Source: a virus | Lineage: Duplodnaviria; Caudoviricetes | Direction: 5' to 3' (one strand) | Virus record (IMG/VR): IMGVR_UViG_3300020045_005404 | Location: 1-48,012 of that record | DNA length: 48,012 bases | Shown: one piece after another, positions 1-48,012 of the stretch | Numbering within the stretch: position 1 is the stretch's first letter | Layout: each line of letters opens with the position of its first letter | Position numbers and translations under genes: made by a program | The notes under the pieces: generated by a model | What the model was told of the DNA's origin: nothing | Seen by the model: only the letters and a program-made list of their open reading frames with translations | Databases searched by the model: none

Positions 1-223
1 AGCAGCGAGGTCAGCAGCGGAGTCAGCGAGGTCAGCAGCGTGGTCAGCGTGGTCAGCAGCGGAGTCAGCGTGGTCAGCGGAGTCAGCAGCGGAGTCAGCG
101 AGGTCAGCAGCGTGGTCAGCGTGGTCAGCAGCGTGGTCAGCGGAGTCAGCAGCGGAGTCAGCGAGGTCAGCAGCGTGGTCAGCGGAGTCAACAGAGTCAG
201 CAGCGGAGTCAGAAGCGAGGTCA
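1..223 (+). repeat. Coding tandem repeat of 9/12-bp units TCA(GCA)GCG[AGG/TGG/GAG]
   Basis: Directly visible; encodes SA(A)[R/W/E]. Confidence 0.97.
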
Positions 224-277
224 AATCATTATATTTGGATGCGCGATACGTTATTCAATCTAATCGAAACAAATTAA
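2..277 (+). CDS. C-terminal part of the SAAR/SAAW/SAAE-repeat protein (continues the gene starting at 43474)
   Basis: Frame 2 reads AARSAAESARSAAWSA...EARSNHYIWMRDTLFNLIETN* (TAA 275-277); same peptide register as the repeat at 43921-44020. Confidence 0.85.
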   Translation, partial: AARSAAESARSAAWSAWSAAESAWSAESAAESARSAAWSAWSAAWSAESAAESARSAAWSAESTESAAESEARSNHYIWMRDTLFNLIETN

Positions 278-281
278 CCCA

Positions 282-419
282 ATGACCGCAAAACTACACC
301 AAGCAACCCAAACCGCATTACTGATAGTAGCGATACTTTGCGCAGTCATTGCAAGCATAGGCTTCTACTCTTTATACTTCCCTTTGGAATGGTTTGATGA
401 ATTGATTAGGAAAATTTAA
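282..419 (+). CDS. Small membrane protein (45 aa, not in ORF track)
   Basis: MTAKLHQATQTALLIVAILCAVIASIGFYSLYFPLEWFDELIRKI; one hydrophobic helix; fills the gap. Confidence 0.6.
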   Translation: MTAKLHQATQTALLIVAILCAVIASIGFYSLYFPLEWFDELIRKI

Positions 420-442
420 TTATAACTTTAAATAAAAACAAA

Positions 443-703
443 ATGAAATCAGAAGAAAGAAAAAAATGGGCAGATTACGCAGCGAAAATTAACGGTAAGT
501 TGGCGGAAATATTTGACGAAAATGATGATTTTTATATCGACCCTAACGAAATGGATGTTACGGAATTTTTTCACGCATTAAGCACCGTTGCGCCTTGTCA
601 CATTTTTAATAAATTTACAGGGCAGAATAAAAACCATTTGGAATTTAATCACCTTGCAAATCAATTGTGCTTTCAATATTTGGGAGGCGTTGACGAGGAA
701 TAA
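443..703 (+). CDS. Hypothetical protein
   Basis: 86-aa ORF with A-rich leader. Confidence 0.75.
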   Translation: MKSEERKKWADYAAKINGKLAEIFDENDDFYIDPNEMDVTEFFHALSTVAPCHIFNKFTGQNKNHLEFNHLANQLCFQYLGGVDEE

Positions 704-769
704 AATTTCTCCCTACACCCACACGAGATAGTAGAGCATTTATAATTTGCCGTTCTACATATTTTTTAC

Positions 770-861
770 TATATTTACAAAAGCGCAGTAAGGCACGCTA
801 AACTAAAACATTATAATTCCGTCTTGTTTGATTCAGCCTTACGAATCTGCAAGGCGGTTTT
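770..861 (+). promoter_or_regulatory. Structured leader A (promoter-like box, loop-loop pairing, terminator-like hairpin)
   Basis: TATATTTA 770-777; GTAAGGC 788-794 complementary to GCCTTAC 836-842 in the loop of hairpin 819-857; T tract follows. Confidence 0.7.
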
Positions 862-875
862 AAATTTTATAGATT

Positions 876-1415
876 ATGGAAAAAGAAAAAACACCGTGGA
901 GAAAAAATCTCGACAAACGGTACATAAGCGGAGAAGATTTGCTTATGGGAGAAGAAATGGGAAAAGGATTGCGTAAAGAAATGCACGTTACCTTGGCTAA
1001 GTACGAGGACAGTCCAGCTTTTGACCAAAAAAAACAGGAAGAGGTAAATAAGACGGCTATTTGGCTAAAGGAATATCCAAGCGGAAAACTTATTTACAAG
1101 CCCGCATTATTGAACGTGATTAACGGATCATTCCTATCGAAAGAAATAGGAAACGACTCTTTATTTTTAGAGGACTTCGACACTAATAAGCCAGTCACTC
1201 TTTATGCATGTCCAGACAAAAGACACGGACATGTTGCCCGTTTTAAGAAATACATTGCGCCAAATGCCGAAAGTGACAAAGAGCCGATTATCAAGTTGGA
1301 AACATCCAAGTCATTAGCTGAACTAAAAACTAATTGGGATTCTTTGAATGACAATCAAAAGTTATTGCCAACCGTTATCGCCAAAAAAGAACTTCTTAAA
1401 ACCACATTGATATAA
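876..1415 (+). CDS. Recombination-module protein, putative ssDNA-annealing/binding partner of the YqaJ-like nuclease
   Basis: Directly upstream of the YqaJ-like gene; N-terminus resembles the 46133-46639 ORF in the same context. Confidence 0.5.
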   Translation: MEKEKTPWRKNLDKRYISGEDLLMGEEMGKGLRKEMHVTLAKYEDSPAFDQKKQEEVNKTAIWLKEYPSGKLIYKPALLNVINGSFLSKEIGNDSLFLEDFDTNKPVTLYACPDKRHGHVARFKKYIAPNAESDKEPIIKLETSKSLAELKTNWDSLNDNQKLLPTVIAKKELLKTTLI

Positions 1416-2119
1416 TGGTAGCGCATTTTGGAATTGACCAAGGTACAGAAGAATGGTTTAAAATGAAATGGGGTAAAATAGGAGGTTCTTTATCTAAAGG
1501 ATTGTTCGTTGATACCGATACGCTATTGCTTCAAATGATTGTCGAGCATACAGAAGATATTGATTTGGATTACGATAGCTACACTTCACAGGATATGCAA
1601 CGGGGGAACGAACTTGAACCGCTTGGTCGTTCGAGATTATCGGAATACCTTGGCGTGTCGCTTTTAAATTGCGGGTGGTTGGAATGTGAAGAAAATACGT
1701 TATTGGGTATTTCCCCTGACGGAATAACCGCAGACTTTAAAGTGAGCGCAGAAATTAAATGCCCAGCAGGTAAACGGCATATTTCAACGTGCAGGGAAAA
1801 CGAGATACCAAAAGACAACATACACCAATGCGTGCATTATTTTACAGTTAATCCGCATTTAGAGCGTCATTATTTTATGTCATTCAGGCCTGAAAGCATC
1901 AAGCCTATGTTCGTGAAGGAACTGACACGTTCTTCGTTAGTTGATTTGGGATTTACTAAAAAAGGTAAGATTAAAGAAGACCGAGGATTGGGTGTTAAGG
2001 AATACGTTAGCACAGAACCCGACTTAAGAACGGTTGCGGAATGGGTAGCAATATCCAAAGCAAACGCCACGAAACTAAAAGAAAATATAACAAAAGAAAT
2101 CGAACTATTAAAATTTTAA
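1415..2119 (+). CDS. YqaJ/lambda-exonuclease-like recombinase
   Basis: QGTEEW, MQRGNELEP, ISPDG, EIKCP and Q motifs. Confidence 0.85.
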   Translation: MVAHFGIDQGTEEWFKMKWGKIGGSLSKGLFVDTDTLLLQMIVEHTEDIDLDYDSYTSQDMQRGNELEPLGRSRLSEYLGVSLLNCGWLECEENTLLGISPDGITADFKVSAEIKCPAGKRHISTCRENEIPKDNIHQCVHYFTVNPHLERHYFMSFRPESIKPMFVKELTRSSLVDLGFTKKGKIKEDRGLGVKEYVSTEPDLRTVAEWVAISKANATKLKENITKEIELLKF

Positions 2120-2122
2120 ATT

Positions 2123-2407
2123 ATGGAATTCTCAGGTAAAGTAAAATCAATCAGCGCAGAACAACAAGTTAGCGCATCATTCAAAAAACGTGAATTGGTA
2201 GTCACAACCGACGAACAATATCCGCAGTCAATTCTCGTTGAATTCGTACAGGACAAGTGCGACTTGCTTAACGATATTTCAATCGGTCAGGATGTGAAAG
2301 TACACATCAATCTCGGAGGCAGAGAATGGGTTAATCCGCAAGGGGAAACTAAATATTTTAATTCAATTAAGGGTTGGAAGATTGAGAAAATAGGAAGCGG
2401 TTTCTAA
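2123..2407 (+). CDS. DUF3127-family (SSB-like) protein
   Basis: FKKRELVVTTDEQYPQ...GREW...YFNSIKGWKI pattern. Confidence 0.85.
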   Translation: MEFSGKVKSISAEQQVSASFKKRELVVTTDEQYPQSILVEFVQDKCDLLNDISIGQDVKVHINLGGREWVNPQGETKYFNSIKGWKIEKIGSGF

Positions 2408-2736
2408 TGTCAATCCCATCTAAAATAAACAGCCTGTCCTACGTTGAGTTTCCGAATGAAACCCCTAACGGAATACAGGCTTTAATAAATGAGTTGGAAC
2501 GCATAAAGCACAATCCTAACAAACAGCACTTGGCTGCGGTTAATATCTGCGCACAACACTTGGCAAAAGCAACCGTTATTGAGCGTTTCGAGCGTATAAA
2601 AGGTGTTTATTACAATTACGACAAGCGACTCTGGTATGCCGAGAAAATGACTAAAGGCAAGTTAAAGGTTATAAAATATTCCGCAAATCGCAACGAGGTT
2701 ATTTCAGCTTATCAGGAATATGTTAGAAACCATTAA
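2407..2736 (+). CDS. Hypothetical protein, possible AP2-like C-terminus
   Basis: KGVYYNYDKRLWYA resembles the AP2 beta-sheet start; TAATG coupling to upstream gene. Confidence 0.55.
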   Translation: MSIPSKINSLSYVEFPNETPNGIQALINELERIKHNPNKQHLAAVNICAQHLAKATVIERFERIKGVYYNYDKRLWYAEKMTKGKLKVIKYSANRNEVISAYQEYVRNH

Positions 2737-2860
2737 CCTATACCACAACCTCCGATACAACGAGCCAATACTTTACACCGATGTTGTCAGCGAGTGGTTG
2801 ATTGCTAAGTGTTGGTTGGAATATTGGGGATTTTATTTTGTTATAATCGATTAATTTTCA

Positions 2861-2935
2861 TATATTTATGTTCTCTCTGACCAAAGCAAAAACATTAAAT
2901 ACGGTCCAAAACTTAGAGAGGTTTTGGACTTTTTT
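2861..2935 (+). promoter_or_regulatory. Structured leader B
   Basis: TATATTTA; CTCTCTGA 2873-2880 pairs with loop TTAGAGAG 2913-2920 of hairpin GTCCAAAAC/GTTTTGGAC; T tract; ATG at 2939. Confidence 0.72.
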
Positions 2936-2938
2936 ATT

Positions 2939-4579
2939 ATGAAAAAATACACTCTTTACAATTACCAAGATAAAATGGTAAATGATACTTTCGAAAAATT
3001 AGAACCTTTTGAGTCGGTCCTAAATCAATCCGCAACAGGCTCAGGTAAAACAGTTATAATGTCGGAGTTCATAAAACGTTGGTTGGTCCTAAATCCAAAT
3101 AAAAAAGTATTGGTTTCGGTACATCGTGACGAACTTGTAAATCAAACATCTGACACGTTAGCTGAGTTTGGAATATTCAACGAAAAGATAACCCAAAAAT
3201 CAAAACCGACTTGGACCGCTGATGTTTACGTTGGAATGACTCAAACAATATGGAGTCGTAAATTATCACTAAATATCGGACTTCTTGTTATTGACGAAGC
3301 ACATGAACAGGTCCATGTAAAATCTTTTTCATTATTCGAAAATGCAAAGCGTGTAGGATTTACCGCAACCCCAATAATAAATAAACGGATTACATATTAC
3401 GAATGCGAGTACTGCAATAAACGGCACGAAACACGTGAGGTGTGCTGCTACAACGAAAAGGCTGAAAAATGGTCCGCTCCTGTTGTTATGGCTCAAACAT
3501 ACGATACTATAAATATTGGTCCGCCAATAAAACAATTGATTGATGAAGGTGCATTAGTTGATGAGGTTGTATATTGTTACGACTATTATTCAAGTCTAAA
3601 AGCAAAAGAGAATGATGATTTCGATGAGAATGAGATTGCCGAGGAATCAGTAAAGCACGATCTAAATGTTTTGGATGAATATAAAGAAAAAGCTTTAGGA
3701 AAAAAGACAATGATTTTTACAGCATCGACAAAGCAAAATATTTCTTTGGTCCAAACATTCTCGGAATATCCTATTAAATCTTACGACTCTGTAAACAATG
3801 ATACGTCGGAACGTAAAGATGTGGTCCAATGGTTTAAAGATACAGAAGGTGCGATACTTGTGTCAACAGGAACGTTTACAACAGGTTTCGATGTTCGTGA
3901 GGTTGAGTGCATTATTATCAACCGTCCGACAAAATCACTTTCATTATTTCATCAAATTGTTGGGCGTGGCGCAAGGACGGTAAAAGACGGGATGTTTAAA
4001 GACCATTTTATATTAATTGATTTAGGTGGCAATGTTGCCCGATTAGGTAAGTGGTCAGATCCGATTGATTGGCAGAAGATTTTCTTTATTGGATTAAACC
4101 CAGCACGCAAAAAAAAGGAAATTATTATACAATGTGACGAATGCGGTTTTAATTGGCTTGGACAAAACAAAGAACCGTGTCCGGACTGCGGCCACACGAA
4201 CCAAGTTATAAAAAAAGAACAGGCGTTAACGCTTTTCGATACTCCAGAATTAGAAGTGGTCCAAAAGAAAACGATGCTTGTTTCGAAAATCCCTATGCCG
4301 GACGGTAAAAAGATAATGGAATATGTTAGACGCACTACAAATAATAAGAACGATTACTTTAAATTGTTAATCGATAAGTATGTTGATTTATGGAAATTGA
4401 ACGGAGTGCCAAAAGAAAAGTTTGAATTAAGGAAAAGACAAAACACGGTGCGTATAAAAATCATGTCTTATCTTAAGACTCGTTATGCTTTTTGCAACAG
4501 TTTACAGTTTGGAGTTCCTCGGACCTACGAATATTTGATAGGAAAAATAGTCGAAAAATTAGAAGCAATATATAAGTGA
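2939..4579 (+). CDS. SF2 DEAH-type helicase with Zn ribbons
   Basis: ATGSGKT, DEAH, FTATP, TGFD, QIVGRGAR; CxxC pairs; ATG 2939 preferred over TTG 2924. Confidence 0.92.
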   Translation: MKKYTLYNYQDKMVNDTFEKLEPFESVLNQSATGSGKTVIMSEFIKRWLVLNPNKKVLVSVHRDELVNQTSDTLAEFGIFNEKITQKSKPTWTADVYVGMTQTIWSRKLSLNIGLLVIDEAHEQVHVKSFSLFENAKRVGFTATPIINKRITYYECEYCNKRHETREVCCYNEKAEKWSAPVVMAQTYDTINIGPPIKQLIDEGALVDEVVYCYDYYSSLKAKENDDFDENEIAEESVKHDLNVLDEYKEKALGKKTMIFTASTKQNISLVQTFSEYPIKSYDSVNNDTSERKDVVQWFKDTEGAILVSTGTFTTGFDVREVECIIINRPTKSLSLFHQIVGRGARTVKDGMFKDHFILIDLGGNVARLGKWSDPIDWQKIFFIGLNPARKKKEIIIQCDECGFNWLGQNKEPCPDCGHTNQVIKKEQALTLFDTPELEVVQKKTMLVSKIPMPDGKKIMEYVRRTTNNKNDYFKLLIDKYVDLWKLNGVPKEKFELRKRQNTVRIKIMSYLKTRYAFCNSLQFGVPRTYEYLIGKIVEKLEAIYK

Positions 4580-4595
4580 CACATCGTAATTTAAT

Positions 4596-4622
4596 AAAAC
4601 CCCAATAAAATGGGGTTTTTTT
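4596..4622 (+). terminator. Intrinsic terminator
   Basis: AAAACCCCA-ataaaa-TGGGGTTTT plus T tract. Confidence 0.7.
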
Positions 4623-4841
4623 GTTTTTATCCCCGTGCGTTATCGCAAAAAAAGTGGTCCAACTCCCTATATAAAAAAATGCACTTTTCTAAAAAACACG
4701 TTTTTTTTAATCAGCAACCAAAAATTAAACGACAATACGACACTTTTTTAAAACTTTCCTTATTTTACAATACTTTAAGCGTGTTTTATACCGTGTCTTA
4801 TCTTTTATTGTAATTTTATTTGGATATTACACATAAAGCAC

Positions 4842-4934
4842 TATCTTTGCTTCACTCTCTGAATCTACAAAAGCATTATACTAAATCCTTTAATGATACG
4901 GAAGTCAGAGAGCCGTTGATTTAAGGGATTTTTT
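4842..4934 (+). promoter_or_regulatory. Structured leader C
   Basis: TATCTTTG promoter; CTCTCTGA 4855-4862 complementary to TCAGAGAG 4905-4912 in the loop of hairpin AAATCCTTTAA/TTAAGGGATTT; T tract. Confidence 0.75.
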
Positions 4935-4954
4935 ATTTTATACAACCAAACAAA

Positions 4955-7303
4955 ATGACCAACCCAATAGTTTCAATATTTAAAAAAGTAAACGAGCCGA
5001 ACAGTCCGTTTCAAAAAAACGTATTGTATTGCTTGGACCGTATAAGGTCAGGTAAGTCTAAAGACCTTGTAGAGCAATTACGGAAAATGTCTGATGAAGA
5101 TTATGCAAAGAACAAATCAAAATTGCCAGGTTGCTGCTTCAATGGGAAATTCTCCAATAGAGCAGCAAGTGGATTGATTGAGCACTCAGGATTGATTATA
5201 CTTGATTTTGATAAGTTTGATACCAAAGAAGACGCACGTAATTTTAAAGACTCTATTATGTCCGATGAATTTGTTTTTTCAACTTGGATTTCGCCAAGCG
5301 AAAAAGGCGTTAAAGTTTTGGTTAAAATACCAGCGGTTGAAAAAAACCATAAAGCGTATTTCCTTGCTCTTGAAAAATATTACAAGTCACCTAATTGGGA
5401 TGAATCAGGAAAGGACGTTTCTCGTTTCTGTTTTGAGTCTTACGATCCTGACATTTATGTAAACCATGATTCAAGTGTTTGGATTGAAATGGAAGAGCCA
5501 AATATTGAGGATGTCGGAACTTTTGAGCCTGTGGTTCGTATGACCTCTGAAAACCAAATTATTGAAAAGTTGTTGGTTTGGTGGGAGAAAAAATATGGTA
5601 TGACTATGGGGAAAAAGAATACAAACCTTTACATACTCGCTTCGGCTTTTTATGATTTTGGAATATCTAAAAACGATGCATTGCACGAATGCTTAAAGTT
5701 TAACTCAGGAGGCAAGGATAAGGAAATTGAGTCTATTGTTAAAAGCTCATACAATAAAAATACACCAGCCGGTACAAAACATTTTGAGGACCATGAAACA
5801 AGAGAAAAGGTTGAAAAGCTAATCCGGTCCGGTAAATCAAAAAAAGATATTCAAAGCGTTTTTAAAGATGTTAATTTAGATGCTCTAAAAGAAAATTTAG
5901 ACATCGATGAATTTTGGTATTATAACGACAAAGGAAAAATAATTTTGTCAACTCATAAGTATAAGTTCTGGTTGGAGCAAAAGAATTTCTTTAAATATTA
6001 TCCAAGCGAAAACAGCGGAACGTTTACTTTCATAAAAAAGGACCAAAACCTGTTGGAAGAAACAAACGATAAAAGGATAAAAGATTTTGTTTTAAATAAT
6101 ATTTTGGAACGTGAGAATGTCGGTTACGGTCCTTATGATTTCATGGCCTCGAATACAGGATATTTTAAGCCTGATTTTCTTTCAATGCTTTCGACTACTG
6201 ACGTAAAAATAAAAGAAGACACGGCAACAGATTGTTATCTTTATTATTCGAATTGCGTTGTAAAGGTTACAAAGTCAGAAATAACCGAAATTGATTACAT
6301 CGATGTTGATGGCTATATTTGGAAACGACAAATAATAAAAAGGGAATTTAAAAAATCGGATCACCACGATGCCGAATTTCGTAAATTCATTTGGCTTATC
6401 TCAGGAAAGGACGTTAAGAAGTACAATAGTTTTAAATCTGTTATTGGTTACTTATTGCACTCATTTAAAACATCAGCTAATAATAGAGCCGTAATTTTTA
6501 ATGACGAAACAATTTCAGAGAACCCAAATGGCGGCAGCGGAAAAGGTTTGTTTTGGAATGCTTTAAAGAATATGAAAAAGGTTGCCTCAATCGACGGAAA
6601 GACTTTCGAATTTACTAAATCATTCCCATATCAAACCGTTTCAACTGACACCCAGCTTTTAGTATTTGACGACGTTAAAAAGAATTTTTCTTTTGAAAGT
6701 CTGTTTTCGCTTATTACGGAAGGCATAACATTGGAGTACAAAGGACAAGACGCTATTTCTATTCCGGTTGAAAAGTCACCGAAAATATTGATAACGACAA
6801 ACTACACTTTGGGAGGTTTGGGCGGATCACATGAAAGAAGAAAGTTCGAAGTTGAAATGTCGGCTTACTTTAACTTTAAACATACACCGCTTGATGAATT
6901 TGGTCATATGCTTTTTTCTGATTGGACCGATGATGAATGGTTGCGTTTTGATAATTATATGATTAATTGCGTTCAGTTCTATTTGGAAAATGGATTGGTT
7001 AAACATGATTTTAATAATTTGGAGGTCCGTAAGTTTATTAAGGAAACTTCTTTTGAGTTCTTTGAGTGGTCCGCCGATAATGAAAACATTCCAAAAAACA
7101 TAAGGTTGGATAAAGGTGAAAAGTTTGCCCAATTCACGAATGATTACCAAGATTTTAAAAAGTGGCTATCACAAAAAAAGTTTACACAATGGCTTGAAAC
7201 TTTTGGAAAATATTACAAACTTGATACGCAACAAGGGAGGACTCATTCGAGTCGTTGGATAAGCTTTGGACCGACCGAAGATGAATCAGATATACCGTTT
7301 TAA
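4955..7303 (+). CDS. Primase-helicase (BT4734/VirE-N-like N-terminus, PriCT-like middle, P-loop NTPase C-terminus)
   Basis: HSGLIILDFD, WISPS..GVK, DVSRFCFESYDP; GGSGKG Walker A, LLVFDD Walker B; acidic DIPF tail. Confidence 0.85.
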   Translation: MTNPIVSIFKKVNEPNSPFQKNVLYCLDRIRSGKSKDLVEQLRKMSDEDYAKNKSKLPGCCFNGKFSNRAASGLIEHSGLIILDFDKFDTKEDARNFKDSIMSDEFVFSTWISPSEKGVKVLVKIPAVEKNHKAYFLALEKYYKSPNWDESGKDVSRFCFESYDPDIYVNHDSSVWIEMEEPNIEDVGTFEPVVRMTSENQIIEKLLVWWEKKYGMTMGKKNTNLYILASAFYDFGISKNDALHECLKFNSGGKDKEIESIVKSSYNKNTPAGTKHFEDHETREKVEKLIRSGKSKKDIQSVFKDVNLDALKENLDIDEFWYYNDKGKIILSTHKYKFWLEQKNFFKYYPSENSGTFTFIKKDQNLLEETNDKRIKDFVLNNILERENVGYGPYDFMASNTGYFKPDFLSMLSTTDVKIKEDTATDCYLYYSNCVVKVTKSEITEIDYIDVDGYIWKRQIIKREFKKSDHHDAEFRKFIWLISGKDVKKYNSFKSVIGYLLHSFKTSANNRAVIFNDETISENPNGGSGKGLFWNALKNMKKVASIDGKTFEFTKSFPYQTVSTDTQLLVFDDVKKNFSFESLFSLITEGITLEYKGQDAISIPVEKSPKILITTNYTLGGLGGSHERRKFEVEMSAYFNFKHTPLDEFGHMLFSDWTDDEWLRFDNYMINCVQFYLENGLVKHDFNNLEVRKFIKETSFEFFEWSADNENIPKNIRLDKGEKFAQFTNDYQDFKKWLSQKKFTQWLETFGKYYKLDTQQGRTHSSRWISFGPTEDESDIPF

Positions 7304-7305
7304 TT

Positions 7306-7629
7306 ATGAATAATATTGAGGATACTTTGCAGAAAGAAATTATTTGCTGGTTTAGGAATAATTTTGAAAGACACGGAAAAGGAATAATAGTTCCCGTTCC
7401 AAATGAGGCGGCTTATAAAAGAAAAGATATTGAAATTTGTAATGGTGCTCCAGACACAATTATAATATTAGGGCCACATACTTTTTTTGTTGAAAACAAA
7501 GCGCCTAAAGGAAATCAATCTCCGGACCAAGTTACATTTCAAAATATTGTTGAAAAACTTGGACATGACTATTACGTTTGTAAATCATTGGATCAATTCA
7601 AATTCATAATCGAAGGCTACTTAACTTAA
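7306..7629 (+). CDS. VRR-NUC domain nuclease
   Basis: E..LQ, VPNE, GAPD, FVENK, QSPDQ motifs. Confidence 0.85.
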   Translation: MNNIEDTLQKEIICWFRNNFERHGKGIIVPVPNEAAYKRKDIEICNGAPDTIIILGPHTFFVENKAPKGNQSPDQVTFQNIVEKLGHDYYVCKSLDQFKFIIEGYLT

Positions 7630-7641
7630 CACACTAAAACA

Positions 7642-7968
7642 ATGACCCACCAAAAACAAATCGAAAGCGCAAGGGAGTATTTAGCGACCATTGCAGACGA
7701 CGACCCGAGTTCCAATAAATTTGCATTTATTAAAAACGGACGCATAACCTTAAGCGTTGAGGAATTAGCCGAAACACTTTGCAACCACGTTCTGTATTTG
7801 GAAAGTATGGGGCGGATTAAATTCACGGCTAATCAGTATGCGGAAACTCCAGAGCCGAAGAATTCAAGATGCTGTGGACGGTGCGACGGAGTTCACGACA
7901 TTTGCGTAGGCGATACGGTTTGCGATACTCATAATGAAATGGGATGTGAAATCTGTTTTGGGAAATAA
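7642..7968 (+). CDS. Hypothetical protein with Cys-rich C-terminus
   Basis: CCGRCDGVHDIC...CDTH...CEIC. Confidence 0.7.
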   Translation: MTHQKQIESAREYLATIADDDPSSNKFAFIKNGRITLSVEELAETLCNHVLYLESMGRIKFTANQYAETPEPKNSRCCGRCDGVHDICVGDTVCDTHNEMGCEICFGK

Positions 7969-8198
7969 TGAGAGCCGGACAACGCCTACATCAAGGCAAA
8001 CCAATCCCCGACACAGCCGTAGTTCACGAAAGGAGAGGTCGCAGTTTCTACATATCCGCAATCATAGACACCCACACAACATCCTCCACAGTCCGAATAC
8101 GCTACATAGACAACGGGGAATTCGAAACAATAGGGTATAACGAGGCTAAGAATTACGGGGCGTTTTGTAGGGAGATAATTAAAATTAAGAAGAAATGA
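7968..8198 (+). CDS. Hypothetical protein
   Basis: Coupled to both neighbours (TAATG, ATGA). Confidence 0.6.
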   Translation: MRAGQRLHQGKPIPDTAVVHERRGRSFYISAIIDTHTTSSTVRIRYIDNGEFETIGYNEAKNYGAFCREIIKIKKK

Positions 8199-8530
8199 AG
8201 ATAGCATACATAGCACACCCAATCGGAGGTGACGTAAAAAACAACATCGACAAGGTTATTGAAATCTGTCGGGAAATAAACTTAACAGAACCAGATACCG
8301 TTCCGTTTGTTCCATACTTATCAGATTTATACGCATTGGATGATAATATTCCAAATGAGCGCAACAGAGGCATTAAAAACGGGTTGGCTATATTGGATTT
8401 TAATATAGTAAGTGAAGTTCGCTTATATGGCAATAAAATAAGTTTTGGGATGCGTCAGGAGATTAACAGAGCAATTAGAAACGGTGTTAAGGTAATTCCA
8501 ATGACTAAAGAAACAAAAGAACAATTATGA
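8195..8530 (+). CDS. DUF4406/nucleoside deoxyribosyltransferase-like fold protein
   Basis: AYIAHPIGG...ISFGMRQEI pattern. Confidence 0.6.
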   Translation: MKIAYIAHPIGGDVKNNIDKVIEICREINLTEPDTVPFVPYLSDLYALDDNIPNERNRGIKNGLAILDFNIVSEVRLYGNKISFGMRQEINRAIRNGVKVIPMTKETKEQL

Positions 8531-9165
8531 AAATCACAGAGAAGATTGAAATTACAAACGAGTGCAATATGCAATTGATGGCACGTTATCCAGATAATTA
8601 CTTTGATTTAGCTATTGTTGACCCGCCGTATGGTATTGAAATAAATATGAATATGGGGCGTAAAAAAGGAAAGAAAGCCCAACACGCTGTAAAAGATTGG
8701 GACAATGGTATTCCTGACGAAAAATACTTCAATGAATTATTTAGGGTTTCTAAGAATCAAATAATTTGGGGAGGAAACTATTTTCCATTACCGCTAACAA
8801 AGGCTTGGATATTTTGGGATAAACAAGTTCCTGAGGGCGTTTCTTTTGCAGACGGTGAGTTGGCTTGGACTTCTTTCGACAAAACACTTGTAAAGTTAAC
8901 AGTTCCGTATTCAGGTTTTCATGGTAGTGACCCAAACGGAAAAATACATCCAACTCAAAAACCTATAAAACTTTATAGAAATATTTTAGATAAATGGGGA
9001 GGAGAAGGTTTTAAAATCCTCGACACTCACCTCGGAAGTGGCAGTATTGCAATAGCCTGTCACGATTACGGATTTGAATTAACCGCTTGCGAACTAGATA
9101 CCGACTACTACAACGCAACAATCAAAAGAATCCAAAACCACGTTGCACAAACAAAACTATTCTAA
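8527..9165 (+). CDS. Orphan N4-C/N6-A DNA methyltransferase (beta class)
   Basis: DPPY, HPTQKP, DTHLGSGS. Confidence 0.92.
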   Translation: MKITEKIEITNECNMQLMARYPDNYFDLAIVDPPYGIEINMNMGRKKGKKAQHAVKDWDNGIPDEKYFNELFRVSKNQIIWGGNYFPLPLTKAWIFWDKQVPEGVSFADGELAWTSFDKTLVKLTVPYSGFHGSDPNGKIHPTQKPIKLYRNILDKWGGEGFKILDTHLGSGSIAIACHDYGFELTACELDTDYYNATIKRIQNHVAQTKLF

Positions 9166-9206
9166 AACTTGCACAATCAAATTTAATTGTTTAATTTCGT
9201 CGGGAT

Positions 9207-9722
9207 ATGGCATTAACAGAAAAGCAAGAACGGTACTGTCAAAACTACGTCATCTCAGGCAACCAAAATACAGCCTACAGGATTGCTTATGATGCCGAGT
9301 CGATGAATAAAAACGTTGTTAACGTTGAGGCTTGCAGACTTCACGCAGACCCTAACATTTCCCTAAGAATTAAGGCTATACAGCAAGAGGCTTACGATAG
9401 GAACAAAATAACTATCGATGAACTCGTTCAAAACCTTGCTGGAATGGCACGTTTTGACATCGGTGACTTATATGATGATGATGGAAAATTACTTCCAATA
9501 AAACAGATGTCTTTATCTGCTCGACAAATGATAACCCAACTTGATACTGATGAAATCATAATGGGAGAAACAAAAATAGGAGAAACTAAAAAAGTTCGAA
9601 CTATTCAAAAACTTGACGCAATCGAAAAGTTAATGAAACATTTCGGTGGCTACGAAAAAGATAACCGTCAAAAAGCCGAAACAAAAACTATTATTTGGAA
9701 CGGTAAGCAAATAGACATATGA
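9207..9722 (+). CDS. terS: Terminase small subunit
   Basis: LTEKQERYCQNY...AYRIAY, KLDAIEKLMKHFG; directly upstream of terL. Confidence 0.88.
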   Translation: MALTEKQERYCQNYVISGNQNTAYRIAYDAESMNKNVVNVEACRLHADPNISLRIKAIQQEAYDRNKITIDELVQNLAGMARFDIGDLYDDDGKLLPIKQMSLSARQMITQLDTDEIIMGETKIGETKKVRTIQKLDAIEKLMKHFGGYEKDNRQKAETKTIIWNGKQIDI

Positions 9723-11095
9723 TTTTAACACCAAAACAAAGCGAAGCGATGGCAGCAGTCGAGAGTGAGAAGTATAACTTCATCACCTTTGGCGGTGCCA
9801 TCCGCTGACGTGGCGGTAAATCATTTTGGGGACTTTCTGCATTACTTGTGCTTTGCTCTGTTTTCCCCCGTTCAAGATGGGCGGTGATTCGAGAGGACAT
9901 GGAGAAAATACGAACTACAACAATACCGACTTTTAAAAAGATTGAGCCAAGTGGCTCTTTGAAACAATCGCCATACGAATACACTCACCCGAATGGATCT
10001 GTTATACTTTTCAAGTCTGAAAACTATTCTGGTGACAAAGACTTAGATTGGATGAAAGGTTTAGAGGTTAATGGTTTTCTTTTCGAAGAAATAAACGAAT
10101 GTCAAAAACAAACGCTTTATAAGGCTTTTGAGCGTGCTGGAAGTTGGATTATACCGAATACCACTAACCAACCGTTCCCGACTATAATGGCAACTTGTAA
10201 TCCGACTTTTGGATGGTTCAAAGAATTAGTTTATGACCGTTGGAAAAAAGAAGAACTTCCTGAAAAGTGGCTTTATATTCCATCAAAGATTACCGATAAC
10301 GTTGATGAAAACGGAAACAGCAATTTGCCTCAGGCTTATATGGACTCTTTGCTTAATCTCCCCCAATTCGAATACATGGTTTTCGTTGAAGGTAATTGGG
10401 ACGTTCAATTAAAGACAGGAGGTGAGTTCTATAAACAATTCGAAATAAACAAACACGTCACCCATACATCATACAATCCTGAATTACCTTTGCATATTTC
10501 ATTTGACGACAACGTAAATCCCTACCTACCTTGTGGGATATTTCAAATAATAGGCAAAGAGTTGTTAATGATTGAAGAAATAGCAGGAGTAACCCCAAAC
10601 AACACGATAAAGTCGGTTTGCAATGAAATTATAAGGAAATATCCGGCTCATAAATCAGGAATGTTTATTTATGGCGATGCAACGGCAAATAAACAAGACA
10701 CGAAAATGGAAAAAGGCCACAATTTCTATACCATAATAATGGATTTATTGAAACAATATAAACCCGTAAATCGCGTTACCCGAAGCAATCCAAGCGTAGT
10801 TATGCGAGGCAATTGGATAAATACCATATTTGAAACGGGATTGGGTGGAATATCAATAAAGATTGGCGAGAACTGCAAAAAAATGATAACCGATTTCGTG
10901 AGCTTGAAAGAATGTGCAGACGGAACTAAGTTTAAGGAAACAGAAAAAGACCCGAAAACTAAGGCTATTCAACAAAAGTTCGGGCATTATGGGGATTTGT
11001 TCGACTATATCATTTGCAGCGCATTTGAGGCAGATTTCAATGAATACGCTAACGGCAAAAAACAATCAACGGCCAGTTGGTCAGGCGCATTCTAA
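9719..11095 (+). CDS. terL: Terminase large subunit, with in-frame TGA at 9806-9808 inside Walker A
   Basis: ATG 9719 overlaps the terS stop; MILTPKQSEA...FGGAIR*RGGKSFW in frame with the 9848 ORF; FLFEEINE Walker B, TCNP, HISFD and HYGD nuclease motifs. Confidence 0.88.
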
Positions 11096-11149
11096 AATAA
11101 TTAACAATCGTAACACTTTTTTTATAACTTTGCCAAAACCGATTTTATT

Positions 11150-12562
11150 ATGGATATTGATTTCCTGTTGCAGAACCTAAGACAGCCTACGGTATTGGTT
11201 CCCGAAATATTCAAGTGCCACGATTCATATTACGACTCCGTAAAGCATGAGAATGAATACAACCCTAAGAAACACAAGGTAAACAATACTGCAATAAGGA
11301 AGGATAAAATAGTTTACTTGCCCCGTGTTGATATGAGTACAGGCGAACCAACAGGCGAAGTTTACTCTTCGACAATTCCTGTTACACGTATCGCTTTGGC
11401 TTACCAGCAATTGCTAACAAATTCCGCAAATGCATTTTTAACAGGCGGTAATATTTCATTGAAGGCAAACCCAAACGGAACGGCAGAACAAGCGGCATAC
11501 GATAAAATAATGCAGATTTGGCAAGACGAGAAGTTGGATTTCGTTAACAATAAAATCGGACATGCTCTGTATTCGGAAACCGAAGTAACTGAGATTTGGT
11601 ACACTAAAAAAGCAGGAACTGAGGTAAAATTGAAATGCAACGTTTATTCACCAAAGGCGGGTTATAAACTTATTCCTATATTCGATGAATACGATGACTT
11701 GATTGCTTTTGCACGCTCATACGCAACGGTAAACAAAAAGTTAACGGTTAATCATCTTGACGTTTACACAGACGACAAACTCACCCGTTATCGCAAAGAA
11801 TATAACGGAGATTGGTTTTTAGTGCCGTTTGCTCCTTTGGCTGATGGCGTAAACCAAGTTGATAGCATTCCACTAATTTACGGCAAGATTCCTGTAATAT
11901 ATTACCAAATCGATAAGCCTATTTGGGAAAACGCACAACCTACAATCGAAAGACAGGAAATATTAAAATCTAATCATTCAGACCAAAACGATTACACGGG
12001 TAGTCCGATGTTATTGGCAACTGGAACTATAAAGGGATTTTCAGCAAAGGGAGAAACAGGGAAAGTGTTGGAAGCAGAAGAAGGCGCAGACCTTAAATTT
12101 GTTTCCGACACCAAAGCACCCGATTCCGTTAAACTGGAAATGGAAAACAACAACAATGATATTTTTGGTATGACAATGCAAGCGGATTTATCTCAGGCGA
12201 GTATGCAGAAGATTTCCGGTCAGCTTTCAGGGCCGATTATGGACAGGATGCTTATTGCACCGCACACATTCGCCAAGAACATGCAGCGTGGCGTTTACGG
12301 ACTTGGCATACAGAGACGATTAAATTTTCTTATTTCGGCAGTTTGCGCTATATATCCCGAATGCAAAGGAGGCGAGAGATTGCGAATTAAAGCAGATTAC
12401 GACCTTTTCAGGATTGGAGGGGACAACGATAAGATTGATATGCTGGTTAAGGCTGTAGATGGCGGAATTATGACCGTATCTGATGCGGTTTATCAGAACC
12501 CTTTAGTTGATGATCCGAAAAAGACAGTTGAGGAATTGGAAAACAAAACCCCTACCGTTTAA
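11150..12562 (+). CDS. Portal protein (SPP1 gp6-like)
   Basis: Follows terL; GKIPVIYY, SNHSDQNDYTGSP motifs; promoter-like TAACTTTG just upstream. Confidence 0.88.
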   Translation: MDIDFLLQNLRQPTVLVPEIFKCHDSYYDSVKHENEYNPKKHKVNNTAIRKDKIVYLPRVDMSTGEPTGEVYSSTIPVTRIALAYQQLLTNSANAFLTGGNISLKANPNGTAEQAAYDKIMQIWQDEKLDFVNNKIGHALYSETEVTEIWYTKKAGTEVKLKCNVYSPKAGYKLIPIFDEYDDLIAFARSYATVNKKLTVNHLDVYTDDKLTRYRKEYNGDWFLVPFAPLADGVNQVDSIPLIYGKIPVIYYQIDKPIWENAQPTIERQEILKSNHSDQNDYTGSPMLLATGTIKGFSAKGETGKVLEAEEGADLKFVSDTKAPDSVKLEMENNNNDIFGMTMQADLSQASMQKISGQLSGPIMDRMLIAPHTFAKNMQRGVYGLGIQRRLNFLISAVCAIYPECKGGERLRIKADYDLFRIGGDNDKIDMLVKAVDGGIMTVSDAVYQNPLVDDPKKTVEELENKTPTV

Positions 12563-12573
12563 AGTAAGGGTTT
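12546..12573. terminator. Probable bidirectional terminator between portal and convergent cassette
   Basis: AAACCCCTAC/GTAAGGGTTT inverted repeat at convergent gene ends. Confidence 0.55.
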
Positions 12574-12658
12574 AATACTGAATTGGTTTCGATGCAATTT
12601 TGCTACCTGCTTTAAGCCGAATCGAACGGCACGAATTCACCTATATTCTATCAGTATT
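12574..12658 (-). ncRNA. Putative T-loop-containing multi-stem RNA
   Basis: Closing stem AATACTGA/TCAGTATT; minus strand has GAAT-ATAGGTGA-ATTC then GCCG-TTCGATT-CGGC. Confidence 0.4.
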
Positions 12659-12661
12659 TTT

Positions 12662-12934
12662 TTATATAATTTTAAGGGCATTCATGATAAACATCAAATC
12701 AATAGTAGTATTTAAAAAGCCCTTGAAATAATTTGAATGGTTAGGTTCTTTTTCATTGTTGTTAAATATGATAAACAATCCATTTTCACAAACTTCTAAA
12801 ATCCAATCAGTTTCTTTATACCTGTATTGGGACATTTCGGAATCTTTGCCCATCAAGAACCAACCAACACTATTATAGGTGGCTACATCCATTTTTATAA
12901 GATTCTGTAAATAGTTATAATTTGTGTTTTCCAC
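12662..12934 (-). CDS. Hypothetical protein (antisense cassette)
   Basis: 90-aa AT-rich ORF. Confidence 0.6.
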   Translation of the reverse strand: MENTNYNYLQNLIKMDVATYNSVGWFLMGKDSEMSQYRYKETDWILEVCENGLFIIFNNNEKEPNHSNYFKGFLNTTIDLMFIMNALKII

Positions 12935-12936
12935 AA

Positions 12937-13137
12937 CTAAACTTTCTTTTTAAAGTTATCAAAATGCCCTACGTAACCGAACCTTCCAAAAAATTTCATA
13001 ACGGTAACGGCTCTGCATAACCCTAAATTTATATTCCTACACTTCAAACTAAATGCGCTTTGCTTCATTTGTGGCGTTATTTGAGTGTATGGTTTATGCA
13101 TTTTCTTAATGTCCGAAATAACTTCCCGATTTGTCAT
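12937..13137 (-). CDS. Small basic hypothetical protein, possibly DNA-binding
   Basis: MTNREVISDIKKMHKPY...; ATG 13137 preferred. Confidence 0.55.
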   Translation of the reverse strand: MTNREVISDIKKMHKPYTQITPQMKQSAFSLKCRNINLGLCRAVTVMKFFGRFGYVGHFDNFKKKV

Positions 13138-13256
13138 TATAATAATATTAAGGGTTTGCGCAAATATAATCAATTATATTATACCGTATTTTATTTTATC
13201 CAATATTTCCAAATTTTCACGTTATTTTTACATCAAACTTTAAACGTTCTAAAATT

Positions 13257-13904
13257 ATGAGTATTGACAAAGCTAAAGTGATAACTCGGATTAAGGCACT
13301 ACACCCTAAGACGAATTTATCAAACGCACGGCTTGACGAGATTTCGGCAAGACTAATCAAGAAACTAAATGATGATGCTGACGACACGGCAATCGATGAA
13401 GCTATTGGAATAGCAGATGACTACAACCCATTTACTGAAATCGCTCGAAACGATGACAAGATTAGGGATTTGGAGGCAAAAGCAAAAAAACCAGCAGATA
13501 AGATTGACGAACCGAAACCCGATCCAATTCCTGACGATGTTTCCCCTGCAATGAGGGCTTATTTAGATAAGCAAAACGAATTGATTGAGAAAATTAACGG
13601 CAAATTGGAAGGCTTCGAGAAAGGGCAGCAACGCAAATCGCTTTCTGAAAGATTCAATTCGGACGAAAGGGTAAAAAACATTCCTGACTTTATGAAGCGT
13701 GGTTATACCCCACAGAACGAAGATGAATTCGAAAAGAACATCACGGACTTATCAAGTGCGTTCACTAAATATGCCGAGGATAATAAACTCAGTATTTTAG
13801 GTAATGATTATCCAAGCGGTAGCGGATCGGGCGAAGTCAAAAAGACAAAAGAGGCATCCCCAGAACAAATTGCGGATGTATTAAAACTAATCCCTAATAA
13901 TTAA
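13257..13904 (+). CDS. Capsid scaffolding protein
   Basis: Charged helical protein with Pro-rich linker, just before the head genes. Confidence 0.75.
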   Translation: MSIDKAKVITRIKALHPKTNLSNARLDEISARLIKKLNDDADDTAIDEAIGIADDYNPFTEIARNDDKIRDLEAKAKKPADKIDEPKPDPIPDDVSPAMRAYLDKQNELIEKINGKLEGFEKGQQRKSLSERFNSDERVKNIPDFMKRGYTPQNEDEFEKNITDLSSAFTKYAEDNKLSILGNDYPSGSGSGEVKKTKEASPEQIADVLKLIPNN

Positions 13905-13907
13905 AAA

Positions 13908-14567
13908 ATGGCATTACAAAATCTAAACAATGCGCCTGTCACTTTTGACGACGGTTTGGATTCGGTAGTTATCAGACACGTGGACAGCACCATTCCGAAT
14001 GGTCGTACGCTCGATACTACAGGATTTACCCCGACAGCGATCAGAAAAGGGCACGTTATCATCAAAGCAAACGGGGCGGGCGGCGAGTACAAGCCTATGC
14101 CTGTAACAGGCGCAAGCGCAATCGCTTCTTTCGGAACGGTTACATCTGGAGCGGGTTACGTTAACAACGGAACATACGCAGCCGTAGCACTCACAGGAGG
14201 CACGGGAACGGGAGCAACAGCAGATATCTCGATCTATAATGGGCGTGTAACCTCGGTTACGCTTGTTGCAAGAGGCACGGGATATGTTGCGGGCGACACA
14301 TTATCGGCAGCAGCCGCAAACATCGGTACAGGCGGTACAGGATTCGCAGTAGTAGTTGCTTCAATTTACGAAGCGGGAGCTTATGCGGCACTTCCAGCAT
14401 CACACACCTACAAAGGTGTTGCGGGTCACTCAATCCTCACGGCTACCAAATCAATCAGCATCGTTGACGGTGGAAATATTAACCCGAGGGTAGCACCTTA
14501 TGACTTCGCCACTATTCAGGCGGCATTCAAAACGGCTGTTCCTACCATCATAGTACAAGAAGATTAA
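13908..14567 (+). CDS. Head decoration/cement protein with internal Gly/Thr-rich GxGY domain
   Basis: Between scaffold and MCP (lambda gpD position); GRTLD..GF, GHVII, YKPMPV. Confidence 0.65.
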   Translation: MALQNLNNAPVTFDDGLDSVVIRHVDSTIPNGRTLDTTGFTPTAIRKGHVIIKANGAGGEYKPMPVTGASAIASFGTVTSGAGYVNNGTYAAVALTGGTGTGATADISIYNGRVTSVTLVARGTGYVAGDTLSAAAANIGTGGTGFAVVVASIYEAGAYAALPASHTYKGVAGHSILTATKSISIVDGGNINPRVAPYDFATIQAAFKTAVPTIIVQED

Positions 14568-14569
14568 TT

Positions 14570-15670
14570 ATGAATCCATCTTTGTTCCTTGCTTTATTGC
14601 AACAGTACTTCCCTGCGCTTACTACAGCGTTTGTGGCAAAATACAATGGGGAAAACTTCCCAAGACCTTACTACTACAGACAGTTTTGCACGCCAAAATT
14701 CTCTGTAGACGGTAAATGGCAGACACTCACCCAAAACAACACGCTTGTTATGGCTGATATAGTCGCTATGGATTCAGAAATCGCATTAAAAAGACGTCCT
14801 ACCTTGGCTCAGGCTACAGGGGATATACCGAAAATGGGAATGCGCAAGACTTTGAACGAAAAAGAATTGACAGACTTGCAGACTTTGGTAGCACGTGCCG
14901 CATTAAACGGTGACGACGCAACAAGGGCGCAAATCGTAGCGGAGTTGTTTCGTGATGTTGACTCTTGTATCGGCGGTGGTTACGAAAGAATTGAATCGAT
15001 GTTCCTTGAAGGGCTTTCTACAGGCGTTGCCGTAGTTCCTGACAGCGAAAACGTTGGTTTGGGTGTCCGTGTTGATTACGGTTATTTAGCCGCAAACACT
15101 TTCTACGCTTCTACAGTTTGGAGCAACGTAGCATCTACACCGTTCACGGATATGCAGCCACTTTTGGATCGTGCAAGCGCAAACGGTGACGTTATCACTA
15201 AAGTATTGGTTGACCGCGTAACGATGAACCGTATCGCAGCCACAAACGAAGGTAAGCAGCTTTGGGCGGCTTCAAACGGATTCGCTGGCGCAAACGTACC
15301 ACGTCCCACTATTGAATCGCTTAACGAAGCGGTACAGTCTGAATACGGATTCACCTTCCAGATTATTGACCGTTCTGTTATCTCAGAGAAAAACGGTACA
15401 CAGGTAGCTCACAAGCCTTGGAAGGAAGGAATGGTAGTTGCGGTTACTACTGACCAATTGGCTACGCTTGCTTACGCTCGTTTGGCAGAGCAAGACCATC
15501 CGAGTATGGCGGCTCAATACCAAACAGCAGATTTATTTATGTTGATTTCAAAATTCAACGTAACAGAGCCGTCTTTGGCAGAGGTAACCAAAATGCAAGC
15601 CCGTGTTGTTCCGATTATCAACAACCCTAACGCTATCTATACGTTGAACTCCGTAGCATTGTCAGCATAA
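14570..15670 (+). CDS. Major capsid protein (lambda gpE-like)
   Basis: 366 aa; ADIVAMDS, GDIPKMG, VDYG, W...STPFTD motifs; position. Confidence 0.88.
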   Translation: MNPSLFLALLQQYFPALTTAFVAKYNGENFPRPYYYRQFCTPKFSVDGKWQTLTQNNTLVMADIVAMDSEIALKRRPTLAQATGDIPKMGMRKTLNEKELTDLQTLVARAALNGDDATRAQIVAELFRDVDSCIGGGYERIESMFLEGLSTGVAVVPDSENVGLGVRVDYGYLAANTFYASTVWSNVASTPFTDMQPLLDRASANGDVITKVLVDRVTMNRIAATNEGKQLWAASNGFAGANVPRPTIESLNEAVQSEYGFTFQIIDRSVISEKNGTQVAHKPWKEGMVVAVTTDQLATLAYARLAEQDHPSMAAQYQTADLFMLISKFNVTEPSLAEVTKMQARVVPIINNPNAIYTLNSVALSA

Positions 15671-15855
15671 TGAAACAGCCTGTTAAGAAAACAAAAGAAA
15701 CGCCAAAGTACACCGTAACGGTTCCGTTCTTTGACGCACCGGAATATCAAAAAGGTGGCGTAATCAATGGTTACGAAGTCGGGGCTGATGTTTCACATTT
15801 GGATTCCGAAAGGCTGAAAAAACTTGTTGAACGTGAAGCGGTAAGCAAATCATAA
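15670..15855 (+). CDS. Small head-associated protein
   Basis: Coupled to the MCP; YEVGADVSH...RLKKLVE pattern. Confidence 0.65.
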   Translation: MKQPVKKTKETPKYTVTVPFFDAPEYQKGGVINGYEVGADVSHLDSERLKKLVEREAVSKS

Positions 15856-16490
15856 TGTACAACGAAACTACAATACAGTCACGTATTGACCGCATAGGAT
15901 GGTCACAGGCAATAGAACCAAGTCCGTTAACGGTGGATGCAGAAAATGCAACTGCCGTTTCGGGACGGTTTTATGACTCCTTCCACGCCCTTAATACGGT
16001 AGAGAATGTTTACGCCTGTATTTCCAACCTTGAAGCGAATGATACGACCGTGAATGAGTTTCTGTACAAAATGAAGCGAGACGCTGTTTTAGAGGTGCTT
16101 AACCGAGTATTCGACCTAAATCCATTGGCTTACCGAGCAACCCAAGAAATAAACGGAAAAACCGTTACTTCTTTGGGTTATGCGATTGAGTATGATGGTG
16201 CTGTTATTTCACACCCTTCACTATTCGACGAGGCAATCGGTTATTCAATGACTATAAAATGCCTGCAATTATTCCTTACAACAAAAAGGAGTAATATCGA
16301 AGAAAGCACTATTTCGCTTTCTTATGACCAGATGAAATTGGAATTGGAAGGAATGGTCAACGAGTACGGTAAGTTGGTTGTGTCGGGAAGCATTCAGAAG
16401 TTTGAAAGCGCAGTCGCTCGGATTATTCAAATCCTGTTCCCTACAACCACATCAAGCACCGCAACCATTAAAGGCGTATCTGTATGGTAG
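15855..16490 (+). CDS. Putative head-tail adaptor
   Basis: Synteny and size. Confidence 0.55.
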   Translation: MYNETTIQSRIDRIGWSQAIEPSPLTVDAENATAVSGRFYDSFHALNTVENVYACISNLEANDTTVNEFLYKMKRDAVLEVLNRVFDLNPLAYRATQEINGKTVTSLGYAIEYDGAVISHPSLFDEAIGYSMTIKCLQLFLTTKRSNIEESTISLSYDQMKLELEGMVNEYGKLVVSGSIQKFESAVARIIQILFPTTTSSTATIKGVSVW

Positions 16491-17011
16491 TGGCAATTGA
16501 CAACCCAATAGGAATCGATGCCGTTATAGCGCAGGTTAAAGCTAAGTTAATGGCATTGGAAACCATATGGGGCGTTACTTTGGATGGTTATCCTCGCTGC
16601 TATCCAATCACGAAGGACAGCAAGAAAACAATAGCACATTTCGTAAAGAACAAGGATTATAAACCTTTGATTTATGCGGAGGGCAATAAATTCTTTTTTA
16701 CAGCTGAAAATGATGCGCAGAAAGTAGGGTACGGTTACGAAACCACAACGATAGAGTTATATTTTATCGTTAATTTGGTCGAATGCAAACCCGACATAAC
16801 ACACCGAGCAGATAACGAGGTTCGTGTCGATGTGAAGAATATATTAGCTGGTATTTCGGGAATTGAAATGACAACGACGGTTATTGAAATCGACCGTGTA
16901 TTTGCTGGTTATGATTCAAAGATTACCGACGATATGCAACCGTATCATGCGTTTAGGATTAATTTGAATGTTTACGAATATCGAATTGACCAACCATATT
17001 GTATAATTTAA
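16484..17011 (+). CDS. Putative tail terminator/completion protein
   Basis: Before the tail tube gene; DMQPYHAFRI motif. Confidence 0.55.
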   Translation: MVVAIDNPIGIDAVIAQVKAKLMALETIWGVTLDGYPRCYPITKDSKKTIAHFVKNKDYKPLIYAEGNKFFFTAENDAQKVGYGYETTTIELYFIVNLVECKPDITHRADNEVRVDVKNILAGISGIEMTTTVIEIDRVFAGYDSKITDDMQPYHAFRINLNVYEYRIDQPYCII

Positions 17012-17030
17012 TTAAAAACAACAAAATAAA

Positions 17031-17972
17031 ATGATAACAACAGGTATAAATTGCCTTACATCAAGATTTGGCACAGGAATGGAAAGTTGCTACCCTGTCG
17101 AGGGATTACCTACGGGATTCTATTTAGTCCCTAAAGGATGGTCTTTGAACAGAACAACGGACTCGTTCAACTCGGCATACGTTGACACTCAAATTCAACT
17201 TGGAAACTTTATTCCATTTTTGGGGGTATTTGAAATGACGGGAACCACACCGGAACCTACAACGGAGGAAAGCCAAAGCGGAATTACTGCGGTAGTTCGT
17301 CAGGGTAAAACCACGTTCAACGCAAAATTCAAAAAAGGACTTCCTTTTCAGGCCGCTGCGTATTCGTACAATAGCAACAACCAATACGATGCTCTTATCG
17401 TTTACGATACGGGTTATGTAAAAGGAGTTATCTCGCCAGACGGTTTGACGCTGAAAGCCGTAACGGTTGGAATGGTAAACACTAACGGATATACCGAGAA
17501 CACGGGCGCAGCGTCTGCGGAAACGAATATGATGTTTCAAGTTGTCGATCCGTTGGAATATAACCAATATGCATTCTTGCTTACCGACTTGGATTTCAAT
17601 CCACAAAGCAAAAACGGGATTACGAATATGTTGTTAAGCACACCGGACAAAGTTCCGGCATCGGACGCTTCGGACAATGCTATTACATTCCCTGTGGTTT
17701 GGAGAGCAAACGAGAAGTTCAGCCCGGGCGCATCTTTGACAGTGGCTAATTTCAAGGTTACGGTAAACGGAACTGACGCAACTATAGACACGGTTGTTTA
17801 TAACAGCACTACAATGAAGTACACCATTGCTTTGGACACTCCCGCCACTGCTGGACAGGTTGTTATCGTATATCTTTGGGACACGGTAAACAACAGGGAA
17901 GTCGCAAGGGTTGGTGTTACTAATCCTAAGTTCTATCAAGGACAGACACCATCGGTAACGACGGTAGCTTAA
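17031..17972 (+). CDS. Major tail tube protein with probable C-terminal Ig-like domain
   Basis: Beta-rich 313 aa, followed by a terminator and then chaperone/tape measure genes. Confidence 0.75.
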   Translation: MITTGINCLTSRFGTGMESCYPVEGLPTGFYLVPKGWSLNRTTDSFNSAYVDTQIQLGNFIPFLGVFEMTGTTPEPTTEESQSGITAVVRQGKTTFNAKFKKGLPFQAAAYSYNSNNQYDALIVYDTGYVKGVISPDGLTLKAVTVGMVNTNGYTENTGAASAETNMMFQVVDPLEYNQYAFLLTDLDFNPQSKNGITNMLLSTPDKVPASDASDNAITFPVVWRANEKFSPGASLTVANFKVTVNGTDATIDTVVYNSTTMKYTIALDTPATAGQVVIVYLWDTVNNREVARVGVTNPKFYQGQTPSVTTVA

Positions 17973-18003
17973 AAGAAGCATAGTTAATTTTAAATTGGGA
18001 GAG

Positions 18004-18031
18004 AGCCACCGCATAATGTGGTGGCTTTTTT
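18004..18031 (+). terminator. Intrinsic terminator, followed by a TATCTTTG promoter
   Basis: AGCCACCGCAT/ATGTGGTGGCT plus T tract. Confidence 0.8.
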
Positions 18032-18059
18032 ATTATCTTTGAAACACATAAAAAATATT

Positions 18060-18380
18060 ATGATACAATTATTGTCAGGAATTCAGATTGACGGTGAAAC
18101 CGCTAAAAAATATTGCGCTAAATCAACTGCGGACAAAGTAGCTTTTTTAGTTAAGTTCTCGAAAGTAGATGAAAAAACAGCACAGGCATTTGTAGAAAAG
18201 CCTTTAATACACATGGACGGAAAGGCTTGCTGCGGAGGTCACAAACATCAAACAAATGTCGCCAACACAATTCTCAAAGAAACTGCAAGCCCTGATACAA
18301 TCGGGGAAAGTGAAACAGTACGTAACGCAAATGACGTTAAGGGACGAGGGGCAGCTAATAAGAAGAATCAAGGAAAATGA
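18060..18380 (+). CDS. Hypothetical protein
   Basis: ATG 18060 lies after the promoter; GTG 18018 lies inside the terminator. Confidence 0.6.
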   Translation: MIQLLSGIQIDGETAKKYCAKSTADKVAFLVKFSKVDEKTAQAFVEKPLIHMDGKACCGGHKHQTNVANTILKETASPDTIGESETVRNANDVKGRGAANKKNQGK

Positions 18381-18708
18381 ATTTGAGTTTGGGCAGCGTC
18401 CGAACCGAAGCAAGATAGGACGTTACGCAAGCACAGACTATGCGCACAGGAAGCACATGATGAATCCTTTGGCGGGGAAGGGTAATGTAGATTTGACGCT
18501 AACGGGAGCTACAAATAGAAGTTTATTTGTAAAACAAACGTCAACGGGGTTTATCTTTGATGCCAATACCGAACAATGGGGGTTGAATATAAAGCGTTAC
18601 GGTTCGGATATCGCAACCATAAACCAAAAATCATTTAACAAAGTGCAAGCCGGGCGTGACGCACCCAAATTAGCAAGATATATCAATGAGCAACTCGGAA
18701 TCCAATAG
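18256..18708 (+). CDS. Putative virion morphogenesis (neck/tail completion-like) protein
   Basis: Basic; YA.RK..MNP...VDLTLTG motif. Confidence 0.6.
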   Translation: MSPTQFSKKLQALIQSGKVKQYVTQMTLRDEGQLIRRIKENEFEFGQRPNRSKIGRYASTDYAHRKHMMNPLAGKGNVDLTLTGATNRSLFVKQTSTGFIFDANTEQWGLNIKRYGSDIATINQKSFNKVQAGRDAPKLARYINEQLGIQ

Positions 18709-19321
18709 GTGTAAATACGATTCTTACCATAACATTCCCGCTCGCATCTTCTTTGAAATTCGGGAGACGGGAGATTTCCAATTGATGCGACCGAAACCGT
18801 CAACGAGTACGGAATGGCTTGCAAAGGTGTTTTTGCAGATATACGATGATTATTTCATCAAGTCGGCAAATAAGGATGCGCAAAGGTATTCGGAACTGCT
18901 GGAGATTGAAGCGGTATTAAAAGCAAAAATTAAGGCGTTTAAGAGCGTATTGGAATTCCATTGGCGCACACCATCAAATATTTGGAATAACCCCACAGTC
19001 GCAATGATACGTACCGATCAGATAACCGAGCTGAACAAGTACTTGGATGTGCCGTTTGACCTCGATGCTGATTTCGATAGTCAAATTGAAACCGCACTGA
19101 ATGTATCCATTGGAATAATCCAAAACGATTTATCGGAGTGTGAAATGGAATTGGAGCAGATGCGAAAACAGTCACAGGACAGCAAGTTTGAATTCTATGA
19201 ACGCCACGCAGCGATAAATAGGGTGAATGCGCCTTACATATTACCTATTTCATTATTGTTGCCTGAATTCGTAGAGGCGGAAAAATTAGCTATTAAATCA
19301 CAAGTAAAACACGCAGCATAA
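18686..19321 (+). CDS. Putative tail assembly chaperone
   Basis: Directly before and coupled to the tape measure gene. Confidence 0.5.
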   Translation: MSNSESNRCKYDSYHNIPARIFFEIRETGDFQLMRPKPSTSTEWLAKVFLQIYDDYFIKSANKDAQRYSELLEIEAVLKAKIKAFKSVLEFHWRTPSNIWNNPTVAMIRTDQITELNKYLDVPFDLDADFDSQIETALNVSIGIIQNDLSECEMELEQMRKQSQDSKFEFYERHAAINRVNAPYILPISLLLPEFVEAEKLAIKSQVKHAA

Positions 19322-22300
19322 TGGCGAATGAAGAATTTTTAGATGCGCTGAGTCCAGCCGCCGAGAAGAGGTTGAAAAGTTATCATAGCGAGGTAATGAA
19401 ACTGATTACCGATATCGGCAAGGTAAACACTATGCAGATTGGGGCGAAACCCCCGAGCGGTACGGATGCGGCTATTAAGAAATTAGTAGACGACGTGGCA
19501 AAAACAGATGCTGCCGTAAAAAAACTACAGGCTAGTTATATTGATGCGTCAACAGCAGCAACTAAATCAGCTAACAATCAAGACGCATCGGCAAAGAAAA
19601 TACTGTCCTCACTTGAAAAAGAAACAGCATCACGTCAGGCATTGGACAAGCAACGACAAAAGGCAGCAAATGATAATGCGGTAAGACAGGCAAAAGAAGA
19701 TGCCGCTATTCTAAAGCAATTGGCAATTGAGGACAGGGCGGCGCAAAAGAAAATAGCCAATTCTAAAAAAATTGAGGCTCAGAAAGAAAAAGAATGGCAA
19801 CAGTTCCAAAAAGACTTCGCTAAATACGAAGCTGCTTTATTAAAAGAAGGAAATCACTACAACCAAATACAAGCAGAGGTAAATAAATTAATTCCGACTT
19901 ATCAAAATTTAGCCGCCAAAAGAGAATTAGGACTAAAACTAACAAAAGAAGAAACAAACCAGCTTTCAGTCTTGCAAGGACAATTAATGCGTTATCAAAA
20001 CTCATTGATTAAAATTGACGAAGGGATGAATCGGCACACCCGAAAAGTGGGAGATTACGCAAGAGCCAACAGCAACCTTACAAATTCAATCAGTCAAATA
20101 AGCCGAGAACTTCCTAATTTCGGGCAATCTTTTAGCATAGGAGTGCTTTCCCTTACCAACAACATCGGTGCTGTTCTGGATGCGGTAAAACAGGTTAAGG
20201 CTGAGAATGTAGCACTACAGGCTGAAGGCAAGAATACGAAAGCCGTATTTTCACAGGTACTGACTGCGTTATTGTCATGGCAAACAAAATTGTTTGTCGG
20301 CATCGGTATTTTCTCAGCTTATTCTAAAGAAATAGGCGCTTGGGCTTCGTCTATTTGGAACGCCACAGATGCGTTGGACGCAAATGCTGAGTCGCAAAAA
20401 AAGGTAAATGAAGCAAAAGAGCGATTTAATAACAATACTGCGGAGTATCTTCAAAACGCTATAAAAGAATATGACGCTACTCGTAGATTACGCGAAGTGA
20501 TTCAAGACCAAACAAAAGACTATGAAGAAAGGCTCAACGCTGCCGAAAGGCTTAAAAGTAAAACCGGCTCTTTTTTAGACGCATTTACGAAAGAACAAGT
20601 TGTTTTGGCGGAGAGTGGCAAGTTTGTAAAGGGATATAAAGACGCGGTTGAAGAATTAACGGCTGCTCAATCAAAACGAGCAGATGCGGAATTGAAAATA
20701 AAAGCCTCTGAAAAAACTTTCGCTGACGCTTCGGCTCTTATCGAAGAAATAAGGTTGCGCCAACAATTAAATGATGAATTTAATAAAACAGGGGCAAATA
20801 TTGACGAAATAAAAAAGAAAATTTCAGATAGAGCAGATAAGTTTAATGAAATGGATGAATACGTTTCCAACTTCGGTAAGGTTGAAGTTGATGCGTTGGG
20901 TCGTTTTAGTGATGCAGGAATTGCAAGGCTTCAAACTATTTATGATAATTTAAGAGCGGAATTTGAAACAGAAAGAAAAGCGGTTGACGATGCTTATAAG
21001 GCAACAAGCAGGTTAGACGACCAAAGAAAAAAGGAAAATAATAAAAAAGGCAGAACCTACGACCCCGAAGGCGCAATTCTCGACGCACGTTTGCGATATC
21101 TTAAGCAATTAGCCGAAACCACACAAGACGAATACAATACCGAAAAGGAATTAAGGGAGCGTCAAATCGAGGACATAAAGAAACTCGCAACCAATGAAAA
21201 GGCTTCGTTCGATGGACGACTCAAGGCATACGGCGACTATCTACAAAAGAAAACCGACCTTATAAATGACGGTCGTGACTTCGAGCTTGTGCAATTGCAA
21301 AAAGATTTAGGAATCGAGCAGGAGGAAAGCGAAAAGGCAAGGCGTGCATCGTTAAAGAAAGCGGGAAACAACGCAAAGGCTATTTGGGCAATCAATGTTT
21401 TCTATCAAGAGGAAGCAATAAAAAGATATGCGGCATACGATGCAAAAGTAGCATCTATAAATGAAAAATCTGCACAGGAACAAACGGCTCTTGCTGTAGA
21501 AACCGCAGAGGCTGAAATCCTAATCAAGACCAAACAGCGTGAAATGCTTGCGGAAAACGATAAGCTGATACGTGACAGCGCAATTAAGACTTATCAGGAT
21601 GTTATCGCAGAGGAAAAGAATTCGTTGGCGGTGCGCCAAGCGAGTTTTGAAGCTATGCTGTCATTACAGCGTAAACAATTGGATTTGGATAAGAATCGTG
21701 AATTGGCAGATGATCCGAACAATGCGGACAATATCGTTTTGAAATACCGAGCGTTGAATAAGGAACTTGACGAACTCGCAACCAAAGGCAGTCCAATAGC
21801 CGATGCCGTGAATCAAGCAAACGAGGCTTTGCACGGAATGGCGAAATCCATAACCGATAGCTTTTTAGGCGATGCAGGACTCGGTTCGTTGTCACAAATA
21901 TTCGACGGTACTTTTGCATCCGTAATGGAAGGCTTCGACAATATAGCAGACAAGGGCGAAAGCGCAATGAAAAAGGTTCAATATGCTTTGCTTACAACCT
22001 TGCAGATTGCGCAGGAATTCTACAACAAGATGTCGCAGGCATCACAGGAGAATTTCGAGATTGAAAGAACCAACTCAGAACGGAAATACAAAATTGATTT
22101 GTTGTTTGCGGGCGATAATGAAGCCGCTAAGGAAGAGCTACAAAAACAAGCCGAGGAAAGAACCCGACGCATAAACAACCGTGAAGCTAAGGCTAAAAAA
22201 GAGCTTGCCAAATTTAATGTTATTTTGAGCGCATCACAGGGCGCAATCGCGGCATTTAGCGATGGTAACGTTATCAAAGGCGCAATATTCGCCGCCATCA

Positions 22301-22779
22301 TTGCGGGTATCGCAGCTATTCAGATTGCACAAATCAACGCACAAAGCGTACCGCAGTATTGGAAGGGAACCGACAACGCACCGGGCGGACTCGCTTGGAC
22401 TCAGGAAAAAGGACGTGAAATCATTACCGACAAACAAGGACGCATCAAGTCAACGGGTTCGGATAAGGGCGCAACGCTTACGACATTGGCAAAAGGCGAT
22501 AAGGTTTATACGGCTGAGCAAACACGCCAATTAATGTTCAACAATGAACTGAACGGCATAATGAACAGCAACCGTATTTTACCGCACCATACGCAAGCAT
22601 TCCCAATCGACGAACTCAGGGCAATTGGCGACCGAATGGAGGCAGCAGCGGGACGACAGGCAAATATCACATTACAGACCAATAACGACAGCTTAGGCAA
22701 TATTATATCGGTAGTTGCAAGTGGCACGCAATCGGCAAACGCACGCAAGACATTAACTCCGCAGAAATTCCAACGATGA
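19321..22779 (+). CDS. Tail tape measure protein
   Basis: 1152 aa helical; RKVGDY, ISRELP, hydrophobic segments, C-terminal PQYWKGT...EKGRE. Confidence 0.9.
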   Translation: MANEEFLDALSPAAEKRLKSYHSEVMKLITDIGKVNTMQIGAKPPSGTDAAIKKLVDDVAKTDAAVKKLQASYIDASTAATKSANNQDASAKKILSSLEKETASRQALDKQRQKAANDNAVRQAKEDAAILKQLAIEDRAAQKKIANSKKIEAQKEKEWQQFQKDFAKYEAALLKEGNHYNQIQAEVNKLIPTYQNLAAKRELGLKLTKEETNQLSVLQGQLMRYQNSLIKIDEGMNRHTRKVGDYARANSNLTNSISQISRELPNFGQSFSIGVLSLTNNIGAVLDAVKQVKAENVALQAEGKNTKAVFSQVLTALLSWQTKLFVGIGIFSAYSKEIGAWASSIWNATDALDANAESQKKVNEAKERFNNNTAEYLQNAIKEYDATRRLREVIQDQTKDYEERLNAAERLKSKTGSFLDAFTKEQVVLAESGKFVKGYKDAVEELTAAQSKRADAELKIKASEKTFADASALIEEIRLRQQLNDEFNKTGANIDEIKKKISDRADKFNEMDEYVSNFGKVEVDALGRFSDAGIARLQTIYDNLRAEFETERKAVDDAYKATSRLDDQRKKENNKKGRTYDPEGAILDARLRYLKQLAETTQDEYNTEKELRERQIEDIKKLATNEKASFDGRLKAYGDYLQKKTDLINDGRDFELVQLQKDLGIEQEESEKARRASLKKAGNNAKAIWAINVFYQEEAIKRYAAYDAKVASINEKSAQEQTALAVETAEAEILIKTKQREMLAENDKLIRDSAIKTYQDVIAEEKNSLAVRQASFEAMLSLQRKQLDLDKNRELADDPNNADNIVLKYRALNKELDELATKGSPIADAVNQANEALHGMAKSITDSFLGDAGLGSLSQIFDGTFASVMEGFDNIADKGESAMKKVQYALLTTLQIAQEFYNKMSQASQENFEIERTNSERKYKIDLLFAGDNEAAKEELQKQAEERTRRINNREAKAKKELAKFNVILSASQGAIAAFSDGNVIKGAIFAAIIAGIAAIQIAQINAQSVPQYWKGTDNAPGGLAWTQEKGREIITDKQGRIKSTGSDKGATLTTLAKGDKVYTAEQTRQLMFNNELNGIMNSNRILPHHTQAFPIDELRAIGDRMEAAAGRQANITLQTNNDSLGNIISVVASGTQSANARKTLTPQKFQR

Positions 22780-25610
22780 ACTTTAAGCACGAACTTACAT
22801 TTTTAGATTTCCCGATTACGGGCGGATTGCGTGAGATTATAGAGCCTGTCAAATTCGATGGGGCGACATTCACGATAGAGAGGCAGAAGCAGCGTTACGC
22901 ATTTGATACGTCCTATGGAATGGACGGGCTTAATTTGGTGTTTTGGGACGTAGCGGGAAGACCCAGCGCACCGTATCAAGTGCCAAGCGGTCAGATACAC
23001 TATTATCTATCCCACGCTTTGCCGTTCCTGTTACAGGCGCATAAGGAACGGGGATTTGAGGCTAATGTCGAGTATACATTGTCGCTGAATGGTTCGTCAT
23101 TCCTTATCGGAAGAGCTGATTTCGTACCCGCCGAAACGGACGGGCGCACATTCTTCTCTTGCAAGTTCATCCAGTCAGGCGCACAGGCTGATATGAAAAA
23201 GGATGCGGACACGAAGATTAATATATTGGGAACGGTCGATTTGAAAGGTAATGCGATAACACCAGCACCGACAACCAATATATTGTTAAGGGCGCACCCT
23301 GTCAGCGGATTGAGTACGTGGGCGCAGAAGGACAGGAATTTCTTCTTTGCGGGCGGTATAAAGTATTTTAATTTTGCACGCCTTAGCAGTCCGTTTGAGA
23401 TAAAGGATAGTTTGATACCTGAATACGATGCGGGGACTTCGGGTGTAGGCGGTATGTTTGATTTCGAGGGAGCGGTCAATAATTTTCGTTACATACGTGC
23501 GCAGAACAACCTGTCAAACGTGAAAGTGCATATCGATTTGGATTACACTTTCTTTTACCGTTACATCATAGGCAGCGGATTTGATCCATCGGCTTCGTTT
23601 ATCGGAACGGTCATCGTTTCTCCTGAACCTTATATTATATCAGGAGGGGCGAACAACGCAATATATTCTGACGATTTCTACAACAAGACCATAGCCACAG
23701 GATTGAGTACGGACTTTTCTGATATACTTTCCATTGATTTTTCAATTCCAGACGTACCGAAGGATTATTGCGTATCGGTTATGTGGTCGGTAGATTGGGA
23801 TACTGGACACTTGGGAACTACCAACGCAGAAGGAACGCCATTCGAGGACTTTCTTTCCGTCGTTATCGGTGGGTTTACCAACCCGCTTATGCTGGCAGCC
23901 TTGTCGGATTACGGAAGCGGCGGCGGTTTATCGGACAGGACGGGCTGGCTAATAAATAACCAATCACTTACAATATCGGCAACGCAGACGGCTTTCGACA
24001 GCATCATTAAGGGCGTGCGTGAAATCGATATGTACAAGCAGACCAATAAGATCATAACGGGCGGATCATTGACAGTGAACGCCCCGAAATGGGAATCGGG
24101 TGGTGAGCATTACGACAATTTTTGCCTTAACGGGAAAATGACACGTGGCTTTGCAAATCCTGAATTTACGATTGATTGGAAAACGCAATTGACAGGATTG
24201 CAGGAGCCGAATGGGGACGCTATGGTAACGCAGACCGAAATATTCATCGGCGAATATCCTGATTTCTACACGCAGAATGATATTGGCGGTTTTCTCGATG
24301 CAGCACCCGAAAGTTACCTTACGGGTTACGACGAGGATTATTTGCTACGCAATATGACACGTGGCTACGATAAATATGAACAGGACAGGGACGAGAAGAA
24401 CACCAACGACTCGGTACACACGGAGCAGCAGGTTCATTTTCCTGTTGATGCGCCGATAAACGAAAGGGTTGTGAGAATTCCGTTCATACGTGACTTTATG
24501 CTTATCGAATCTTTGCGCAGACAGGGTATAATTACCAAGCCAACCACATCACTCGGCACAGATGATGATTTGATTAAATTGTTCTGCGTTCGTATGGCAG
24601 CGGGTTCGTTCCGTGAGTACGGTGCTAAATTATTGGTGCGCATAAACGCAGAAGGAACTTTGTCGATACTCAACACTTCCGAAGAAGGAGAGGCTACTTT
24701 CGGATGGGACACATTGGGATTCAATGTAGGCGACAACTTCTATATAACAGGTGGCAATAACGTTGGAACTTACGAGGTTATTGAGTTGTCGGTTTCAATA
24801 TTGGTTATACGACCACTCACGGTTATTGCATTGCCTGTTCAAGAGGGCGATATTTACATTGTGTTCAAATACTTCCTTACGAACGTTGTCTATATGTCAG
24901 CGGGAGACGAGAACTTTTATAGCGTTACAGGAATCGACAGCGGGAACGTATCTGCTAATTTGGATTACTCGTTGGGTAATATGCGTCGCAAATGGGAGGC
25001 GTTCTGGGCAACTGTTTGTTACTACTCACGTGGAAAGAATATCACATCGCAGTTCTTCAAGAGCAATGGCAAGATGCGCACGCAAAGAACCATTACATCG
25101 CCTATAATACAGGAGGATTTCGGCACGCTTACTGACGATACGCATAATTTGGCGGTCAATGATTTGGTGACCCCGATACTCACACCACGCACGCACACAA
25201 CGCAATTCCAAGTCGGGTTCGCCCGAATGCTACAACTGTTGTCGGATATGGAAACGATACGGGGATTTATACGCATACGTGACAAATGGGGCGTTATCGT
25301 TCCTGTGTACATCAATAAATTGACTTATGAGTGGGTAACGGGAACCTGCACGATAATAGCCATTGAGAAGCACGTGCCGGACGGGACAACGATTGCTTCC
25401 GTTGGTGGCGTTACTTATATCAATGGCGTGCCTTATACACCTCGTGCCGATTGGTTCCGTATCAGCAATGCGGGTTACGTCACGTTGTATGATTTGGAGG
25501 ATAAGGAGATTTTGCCACAGCCCGTTTTGTTTTCCGACATACTCGTTAACAGCACAAAATACACCGACCGCATACAATTTATGGATGCTATGCTAAATTT
25601 GTTGGGTTAG
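22776..25610 (+). CDS. Tail tip/baseplate hub structural protein
   Basis: 944-aa beta-rich ORF coupled to the tape measure gene. Confidence 0.7.
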   Translation: MNFKHELTFLDFPITGGLREIIEPVKFDGATFTIERQKQRYAFDTSYGMDGLNLVFWDVAGRPSAPYQVPSGQIHYYLSHALPFLLQAHKERGFEANVEYTLSLNGSSFLIGRADFVPAETDGRTFFSCKFIQSGAQADMKKDADTKINILGTVDLKGNAITPAPTTNILLRAHPVSGLSTWAQKDRNFFFAGGIKYFNFARLSSPFEIKDSLIPEYDAGTSGVGGMFDFEGAVNNFRYIRAQNNLSNVKVHIDLDYTFFYRYIIGSGFDPSASFIGTVIVSPEPYIISGGANNAIYSDDFYNKTIATGLSTDFSDILSIDFSIPDVPKDYCVSVMWSVDWDTGHLGTTNAEGTPFEDFLSVVIGGFTNPLMLAALSDYGSGGGLSDRTGWLINNQSLTISATQTAFDSIIKGVREIDMYKQTNKIITGGSLTVNAPKWESGGEHYDNFCLNGKMTRGFANPEFTIDWKTQLTGLQEPNGDAMVTQTEIFIGEYPDFYTQNDIGGFLDAAPESYLTGYDEDYLLRNMTRGYDKYEQDRDEKNTNDSVHTEQQVHFPVDAPINERVVRIPFIRDFMLIESLRRQGIITKPTTSLGTDDDLIKLFCVRMAAGSFREYGAKLLVRINAEGTLSILNTSEEGEATFGWDTLGFNVGDNFYITGGNNVGTYEVIELSVSILVIRPLTVIALPVQEGDIYIVFKYFLTNVVYMSAGDENFYSVTGIDSGNVSANLDYSLGNMRRKWEAFWATVCYYSRGKNITSQFFKSNGKMRTQRTITSPIIQEDFGTLTDDTHNLAVNDLVTPILTPRTHTTQFQVGFARMLQLLSDMETIRGFIRIRDKWGVIVPVYINKLTYEWVTGTCTIIAIEKHVPDGTTIASVGGVTYINGVPYTPRADWFRISNAGYVTLYDLEDKEILPQPVLFSDILVNSTKYTDRIQFMDAMLNLLG

Positions 25611-25636
25611 GGTTTGGCGGTGTGGATGTAATTGTT

Positions 25637-25726
25637 TATGTTTGCTTTAAATCCGCCAAGATGTAAAACATTAAAAAAATGCCTTTTCTTAATTCTGCTT
25701 GGCGGTGGATTTTGAAAGGGCGTTTT
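25637..25726 (+). promoter_or_regulatory. Structured leader D
   Basis: TATGTTTG; CCGCCAAG 25653-25660 complementary to CTTGGCGG 25698-25705 in the loop of hairpin 25676-25726. Confidence 0.75.
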
Positions 25727-25732
25727 CAGTTT

Positions 25733-26230
25733 ATGGAATTAGGTAATTACTTAGGTTATATTGTAAATAAAAAAGGACAAATTTTTACTAAGAAAAATGG
25801 TTCAATTATGAAAACAACCTTAAATGACAAAGGATATCCTTGTGTTGGGTTGTCAGTAAATGGTAAGAAGGTATTTAAAAGAGTACATAGAATAGTTGCG
25901 GAAACCTTTATACCTAACCCAGAAAATAAGCCACACGTCAACCACAAAGACAGAGATAGGGCAAACTACCATTTTGATAACCTTGAATGGTGTACTCCTT
26001 CCGAAAATGTTATTCATTCAGTAAGAAATGGAGGCAGAACAAATTGGAAAAGAAACAATACAGGAGAGTCAAACGGCAATTCAAAATTAAAATGGAAGCA
26101 GATTTTAGCAATAAGAGCTTTGTATTCTTGTAAGGAATTTAGTCAAAATGATATTGCTGATATATTCAACATTACTCAGGGCGAAGTAGGTAAAATAGTA
26201 AATCATAAAATATGGAAGCAAGAGAAATAA
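25733..26230 (+). CDS. HNH homing endonuclease with C-terminal HTH
   Basis: VHRIVAETFIPNPENKPHVNHKD...NLEWCT..EN; ATG 25733 preferred. Confidence 0.9.
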   Translation: MELGNYLGYIVNKKGQIFTKKNGSIMKTTLNDKGYPCVGLSVNGKKVFKRVHRIVAETFIPNPENKPHVNHKDRDRANYHFDNLEWCTPSENVIHSVRNGGRTNWKRNNTGESNGNSKLKWKQILAIRALYSCKEFSQNDIADIFNITQGEVGKIVNHKIWKQEK

Positions 26231-26268
26231 TCACAAACGAAGAACTAACCAATTAACACCACCACAAA

Positions 26269-26553
26269 ATGACAACAACACAAAAAGACCTGTTTAGCTT
26301 TTTAGCTACCGCCTTTTTTGTAAACTTATTTATTTTTCTATGCTATTCTTTTTGCATTTGGGATATACTTTGGTTTAGAGAATTACCGAATTGGGAATCT
26401 GATAGCAGATTCGGATTTATTATGATTGTTTTTATGAGTACCATGTTTTCAGGCGGATTTTGGTTAGCTCATTTAAAGCAACCTTTTAAAAAACCAAACT
26501 TAGGTAAACAATTAATGCCTACTGAGGATAGAACAGAATTTAACAAATATTAA
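26269..26553 (+). CDS. Two-TM membrane protein
   Basis: Two hydrophobic helices. Confidence 0.7.
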   Translation: MTTTQKDLFSFLATAFFVNLFIFLCYSFCIWDILWFRELPNWESDSRFGFIMIVFMSTMFSGGFWLAHLKQPFKKPNLGKQLMPTEDRTEFNKY

Positions 26554-26555
26554 TT

Positions 26556-27437
26556 ATGACAACAACACAAGCGATTGAATTACTGAAAAAAGGGGAAGTG
26601 CAGATCAAAAAAGATGACAGCCATAAGGCAGATTGTTTATTGTTTGAATTAAAGAAACACAATCTTGAAATGTCCGAGATTTGGTACGTGAATCATTATT
26701 TGGTTTTTACGGGAGATTCATTAACGGTTAGACAAAACTCAATTGCTGACGCTAAGGTTATCAATGCATCCGACATCAAACCGAAAGAAGAAAGCAAAGA
26801 ATTAGAGCCAATTGATTTTATACTGCCAAAACTTGAAAGAGCATTAGTAAAAGGGTTAGCAGATTATAACGCTTGTAAGGGCGCAATGGATGCGGCAACT
26901 GCAATAATGGATATCTACAAAGTACCTTTAGAAGAACGGGAAGTAAAATCTTGTACTTACGATGCTGTTTCATTCACAAACGGCGAGGAAGTGGAGGCGA
27001 CAAACGACTTGCCGTACTTTGAAAACTGCAAATACTTATACGTTGGTAAAAATCCTAACGCTGATTCTGATTATCCGCACGTTGTAATGACTACCGACAT
27101 TATGAAAAGCTTTTACGTATTCAAACATCTTCGCAAACCACAACCCGAAGTTAAGGCGTTGGATAAGCCAACACTTTTAGACGTTTTAATTGTTGCAATA
27201 ACAAAGGTTCAGGAAATCGTAAGTTCAGAAGTACAATTGGTTATAAACGATGATGCTTTTTCTGATTTATGCAATGAAAATGGATTTAGCAAAGACGAAA
27301 GCGTTTTTGTGATTGGATGCCGTGTTTTGAAAATGTCGCAAGTGACTCACATAATGGACTTGCCTAAAAAAAAATATGATTCGTTTTATATAATTCCCGT
27401 AATTCAGAGCAAGTTAAACGCTAAAATTATTGTGTGA
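26556..27437 (+). CDS. Hypothetical protein
   Basis: 293-aa ORF. Confidence 0.75.
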   Translation: MTTTQAIELLKKGEVQIKKDDSHKADCLLFELKKHNLEMSEIWYVNHYLVFTGDSLTVRQNSIADAKVINASDIKPKEESKELEPIDFILPKLERALVKGLADYNACKGAMDAATAIMDIYKVPLEEREVKSCTYDAVSFTNGEEVEATNDLPYFENCKYLYVGKNPNADSDYPHVVMTTDIMKSFYVFKHLRKPQPEVKALDKPTLLDVLIVAITKVQEIVSSEVQLVINDDAFSDLCNENGFSKDESVFVIGCRVLKMSQVTHIMDLPKKKYDSFYIIPVIQSKLNAKIIV

Positions 27438-27667
27438 TGAAAGAGTGTACATACAATGAATTAGAAAACAAAGTCGCAATTTTAGTTAGTAAAAAAAGAT
27501 GTGTTATAACTTCAAATTCAATTTTAATTAAAAAAGGAGTTTCTAAAAAAGATGTAATAATTAAGATAAGAGGGCTTGTTATTCCAAACGAGATTAACAC
27601 TAAAATATATCAATGCCTATTTGTTGATGTAAAAAGTGTCGAGCATATTTCTTATTATAAAGAATAA
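27434..27667 (+). CDS. Hypothetical protein
   Basis: Coupled to upstream gene; AT-rich. Confidence 0.55.
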   Translation: MMKECTYNELENKVAILVSKKRCVITSNSILIKKGVSKKDVIIKIRGLVIPNEINTKIYQCLFVDVKSVEHISYYKE

Positions 27668-27691
27668 TTCCATAAACACCACAATTATTTT

Positions 27692-27721
27692 AAATCCCTT
27701 TCATATTGTTAGGGATTTTTT
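27692..27721 (+). terminator. Intrinsic terminator, followed by a TAAATTTG promoter
   Basis: AAATCCCT/AGGGATTT plus T tract. Confidence 0.7.
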
Positions 27722-27749
27722 CATTAAATTTGGCGAAACCTATTGCTAA

Positions 27750-28979
27750 GTGACCTCTAATTTAGATTTTAGTTTCCTATTCTTCAAACCATCGATTGCA
27801 GAGGTAGCCGAAGCAATGGGGGACTGTCAAATCTCCGAGATATTCAGTTACAGCTACGTTTGTCTTTCCCCATCTAAAACATACCGAACCGTCACTAATG
27901 TAGATATTGCAGGTTTCAACTTCGCCCAAAACTACACCGTTCATTTAGTGGATTGCTGCGACAATATACTGCTCGATATTACCCCCAATGTCACGATCCG
28001 AAAATTCACGCACCGTGACTCAGGACTCGATAACGGTATCGTTGAGATTGTGAATATCGGTAAGGACTTCTACGGAAAGTGCGTGTCGATGAAGATAACG
28101 CAGACAACCAATACCGCAAATGTTTGGTATTCGGCACCGTTTCAGGTCACGGAAAACAGGCGGGATTGCTCGGACTTCTACTACACCGCATCATCAATGA
28201 TTGACGGTATCGATTATGAAACGGCTGGCGTTGTTCAGGCAATAGGACTGCGTGGGGTTTACACAAAACCGACACGGGAAACCAATTCCGAACAGTACTT
28301 ACAGACAACAGGAAACAATATATCACGCTCGGAAATCCGAAACCTTGCATACAATTTCACGGTAGAGTATCAAAACAATCACGGACTCGAAGCTTTTGAA
28401 ACACTCGTTTCGCATCCCGTTGTTTATGCGGTCGATGCGATGAAAACCACGAAAGCCATACGGCTCACTACCATAGTACCATCGTCAGAGGAACGCCTCG
28501 GAAGCACCAACTTCTTTGTATCGTCATTCAAGGCATATATTGACAGGCGTGATTTATACGACCCGTCACAGGGCGGAATTACAACGCCGTTTGCATTGTT
28601 GCAGGCGGGAATGCAACCTTTCGGGGCGGTCACGTTGTCGGTAGTTTCGGGACAATCTATAAAAGGATTCTTCAACAAGAATATGACAATCGGCACCGGT
28701 TCGCTCGGCGTATATACTGTTGACGGCACACGTATAGCCCTTTACACGCAAGCCGACATAACCGCAGTGGGAAGCAACGGATTCGAGATACTTGCATTTA
28801 TCGGTGAAATTGTTGCAAATGGCGATTATTATATTAATTTTACGTCGGGTCTGTTCGTTAGTTTGATTGGCGAGAATTATGCGGTTTCCAATACTACGGA
28901 ATGGCATTTTGAAGTCAGTACGGCGGGGGATTTCCTCACAGGGGATTGGAACGATTTGGATTTTTTCACAGGAGTTTAA
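27750..28979 (+). CDS. Tail structural protein with probable C-terminal Ig-like (Big_5-like) domain
   Basis: FNKNMTIGTGSLGVY...YYINFTSGLF...WHF pattern. Confidence 0.65.
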   Translation: MTSNLDFSFLFFKPSIAEVAEAMGDCQISEIFSYSYVCLSPSKTYRTVTNVDIAGFNFAQNYTVHLVDCCDNILLDITPNVTIRKFTHRDSGLDNGIVEIVNIGKDFYGKCVSMKITQTTNTANVWYSAPFQVTENRRDCSDFYYTASSMIDGIDYETAGVVQAIGLRGVYTKPTRETNSEQYLQTTGNNISRSEIRNLAYNFTVEYQNNHGLEAFETLVSHPVVYAVDAMKTTKAIRLTTIVPSSEERLGSTNFFVSSFKAYIDRRDLYDPSQGGITTPFALLQAGMQPFGAVTLSVVSGQSIKGFFNKNMTIGTGSLGVYTVDGTRIALYTQADITAVGSNGFEILAFIGEIVANGDYYINFTSGLFVSLIGENYAVSNTTEWHFEVSTAGDFLTGDWNDLDFFTGV

Positions 28980-28991
28980 AAGTATAAGAAT

Positions 28992-29471
28992 ATGGGTTTA
29001 AAATCAGCATTACAGGCATTAATAACAGCTTTTACTGACGGCGGGAACAATACCGCTTCGGAATTCAGGACACAGCAAACGGAATTGTTAAATAATGGCT
29101 ACGGTTATGATGCCGACAGCCATACAAGTCAAACATATACAAATAAAAACGGTTCTATATCAATAACTTATAGGATTTATTTTATAAAATCGTTTGGAAA
29201 AATAACTATCGACGTAGAGATTCAAAATACAGGAAGCTCCAATATTCCGAACAACACAACGGCTTGGGACTGGAAGTCAGACGTGGGATTTTTCGTAAAC
29301 GAATATGCTTGTGGCGAAACTCCTGATATTTTTAGGGGTAAATTAAATCACGATATAAACACATTGCCGTCTGTTTTTGCCAGAATAAACCAAACAGGAT
29401 TCGTCCTTCCTCAAGGCTTAGTTGCGGGTGCAAAATATTATGGTCAATTTACATATCCAGCAAAAAACTAA
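28992..29471 (+). CDS. Putative tail/receptor-binding structural protein
   Basis: Context; beta-rich C-terminus. Confidence 0.55.
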   Translation: MGLKSALQALITAFTDGGNNTASEFRTQQTELLNNGYGYDADSHTSQTYTNKNGSISITYRIYFIKSFGKITIDVEIQNTGSSNIPNNTTAWDWKSDVGFFVNEYACGETPDIFRGKLNHDINTLPSVFARINQTGFVLPQGLVAGAKYYGQFTYPAKN

Positions 29472-29474
29472 ATT

Positions 29475-30356
29475 ATGCCAACACTACAAACAACACAAAT
29501 CAGCAGGATAGACGGCGAGAACCTTATCAATCCCTTTATGCTTTTCGGCAATGCGTTCACTTGGAACTTTGCAAGCGGCAGCGGTTCGGCTTCAAATATA
29601 AATTATGCAAACTCGCCTGTTAACCGAGTATTACGCATCGTTGCAGCGGGAGGCGACACATTGAGCGTGATAAACAGCGGTGACGACTCGACAGAGCAGA
29701 CAATTGACACGGAAGGAACTTATGTGATTGCTTTTGATGTTCTTACCGATTATCAGGGCGGCACTGCTGCAAACGCAAACGTAAAGGTTACGATGTTCGT
29801 AAATGCGGTTGCCTATGATATACCGTTCACTACGCCATCAACAGAAGATGAGCATAATATTTGGCTTACTTATTACGCATCAATGTTTTTAGAGGTCGGC
29901 GATGTTATTTCTTGGCAATTCGAGGTACAGACGTTTGACGTAGGATTGAACTGCAAATTATTATTCAAGAATTTTAAATTGGAGATACCGGAGGGCGGTT
30001 TTATCGTACCGAGTCCGTTTACCTTACCTTATTTCGGTGAGCTACAATTAATCCCGCCAACAGTTACGGGGACTTATAAGTTGAAAATGAACGGCAGTGT
30101 TGGCAGTTGGCAGAAACAACTCGAAGCGACCGCAACATTAAACTTCCCATCAGCTTCGGCTGGTGCGGAAAACGACCTGACAATTTCAATGACTGGTGCG
30201 GTAGTCGGTTCGCCTGTTTCGGTGGTTGCCCCAAGTTCGTTACAGGGCGTATTCACGGCATTTTGCGATACCGTCAACGTGGTCACGGTAAGGCATTATA
30301 ATACGACAGGCGGAACGTACGACCCTGCAAGCGGTTCATTTAAAGTAATACAGTAA
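29475..30356 (+). CDS. Putative tail protein with carbohydrate-binding-like domain
   Basis: Jelly-roll-like N-terminus; ATLNFPS...DPASG C-terminal module. Confidence 0.55.
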   Translation: MPTLQTTQISRIDGENLINPFMLFGNAFTWNFASGSGSASNINYANSPVNRVLRIVAAGGDTLSVINSGDDSTEQTIDTEGTYVIAFDVLTDYQGGTAANANVKVTMFVNAVAYDIPFTTPSTEDEHNIWLTYYASMFLEVGDVISWQFEVQTFDVGLNCKLLFKNFKLEIPEGGFIVPSPFTLPYFGELQLIPPTVTGTYKLKMNGSVGSWQKQLEATATLNFPSASAGAENDLTISMTGAVVGSPVSVVAPSSLQGVFTAFCDTVNVVTVRHYNTTGGTYDPASGSFKVIQ

Positions 30357-30361
30357 GCATA

Positions 30362-30940
30362 ATGGGAACATTAGAAATAGTATTCAATCAAGGCGAGGAC
30401 GGTAACGTTACGCATAATTTCAGTGCCATAGGCGAACTGGAAGAAAGCAAGTGCTATATTACTATTTTCAATGGGTTTTTGCAGATTAAGGAATACAACG
30501 GCGGATTAATCGAGGCTGTTTTTTGGAGCGACATTACCATTATTGACAACAGGGCAGGGCTTGGAACGGTTTACAATCCCATATCGATTACCCAATTGCA
30601 AAACCTTTTGATCCAATTCAAACATCCTGCGTATTACGAACGAATTTCAAACATAGGTAGCCTTATAAGTACGGACGGCGGCAACGCTATTATTGTCGGT
30701 TCGGACGGTTTATTATATGCGCCAGTTGGCGGAGGCGGAGGCGGAACAATAGGTATAGAAGTTGCGACAGGGGTTTCGGGATCATCACAAATAGTAGCAA
30801 TACCAACAGGCAAGATTGCCAAATTAATACAAATAAACAGGACAAACGTATATCAATCAGAGTTTGCCCAAGTTGGCGTAAATGTTACGATAACTTGGGA
30901 ATTCTTCGGGGATGAAGTGATAGAAATATTTTACCAATAG
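30362..30940 (+). CDS. Putative tail structural protein
   Basis: ISTDGGNAIIVGSDGLLYAP motif and poly-Gly hinge. Confidence 0.55.
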   Translation: MGTLEIVFNQGEDGNVTHNFSAIGELEESKCYITIFNGFLQIKEYNGGLIEAVFWSDITIIDNRAGLGTVYNPISITQLQNLLIQFKHPAYYERISNIGSLISTDGGNAIIVGSDGLLYAPVGGGGGGTIGIEVATGVSGSSQIVAIPTGKIAKLIQINRTNVYQSEFAQVGVNVTITWEFFGDEVIEIFYQ

Positions 30941-30944
30941 CATT

Positions 30945-32240
30945 ATGAAAAAATACATTTTAGGTTTATTATTCTTAGTATCGACAATTGCAACGGCTCA
31001 ATCGCCTTTTCCTGACGGAATCAGGGTTGCTAAAGGCGTGCAATTATACACAAGCGGAACGTATGCAAATAAATTAGGGTTCGGAACGCTTACGCCTGCT
31101 TCGGCTTACGATTTCATTTCAACTACAGGCGGATTGACTATTCCGAGAATGACCACTACACAGCGTAACGCCACAAGCGGACAACCTGTATCTTCTTTGA
31201 TTTGGAATACTACCAATACACGATTTGAATATTTCGATGGGGCAGTATGGCAGCCACTTACGGCAGGCGCAGTTCCCTCTTGGCAAGACCAATACGACGC
31301 AGATCCAAATAATACGGTGTTGGATGATGGGGCGGGTAATGTGCTGACGGTAACTACAACAATCATAACTTCTGAAACAGCGTCAGGCAACATAGTTGTT
31401 ATCACGGATGGTGCCTTGGTTACTGCGGACGCTGCGGGTAATAACACTACTGTCACAGCTTCATCGACGACTATGAGTAATTCAGACGGATGGACTGCGG
31501 AGAGGAAAGTCACGAACCTGACTGAAAATTATATAATACAAGAACCAAATCTTCCTTTAAGCACTTACACTCCCGTATATTCAGTCGAAGTCAACGGCGT
31601 AGAAACTTTTGCAGATACAAGCGGTAAGGTAGATTTAGGTACAATCGGCGGTGGTACAATCGACCCAACACCAACAGACGGCAGCACGAATGCAGTTCAA
31701 AGCAACGGTGTTTTTGATGCGTTGGCACTCAAAGCACCGTTAGCATCACCCGCACTTACGGGCGCACCGACTGCGCCTACCGCAACAGCGGGTACTAACA
31801 ACACGCAATTAGCTACAACTGCTTACGCCGATGCTAAACGTACATTCTCTCACCGTTTTCAAGGTTCGGCGCAGACTTGGGCTGACGGGGTAACTTACTA
31901 CTATGCGGGAAGTAACAACGTAACACCGTTGCTTAGTTCAAGTAGATATGTAGCGGCGGGAATAACAGCGACCGCTATGGATTTTTCAATTACGGGATAT
32001 TTCCCAGGCACGTTAGGAAGCTCGGAAAACATAACTATTTTAATAAGAAACGTAACAACGGGTACTAATTACAATCTTACCACCACATATCAAGCTACAT
32101 CCGTAAGTTCAAATCTTGCTGGAACAATATCATTTACGTGTACTCAAGGCGATTTGTTGGAATTGCACGTAATAGTTCCGACAATGGCAACAAACCCAAC
32201 GGGAGTGTTATTCAACACAGAAGTTTTAATAAGAAATTAA
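30945..32240 (+). CDS. Tail-fibre-like protein with N-terminal signal peptide
   Basis: MKKYILGLLFLVSTIATA/Q; IPRMTTTQRNA, PTDGSTNAVQSNGV, KAPLASPALTGAPTAPT...NTQLATTAY fibre repeats. Confidence 0.7.
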   Translation: MKKYILGLLFLVSTIATAQSPFPDGIRVAKGVQLYTSGTYANKLGFGTLTPASAYDFISTTGGLTIPRMTTTQRNATSGQPVSSLIWNTTNTRFEYFDGAVWQPLTAGAVPSWQDQYDADPNNTVLDDGAGNVLTVTTTIITSETASGNIVVITDGALVTADAAGNNTTVTASSTTMSNSDGWTAERKVTNLTENYIIQEPNLPLSTYTPVYSVEVNGVETFADTSGKVDLGTIGGGTIDPTPTDGSTNAVQSNGVFDALALKAPLASPALTGAPTAPTATAGTNNTQLATTAYADAKRTFSHRFQGSAQTWADGVTYYYAGSNNVTPLLSSSRYVAAGITATAMDFSITGYFPGTLGSSENITILIRNVTTGTNYNLTTTYQATSVSSNLAGTISFTCTQGDLLELHVIVPTMATNPTGVLFNTEVLIRN

Positions 32241-32241
32241 T

Positions 32242-34032
32242 ATGAAAAAATTGTTTATCGCATTTTTACTATTGTTATCGCAAATATCAATAGGTCAATT
32301 CAACAATATAGAAGTTATAAAAACGGGATTTGAGTATGGCTTCGACGACTTCGCAACCTACACGCCATTTGCGCCAATGACCAAAACAGTTGGTACAACG
32401 AAAGGCATCAAAATCGTTACTGCGGTCGATAATTTCTTACCAACGGGAAAAATAATCGATGCCAACACTTTTTCAGTAACCGTATCGGCTAAATGCACAG
32501 CGGGTGCAACGGGGTATTTTGGTTTTGGAATTAAGAACGGCGCATCGTGGGGCGGTATGCAATGGCGAGGGTCAACGGGCGCAACGGCACTTCTTCAATA
32601 TAATTCAAGTTCATTCGTAGGCGCAGCATCAGCGGGTACACAAGCCACGTTTACAACGGGCGATGTGATTTCTGTTCAACTTATTTTCCGTGGCTCTAAA
32701 TCGTTCCTGCGCTTTGCAAAAAATGGTGTTTGGAATACTAAATTAATCACAACGGCAGCTACCGCACCCGCATTATCGGGCGGCGAAATAGTGTTAGCGA
32801 TTCGTGGGGCTTCCACGTGGGACGACATTGTAGTGGTTGTTGAGGATGTGAACGAATATCCTACGGAGGTTTATTTAGCACCGAGTGGTGGGTCAGATGC
32901 AAACAACGGCACGTTTGATTTCCCAATGCAAAACATTGAAGCTGCCAAACTAAAATGCAAAGGAAAAGGCACGGTTGTTTTGAAAGCGGGTGATTATTTT
33001 GACCAAAATTTCACAACCGCATTAGGGCTTAATTTAAAAGCTGATACGGGTTCGACGGTTCGACTGATTTACGGCACTCGTTTTACATCAGCATCAATTT
33101 TAGGCGGTACGACAAAGGTATATTCAGTCGCCTATGCGCCGACATTGGACGCTTCGGACGTTATTTGGCAGCACGATGTTAACGATGCCAATTCACTCAT
33201 TACACAAGCCGACAGCAACCCATTACAACGAGGGCTTACACATCGTTTGCCGTCAAGTAAATCGACTTGGCTTGCTTCGACCGCTGCATTAGAGGCGAGT
33301 TCAGGAAGTGAAACGCACTTCTTTTGGTCAGCGGGTACGTTATATTTCACGATTATCACGGGAACAAACCTTATTGACAATCCAATCGTTGTACCTGACA
33401 GCGGTTCGGAAATTCAAATTTTGATTGCTGACCAACCAAACCTAACAATGAGCAACGTCAACTTCTTGTATCGTTCGGTACGTCTTTCATCAACGAAATA
33501 CAAGATTGAGGACTGTTCTGTTTTGTGTTCGGCAAACTCTTTTGGATGGCAGTACGGAAATGCAAATGGCGAGTTCATTCGTTGTCGTGCCGGTGGTATC
33601 AATTATAATTTAGGTACGGGCGGTGATGGCTTTAACGGAACGGCAACGGTCACAACAACATCAAAATTTACCGATTGCTGGTCGCACGATAACGAAGATG
33701 ACGGGGATTCATTGCACAGCAATTGCAGTAGTTCTATTTACGGCGGACTATATGAGTATAACGGTGGTGGCGTGGTTGCGGCTTCGGGTGGACATATTTC
33801 AATATTTAATTCGGTTATGCGCCACAGCGGTACAGGGGCATCGGCTCAAGGTGCAACGGCGGATAGTGGAAATAGTACAAACATCTTAGCAAGCGGTTGT
33901 CTTATGCAGAACAACTCAACGAATTCTTCTGCAAGTAGCGGTTTTATTAGAACAACTTTAATAAATTGCATCGCAAAAGGGAATGACTTTCCTGTAGGAG
34001 CTGATAAATTTAATTGCATTCATATACCATAA
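32242..34032 (+). CDS. Right-handed beta-helix (pectin-lyase-like) depolymerase/tailspike-like protein with signal peptide
   Basis: MKKLFIAFLLLLSQISIG/Q; YLAPSGGSDANNGT..P, GDGFN, SHDNEDDGDSLH. Confidence 0.7.
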   Translation: MKKLFIAFLLLLSQISIGQFNNIEVIKTGFEYGFDDFATYTPFAPMTKTVGTTKGIKIVTAVDNFLPTGKIIDANTFSVTVSAKCTAGATGYFGFGIKNGASWGGMQWRGSTGATALLQYNSSSFVGAASAGTQATFTTGDVISVQLIFRGSKSFLRFAKNGVWNTKLITTAATAPALSGGEIVLAIRGASTWDDIVVVVEDVNEYPTEVYLAPSGGSDANNGTFDFPMQNIEAAKLKCKGKGTVVLKAGDYFDQNFTTALGLNLKADTGSTVRLIYGTRFTSASILGGTTKVYSVAYAPTLDASDVIWQHDVNDANSLITQADSNPLQRGLTHRLPSSKSTWLASTAALEASSGSETHFFWSAGTLYFTIITGTNLIDNPIVVPDSGSEIQILIADQPNLTMSNVNFLYRSVRLSSTKYKIEDCSVLCSANSFGWQYGNANGEFIRCRAGGINYNLGTGGDGFNGTATVTTTSKFTDCWSHDNEDDGDSLHSNCSSSIYGGLYEYNGGGVVAASGGHISIFNSVMRHSGTGASAQGATADSGNSTNILASGCLMQNNSTNSSASSGFIRTTLINCIAKGNDFPVGADKFNCIHIP

Positions 34033-34039
34033 AAAAACT

Positions 34040-34324
34040 ATGAAAAAATGGATAAAAGATAGGAATAATTGGCATTATATTGTCGGTTTTTTCTCGGCAG
34101 GAACCACTTACCTTGTCGCATTCGAGGCTTATCAAATGATTGGTCGCTTCCTAATATGCACAATTGCGGTACTGTTTGGTTCGACTTTGTGGGAGATGAT
34201 TAGGGAGGATAAATATGGCTATCCGTTCGATAAAAAAGATATTGTGCGCAGTGTAGTCGGTGCTTTAATTGGCGGTGTTGTGGCTGTAGGCGTACATTTG
34301 ATTATAATTGGAAAGTTTATTTAA
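34040..34324 (+). CDS. Membrane protein (3 predicted TM)
   Basis: Hydrophobic helices; H...G...WE...D pattern. Confidence 0.7.
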   Translation: MKKWIKDRNNWHYIVGFFSAGTTYLVAFEAYQMIGRFLICTIAVLFGSTLWEMIREDKYGYPFDKKDIVRSVVGALIGGVVAVGVHLIIIGKFI

Positions 34325-34325
34325 A

Positions 34326-34559
34326 ATGAATTTAGCAAAAGATTTAATAAAACCGATACTCGCATTGATTGTGGTTTTGTGTTCGTTTGTATATTTTTTC
34401 GTATGTTTGTTTACCGATCATAAGCCAGACCCGCAAATTATAATAGCAATTGTGGCGTGTCAGCAGATTCCTTTGTCTTATTATTTTGGCAATAGTTCCG
34501 GCAATGCAACTAAAGACAGCACAATTGCGACATTGACAGATAACGCTTCTAAAAATTAA
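34326..34559 (+). CDS. Holin-like two-TM protein
   Basis: Two TM; YYFGNSSG...KD motif typical of phage holin-like proteins. Confidence 0.65.
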   Translation: MNLAKDLIKPILALIVVLCSFVYFFVCLFTDHKPDPQIIIAIVACQQIPLSYYFGNSSGNATKDSTIATLTDNASKN

Positions 34560-34564
34560 ATATT

Positions 34565-34729
34565 ATGAAAACAACTTTAGGTACTATTTTTTCGGTTATT
34601 GGATTGATTCCAGCCGCTATTTCGCAAATGAATTTAACCAACGTGCCTAACTGGCTCGTCATTACTGGTGTTGTCTGCGCAGCCATTTCTTTCATTTACA
34701 CGGGTTTAAACACACAAGACACTAAATGA
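34565..34729 (+). CDS. Holin-like two-TM protein (54 aa, not in ORF track)
   Basis: MKTTLGTIFSVIGLIPAAISQ...VITGVVCAAISFIYTGLNTQDTK. Confidence 0.65.
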   Translation: MKTTLGTIFSVIGLIPAAISQMNLTNVPNWLVITGVVCAAISFIYTGLNTQDTK

Positions 34730-34854
34730 AAACTTTCGAAACAACCGACCAAGCGAGGCAATTGGATTGCACATTTGAGTTAGTAAGTTATGATGAAGAC
34801 TTGACTTTCCTAACCATAACCGATCCGTTCGGAGTTGAAATTCCGATATTATGA
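34726..34854 (+). CDS. Small acidic protein (42 aa, not in ORF track)
   Basis: MKTFETTDQARQLDCTFEL...; ATGA overlaps at both ends. Confidence 0.55.
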   Translation: MKTFETTDQARQLDCTFELVSYDEDLTFLTITDPFGVEIPIL

Positions 34855-35075
34855 CCGAACAAGCCACATACAACACTCTAAAATATATTTTTGCAATAGT
34901 GACCGGGTTATTGTTGCTGATACTCATAACCCATGAAATCGATAACGAGGCTTTTTCCGAATGGCTGTCATTGAAAGACGACGTTTACCGTCCTATTTTC
35001 GGTATTGCTATATTGTTTAGCTTTTGCGGTTTTGGGTATTGCTGGGCGATTGATATTAGGTTGAGGGGGAAGTAA
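34851..35075 (+). CDS. Two-TM membrane protein
   Basis: Two hydrophobic helices. Confidence 0.65.
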   Translation: MTEQATYNTLKYIFAIVTGLLLLILITHEIDNEAFSEWLSLKDDVYRPIFGIAILFSFCGFGYCWAIDIRLRGK

Positions 35076-35098
35076 GCCTATATTTTTTCATTGATAAG

Positions 35099-35125
35099 AA
35101 CCGCCTTGTACATTTGGCGGTTTTT
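35099..35125 (+). terminator. Intrinsic terminator
   Basis: AACCGCC/GGCGGTT plus T tract. Confidence 0.75.
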
Positions 35126-35161
35126 GTTTGGATTATAGTTGTGTGTTTGGAAAACATTTTA

Positions 35162-35270
35162 TACATTCGCAATAACAAAGACGGAGTCCGCTAGCTCCCG
35201 ATGAAGCCGAGTTGATTTAGTCAACCTTAGAGAAAAGCCTCAAATATTCTAGCGGATGTTTGGGGTTTTC
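35162..35270 (+). promoter_or_regulatory. Structured leader E
   Basis: TACATTCG; hairpin GGAG-TCCGCTAG-CTCC whose loop is complementary to CTAGCGGA 35249-35256 at the tip of a 14-bp hairpin. Confidence 0.72.
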
Positions 35271-35290
35271 TTATTTAAAAATTATTTATT

Positions 35291-36301
35291 ATGAGTACAA
35301 AAGTAACAATCATTGACCCGAAAGACTTTCAAATTGAAGAAAGCAAAGCAACCGAAATAGTTTCGGGACTGCAAACAGTATTAGCAGAGCGTCAAATATT
35401 AGAAGACGCTTATGTTGACGTTATAGGGTTGGAAATTACAACCGAGAATTTACCAACATTCAAAGAATTGCGTTTAAAAATTGTAAAGAACAGAACGCAG
35501 GGCATTGACGCTTGGCACAAAACCAACAAAGATTTCTACTTAAGAGGCGGTCAGTTCGTTGACGCAATAAAGAGAAAAGAAAGCTTCGTTAATGAGCAAA
35601 TGGAATCTAAACTTTTGGAAGCCGAAAAGCATTTCGAGAACTTGGAAAAGAAACGGTTATTCGATTTAAATGAATCCCGTAAAGAATTGCTTTCAAATTA
35701 CGTTATGGACACCTTCGGTCTTGAGTTGTCAGGAATGGAGCAAGACGTTTTCGACGCTTATTTGTCAACTAAAAAAGCCGCATTTGAGAAAGCGGAAACC
35801 GAGCGTATCGAAGCCGAACAAAAACGTATTGCAGATGAAAAGGCAGAAGCCGAAAGAATAGAGGCGCAGCGTATCGAGAACGAACGATTAAAAACCGAGG
35901 CGGATGCAAGAGAGGCGCAGATTAAAAAAGAACGTGAAGCGGCAGAAAAAGCATTAGCAGACGAAAGAGCAAAAGCCAAAGCAGAAGCGGATAAATTGGC
36001 GGCAGAAAAAGAAAAAGAATTAGCGATTGAAAGAGAAAAACAATCTCAAATTGCCGCTGAATTAAAAGCCAAAGAAGATGCTGAATTAAAAGCAAAACAG
36101 GAAGCGGAAAAGAAAGCCGAAGCCGACAAAAAAGAAGCGGAAAAATTAGCCAAAGCACCTGTTAAGAAACAGTTATCCGTTTGGGTTAATTCATTCGAGA
36201 TTTCAGAAATTCCAATCAAAGACAACGAGGCTGCTAAATTAATTAACGCTAAATTTGAGGCGTTTAAATTATGGGCATTGGAACAAGTGAACGCAATATA
36301 A
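35291..36301 (+). CDS. Long coiled-coil protein (moron-like, inside the lysis region)
   Basis: E/A/K-rich heptads; has its own leader and terminator. Confidence 0.8.
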   Translation: MSTKVTIIDPKDFQIEESKATEIVSGLQTVLAERQILEDAYVDVIGLEITTENLPTFKELRLKIVKNRTQGIDAWHKTNKDFYLRGGQFVDAIKRKESFVNEQMESKLLEAEKHFENLEKKRLFDLNESRKELLSNYVMDTFGLELSGMEQDVFDAYLSTKKAAFEKAETERIEAEQKRIADEKAEAERIEAQRIENERLKTEADAREAQIKKEREAAEKALADERAKAKAEADKLAAEKEKELAIEREKQSQIAAELKAKEDAELKAKQEAEKKAEADKKEAEKLAKAPVKKQLSVWVNSFEISEIPIKDNEAAKLINAKFEAFKLWALEQVNAI

Positions 36302-36324
36302 ATTCAATCCTCAATACCGCAACT

Positions 36325-36351
36325 AAACCCATCCTATCCGATGGGTTTTTC
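36325..36351 (+). terminator. Intrinsic terminator
   Basis: AAACCCATC/GATGGGTTT plus T tract. Confidence 0.75.
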
Positions 36352-36433
36352 ATTACAATATATCCCAAATAGCCACGTTTGCATTTTACAACAATATTCG
36401 TTTACTTTACAAACCGAATCTACTAATTTTATA

Positions 36434-36799
36434 ATGGCCAAAACTTGGATTTCGTTTACACAATGGTTCGTGCGTCAGAAGATAGCCGTTCAACTCACTT
36501 GCCTAATATTGGGATTGTCTGGCATTGTGTATGGGGTCACATCGCTATTGATACAGAATTACGAAAGACAGGCGGTAACGGATGCGCAGACGATAAAGGA
36601 CAAGGATTTGCAGATGCAAGTGATGCGCATCAACTTCGACGCACACAACAGAAGGACGGACAGCATACACCGTTTGGAGCTGAACAATGAACGGTTATCA
36701 ACCAAAGCCCTGTTCGACCAATCGATGAAAGAACGCCAAGAAATGATGCGATACATACTTAATGAGAAAGCGAAACTAAAATCGATTAGCAATGATTAA
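36434..36799 (+). CDS. TM plus coiled-coil protein (lysis accessory-like)
   Basis: MAKTWISF...; one TM then coiled coil; ATG 36434 preferred. Confidence 0.6.
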   Translation: MAKTWISFTQWFVRQKIAVQLTCLILGLSGIVYGVTSLLIQNYERQAVTDAQTIKDKDLQMQVMRINFDAHNRRTDSIHRLELNNERLSTKALFDQSMKERQEMMRYILNEKAKLKSISND

Positions 36800-37019
36800 A
36801 AATTACCGCATATTATTATTCAGCCTCGTGATATTCCTATTGGTGGGATTGTCACCGATAGAAAGTCATCCCGAAGCACCGATGCTGCGAACTAAGATAC
36901 CAGCAACTGTTCCCGAAGTCATACCCGCAGACCTTACGCAAGTCCAGAAAGCAGACAGGGAAATGTGGGAGGAAGTGGTCGATTATAAGTGGCGTGCTGA
37001 AAAATTACGCGGGGAATAG
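36792..37019 (+). CDS. Small exported or membrane-anchored protein
   Basis: N-terminal hydrophobic helix. Confidence 0.55.
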   Translation: MIKNYRILLFSLVIFLLVGLSPIESHPEAPMLRTKIPATVPEVIPADLTQVQKADREMWEEVVDYKWRAEKLRGE

Positions 37020-37055
37020 TTTTTTTGTTATCTTTGGGTTATAAATCAATAAGTT

Positions 37056-37439
37056 ATGCAACTAACAAAAAACTTCACGTTGGCGGAATTTGACTGCCAC
37101 GACGGAACAAAAGTCCCTAAAAAATATATCCCAAATGCACAGGAAGTAGCCAACAATCTACAGGTACTTCGGGATTTTTTAGGTGTTGCGGTGGTGGTTA
37201 CAGGAAGTGGTTACAGAACCGCTTCCCACAACAAAAAAGTCGGCGGAGCAAAGAACAGCCAACACTTAACTTGCTCGGGAGCTGACATAAATGCAAAAGG
37301 CTATACGCCAAAAGCATTAGCCGAAGTTATAGAAAAATTAATCGATGCTGGGGAAATGAAGCAAGGAGGAGTCGGCATTTACAAAGGCTTCGTGCATTAC
37401 GATATTTATTTTGATGGTAAAAACAAAAGACGTTGGTAA
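37056..37439 (+). CDS. Endolysin, peptidase M15A family
   Basis: NFTLAEFDC, SGYR..SHN..VGGA..SQH...ADI, FVHYDI; TATCTTTG promoter upstream. Confidence 0.9.
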   Translation: MQLTKNFTLAEFDCHDGTKVPKKYIPNAQEVANNLQVLRDFLGVAVVVTGSGYRTASHNKKVGGAKNSQHLTCSGADINAKGYTPKALAEVIEKLIDAGEMKQGGVGIYKGFVHYDIYFDGKNKRRW

Positions 37440-37460
37440 TTAAATAAAATACTCGTATAT

Positions 37461-37991
37461 TTGATAGAACAAAAAATCAAATATATGATAGTTATACCAA
37501 ATACTAATGGACTTTATTTTGCTTCTGATGATGGTGAGATATTTAGAAATGGAAAACGTATTGCTCCAATAAATAATGGCAACGACTATTTGTGTGTTGT
37601 TTTAAGTATTGAAGGAAAAACACAAAGAAAATATATTCACAGATTGATATGTGAGGCTTATATTGCAAACCCTGAAAACAAATCAGAAGTTAACCATATC
37701 GACGGAAATAAAATGAATAATTCCCTCTATAATTTAGAGTGGGCTACACGTTCAGAAAATCAATTCCACAGATATAAAGTTTTAAAGCATTCAGGAGCAA
37801 ACTTAGGCAAAACAGGAAGCGAAAACGGACGAAGTAAAACAGTTTACCAATTAGATTTAGACGGAAATACGATAAATGTTTTTGAAAGCGTATTAGAGGC
37901 TCAAAGAAGAACAGGAATAAACGAGGCTTCTATAAGAGGCGTAGTTTATGGGAAACAAAAAACTGCGGGTAAATATAAATGGAAATATTAA
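37461..37991 (+). CDS. HNH endonuclease with NUMOD1-like C-terminus
   Basis: IHRLICEAYIANPENKSEVNHIDGNKMNN...NLEW; VYQLDLDG...FES..EA; start may be 37485. Confidence 0.88.
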   Translation: MIEQKIKYMIVIPNTNGLYFASDDGEIFRNGKRIAPINNGNDYLCVVLSIEGKTQRKYIHRLICEAYIANPENKSEVNHIDGNKMNNSLYNLEWATRSENQFHRYKVLKHSGANLGKTGSENGRSKTVYQLDLDGNTINVFESVLEAQRRTGINEASIRGVVYGKQKTAGKYKWKY

Positions 37992-37995
37992 ATAT

Positions 37996-38616
37996 ATGAC
38001 AATAACCGACAAAGTAATAAGATACTACGCAATAGCCGTTACCGTACTTGCAGCCATACTTTTGGCTACGCAATGCGCAGGCGACGATGAAACAATTGTC
38101 GTTGCTGAAAAGTCAGGAACATTTGCTCCGATAACCAACCCAACGCCATTACCAGCACCGCCACCAATCGTAAAATACATCAAAGGGCAAACAATAACCG
38201 TTCCTGCAAAAATGAATCAGGAGTTGTACGAATTCTATATGGAATCGGTAAATCGGGAACTCGCAGCAAAGGACACAATCGCACAGCTTCGTGAAACGGT
38301 AAAGCAAGCGGAACTGTATGCAAAGGCAATCGAAACGAACACCTACCAGAATAAATTCGAGAACGGTAAAATATCCATAACCATCGACAGCGAAACGCAG
38401 GGTACATTATTAAGCATTAAGCCGACTTGGACAATAAAAGCCGACAGTATTAAAAGAAAGTCGCTTAGAAGCGTTTATTTGGGCGGAGAAATCGGAACGA
38501 ACAAGGCAGCCAAAGCAAACATTATGTATCAATCGGGGCGTTTCATTTATTCGGGCAGTTATGATGCCGACAAAACAATATGGGCAGGGGTTAATATTCG
38601 GGCGTTCGGATTCTGA
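37996..38616 (+). CDS. Spanin-like lysis accessory protein
   Basis: N-terminal TM ending LLATQC, Pro-rich linker, coiled coil, C-terminal amphipathic strands ending in F; follows the endolysin. Confidence 0.55.
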   Translation: MTITDKVIRYYAIAVTVLAAILLATQCAGDDETIVVAEKSGTFAPITNPTPLPAPPPIVKYIKGQTITVPAKMNQELYEFYMESVNRELAAKDTIAQLRETVKQAELYAKAIETNTYQNKFENGKISITIDSETQGTLLSIKPTWTIKADSIKRKSLRSVYLGGEIGTNKAAKANIMYQSGRFIYSGSYDADKTIWAGVNIRAFGF

Positions 38617-38639
38617 CGTACTGCACACACATTTGATTT

Positions 38640-38668
38640 AAGCCTTTCAGTAATGAGAGGTTTTTTTT
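38640..38668 (+). terminator. Terminator ending the late region
   Basis: AAGCCTTTCA/TGAGAGGTTT plus long T tract. Confidence 0.75.
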
Positions 38669-38729
38669 ATACAACACAAAATAATTATAAAATAAGTGTT
38701 AAATAATTTTTTTATTCAAAATAAGACTG

Positions 38730-38752
38730 TATATTTGTACTCAGATAACAAC
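38730..38752 (+). promoter_or_regulatory. Putative early promoter, copy 1 (TATATTTGTACTCAGATAACAAC)
   Basis: TAnnTTTG box; identical 23 bp at 42459-42481. Confidence 0.75.
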
Positions 38753-38776
38753 AATTAAAAAACCAACCTATATAAT

Positions 38777-39010
38777 ATGCCAAGAAAAGAGATTGACCCA
38801 AAAGAAAAGAAAAAACAAATCCCTTTTATGACCGAAACTAAAAAGGTCGATTTGTTGGGCAAAAACACCTGTCAGGAACTCGCAGTATTTGCCGTTGACA
38901 AAGCATATAAAAAGGCGCTAAGAGATTTAGACAACGTGTCGATTGACCTCGCCTACAACGAAGCAATGAATTCACATAACCCGCAAAAGGTTGCGGATAA
39001 AAAAGAGTAG
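38777..39010 (+). CDS. Small basic putative DNA-binding protein
   Basis: MPRKEIDPKEKKKQIPF N-terminus. Confidence 0.6.
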   Translation: MPRKEIDPKEKKKQIPFMTETKKVDLLGKNTCQELAVFAVDKAYKKALRDLDNVSIDLAYNEAMNSHNPQKVADKKE

Positions 39011-39014
39011 GGAA

Positions 39015-39359
39015 ATGGAGAATAAAGTAATCGTAAGGAACTGTAATTTATGTCAGATATTCCGACACGAAGAAGTTGGAGATAGCGACTACGGGGCAGT
39101 TTACGCAAAAGATGCAAGTTGTTCAAAGTACTACGATACCGACGAAGAAACAGAAGAGGAAATTCCAAATTTCGACAGGAATATCGAACGCAATTGTTGC
39201 GAATTAGATTTCTTTAAAGTATCTGAAATTGATACAGATTTATCAGAAAAACTCTCAGATGAAATGGATAGAACGCAAGGCGGTTTTTCTGAAACGTATA
39301 AATTATTTCAAGACAAGTATATTACTAACCCGCCCGATAACGGCACAATACATAAGTAA
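39015..39359 (+). CDS. Acidic Cys-containing hypothetical protein
   Basis: ATG 39015 preferred. Confidence 0.65.
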   Translation: MENKVIVRNCNLCQIFRHEEVGDSDYGAVYAKDASCSKYYDTDEETEEEIPNFDRNIERNCCELDFFKVSEIDTDLSEKLSDEMDRTQGGFSETYKLFQDKYITNPPDNGTIHK

Positions 39360-39363
39360 GGAG

Positions 39364-39855
39364 ATGGGAATACACGAAACAAAAGGCGCATCAGATGAAT
39401 GGTACACGCCTAAATATATTTTTGATGCTATGAATGTTCAATTTGATTTAGACGTGGCGCATCCTGATATTGAAACTTGCGTTCCGGCAAATCATATTAT
39501 AACAGAAAATAGTTTAGAGTCCGAATGGTTTGGATTTGTATGGATGAATCCGCCATGGTGCAGTACTAAAGACAAACGAAAGTGGATTGATAAGTTTATC
39601 TCGCACGGAAATGTAGTTTGTTTGATGCCTGACAGTACTTCGTCCGATTGGTGGCAACATTTAGCGAATAATAGCGACGGAGTTTTGTTTACAAAGTCAC
39701 GTGTTAAGTTCATTAAACCTGACGGAACTACAGGCGACAATCCTGCAAACGGAACAAGCCTTTTTGCTATCGGTTCGCAAGGTATTGAAGCAATAAGGCG
39801 AGCAGAAAAAAACGGACTTGGTAAAATGTATTTAACCACCCAAACGGCAAAATAA
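39364..39855 (+). CDS. Phage Dam-like DNA N6-adenine methyltransferase
   Basis: DEWYTP, FDLDVA, WFGFVWMNPPW, RVKF; ATG 39364 preferred. Confidence 0.85.
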   Translation: MGIHETKGASDEWYTPKYIFDAMNVQFDLDVAHPDIETCVPANHIITENSLESEWFGFVWMNPPWCSTKDKRKWIDKFISHGNVVCLMPDSTSSDWWQHLANNSDGVLFTKSRVKFIKPDGTTGDNPANGTSLFAIGSQGIEAIRRAEKNGLGKMYLTTQTAK

Positions 39856-39891
39856 ATAACCCGCCAAAAGCGACAAAATTATAGACTAACA

Positions 39892-39976
39892 GGGGCGTGT
39901 TACCGTGAGAAGCCTAAGAAGAACAGCATCTTGCGGGAATGAAGGAAACGCGGTTCGAGTCCGCCACGCTCCACTA
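39892..39976 (+). ncRNA. tRNA-like RNA (Ala-type acceptor stem and T-arm, no canonical D or anticodon arm)
   Basis: GGGGCGT/ACGCTCC-A with G3:U70; GCGG-TTCGAGT-CCGC; ends ACTA. Confidence 0.55.
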
Positions 39977-40022
39977 ACACCGCCCTCAAATCAGATAATA
40001 TTTAACGGTAAATTAGAGAGAA

Positions 40023-40412
40023 ATGGAAAAAATAGACGTGATTAAAAAGGCTTATGGCGAGCATTGGGATATATGCAAGGGGTTTTTAGACCCTGATGGA
40101 TGGTGCGATAAAAGTCGGCTATTCAAATATTCAAACTTGAAATATTCGGATATCGAAGCCAATATGCAGCACAAAATATCAAGCGAGGAAATGCGCCCAA
40201 AATCCCTACAAGGTATAGAAAACAACAATGGTTGGGTTCGTATTGAATCGGAAAGCGATTTGCCGAAAGAAGATTGCAGAGTAGATTTACTTAGTCATAC
40301 AGGAAGCGAGTATTACAATCATACTTATTCAACGAGTGATAATCCCGCACATTATTTGAAATTTTACTCTCATTATTCAACTGTTCAGAAACGCCCTTTA
40401 CCACACTTTTAA
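40023..40412 (+). CDS. Hypothetical protein
   Basis: RPKSLQGIENNNGWVRIESESDLP motif. Confidence 0.75.
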   Translation: MEKIDVIKKAYGEHWDICKGFLDPDGWCDKSRLFKYSNLKYSDIEANMQHKISSEEMRPKSLQGIENNNGWVRIESESDLPKEDCRVDLLSHTGSEYYNHTYSTSDNPAHYLKFYSHYSTVQKRPLPHF

Positions 40413-40423
40413 CCCCCTATAAA

Positions 40424-40714
40424 ATGCAAACACAAAACACAAAAAAGGCGGAGCAGTACTATGATGAAAACATAGATGCTACCAACATACCAAGAGAGCA
40501 TTATGAGTATGAAATAATTCAGCTAATGAAGGATTTCGGGTATGACTACGCCACCCACCAAACCGAAAACATATTGACTGCGATTGAAGGGGTGAGAAAC
40601 AAAATTACCAACATTCCGTATTTGGCACCTGAAAATAAATCGGGGTACGAAGAGGCTGTAAACGACTTTTCGGTTATACTCGACGAACTAATTACAAAAC
40701 TAAAAACGAAGTGA
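40424..40714 (+). CDS. Hypothetical protein
   Basis: ORF in early cluster. Confidence 0.7.
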   Translation: MQTQNTKKAEQYYDENIDATNIPREHYEYEIIQLMKDFGYDYATHQTENILTAIEGVRNKITNIPYLAPENKSGYEEAVNDFSVILDELITKLKTK

Positions 40715-41205
40715 TGGAGAAATTAATCAGCAACACAGAATTTGGCGAATATTGCAAAAGCCAAGTTATACACGACGGAATGGATTATGAAGATTATTTC
40801 CATTTACGGAATAATTTCGATGCCTTCCTAAAAACCCCTCTTTCAATCGGACAATTCGTGCTGTGTGATTTGGATGGGAATGTATTGGAAGAACCCGATT
40901 TTATGAGTGGTGATTACGATGATAATGGTCACGGAGACGTGGACAAACATCAATATAAAAAAGACTTAAAAGAATGGAACGAGGCTCGTGAGCGTGTATT
41001 GTTCGAGGGGTTTGAAGTGAAGACAAAAACCGCTTGGAATAACGGATATCAATTCATTGTCGATAAAAACGAACTTTTCTATCCTTATTGGTTTGACGGC
41101 ATTACTCAAACTTGGAACTTATCTAAAGGACTTTTAAGCATCGAATACCTCGTTCCCTACTCCCTCACCCTCACACCCAACGCAAAGGCTATAATTGAAA
41201 AGTAA
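40711..41205 (+). CDS. Hypothetical protein
   Basis: FLKTPLSIGQFVLCD..GNVLEEP...ARERVLFEGF motif. Confidence 0.75.
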   Translation: MMEKLISNTEFGEYCKSQVIHDGMDYEDYFHLRNNFDAFLKTPLSIGQFVLCDLDGNVLEEPDFMSGDYDDNGHGDVDKHQYKKDLKEWNEARERVLFEGFEVKTKTAWNNGYQFIVDKNELFYPYWFDGITQTWNLSKGLLSIEYLVPYSLTLTPNAKAIIEK

Positions 41206-41279
41206 CCAAAATAGCGAGAATTTACAAAAATCTCGCATTATTAACAACATCCGCAATCAGCGGGAAACAAATTTAGATT

Positions 41280-41408
41280 ATGAAAAAATACATACTCAGA
41301 AACTTAGAGCCGTTACTAATCGGATCGGCTGTAACATTCTTGGTGACAAATATTTTTAACTTGATTTCCGACGTAATTGTTAAAATCGCAATACTTCATT
41401 CAAAATGA
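41280..41408 (+). CDS. Small membrane protein (42 aa, not in ORF track)
   Basis: MKKYILRNLEPLLIGSAVTFLVTNIFNL...; ATGA overlap with next gene. Confidence 0.5.
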   Translation: MKKYILRNLEPLLIGSAVTFLVTNIFNLISDVIVKIAILHSK

Positions 41409-42022
41409 AACCAAAAAATACACATTCAGAAAACCGTGTGGTTGAAGAAACCCCAATCGTGAGCAATTGTTGCGGAACTTCCGATATGATACCACCGACA
41501 AGCGAAGAAGAAATTGAAAGTGCTGGCAGTAATTGGAGAGCTTTTGCCTGCTACATTTGCAGAAAATGCGGTAAAGCCTGCGAGGCTGTTCCTACATTAA
41601 TCTCAGACGGCGTTAAACCGATTGAGGGAACACCCGCCATTGAAACGGATATTGTGGAAGGAGCGAACGATGGCTACAGATATTGCGCATGCGGTTGTAA
41701 ATTGGCTTTTATGACAGGTAGCGTTTATTTAACTCCCGATTCCGAACCTTACAAATCAGGCGAAGAAATTGATTTAGATATTGAAGCAGAGCCTTATTGT
41801 TTCGCCTATTATTGCGAAGATTGCGACACAGTAACAGATATCGGATTAGAACGTTCTGACTTGCCTATTGAATCCCAACTAAAAGCGCAGAATGAGGAAT
41901 TGAGGAAGGCGTTGGAGATAATAAAAGCATCCGTAAGCGGTTATACGTCTTTGTCGGCGTCTAAAATATCCGACATTGAATCAATCGCCTCGGAAGCACT
42001 TAATAAACACTTAAAACAGTAA
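41405..42022 (+). CDS. Hypothetical protein with two Zn-ribbon-like regions
   Basis: SNCC...CRKCGKAC; CACGC...CEDC. Confidence 0.7.
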   Translation: MKPKNTHSENRVVEETPIVSNCCGTSDMIPPTSEEEIESAGSNWRAFACYICRKCGKACEAVPTLISDGVKPIEGTPAIETDIVEGANDGYRYCACGCKLAFMTGSVYLTPDSEPYKSGEEIDLDIEAEPYCFAYYCEDCDTVTDIGLERSDLPIESQLKAQNEELRKALEIIKASVSGYTSLSASKISDIESIASEALNKHLKQ

Positions 42023-42026
42023 TCAT

Positions 42027-42389
42027 ATGCGCCCAACGAATGCAAAAAGAAAATATACGATAGCCTTGTCTATTTATGGCGATTCAAGACCCAACAAGCG
42101 AGATTGCTACACCAGACATCCATTCTTTGAAAATCGTTTTGATTACGATGTTTATGACGGTAGGATAGTATTCAAGAATACTGACATTAAAGGCCGTAAA
42201 TTCTCAATAGATAAAGCAGGTGCGTACAAAGGCGACATTTCCGTTAAAGACTTTCCTGCGGGAGAATACACATTACACTACGATTCGACCAATAATCAGT
42301 ACTTCATCGAATCATTAAAAAAGCCACTTGTAAAAAGTTGGAACGGAAATCTGTTTTCTGCACAGGGCGTTACCGCCACTTCGGATTGA
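42027..42389 (+). CDS. Hypothetical protein
   Basis: 120-aa ORF. Confidence 0.65.
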   Translation: MRPTNAKRKYTIALSIYGDSRPNKRDCYTRHPFFENRFDYDVYDGRIVFKNTDIKGRKFSIDKAGAYKGDISVKDFPAGEYTLHYDSTNNQYFIESLKKPLVKSWNGNLFSAQGVTATSD

Positions 42390-42458
42390 ATTGGGTGTAG
42401 GGAAATAAAAAAGTGAAAACTTTAACACATAAAAGTATATACGTATATATTTATTAGT

Positions 42459-42481
42459 TATATTTGTACTCAGATAACAAC
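42459..42481 (+). promoter_or_regulatory. Putative early promoter, copy 2
   Basis: Identical to 38730-38752; palindrome TATATACGTATATA just upstream. Confidence 0.75.
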
Positions 42482-42497
42482 TAAAAAAATAGAAATT

Positions 42498-42701
42498 ATG
42501 TACCCATTCTCAACACAACTGTTCGAATTACAAATAGGTCAACTTTTCAAGCTAAACAAAAATAGTCGTGTATATGTTTGTACTGGCACTGACAACGGAA
42601 TCTCTTATAGAGTTGCTGAAAACTTAAAAGCTAAGTCATCTAAGGTAAGAAGCTATCATACAAAATACCATAAAAAAGTAACAGTGGTTCAATTTTATTA
42701 A
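42498..42701 (+). CDS. Hypothetical protein
   Basis: First ORF after the promoter. Confidence 0.65.
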   Translation: MYPFSTQLFELQIGQLFKLNKNSRVYVCTGTDNGISYRVAENLKAKSSKVRSYHTKYHKKVTVVQFY

Positions 42702-42702
42702 T

Positions 42703-42825
42703 ATGGAAAATTATACAATATTTTGTTTAGGATTTATGACCGGGATAATTATAGCCTTTATCATAGCCTACAAAGTTCAAAAAAAAATAATAAATCAGGG
42801 TCACACCTGCAACACAATACTATAA
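42703..42825 (+). CDS. Small membrane protein (40 aa, not in ORF track)
   Basis: MENYTIFCLGFMTGIIIAFIIAYKVQKK...; TAATG coupling to next gene. Confidence 0.55.
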   Translation: MENYTIFCLGFMTGIIIAFIIAYKVQKKIINQGHTCNTIL

Positions 42826-42956
42826 TGGGCAGAAAAAAAACCAACCGAAAAACAATGTCTATTCGGGTTCACGAAGAAAACGAAGCCGAATTAAAAGAGA
42901 TTGTAAAAAAAGCCGACAAAGAACTGATTGTTAAAAAGCAAAATAAATCATCATGA
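42825..42956 (+). CDS. Small ribbon-helix-helix-like protein
   Basis: MGRKKTNRKTMSIRVHEENEAELKEIV. Confidence 0.55.
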   Translation: MGRKKTNRKTMSIRVHEENEAELKEIVKKADKELIVKKQNKSS

Positions 42957-43177
42957 CTGACCCAACCCTTACGCCCGACACCACAACCAACGCCACCTGC
43001 GCACACTCCGCAATGGAGAACTATATTTCAGACCCGAACGAGGAAAACGAAGCCGAATTAAGGCACTTTGTCGGGCAGATGTATGAACGGATTGCTTATG
43101 TACGAATGGTATGCAAGGGTACGAAAGACACGAACGGAATTTCACTGATTGTTTATAAAAAATTGAGTGGATTATGA
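42953..43177 (+). CDS. Hypothetical protein
   Basis: Coupled to neighbours. Confidence 0.6.
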   Translation: MTDPTLTPDTTTNATCAHSAMENYISDPNEENEAELRHFVGQMYERIAYVRMVCKGTKDTNGISLIVYKKLSGL

Positions 43178-43443
43178 AAAACGAACCGACCGCATTAGAA
43201 ATATATCAAAAGGAACGGATTATTGCTCTTACAAACGAGGTAAACAGATTGAATGACGAATTGCTTGCCGTACAGGAAACTTTGCGTAAAACGGCTTTAA
43301 AGATAACCGTTAGCAATCCTGACTTTTTGTTGCCGATTCACGATGTGGATTTTGAGATTGTTAAACCAGAATGCGACCACATAATGAAGCCTTGTATGGC
43401 TGGCGGATACAAATGCATTAATTGTGGTGAATTTAGTTACTAA
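43174..43443 (+). CDS. Hypothetical coiled-coil plus Zn-ribbon protein
   Basis: CDH...CINCG. Confidence 0.65.
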   Translation: MKNEPTALEIYQKERIIALTNEVNRLNDELLAVQETLRKTALKITVSNPDFLLPIHDVDFEIVKPECDHIMKPCMAGGYKCINCGEFSY

Positions 43444-43473
43444 CCGAGCCGATTGGCTTTTAAAATAGACAAA

Positions 43474-44021
43474 ATGAAGACATTTAACAACGACGAAAGT
43501 TTAAAAAATGAATTATTAAAAGACCTTTTACGCCATCAAGAACTTGATGCTTTTGTACAGGGTAAATGGTTAACAGGTGAAAAAGTGGAAGGGAACGGAT
43601 TTAAAGGCTGTTTCTACGGATGCACAATGCAAACAGAATCAAACGCAATCGGTAAATTTTCTGAAAAATACAGCGTAGACTTATGGTATTGTCATTTGAC
43701 TGAAAAATTATTCGAGGGGCTTCCTAAAGAAGAAGCTTTAGAATTTCCTTATAAATCTATTGAAATAATTCCATTAGGATATGATTTCAATAGACTTAAA
43801 TCCGCATGGTTCAAAGAGAATCTTTTGAAGCAAAAGCAGTGGGTGAAAGATGCATCTGTCTTAAAAGTGCTGGATGAATGCGCTTCGTTATTCAATGTTC
43901 CATTTAATGAAATTTCTGAGTCAGCAGCGAGGTCAGCAGCGGAGTCAGCGAGGTCAGCAGCGTGGTCAGCGAGGTCAGCAGCGGAGTCAGCGTGGTCAGC
44001 GGAGTCAGCAGCGGAGTCAGC
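43474..44021 (+). CDS. N-terminal part of the SAA-repeat protein (continues at window start)
   Basis: MKTFNNDESLK...KGCFYGCT...LFEGLP then SAARSAAE repeats; the tail after 44021 is foreign. Confidence 0.8.
43921..44021 (+). repeat. Second copy of the SA(A)X repeat (terminal overlap with 1-99)
   Basis: 43923-44021 equals 1-99 except at one base. Confidence 0.92.
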
Positions 44022-44146
44022 CGGGACATCAGCGCGGTCAGCGGGGCTGTACCGTTCGGGCTGCGCCAGAGAATCATTTCACGAAAATTCTTGGGACGTT
44101 CATCAGTGCCCCAATCGCCTGTACCACGTAAGCCTGCAATAGCCAT
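44016..44146 (-). CDS. Truncated N-terminus of a major capsid protein from a second phage
   Basis: MAIAGLRGTGDWGTDERPKNFREMILWRSPNGTAPLTALMSR after a scaffold-like gene; cut off at the repeat. Confidence 0.65.
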
Positions 44147-44170
44147 TTCAATTCTCCAAAATTACGAAGC

Positions 44171-45073
44171 CTAATATAGGTCTTCGTTTTCCAATTCTGC
44201 GGCCAGTGCTGTAAATGGATTATCAGTCGTTACGACTGCGCCGCCATGACCACCTTGCGATGGAATGAAAGGCTTTGTCGTGGATGCTTGAGCAGTCGAA
44301 GCCGCTTGCTGCTGCGTACTCTCGCCAGGCATTTGACGAATCGGTAATCCTCTTACCATTCTGACCATGTTCCCTACTTGAAAAGCTGCTAGCTTAGCAT
44401 CGGCTTCAGGATTCATTTGGCGAAATGTAGCTCCGGCCATTTTAATATCGTTAAGATATTTTGGGTCGGTCAAATCATCATTAGCAGCAAAGAACGTCTG
44501 CTTTTGAGTTTGCTCGGCGTTAGTGTTTCGACTAATTTGCTCGATTAACGTAGGAAGAATCTGAGGCAGGTGCGAAAGCACATTCGCAATAACTCGCGTT
44601 TGCACAAGCGCCGCCATGCGAGGAAGAACCTTTTCGGGCTCAGTCGCCAGCAACTCAACATCTTCCGGAGACAATTCGTATTCCGGCGTCAGTTGCTCAA
44701 TTGATTTTGTTTCCCAGTCATTCCAGTCAAACGGTTCGGCTTTTGCCGCAGGAGTTTCCGGTGCCGCTGGCGTCTCGGGCGTCGTAACCGTAGTCGTTTC
44801 AGTAACTGTCGTGCTTACATTCGTTTGTGCTTCCGGAGCTGTCACTGCGGGCTGAGCAGGCGTTTCCGTAATCTTTGTTTCCTCGTTTGTTTCAGCTGAC
44901 TTCTCTGGCGTATCCACCGAGAATTCACCCTCAATAAAGTCATCGGAACTAGACGAATCAAGTTCGTCCCACTGAGCTTGTGAGTTGGATTCGGACTCAC
45001 TCGCGGGAGCAGCAGAAGAACTGGTATCGACGTCACCGTCATCTTCGGCTAAAAATCTATGCTTTATTCTCAT
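44171..45073 (-). CDS. Scaffolding-like protein (second phage)
   Basis: Acidic, T/P/A-rich disordered N-terminus; sits before the capsid gene. Confidence 0.65.
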   Translation of the reverse strand: MRIKHRFLAEDDGDVDTSSSAAPASESESNSQAQWDELDSSSSDDFIEGEFSVDTPEKSAETNEETKITETPAQPAVTAPEAQTNVSTTVTETTTVTTPETPAAPETPAAKAEPFDWNDWETKSIEQLTPEYELSPEDVELLATEPEKVLPRMAALVQTRVIANVLSHLPQILPTLIEQISRNTNAEQTQKQTFFAANDDLTDPKYLNDIKMAGATFRQMNPEADAKLAAFQVGNMVRMVRGLPIRQMPGESTQQQAASTAQASTTKPFIPSQGGHGGAVVTTDNPFTALAAELENEDLY

Positions 45074-45362
45074 CTTGGCTTTCCTTCTTTCGCTCGTTAA
45101 TTTCGTAAGTCAAATTTTCAATTGTTGTCGCCACAAGATTAGCTATCGACAACCGCCCTTCAATTTGGCCCTTCATGTATTCTTGCCGATACACGCCGTC
45201 AGATGTTTCCAACGGCTGCATCACCAATGTAGTTTGCATCGTGTCGACTTGCCCTTGCAAGAGCTCCATTAAAGATTTCGTGCAAGGGTCTTCTATCCAC
45301 TTTTCCCACAGCCGCTTTTGGCCATGCAAGCCTTCTGCGGCGCTTTCAACATCATCACTCAT
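45057..45362 (-). CDS. Hypothetical protein between portal and scaffold (second phage)
   Basis: EYMKGQIEG motif; position. Confidence 0.65.
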   Translation of the reverse strand: MSDDVESAAEGLHGQKRLWEKWIEDPCTKSLMELLQGQVDTMQTTLVMQPLETSDGVYRQEYMKGQIEGRLSIANLVATTIENLTYEINERKKESQDENKA

Positions 45363-46090
45363 CCAGTTGCTCCCATCCCAGGTACTTGACCTGGCTCGTT
45401 AAGGTTCGGTTGCGCAGCGCTAACTGGCACCATGTTTCCCGCCTGGACTTGATTTTGAAGCTGTCCATCGTTCATCACTTGCACGCGGAAGGAATCAATA
45501 TTCTTAAGTCCCGCGAGCTGTGCCACAAAACTAAATATCTTGGGCACGTCATAGGTCTGCGCAACGCCAGGCATAGTTGGAATACCTTGCAGGATTTGCT
45601 GCCACAGATTTACTTGAGCAAAGCGATCAACTGGCAGCGTCCCATCGACTGGTGTAAAGTCAAAGAATCCAGCAATGTCTTCGCCGCCGGCTTCAAGATA
45701 ACGTCCGGCAAACTGTGCAGCATTTCCGACAATACGATACTTGCGCTTCGCGTCGTACATTTGCTGAGACAATTGTGTAAGCTTTTGTGCCCAAGGACTG
45801 AAGCCCATCGCGCTAAAGTATTCGCAATTCGTTTTCAGGCGGTTGATACCAAACGTCGTCGAGCTTCGAACTTCAGTCGCAGTCTTCCGGTCGCCACCTA
45901 TCATACCCATGACAGTGTCATTCACGCCGCTGACACGCTGAAGTAATTCTGCTACCATTTGAGAGTCGTTCACGTGGCTGCGGGTAATGTCGCCAACGGC
46001 CAGTTGATTAACTGCTAGTCGCGCATCTGTGCCATAAGCAATTGGTTTTAAGCGAATCAACTTGCCAGGCTCTGGATTCTCCAAGTCCTT
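45359..46090 (-). CDS. C-terminal fragment of a podovirus-type portal protein (second phage)
   Basis: PGKLIRLK, QRVSGVNDTVMG...RKTATEV motif; N-terminus missing. Confidence 0.75.
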   Translation of the reverse strand, partial: KDLENPEPGKLIRLKPIAYGTDARLAVNQLAVGDITRSHVNDSQMVAELLQRVSGVNDTVMGMIGGDRKTATEVRSSTTFGINRLKTNCEYFSAMGFSPWAQKLTQLSQQMYDAKRKYRIVGNAAQFAGRYLEAGGEDIAGFFDFTPVDGTLPVDRFAQVNLWQQILQGIPTMPGVAQTYDVPKIFSFVAQLAGLKNIDSFRVQVMNDGQLQNQVQAGNMVPVSAAQPNLNEPGQVPGMGATG

Positions 46091-46172
46091 TTATTCCCAT
46101 TAATTTATGTATTTCACTTGCTGTAAACTTACCTATTCTTGCGTTGTGCCAATCTTCTGAGCGTTGTTCCAT
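46077..46172 (-). CDS. Truncated N-terminus of a YqaJ-like exonuclease (third phage; not in ORF track)
   Basis: MEQRSEDWHNARIGKFTASEIHKLMGIKGLGE then a break. Confidence 0.75.
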
Positions 46173-46639
46173 AATGTTTCGATTTCTGGTGTTACTGTAT
46201 ATTTTGATTTAATTTGTTCAATTGTTGCATTTGCCATAATAGCTGATTTAAAATTTGACTCGGCAAATAAAGGCTTAGGCTTAGCAATTGCAGGCTGTAA
46301 AGGTTTTATTCTCATCCCCCCAACTATTTGACCTTTCATTTTTACGTTAGGGTCAACATAAAGTTCAATAGGTATATCATTCCAATGGTCTGTATCAACT
46401 GATTTTGTTTTAGAAAATCCACGAATAATATGGGCATTTCCTGCATTTAAAACCATTGGCTTAATATTTTCATAGAAGTATGCAATATTATGATTCCCTT
46501 TATTTCCTGCAACTACAACACCTATTTCTTGTTTAACATGTTTAATTGTAAAAATAAGCGGTTTGCCTTGTTCAATTAATTCTTCTAAATCGACAACTCC
46601 TAAATGGTCTGATTTATAAACTTTTCTATAATTTGCCAT
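46133..46639 (-). CDS. Recombination-module protein (third phage), counterpart of 876-1415
   Basis: YRKVYKSDHLG...KPMVLN..N...W....IELY; precedes YqaJ. Confidence 0.6.
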   Translation of the reverse strand: MANYRKVYKSDHLGVVDLEELIEQGKPLIFTIKHVKQEIGVVVAGNKGNHNIAYFYENIKPMVLNAGNAHIIRGFSKTKSVDTDHWNDIPIELYVDPNVKMKGQIVGGMRIKPLQPAIAKPKPLFAESNFKSAIMANATIEQIKSKYTVTPEIETLWNNAQKIGTTQE

Positions 46640-46642
46640 AAC

Positions 46643-46840
46643 TTAAATTTTATATAATTTTTTTAATTGAATAGTTAAGTATGCAGGGTGTTCTTGATAT
46701 TCCTTAATTAACTCACTTGTTTTTTTTATTTTCTTTAAAAGTTCTTGATTCCATTCTTGTTGTTCTTCAAGTTCAGTCTGTGGCTCGCATTCTATTTCGT
46801 TGATAGGATTAAGCGGATTATATTCGTTGTATGTATCCAT
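46643..46840 (-). CDS. Hypothetical protein
   Basis: 65-aa ORF. Confidence 0.6.
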   Translation of the reverse strand: MDTYNEYNPLNPINEIECEPQTELEEQQEWNQELLKKIKKTSELIKEYQEHPAYLTIQLKKLYKI

Positions 46841-46842
46841 GA

Positions 46843-47385
46843 TTAAAAATTTTCTAATACTTTGTTAATTAATTCAATGTGTTTTTCTTTTGTATCTAAT
46901 AAAACTCCGTTTAAATCTTTATACATAAAAGTTTTTTGGTCGTACTTTATGAATCTATGTATTTTAGAATGGTCTTTTATGCTTAGTTCTATAACATCTT
47001 TAGCAAATTCTAAATTATAATTCCAATGATGTAATTGGTTAGTTTTAATTAGCGGTCTTAAGTTGCTAGACAAACTTTTAGCTTTTACTTTTTCTGGATA
47101 TTTCTTTATATATCTATCCATTATTATTTTTTTGGCTTCTGGAGTCGGCTTGTGTTTTTCTTTGTAATTTAAACGATAGTACTTTTCACGCTGTCTAAAC
47201 CTTTCTTTTTCTAAACCTTCAGGTGTAGATGTTAATTTACTTGTAGCTTGTTTAGTATCTAGTCTAGTACACACCTTACACTTCCCTAAATATCCACCCT
47301 TCATTTGCGGGTGTTTATAAAAATGTATAAATTCTTTTTGCTCTTTACATTTAAAGCAAATCTTTGTAAACTGTAAATCCATCAT
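46843..47385 (-). CDS. HNH-like endonuclease with N-terminal Zn ribbon
   Basis: KICFKCK...CKVC; LHHWNY...H...H; TATCTTTG promoter upstream on the minus strand. Confidence 0.65.
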   Translation of the reverse strand: MMDLQFTKICFKCKEQKEFIHFYKHPQMKGGYLGKCKVCTRLDTKQATSKLTSTPEGLEKERFRQREKYYRLNYKEKHKPTPEAKKIIMDRYIKKYPEKVKAKSLSSNLRPLIKTNQLHHWNYNLEFAKDVIELSIKDHSKIHRFIKYDQKTFMYKDLNGVLLDTKEKHIELINKVLENF

Positions 47386-47457
47386 AATAAATAGTTTTAA
47401 TTAATATTTACAAAGATATAATTTTAAAACGGTAAAATCTAATTTATTTTCTACATT

Positions 47458-47838
47458 TTAGAACGGCAAATCCAAATCCTCTTCTTCTACTGCGTTAGTA
47501 CTAGGTTTAAATGCTTCTGCTGATGGCATTGCAGGTTTTTCTGTATTTGATTCAGATTTAAATACTTTCCAAGCGTCAAGGGTATTAAACCATCTTCTGT
47601 TTTCTTCTGGTTCGCCATCTTTTAAATAAGAACGACCTTTTAAATTGTAATCAATGTCCACAAATTGACCTTCTTTATTAAATTCAATAAAATTATCTGC
47701 TCTATCTTGCGATACTTCAAATTGAACTTCTTGTGGATATTGACTATCTAACTTTACAATAAACTCAACTTTTTTATAAGTATCAGTTACTTGTTGTAAA
47801 GCTTTAATTTTAATAATTTGTACATTTTTTAATTCCAT
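47458..47838 (-). CDS. DUF3127-family (SSB-like) protein with acidic DLPF tail
   Basis: QYPQEVQFE, NLKGR, FNTLDAWKV. Confidence 0.85.
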   Translation of the reverse strand: MELKNVQIIKIKALQQVTDTYKKVEFIVKLDSQYPQEVQFEVSQDRADNFIEFNKEGQFVDIDYNLKGRSYLKDGEPEENRRWFNTLDAWKVFKSESNTEKPAMPSAEAFKPSTNAVEEEDLDLPF

Positions 47839-48012
47839 AATTATATATTTTTAATTGTTTTTACTTTAGCAAATCTACAACCTTTATATTTATATACAAA
47901 ATTAAATACGTTATTTATATTAATTTTAAATTACTAAATTAAATACGTACTAATTAAAAAATACATTATCTTTGTTAAAACAATTTAAGATATGAAAAAA
48001 ATACACAACGAA

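Follow-up and report, generated by a model that had tools for sequence, protein, structure and literature searches.

A stretch of 48,012 nucleotides from a tailed phage (IMG/VR record IMGVR_UViG_3300020045_005404; the whole stretch is called the window here) contains five genes, copies A to E, whose leaders look alike. In each of them a segment X of 7-8 bases, the code, was predicted from the sequence to pair with its reverse complement X' in the loop of a later hairpin. Do these leaders belong to one RNA family, and what would such a pairing do to the gene behind it?

Five leaders of one architecture

All five X/X' pairs were found exactly where the original prediction had placed them (Table 1), with one G-U pair in copy B. 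In every copy X' lies in the apical loop of a long terminator-like hairpin (P2), which is followed by 4-6 T and, 9-26 nt 3' of the stem, by an ATG. The leaders of these genes and of replication and nuclease genes in many related phages are 65-100 bases long and lie 3' of a promoter-like site, and the letters of the code differ between most copies. Their start sites were inferred from the position of the -7 box in F. psychrophilum (-12 to -5; PMC9723704).

Other parts of the description hold for some copies only. The TAnnTTTG box is perfect in C and D, but A and B have TATATTTA and E has TACATTCG. A small hairpin around X (P1) is clear in A and E, while X lies at predicted +1 and +2 without a hairpin in B and C, and at +5 in D. 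The A-rich linker motif is present in the leaders of A to D, but AAAACATT is not enriched over the window (12 against 9.3 expected; AAAASCATT, 7 against 4.1), and in copy E it is upstream of the promoter box, outside the leader. The gene behind D encodes an HNH endonuclease, and that behind E a protein of 336 aa that belongs to no family. The 179-aa ORF behind copy A is likely a recombinase, judging solely from its place before an exonuclease and an SSB.

Table 1. Coordinates of the five leaders and neighbouring features in the window
Feature	Position	Strand	Details
Copy A promoter-like -7 box TATATTTA	770..777	+	predicted +1 = 782
Copy A leader	782..861	+	P1 782-799 with X 788-794; P2 819-857 with X' 836-842
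Copy A linker AAAACATT; U tract	805-812; 858-861	+	within leader 782..861
179-aa ORF	876..1415	+	behind copy A; no Pfam/PHROG family; first of exonuclease-SSB block
Copy B promoter-like -7 box TATATTTA	2861..2868	+	predicted +1 = 2873
Copy B leader	2873..2935	+	X 2873-2880 at predicted +1, no P1; P2 2903-2929 with X' 2913-2920
Copy B linker AAAACATT; U tract	2889-2896; 2930-2935	+	within leader 2873..2935
Superfamily 2 DNA helicase gene	2939..4579	+	behind copy B
Intrinsic-terminator-like hairpin	4596..4623	+	ordinary, long U tract; 3' of helicase gene
Copy C -7 box TATCTTTG	4842..4849	+	predicted +1 = 4854
Copy C leader	4854..4934	+	X 4855-4862; P2 4884-4928 with X' 4905-4912
Copy C linker AAAAGCATT; U tract	4869-4877; 4929-4934	+	within leader 4854..4934
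Copy C P2	4884-4928	+	contains 4x4 tandem-GA internal loop
VirE-type primase/helicase gene	4955..7303	+	behind copy C
Copy D -7 box TATGTTTG	25637..25644	+	predicted +1 = 25649
Copy D leader	25649..25726	+	X 25653-25660; AAAACATT 25665-25672; P2 25676-25726 with X' 25698-25705
HNH endonuclease gene	25733..26230	+	behind copy D; inserted among tail genes
Terminator-like hairpin	35099..35125	+	upstream of copy E promoter
Copy E variant -7 box TACATTCG	35162..35169	+	predicted +1 = 35174
Copy E leader	35174..35272	+	P1 35183-35198 with X 35187-35194; P2 35230-35272 with X' 35249-35256
Copy E middle hairpin	35211-35225	+	between P1 and P2
336-aa ORF	35291..36301	+	behind copy E; no family; five related phage loci have homologs

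Recurrence and covariation in related phages

Shuffled sequence had been proposed as a control. Our detector gave six matches in the window: the five copies, and one that overlaps the terminator at 35099. Local shuffles, 325 in all, gave 0.83 matches on average, and one of them reached five. An earlier version of the detector had found A, B, C, E and one false coding match and had missed D. Since the detector was tuned on the five window copies, blind tests in relatives carry the weight. For these, sets of relatives were picked without regard to pairing, and swap controls gave the expectation. Helicase and primase leaders with a promoter box contained the complement in 43 of 56 cases (3.2 in swaps), and leaders without a promoter box in 4 of 40. 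In two motif-picked sets it was present in 16/108 (1.3 expected) and 27/103 (1.9 expected).

At least 96 non-redundant members make up the family, and between them they carry 72 distinct codes. The kiss pairs are 100% standard, with zero one-sided changes and with two-sided changes in 3/7 and 6/8 pairs, and members with compensatory code changes occur in the cultured Flavobacterium phages mumin, lillamy and morran. Recurrence and pair covariation in relatives thus uphold the original claim of a covarying kissing-loop or pseudoknot family in promoter-proximal leaders: the element is an RNA leader with two covarying loops, placed after a promoter-like box and before a short start-codon region. 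Change in the kiss (3.9%) is slower than in the other stems (7.5-11.9%), and diversifying selection on the codes or fast code diversification is unsupported.

No credible element was found in phi46:1, P12024S, FPSV-S1, lotta8-1, phi18:1 or 50 kb of MW202828, nor in bacterial hosts among 120 loci picked by motif. Model R1, which represents one subfamily, gave none in sets of 5 and 151 genomes, where 150 and 28 of the thousands of candidates per genome were scored. No unidentified ORF of the window that could be a shared phage regulator is common to the element-bearing loci, most of which are partial.

Among 44 downstream genes scanned there were 12 GIY-YIG or HNH nucleases, 3 methylases, 2 helicases, 1 DUF6291 and 23 genes without a family; the helicases and primases of the selected sets are additional to these. 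An identical code fronts unrelated genes in different phages, and therefore it is not an operator for the product of its own gene.

Geometry of the element

The first paired base lies at -2 to +1 of the predicted +1 in 61 of 87 leaders, and in the minimal form the predicted first bases of the transcript are the code itself. X' adjoins the 3' strand of P2 in 64/73, mostly with 1-2 unpaired nt on its 5' side, which is the arrangement of a kissing loop. The base of P2 is G/C followed by at least four U in 86/96 (run length 4-8, median 5). In 28 of these 86 the fold leaves the first two U unpaired, so that they are kept without a pairing partner. A median of 18 nt separates the first U from the ATG, and the predicted stop is thus 5' of the AUG; start codons without the element are also preceded by U-rich stretches. 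In leaders with a middle hairpin the stem continues beyond the first U run in 10/16, which blurs the predicted site of termination.

Linker and internal-loop motifs are conserved across the family. The linker motif AARAHAYT is found in 43 of 73 linkers (12.7 in shuffles), directly 5' of a hairpin. The contour/rod ratio of the linkers has a median of 1.55 and is at most 1.2 in just 15/87, and their length shows no positive scaling with that of the rod (rho -0.48, partly from missed P1 stems). For a guanidine-IV riboswitch construct we estimated this ratio by hand at about 0.9. The linker is usually long enough for the kiss and the full terminator together, an observation that speaks against an attenuator.

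A proposed transcription attenuator or a possible post-transcriptional module

From the pairing potential, covariation, geometry, position relative to the promoter box and kinds of downstream genes, all seen directly, we favour a cis-acting, ligand-free attenuator that doses replication and nuclease genes, and we put the chance that this is right at about even. We infer that P2 with its U tract terminates transcription. As P2 is synthesised, its loop would be bound by the code at the predicted transcript start; this would hinder closure of the hairpin base, so that a set fraction of polymerases would read through into the gene; the weakened stop signal would thus set the amount of transcription of each gene. 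That the kiss promotes readthrough is suggested by analogy with the guanidine-IV riboswitch, in which a kiss impedes the full terminator stem (excerpts of PMC11611296 and PMC7736828), and upstream structure generally weakens terminators (bioRxiv 10.64898/2026.06.17.733018). Operation without a ligand is likely because the pairing is long, fully Watson-Crick and variable. The A-rich linker motif and the tandem-GA loop may be tuning sites for a host or phage protein, RNase E/G or RNase Y. Such an attenuator could hold down the dose of helicase, primase, recombination proteins, methylases and homing endonucleases expressed from strong host-type promoters, much as T4 limits its homing nucleases through weak 5' terminators (excerpt of PMC2988022). 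A conserved alternative antiterminator helix was not found: linker:arm pairing occurs in 48 of 88 leaders, equal to shuffles and swaps (47.9). Essential genes can be expressed without the kiss: in one relative, L002/L273, the primase leader no longer has X but retains P2 and the U tract, and in another, L286, just a plain hairpin and U7 precede the helicase gene.

The leader might instead act after transcription, although we regard this as rather unlikely. The kiss would pack the 5' end of the mRNA and so determine how stable the mRNA is and how readily ribosomes reach a start region without a Shine-Dalgarno site, of which the U tract would mainly be a part. This agrees with a fold that begins at the predicted +1, or in the minimal form with the code, and with a covarying stem extension that ends 3-4 nt from the AUG in some leaders. 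Both RNase E/G and RNase Y are encoded in two Flavobacterium genomes, in which a search for RNase J found none. The consensus of RNase E is RN^WUU. The position of AARAHAYT 5' of a hairpin resembles that of RNase Y sites (excerpt of PMC11321564), and translation of tisB requires a 5' pseudoknot (excerpt of PMC7708055). However, a plain 5' hairpin could protect the end and no kiss would be needed, the G/C-then-U junction at the base of P2 has been retained, and the distance from stem to ATG ranges across the family from 8 to 48 nt, unlike that of a positional ribosome element.

Predicted pairing between leaders

As originally suggested for helicase and primase, copies B and C can pair with each other. 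In the window the primase P2 loop is complementary to the helicase X, and the same holds in 4 of 8 related loci, where three different codes and unlike stems are involved. A cross-pair is likewise predicted for copies D and E (-11.7 and -9.0 kcal/mol). A cross-pair is present in 7 of 27 loci compared with 2.8 after permutation (1 of 300 permutations), and in L002/L273 the primase loop still matches the helicase code in spite of its own lost X. The helicase-primase code sharing in one clade is a hint of cross-talk in trans.

These matches would fit an addressable, ligand-free RNA network, a doubtful extension of the attenuator in which the cis kiss licenses readthrough and leader RNAs with matching codes shut off one another in trans. 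It would dose helicase and primase together, and also co-infecting phages of the same code, while other operons are insulated. A code-specific feedback in trans, which we consider improbable, would have terminated or cleaved leaders kiss matching nascent leaders, block their cis kiss and raise termination, like P4 CI RNA or plasmid antisense RNAs. In addition to the cross-pairs, X is repeated just 5' of the ATG in 4/146 leaders, and the slow change of the kiss is what extra partners would cause. But most leaders of the same genome are orthogonal (exact cross-pairs of at least 6 in 7/92), and the remaining 4/8 helicase/primase pairs share no code. The loci that do are close kin and thus not independent cases. 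A third copy of X is not general (1 and 4 cases against 1.2 and 2.8 expected), antisense promoters, sought by the -7 box only, are no commoner than expected (5 against 5.9), the codes show no sign of rapid diversification, and a terminated leader would be expected to kiss itself.

Comparison with known RNA elements

Elements that act in trans or on phage replication genes share parts of the plan. P4 CI RNA (seqA/seqB/seqC) and P1/P7 C4 are also phage leaders with a 5' segment complementary to a later loop, and P4 CI RNA controls replication genes by premature termination (excerpt of PMC4825925). The present element differs in that each genome has several copies with orthogonal codes; a third site further downstream is not general, and there is no cloverleaf and no Rfam C4 match. 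In IncI/ColIb-P9 repZ, cis loop pairing competes with a trans kiss. The repZ pseudoknot and Inc antisense RNA share the replication gene context (excerpt of PMC10724649), and the loop of copy D contains TTGGCG, noted beside this likeness; the phage leaders, in contrast, have no antisense promoter enrichment, leader peptide or Shine-Dalgarno site. In T4, the 5' terminators or hairpins of mobE, segF and I-TevI dose a nuclease gene as proposed here (excerpt of PMC2988022), but they are single hairpins with no kiss, and our element also fronts core helicase and primase genes.

HK022 putRNA, which acts on elongation, is likewise a two-stem RNA at the transcript start (~+3, ~73 nt; excerpt of PMC9378689), while the phage element has a terminator-like second stem and a kissing helix. 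A put-like RNA, bound to RNA polymerase so that the enzyme resists terminators further downstream, would explain several copies per genome and the conserved linker and internal-loop motifs. It is very unlikely, since the helicase gene and gene E each have an ordinary terminator directly behind them and the following gene is served by a leader of its own, there is free variation in stems and loops, no conserved polymerase-contact sequence was seen, and the descriptions of put in the excerpt of PMC9378689 include no loop-loop kiss.

The closest architecture is that of the guanidine-IV riboswitch (GGAM-1/mepA motif) and its variant Gd4v. This qualifies the novelty claimed for the family: no Rfam match was found, but the guanidine-IV riboswitch has the same plan of two hairpins and a pseudoknot with the terminator loop, its 3' hairpin being a Rho-independent terminator and ours terminator-like. 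It has ~90 nt, and its kiss is reported to favour readthrough (excerpts of PMC7736828, PMC11611296 and PMC9788692). Its kiss has 3-4 pairs by our own reading of one construct, whereas the phage element has 7-8 Watson-Crick pairs, starts at the predicted +1, can dispense with P1 and has a mostly slack linker. Its code covaries freely and in either polarity (12 seven-mers occur in both), without an invariant pocket. A related metabolite riboswitch might account for the GU at the start of one strand in 59 of 72 codes (24 expected), as guanidine-IV cannot work without a G-U in its terminator loop (excerpts of PMC7736828 and PMC11611296). Such a riboswitch is nevertheless highly improbable: there are no invariant loop nucleotides across the family, the long kiss should be stable without a ligand on general grounds (excerpt of PMC10907184), and the genes, for replication and nucleases in Bacteroidota phages rather than sugE, MATE, GNAT or the like, are unrelated to a metabolite. 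By covariance model, Rfam gave no match at the elements, a result that bears on guanidine-IV if Rfam 15 includes that model.

A stand-alone small RNA as the main role is unlikely because the element comes first behind promoters of essential genes; independent decoys or anti-defence RNAs with incidental readthrough are hardly credible, for although promoter, compact fold and terminator would yield a stable ~85-nt RNA, an ORF starts within 45 nt in 141/154 non-coding detector matches and the element travels with the first gene behind the promoter, being absent where the helicase gene is internal.

The leaders had not been recognised as a named RNA family, and Rfam gave no match at the elements in the window and 17 loci (E up to 5) or in 6 loci (gathering threshold). 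Literature searches gave no description of the family, and four motifs were absent from the searched supplements of PMC10690425, where an unnamed candidate is possible. The UG27 ncRNA arrays were rejected as a match: they consist of ~150-nt units beside a reverse transcriptase (excerpt of bioRxiv 10.64898/2026.09.22.753630), and no such enzyme was found among the 66 window ORFs. Resemblances to HDV-like and pistol ribozymes and to ToxI were dropped since the conserved cores seem to be absent.

The leaders are thus an RNA family that is widespread in phages, covaries very strongly and is in no catalogue searched. If the attenuator reading is true, they would amount to a terminator-loop kissing switch that works naturally without a ligand, a kind of switch hitherto described only in guanidine-IV riboswitches, and would allow direct tests of how a tertiary contact controls intrinsic termination. 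The dosing of replication and nuclease genes from host-type promoters in Flavobacterium phages would also be explained. The natural orthogonal codes, dozens of them, offer ready parts for gene control in Bacteroidota. Phages mumin9-1, lillamy9-1 and morran9-1 carry three codes in one scaffold on one host, Flavobacterium sp. LMO9, and thus the element can be tested now.

A family of kissing leaders

The family of kissing leaders is real. All five X/X' pairs of the original prediction, in which X is a code of 7-8 bases near the predicted transcription start and X' is its complement, were present at their positions before the 179-aa ORF (leader A), the helicase (B), the VirE-type primase (C), the HNH endonuclease (D) and the 336-aa ORF (E). 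As predicted, X' of every copy lay in the apical loop of a long terminator-like hairpin (P2), followed by 4-6 T and an ATG 9-26 nt past the stem. The rest of the proposed architecture was less uniform. The TAnnTTTG box was perfect in C and D only and imperfect in A, B and E, while X lay inside a small hairpin (P1) in A and E only and not in B, C, or D. The A-rich linker octamer was not enriched across the whole window. A detector combining box, X, hairpin with X' in its loop, and T tract gave six matches in the window, of which five were the known copies and the sixth was spurious; 325 local shuffles averaged 0.83 matches. Since the detector thresholds were chosen with the five window copies in view, we placed the weight on blind tests in relatives.

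Two sets of viral loci were chosen by the box and a linker motif only, the second with a second linker variant, each scan covering about 120 stretches out of an estimated total near 400. Among the matches listed, a complement of at least 7 bp occurred in 16 of 108 loci in the first set (1.27 with halves swapped, maximum 5) and in 27 of 103 in the second (1.9 in swaps, maximum 7). A third set, chosen by protein only, comprised 96 leaders, those preceding helicase or primase homologs. The kiss complement was found in 43 of the 56 leaders with an upstream TAnnTTTG box (3.2 expected, maximum 8) and in 4 of the 40 without one. Two subfamilies, with 10 and 11 members chosen by hand, were aligned with MAFFT and bore out the predicted covariation in homologous leaders, with both sides changed at 3/7 and 6/8 kiss pairs. 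In both, kiss pairs were 100% standard, there were no one-sided changes, and the signal was lost when the partners were slid. Moreover, three cultured phages of one host, Flavobacterium sp. LMO9 (mumin9-1, lillamy9-1, and morran9-1), carried the codes GTGGAACG, GTGAGACG, and GTGAGAAG in one scaffold, each with a matched partner.

No Rfam family matches, in agreement with the original prediction, which recognised no named RNA family in it. The literature searched, which included passages of PMC2864571 and PMC10690425, gave no description of the family. The leader is probably a new, ligand-free version of the terminator-loop kissing design.

Anatomy of the leaders

In 1.65 Mb the detector gave 166 matches, 141 of them intergenic with an ORF after. 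Later loci brought the total to 192 elements (146 distinct), of which 96 were non-redundant and carried 72 codes. The predicted start was placed by the promoter box position of F. psychrophilum, -12 to -5 (PMC9723704). The first paired base fell at -2 to +1 of this start in 61 of the 87 scored elements of the 96. Leaders A, B, and C fit it, D and E begin 4 and 9 nt later, and a minimal form lacking P1 begins at the predicted +1.

Among 73 elements (one likely false match removed), 54 had a P1 stem. In 64, X' directly adjoined the P2 3' strand, and most of these left 1-2 nt unpaired on the opposite side, as kissing loops usually do. The sense-strand P2 fold was better in 67/73, a figure favoured by how matches were chosen, and the linker motif AARAHAYT occurred in 43/73 (12.7 in shuffles), some members having been picked by this motif. 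A tandem-GA internal loop lay beneath the apical stem in 42/96. In 86/96 the stem base was followed by 4-8 consecutive U (median 5); the median distance from first U to ATG was 18 nt. In one subfamily (L029, L052, L062, L118, L016, and L047), which stands before small putative replication proteins, a second copy of the code X stands after the U tract and ahead of the ATG, and the P2 loop could pair with either copy.

Downstream genes, distribution and codes

The window, which is the whole of a 48,012-base virus record, encodes terminase, portal, capsid, tail, helicase, VirE-type primase, exonuclease, SSB, methylases, and HNH. Its primase and helicase are closest, among cultured phages, to those of Flavobacterium, Cellulophaga, and Nonlabens phages, from which we infer a host among the Flavobacteriia. 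For the genes behind the leaders, 44 proteins were scanned, leaving aside 29 of 68 ORFs whose size was that of a helicase or primase, since these had been selected for. There were six GIY-YIG, six HNH/NUMOD4, three methylases, two helicases, DUF6291, YopX, a weak HTH, and a beta-solenoid; 23 had no family. One code can precede different genes in different phages (the code of A, for example, is ahead of methylases), and thus leaders move between genes. Phage mumin9-1 has two leaders; one recurs unchanged in 34 records, and relatives of the other occur in 46. No element was found in six further Bacteroidota phages, cultured or complete, or in shallow host searches that included a positive control.

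GU begins one strand of the code in 59 of 72 codes (24 expected), and 12 seven-mers, some overlapping, were seen in both polarities (0.9 expected). In 45 close pairs the kiss was slower to change (26/671 positions) than the other stems (81/683 and 74/988) or the linker (97/833); the code changed in nine pairs.

Possible function

Like the leader, the guanidine-IV riboswitch pairs an upstream loop with the terminator loop (PMC9788692). In PMC7736828 and PMC11611296, its kiss is described as obstructing the complete terminator stem, with readthrough as the result, and may act via linker stretching; upstream structure weakens terminators generally, according to bioRxiv 10.64898/2026.06.17.733018. 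Because of this shared plan and this general effect we prefer, with about even confidence, to regard the leader as a ligand-free cis attenuator: the kiss would weaken the terminator in cis and so dose replication and nuclease genes. Several observations speak against it. Most linkers have slack (median contour/rod ratio 1.55; at most 1.2 in 15/87, chiefly the middle-hairpin form), a conserved antiterminator helix was not found in the family leaders, and two relatives have natural leaders that lack X ahead of primase and helicase.

It is rather unlikely, though conceivable, that the leader instead sets mRNA stability or translation, as the paired 5' end, hosts with RNase E/G and RNase Y, and a linker motif sitting before a hairpin (compare PMC11321564) might suggest. 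Action in trans, after the P4 CI RNA model (PMC4825925), is more doubtful still. Pairing of the helicase X with the loop of the primase leader occurs in the window and in 4/8 other loci, which use three codes and dissimilar stems. D and E also cross-pair, and 7 of 27 multi-element loci do so against 2.8 expected. However, the cross-pairing loci are kin, half of the helicase/primase pairs share no code, and family leaders showed no enrichment of a third X copy or of an antisense promoter, which makes this a minority reading. A role like that of HK022 put (PMC9378689) is unlikely because terminators stand directly behind the genes.

Other features

Additional features of the window and of related phage loci
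Location	Strand	Feature	Reading
Window 1-230 and 43453-44142		Tandem repeats; ORF whose product has low-complexity repeats of SAAESA(W/R)SA type	
Window 12563-13256		Some 700 bases separating portal from the next head gene, with no long ORF on the plus strand	
Window 25679-25733		In-frame upstream ATG in 5' arm of the hairpin of D; HNH reading frame 18 codons longer	
Window 38730 and 42459		Common 22-base start TATATTTGTACTCAGATAACAA at two promoter-like sites ahead of small-ORF clusters, both without kissing leader	Possibly an early promoter class
Window 38980-39013		Weak sub-threshold DUF805b RNA match	
Window 44171-46084	-	Block of ~50% GC within a stretch of 24-43% GC; partial portal/head-tail-adaptor-like and scaffold-like proteins (the phage has a portal of its own at 11150)	Foreign DNA or assembly chimera
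Window 46133-47838	-	Second SSB and second recombination-type block, after promoter-like sites without kissing leader	
lillamy9-1 (L478:190-224)		DUF805b RNA scoring above Rfam's threshold	
L002:7340-7440 (contig also L273)		Reduced primase leader, X gone, loop retained	
L286		Helicase leader consisting of hairpin and U7 only	
L300:16540-16640 and L326:15586-15690		One scaffold type with P1/P2 loops exchanged, exact reverse complements

Follow-up and report, generated by a model that had tools for sequence, protein, structure and literature searches.

A probable six-base ribosomal stop-hop in the Walker A motif of a phage large terminase gene, likely left by a homing cassette

How does a phage make its large terminase subunit when the ATP-binding loop of that protein is interrupted by a stop codon? 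The question is raised by the DNA analysed here, which we call the window: one viral record of 48,012 bases, estimated to be 98% complete and carrying intact head, tail and lysis genes. On its plus strand, the small subunit gene terS (9207-9722; Pfam Terminase_2, E 4.7e-21; PHROG 51) ends in a TGA (9720-9722) that overlaps the terL start, ATG 9719. From there terL runs for 29 codons (9719-9805), collinear with intact relatives, into the first half of Walker A, reading F-G-G-A-I-R. The Arg codon CGC (9803-9805) is followed in frame by TGA (9806-9808), a second Arg codon CGT (9809-9811) and GGC GGT AAA TCA (G-G-K-S), after which the frame stays open to TAA at 11093-11095. The loop is thus interrupted by six extra bases, a stop plus a second Arg codon, and CG flanks these six bases as a direct repeat. 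The 3' piece (9812-11095) encodes the remaining ATPase and the nuclease domain (PHROG 979 and 10250, terminase large subunit; 1226 homologues). This gapped gene is the only terL of the record, and the ORF caller begins it at GTG 9848, beyond Walker A. The original prediction had described the split motif, the overlapping start and the truncated call, and all three were confirmed. Our explanation is a programmed stop-hop across six bases that a homing cassette left behind; taken as a whole, we give it a probability of roughly 0.78.

The host is likely a member of the Bacteroidota, because the nearest named terminase, capsid and portal genes (27–44% identity) belong mostly to Flavobacterium, Bacteroides, Cellulophaga, Riemerella and Porphyromonas phages. 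A prophage and host search with terL, run with no positive control, gave no match at E 1e-30 in the 401 genomes that were sampled from the phylum around G001. The promoter consensus TAnnTTTG occurred 73 times against 59 expected, which is not significant (7 of 100 shuffles as high), and no solved structure matched by sequence. The window also holds two DNA methyltransferase genes (8527-9165 and 39229-39855) and, on opposite strands, two single-strand binding protein genes (2123-2407 and 47458-47838). Between the portal gene and the next head gene, about 700 nt (12563-13256) lack a clear plus-strand gene and contain minus-strand ORFs at 12662-12934 and 12937-13173. Just past the portal gene, ARAGORN calls a tRNA-Ser(CGA) at 12573-12658 (minus strand); it has no Rfam match at gathering score and is probably spurious.

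We surveyed other terL genes for the same interruption. A first pattern that required Arg-stop-Arg found 37 viral loci. To prevent circularity, a further scan left the six bases between Arg and GGK free: its 42 viral matches were without exception terL homologues, 41 with CGN-stop-CGN and one (L227) with CGG-CAG-TGA, and 21 of its 24 metagenome matches were terL, every one CGN-stop-CGN. The other three metagenome matches and all 11 matches in cellular genomes were unrelated to terL. The total of 63 counts records from viral and metagenome collections that partly overlap; these collapse to 47 distinct contexts, the window among them, and to 20 representatives at 90% identity. Of the 63 terL records, 62 have CGN-stop-CGN at the site. 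The first triplet is TGA in 53, TAG in 5, TAA in 4 and CAG in 1, the landing codon is CGT, CGA or CGG in 62, and two sense codons were found in none. These genes come from other assemblies, at 35–79% protein identity. Gapped alleles are a minority, with 42 viral matches against an estimated 670 or so stretches with intact GGAIRGGK genes, 120 of which were examined.

Among the best 120 homologous proteins, the loop has the same length in all 104 with a readable motif; the rest are 14 that were called without the motif and 2 that the pattern missed. Besides the window's own, twelve of the 120 were called without the Walker A part (P0014, P0016, P0026, P0032, P0043, P0048, P0051, P0062, P0069, P0072, P0076 and P0077) and are probably further gapped alleles. 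The gap explains why gene callers truncate these terminases.

The codons around the stop are restricted. Take-off in the 20 gapped representatives is from CGC, CGA or CGG and never from CGT or AGR, whereas intact genes (86 representatives) have CGT at this Arg in 30 of 85 cases and AGR in 19. AGR is absent from all 39 flanking Arg codons of gapped alleles, compared to 19 of 85 in intact ones (p 7e-4). In 15 of 19 pairs, the take-off and landing codons both end in a pyrimidine or both in a purine (p 0.024, post hoc). This pairing fits a gene set of tRNA-Arg ACG and TCG, as present in one Flavobacteriaceae genome (27 of 36 tRNA matches examined).

RNA structure is the next candidate signal. The original prediction had placed a hairpin over the stop, and this did not hold: the hairpin appears in the minimum free energy fold of 9788-9823, but with a z of −0.17 and 79 of 200 shuffles as good, and it is not shared across gapped alleles. 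The TGGCGGT repeats that it had noted at 9790 and 9811 are present but are merely Gly-Gly codons. Across alleles, neither 3' structure nor a hairpin over the stop gave a signal. By modelling, the relevant structure is instead a predicted helix 5' of the take-off codon (9741-9805). The window's 9719-9805 region folds with a z of −4.3, and the long stem-loop that reaches up to the take-off codon (z −4.1 to −4.3, 0 of 200 shuffles) is predicted to comprise an outer helix, 9748-9754 with 9796-9802, and an inner hairpin at 9758-9793. Measured against synonymous shuffles, the 5' region has a mean z of −3.8 in the 20 gapped representatives versus −0.9 in 40 intact ones.

Covariation and duplex comparisons point to the same region. 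An 11-pair model for the window's clade, drawn from the gapped set and applied to related sequences, is 94.9% paired in 9 gapped sequences and 56.2% in 33 intact ones; at two synonymous pairs, the 9 gapped sequences have 8 compensatory cells (1 of 500 shuffles) and the 33 intact ones have none. The 14 bases leading into the take-off codon pair upstream in 18 of 19 gapped but 4 of 86 intact representatives, and the duplex is stronger than in the intact sibling in all 14 pairs compared. The partner lies at one of four sites depending on lineage, about −36, −41, −68 or −93. We controlled for base content, given that the helix was found by inspecting these same sequences: the duplex beats every downstream window in 17 of 19 gapped versus 3 of 70 intact, and with only the partner shuffled, 11 of 19 gapped and 3 of 70 intact representatives reach significance. 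The Ala codon is GCC or GCG in all 20 gapped representatives compared to 31 of 86 intact ones, a codon bias that arises from the upstream pairing. GGNGGUG upstream of the landing codon codes for Gly-Gly and is accounted for by the helix; since the anti-Shine-Dalgarno sequence is sequestered in the ribosomes of Bacteroidia (PMC10798248), it probably does not act as a Shine-Dalgarno sequence. The structure is not exclusive to gapped alleles, since the nearest intact relative, L010, has a long 5' hairpin (2935-3006, z −4.6); L010 may be a revertant of a gapped allele. On the strength of these predictions, we consider it reasonably probable that the helix drives the hop.

Could gapped alleles simply make no TerL? 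The gap might spread by homing drive, with TerL supplied by a co-infecting phage or by precise-deletion reversion in a subpopulation. The rarity of gapped alleles, the existence of intact siblings with up to 95% DNA identity and one allele that may be decayed (L462, see below) would agree with this. However, both terL pieces are under purifying selection: in 16 disjoint gapped pairs, the 80 codons that follow the gap have a pooled pS of 0.41 and pN of 0.044, and the 22 codons that precede it have 0.26 and 0.045. Gapped alleles with no adjoining nuclease gene have diverged up to saturation at synonymous sites with both pieces still intact, and of 86 complete gapped records, 2 have a short downstream frame, as do 3 of 115 intact ones. 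Moreover, compensatory RNA pairs require selection on the gapped mRNA. The gapped feature is real, selected and recurrent, and we regard the absence of TerL as very unlikely.

Equally improbable, in our judgement, is removal of the six bases from the RNA, by a micro-intron, by cleavage and ligation or by polymerase skipping, with the helix presenting the site. While a conserved RNA structure that ends at the gap and the CG direct repeat would be expected of such a process, six bases are too few for a ribozyme, and the selected in-frame stop and tRNA-matched codons (15 of 19 pairs in one isoacceptor group) indicate decoding. No Rfam family matches the window at gathering score; with no such match and an insert of 6 nt, we rejected a self-splicing intron.

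Stop readthrough, by a near-cognate tRNA, a suppressor or a recoded stop, would make a working loop two residues longer. The gap of six nucleotides preserves the frame, as readthrough would need, and the base after every stop is C, a weak termination context. Against this, all three stops occur at the site, no sense R-X-R is found among the 63 records, and loop length is constant in the readable proteins. TGA also terminates 6 of the 40 listed genes in the window, which bears out the earlier view that it is an ordinary stop here; with three stop types and no sense alleles, we discarded a recoded genome. A suppressor tRNA was likewise rejected, the only tRNA call having the anticodon CGA and no confirmation by Rfam.

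Gaps of other lengths weigh further against readthrough. A variable-gap scan gave 56 matches, 41 in terL (35 of them six-base gaps) and 15 by chance, L494 among the chance matches; a second scan from the other side of the site added nothing. In a single lineage, the gap is 10 nt (L477, CGC TGA CAAA CGA) or 11 nt (L456 and L473, CGC TGA CAAAC CGT). The rest of the gene is then out of frame, and readthrough cannot restore terL, yet the landing Arg codon is still matched. Judged from the sequences, a matched Arg landing out of frame is a signature of tRNA re-pairing. We therefore hold readthrough to be highly improbable. Relatives have both a recurrent Arg-stop-Arg and the longer gaps between matched codons that the original prediction had envisaged. 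Its stop-hop reading withstood every comparison, namely matched CGN codons, interchangeable stops, no sense inserts, a constant loop and out-of-frame variants, and full-length TerL is very likely made by ribosomes that hop over the stop.

A split gene is barely credible, whether the 29-residue piece associates with a C-terminal piece made by re-initiation or a start further along yields a shorter TerL: endonuclease-split genes with two cooperating pieces exist (MobE/nrdA, in the sources accessible to us) and gene callers do report such truncated products, but no allele has a start codon between the stop and G-K-S, the first downstream starts lose the catalytic lysine, and the second Arg codon is left unexplained. 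An assembly or sequencing error, conceivable for what is an assembled record only, has a negligible chance, as the same nine-base pattern, with synonymous and stop variation, recurs in 62 other records from many assemblies and is neither chance nor error.

A few alleles fit the stop-hop reading poorly. Three have 4-base inserts at the same terL site (L449, L467 and L462, the last identical to L356), and lack both a stop at take-off and a matched landing codon in frame; their sequences are ATA CGA AGGC GGT and ATA CGA CAGC GGC (L449, motif near 1598; L462/L356:2583-2615). L462 adjoins an HNH gene and has the helix, is without an obvious ATG, and may be decayed. The single record L227 (1601-1633, minus strand) reads CGG CAG TGA GGC, with the stop in the landing position, and a hop there would need first-position U-G wobble. 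Elsewhere in the window, two further matched-codon stops were found, at 13902 and 36299, each pair sharing two bases. Both were rejected as hop sites: at 13902 a gene ends and the next gene has its own start, and 36299 is likewise.

Where did the gap come from? A quick maximum-likelihood tree was built from the ATPase segments of 21 gapped and 78 intact alleles (99 in all, with the motif left out), and gapped alleles are scattered in it among intact ones. Gap state changes 17 times compared to a shuffled mean of 19.2, and strong branches require at least 11 changes. L072 and L102 show no difference over 190 residues, yet have opposite gap states. In L072 and L267, the sibling's own terL 5' end, cut after F-G-G-A, lies about 600 nt upstream, giving the order parental 5' end, insert, and a second, diverged 5' end with the gap. 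This layout with a duplicated 5' end occurs in six loci, and the insert is a gene for a 173–174 aa HNH_3 protein that overlaps the new terL start. L065, from the window's clade, has a different NUMOD4-HNH gene between terS and terL, 35% identical to the HNH_3 type, and L462, with its 4-base insert, is a third nuclease case; the cassette nucleases are 160–174 aa HNH_3/NUMOD4 proteins.

Considering loci with at least 750 nt upstream and HNH genes that end within 150 nt of the motif, an HNH gene lies just upstream at 7 of the 36 gapped loci and at none of the 104 intact ones; the seven represent two nuclease types and not seven independent events, and a p-value overstates their independence. The other 29 of the 36 gapped loci are nuclease-free. 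Searches that started from the nucleases (48 and 80 loci) found L356 but no new duplicated cassette. In L282 (1673-2320, minus strand), L076 and L280, the parental terL 5' end, left orphaned, continues in frame into an HNH gene, and the nuclease there may use terL's start.

In the window, no endonuclease gene adjoins terL, so that a nuclease on the altered allele and absent from intact siblings is found in relatives but not in this genome; we infer that it was lost here by recombination between the duplicated ends. The window's other HNH genes, at 25679-26230 (HNH_3) and 37461-37991 (HNH_3 with NUMOD1), are far from terL and 33–38% identical to the cassette enzymes, and tblastx found no duplicated flanks around these two free-standing genes. 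On this sequence evidence, it is likely that the gap arrived with a homing-endonuclease cassette. The HNH cassette would insert at the terL 5' end or immediately ahead of it and bring a replacement 5' end, and the six bases would disrupt the site in the conserved Walker A DNA that the nuclease targets; in the window, the nuclease gene would have been lost and the gap kept. With cleavage of the intact site a prediction, the six bases are probably an immunity mark against the homing endonuclease. Such immunity explains the purpose of the gap better than the setting of a terL:terS ratio, which had been suggested originally.

How does this compare with known systems? The comparisons draw on the accessible parts of the cited sources. 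As in T4 gene 60 and MobA, take-off and landing codons are matched or wobble-matched with a stop next to take-off, and as with MobA, an HNH gene overlaps or adjoins a diverged copy of the target coding sequence supplied by the element, insertion has recurred beside near-identical intact siblings, and nucleases have been lost with the gap retained; 5' structure that is stronger in gapped than in parental alleles recalls gene 60 (bioRxiv 10.1101/2022.08.31.505936). For MobA, the same source cites an experiment in which the gap blocks nicking. Of the features expected of a gene 60-type bypass, we found matched codons, a stop after take-off (62 of 63 records; CAG in L227), a landing independent of frame and, by prediction and covariation, a 5' stem-loop, the last also in intact L010. 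The differences are equally clear. The gap is 6 nt (10–11 in one lineage) instead of 20–50, is too short to hold the A-site tetraloop hairpin of gene 60 and has no mini-Shine-Dalgarno sequence inside it. The target is the Walker A of terL, whereas that of MobA is a topoisomerase, and here the whole N-terminus is replaced, while there the protein is split in two. The nucleases are 160–174 aa HNH_3/NUMOD4 proteins against 269–279 aa for MobA, set apart by size and domains and not by alignment. We rejected membership in the MobA elements, which insert in the topoisomerase large subunit of phages with CTE/NTE tails, given a different target, smaller nucleases and no gap structure; by analogy, the element appears to work like a MobA element and is not a member.

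The closest geometry is that of synthetic stop-hops, in which a stop has a matched codon on either side and nine nucleotides yield one amino acid (PMC5009743; bioRxiv 10.1101/2024.12.09.627546). Those are constructs that hop at low levels without stimulators, whereas the present site is natural, in an essential gene, and has a conserved predicted stimulator. The 2016 review, in its accessible part, knew of no natural in-frame stop-hop (PMC5009743). Streptomyces phage Hau3 also has a candidate bypass of short (10-nt) blocks in its large terminase gene, but one that combines a frame-shifting block with a hungry UUA codon, was seen in 3 of 100 genes and is proposed as a developmental sensor; the accessible text gives no nuclease link for it (PMC10732093), and we take it as a separate bypass candidate. 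The byps of Magnusiomyces mitochondria are likewise mobile inserts that bypassing from one matched codon to the other renders harmless, but they are mitochondrial, 27–55 nt long, have an unused sense codon in the A site and, in the sources at hand, no nuclease. Our literature search, mostly without subscription papers or bioRxiv supplements, found no prior report of the present element.

The stop-hop that we propose would proceed as follows. With TGA in the A site, peptidyl-tRNA-Arg would leave CGC, re-pair at CGT and resume decoding at GGC, so that nine bases yield one arginine and the product has the normal loop, GAIRGGKS. Ribosomes that terminate would release a 29-residue peptide. While CGC is in the P site, the 3' arm of the helix would still be inside the ribosome and could pair only if the mRNA were drawn out by about the length of the observed gaps; as the mRNA exits, the 14 bases 5' of take-off would zip with the upstream segment and push the ribosome forward. 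The stop would serve as filler, such that a failed hop gives a short peptide and not a motor subunit whose loop is deformed. Since few copies of TerL are needed, a modest hop rate could suffice. Unstimulated stop-hops are low-level, and exiting mRNA has been proposed as a driver for gene 60 (bioRxiv 10.1101/2024.12.09.627546, accessible part). It is tempting to go further and view this as a natural minimal stop-hop whose sole driver is the helix behind the ribosome, re-evolved at four partner sites as homing nucleases spread the gap, a view that we favour only slightly over its denial.

If true, the site would be a natural counterpart, in an essential gene, of the synthetic stop-hops, and would allow the model in which exiting mRNA drives the gene 60 bypass to be tested in pared-down form. 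Proven bacterial bypassing consists of T4 gene 60 and its homologues, in which many signals are hard to disentangle. The terL alleles offer dozens of natural versions of a 90-base cassette that comprises a single stop, two codons and a single helix, with gap-length variants and near-identical intact siblings to serve as controls. Two old questions would become testable: whether in-frame stop-hops occur in nature, and whether pairing of the exiting mRNA alone can drive a ribosome. For the homing nuclease, the gap would be a cheap self-protection in a motif that tolerates no extra residue.
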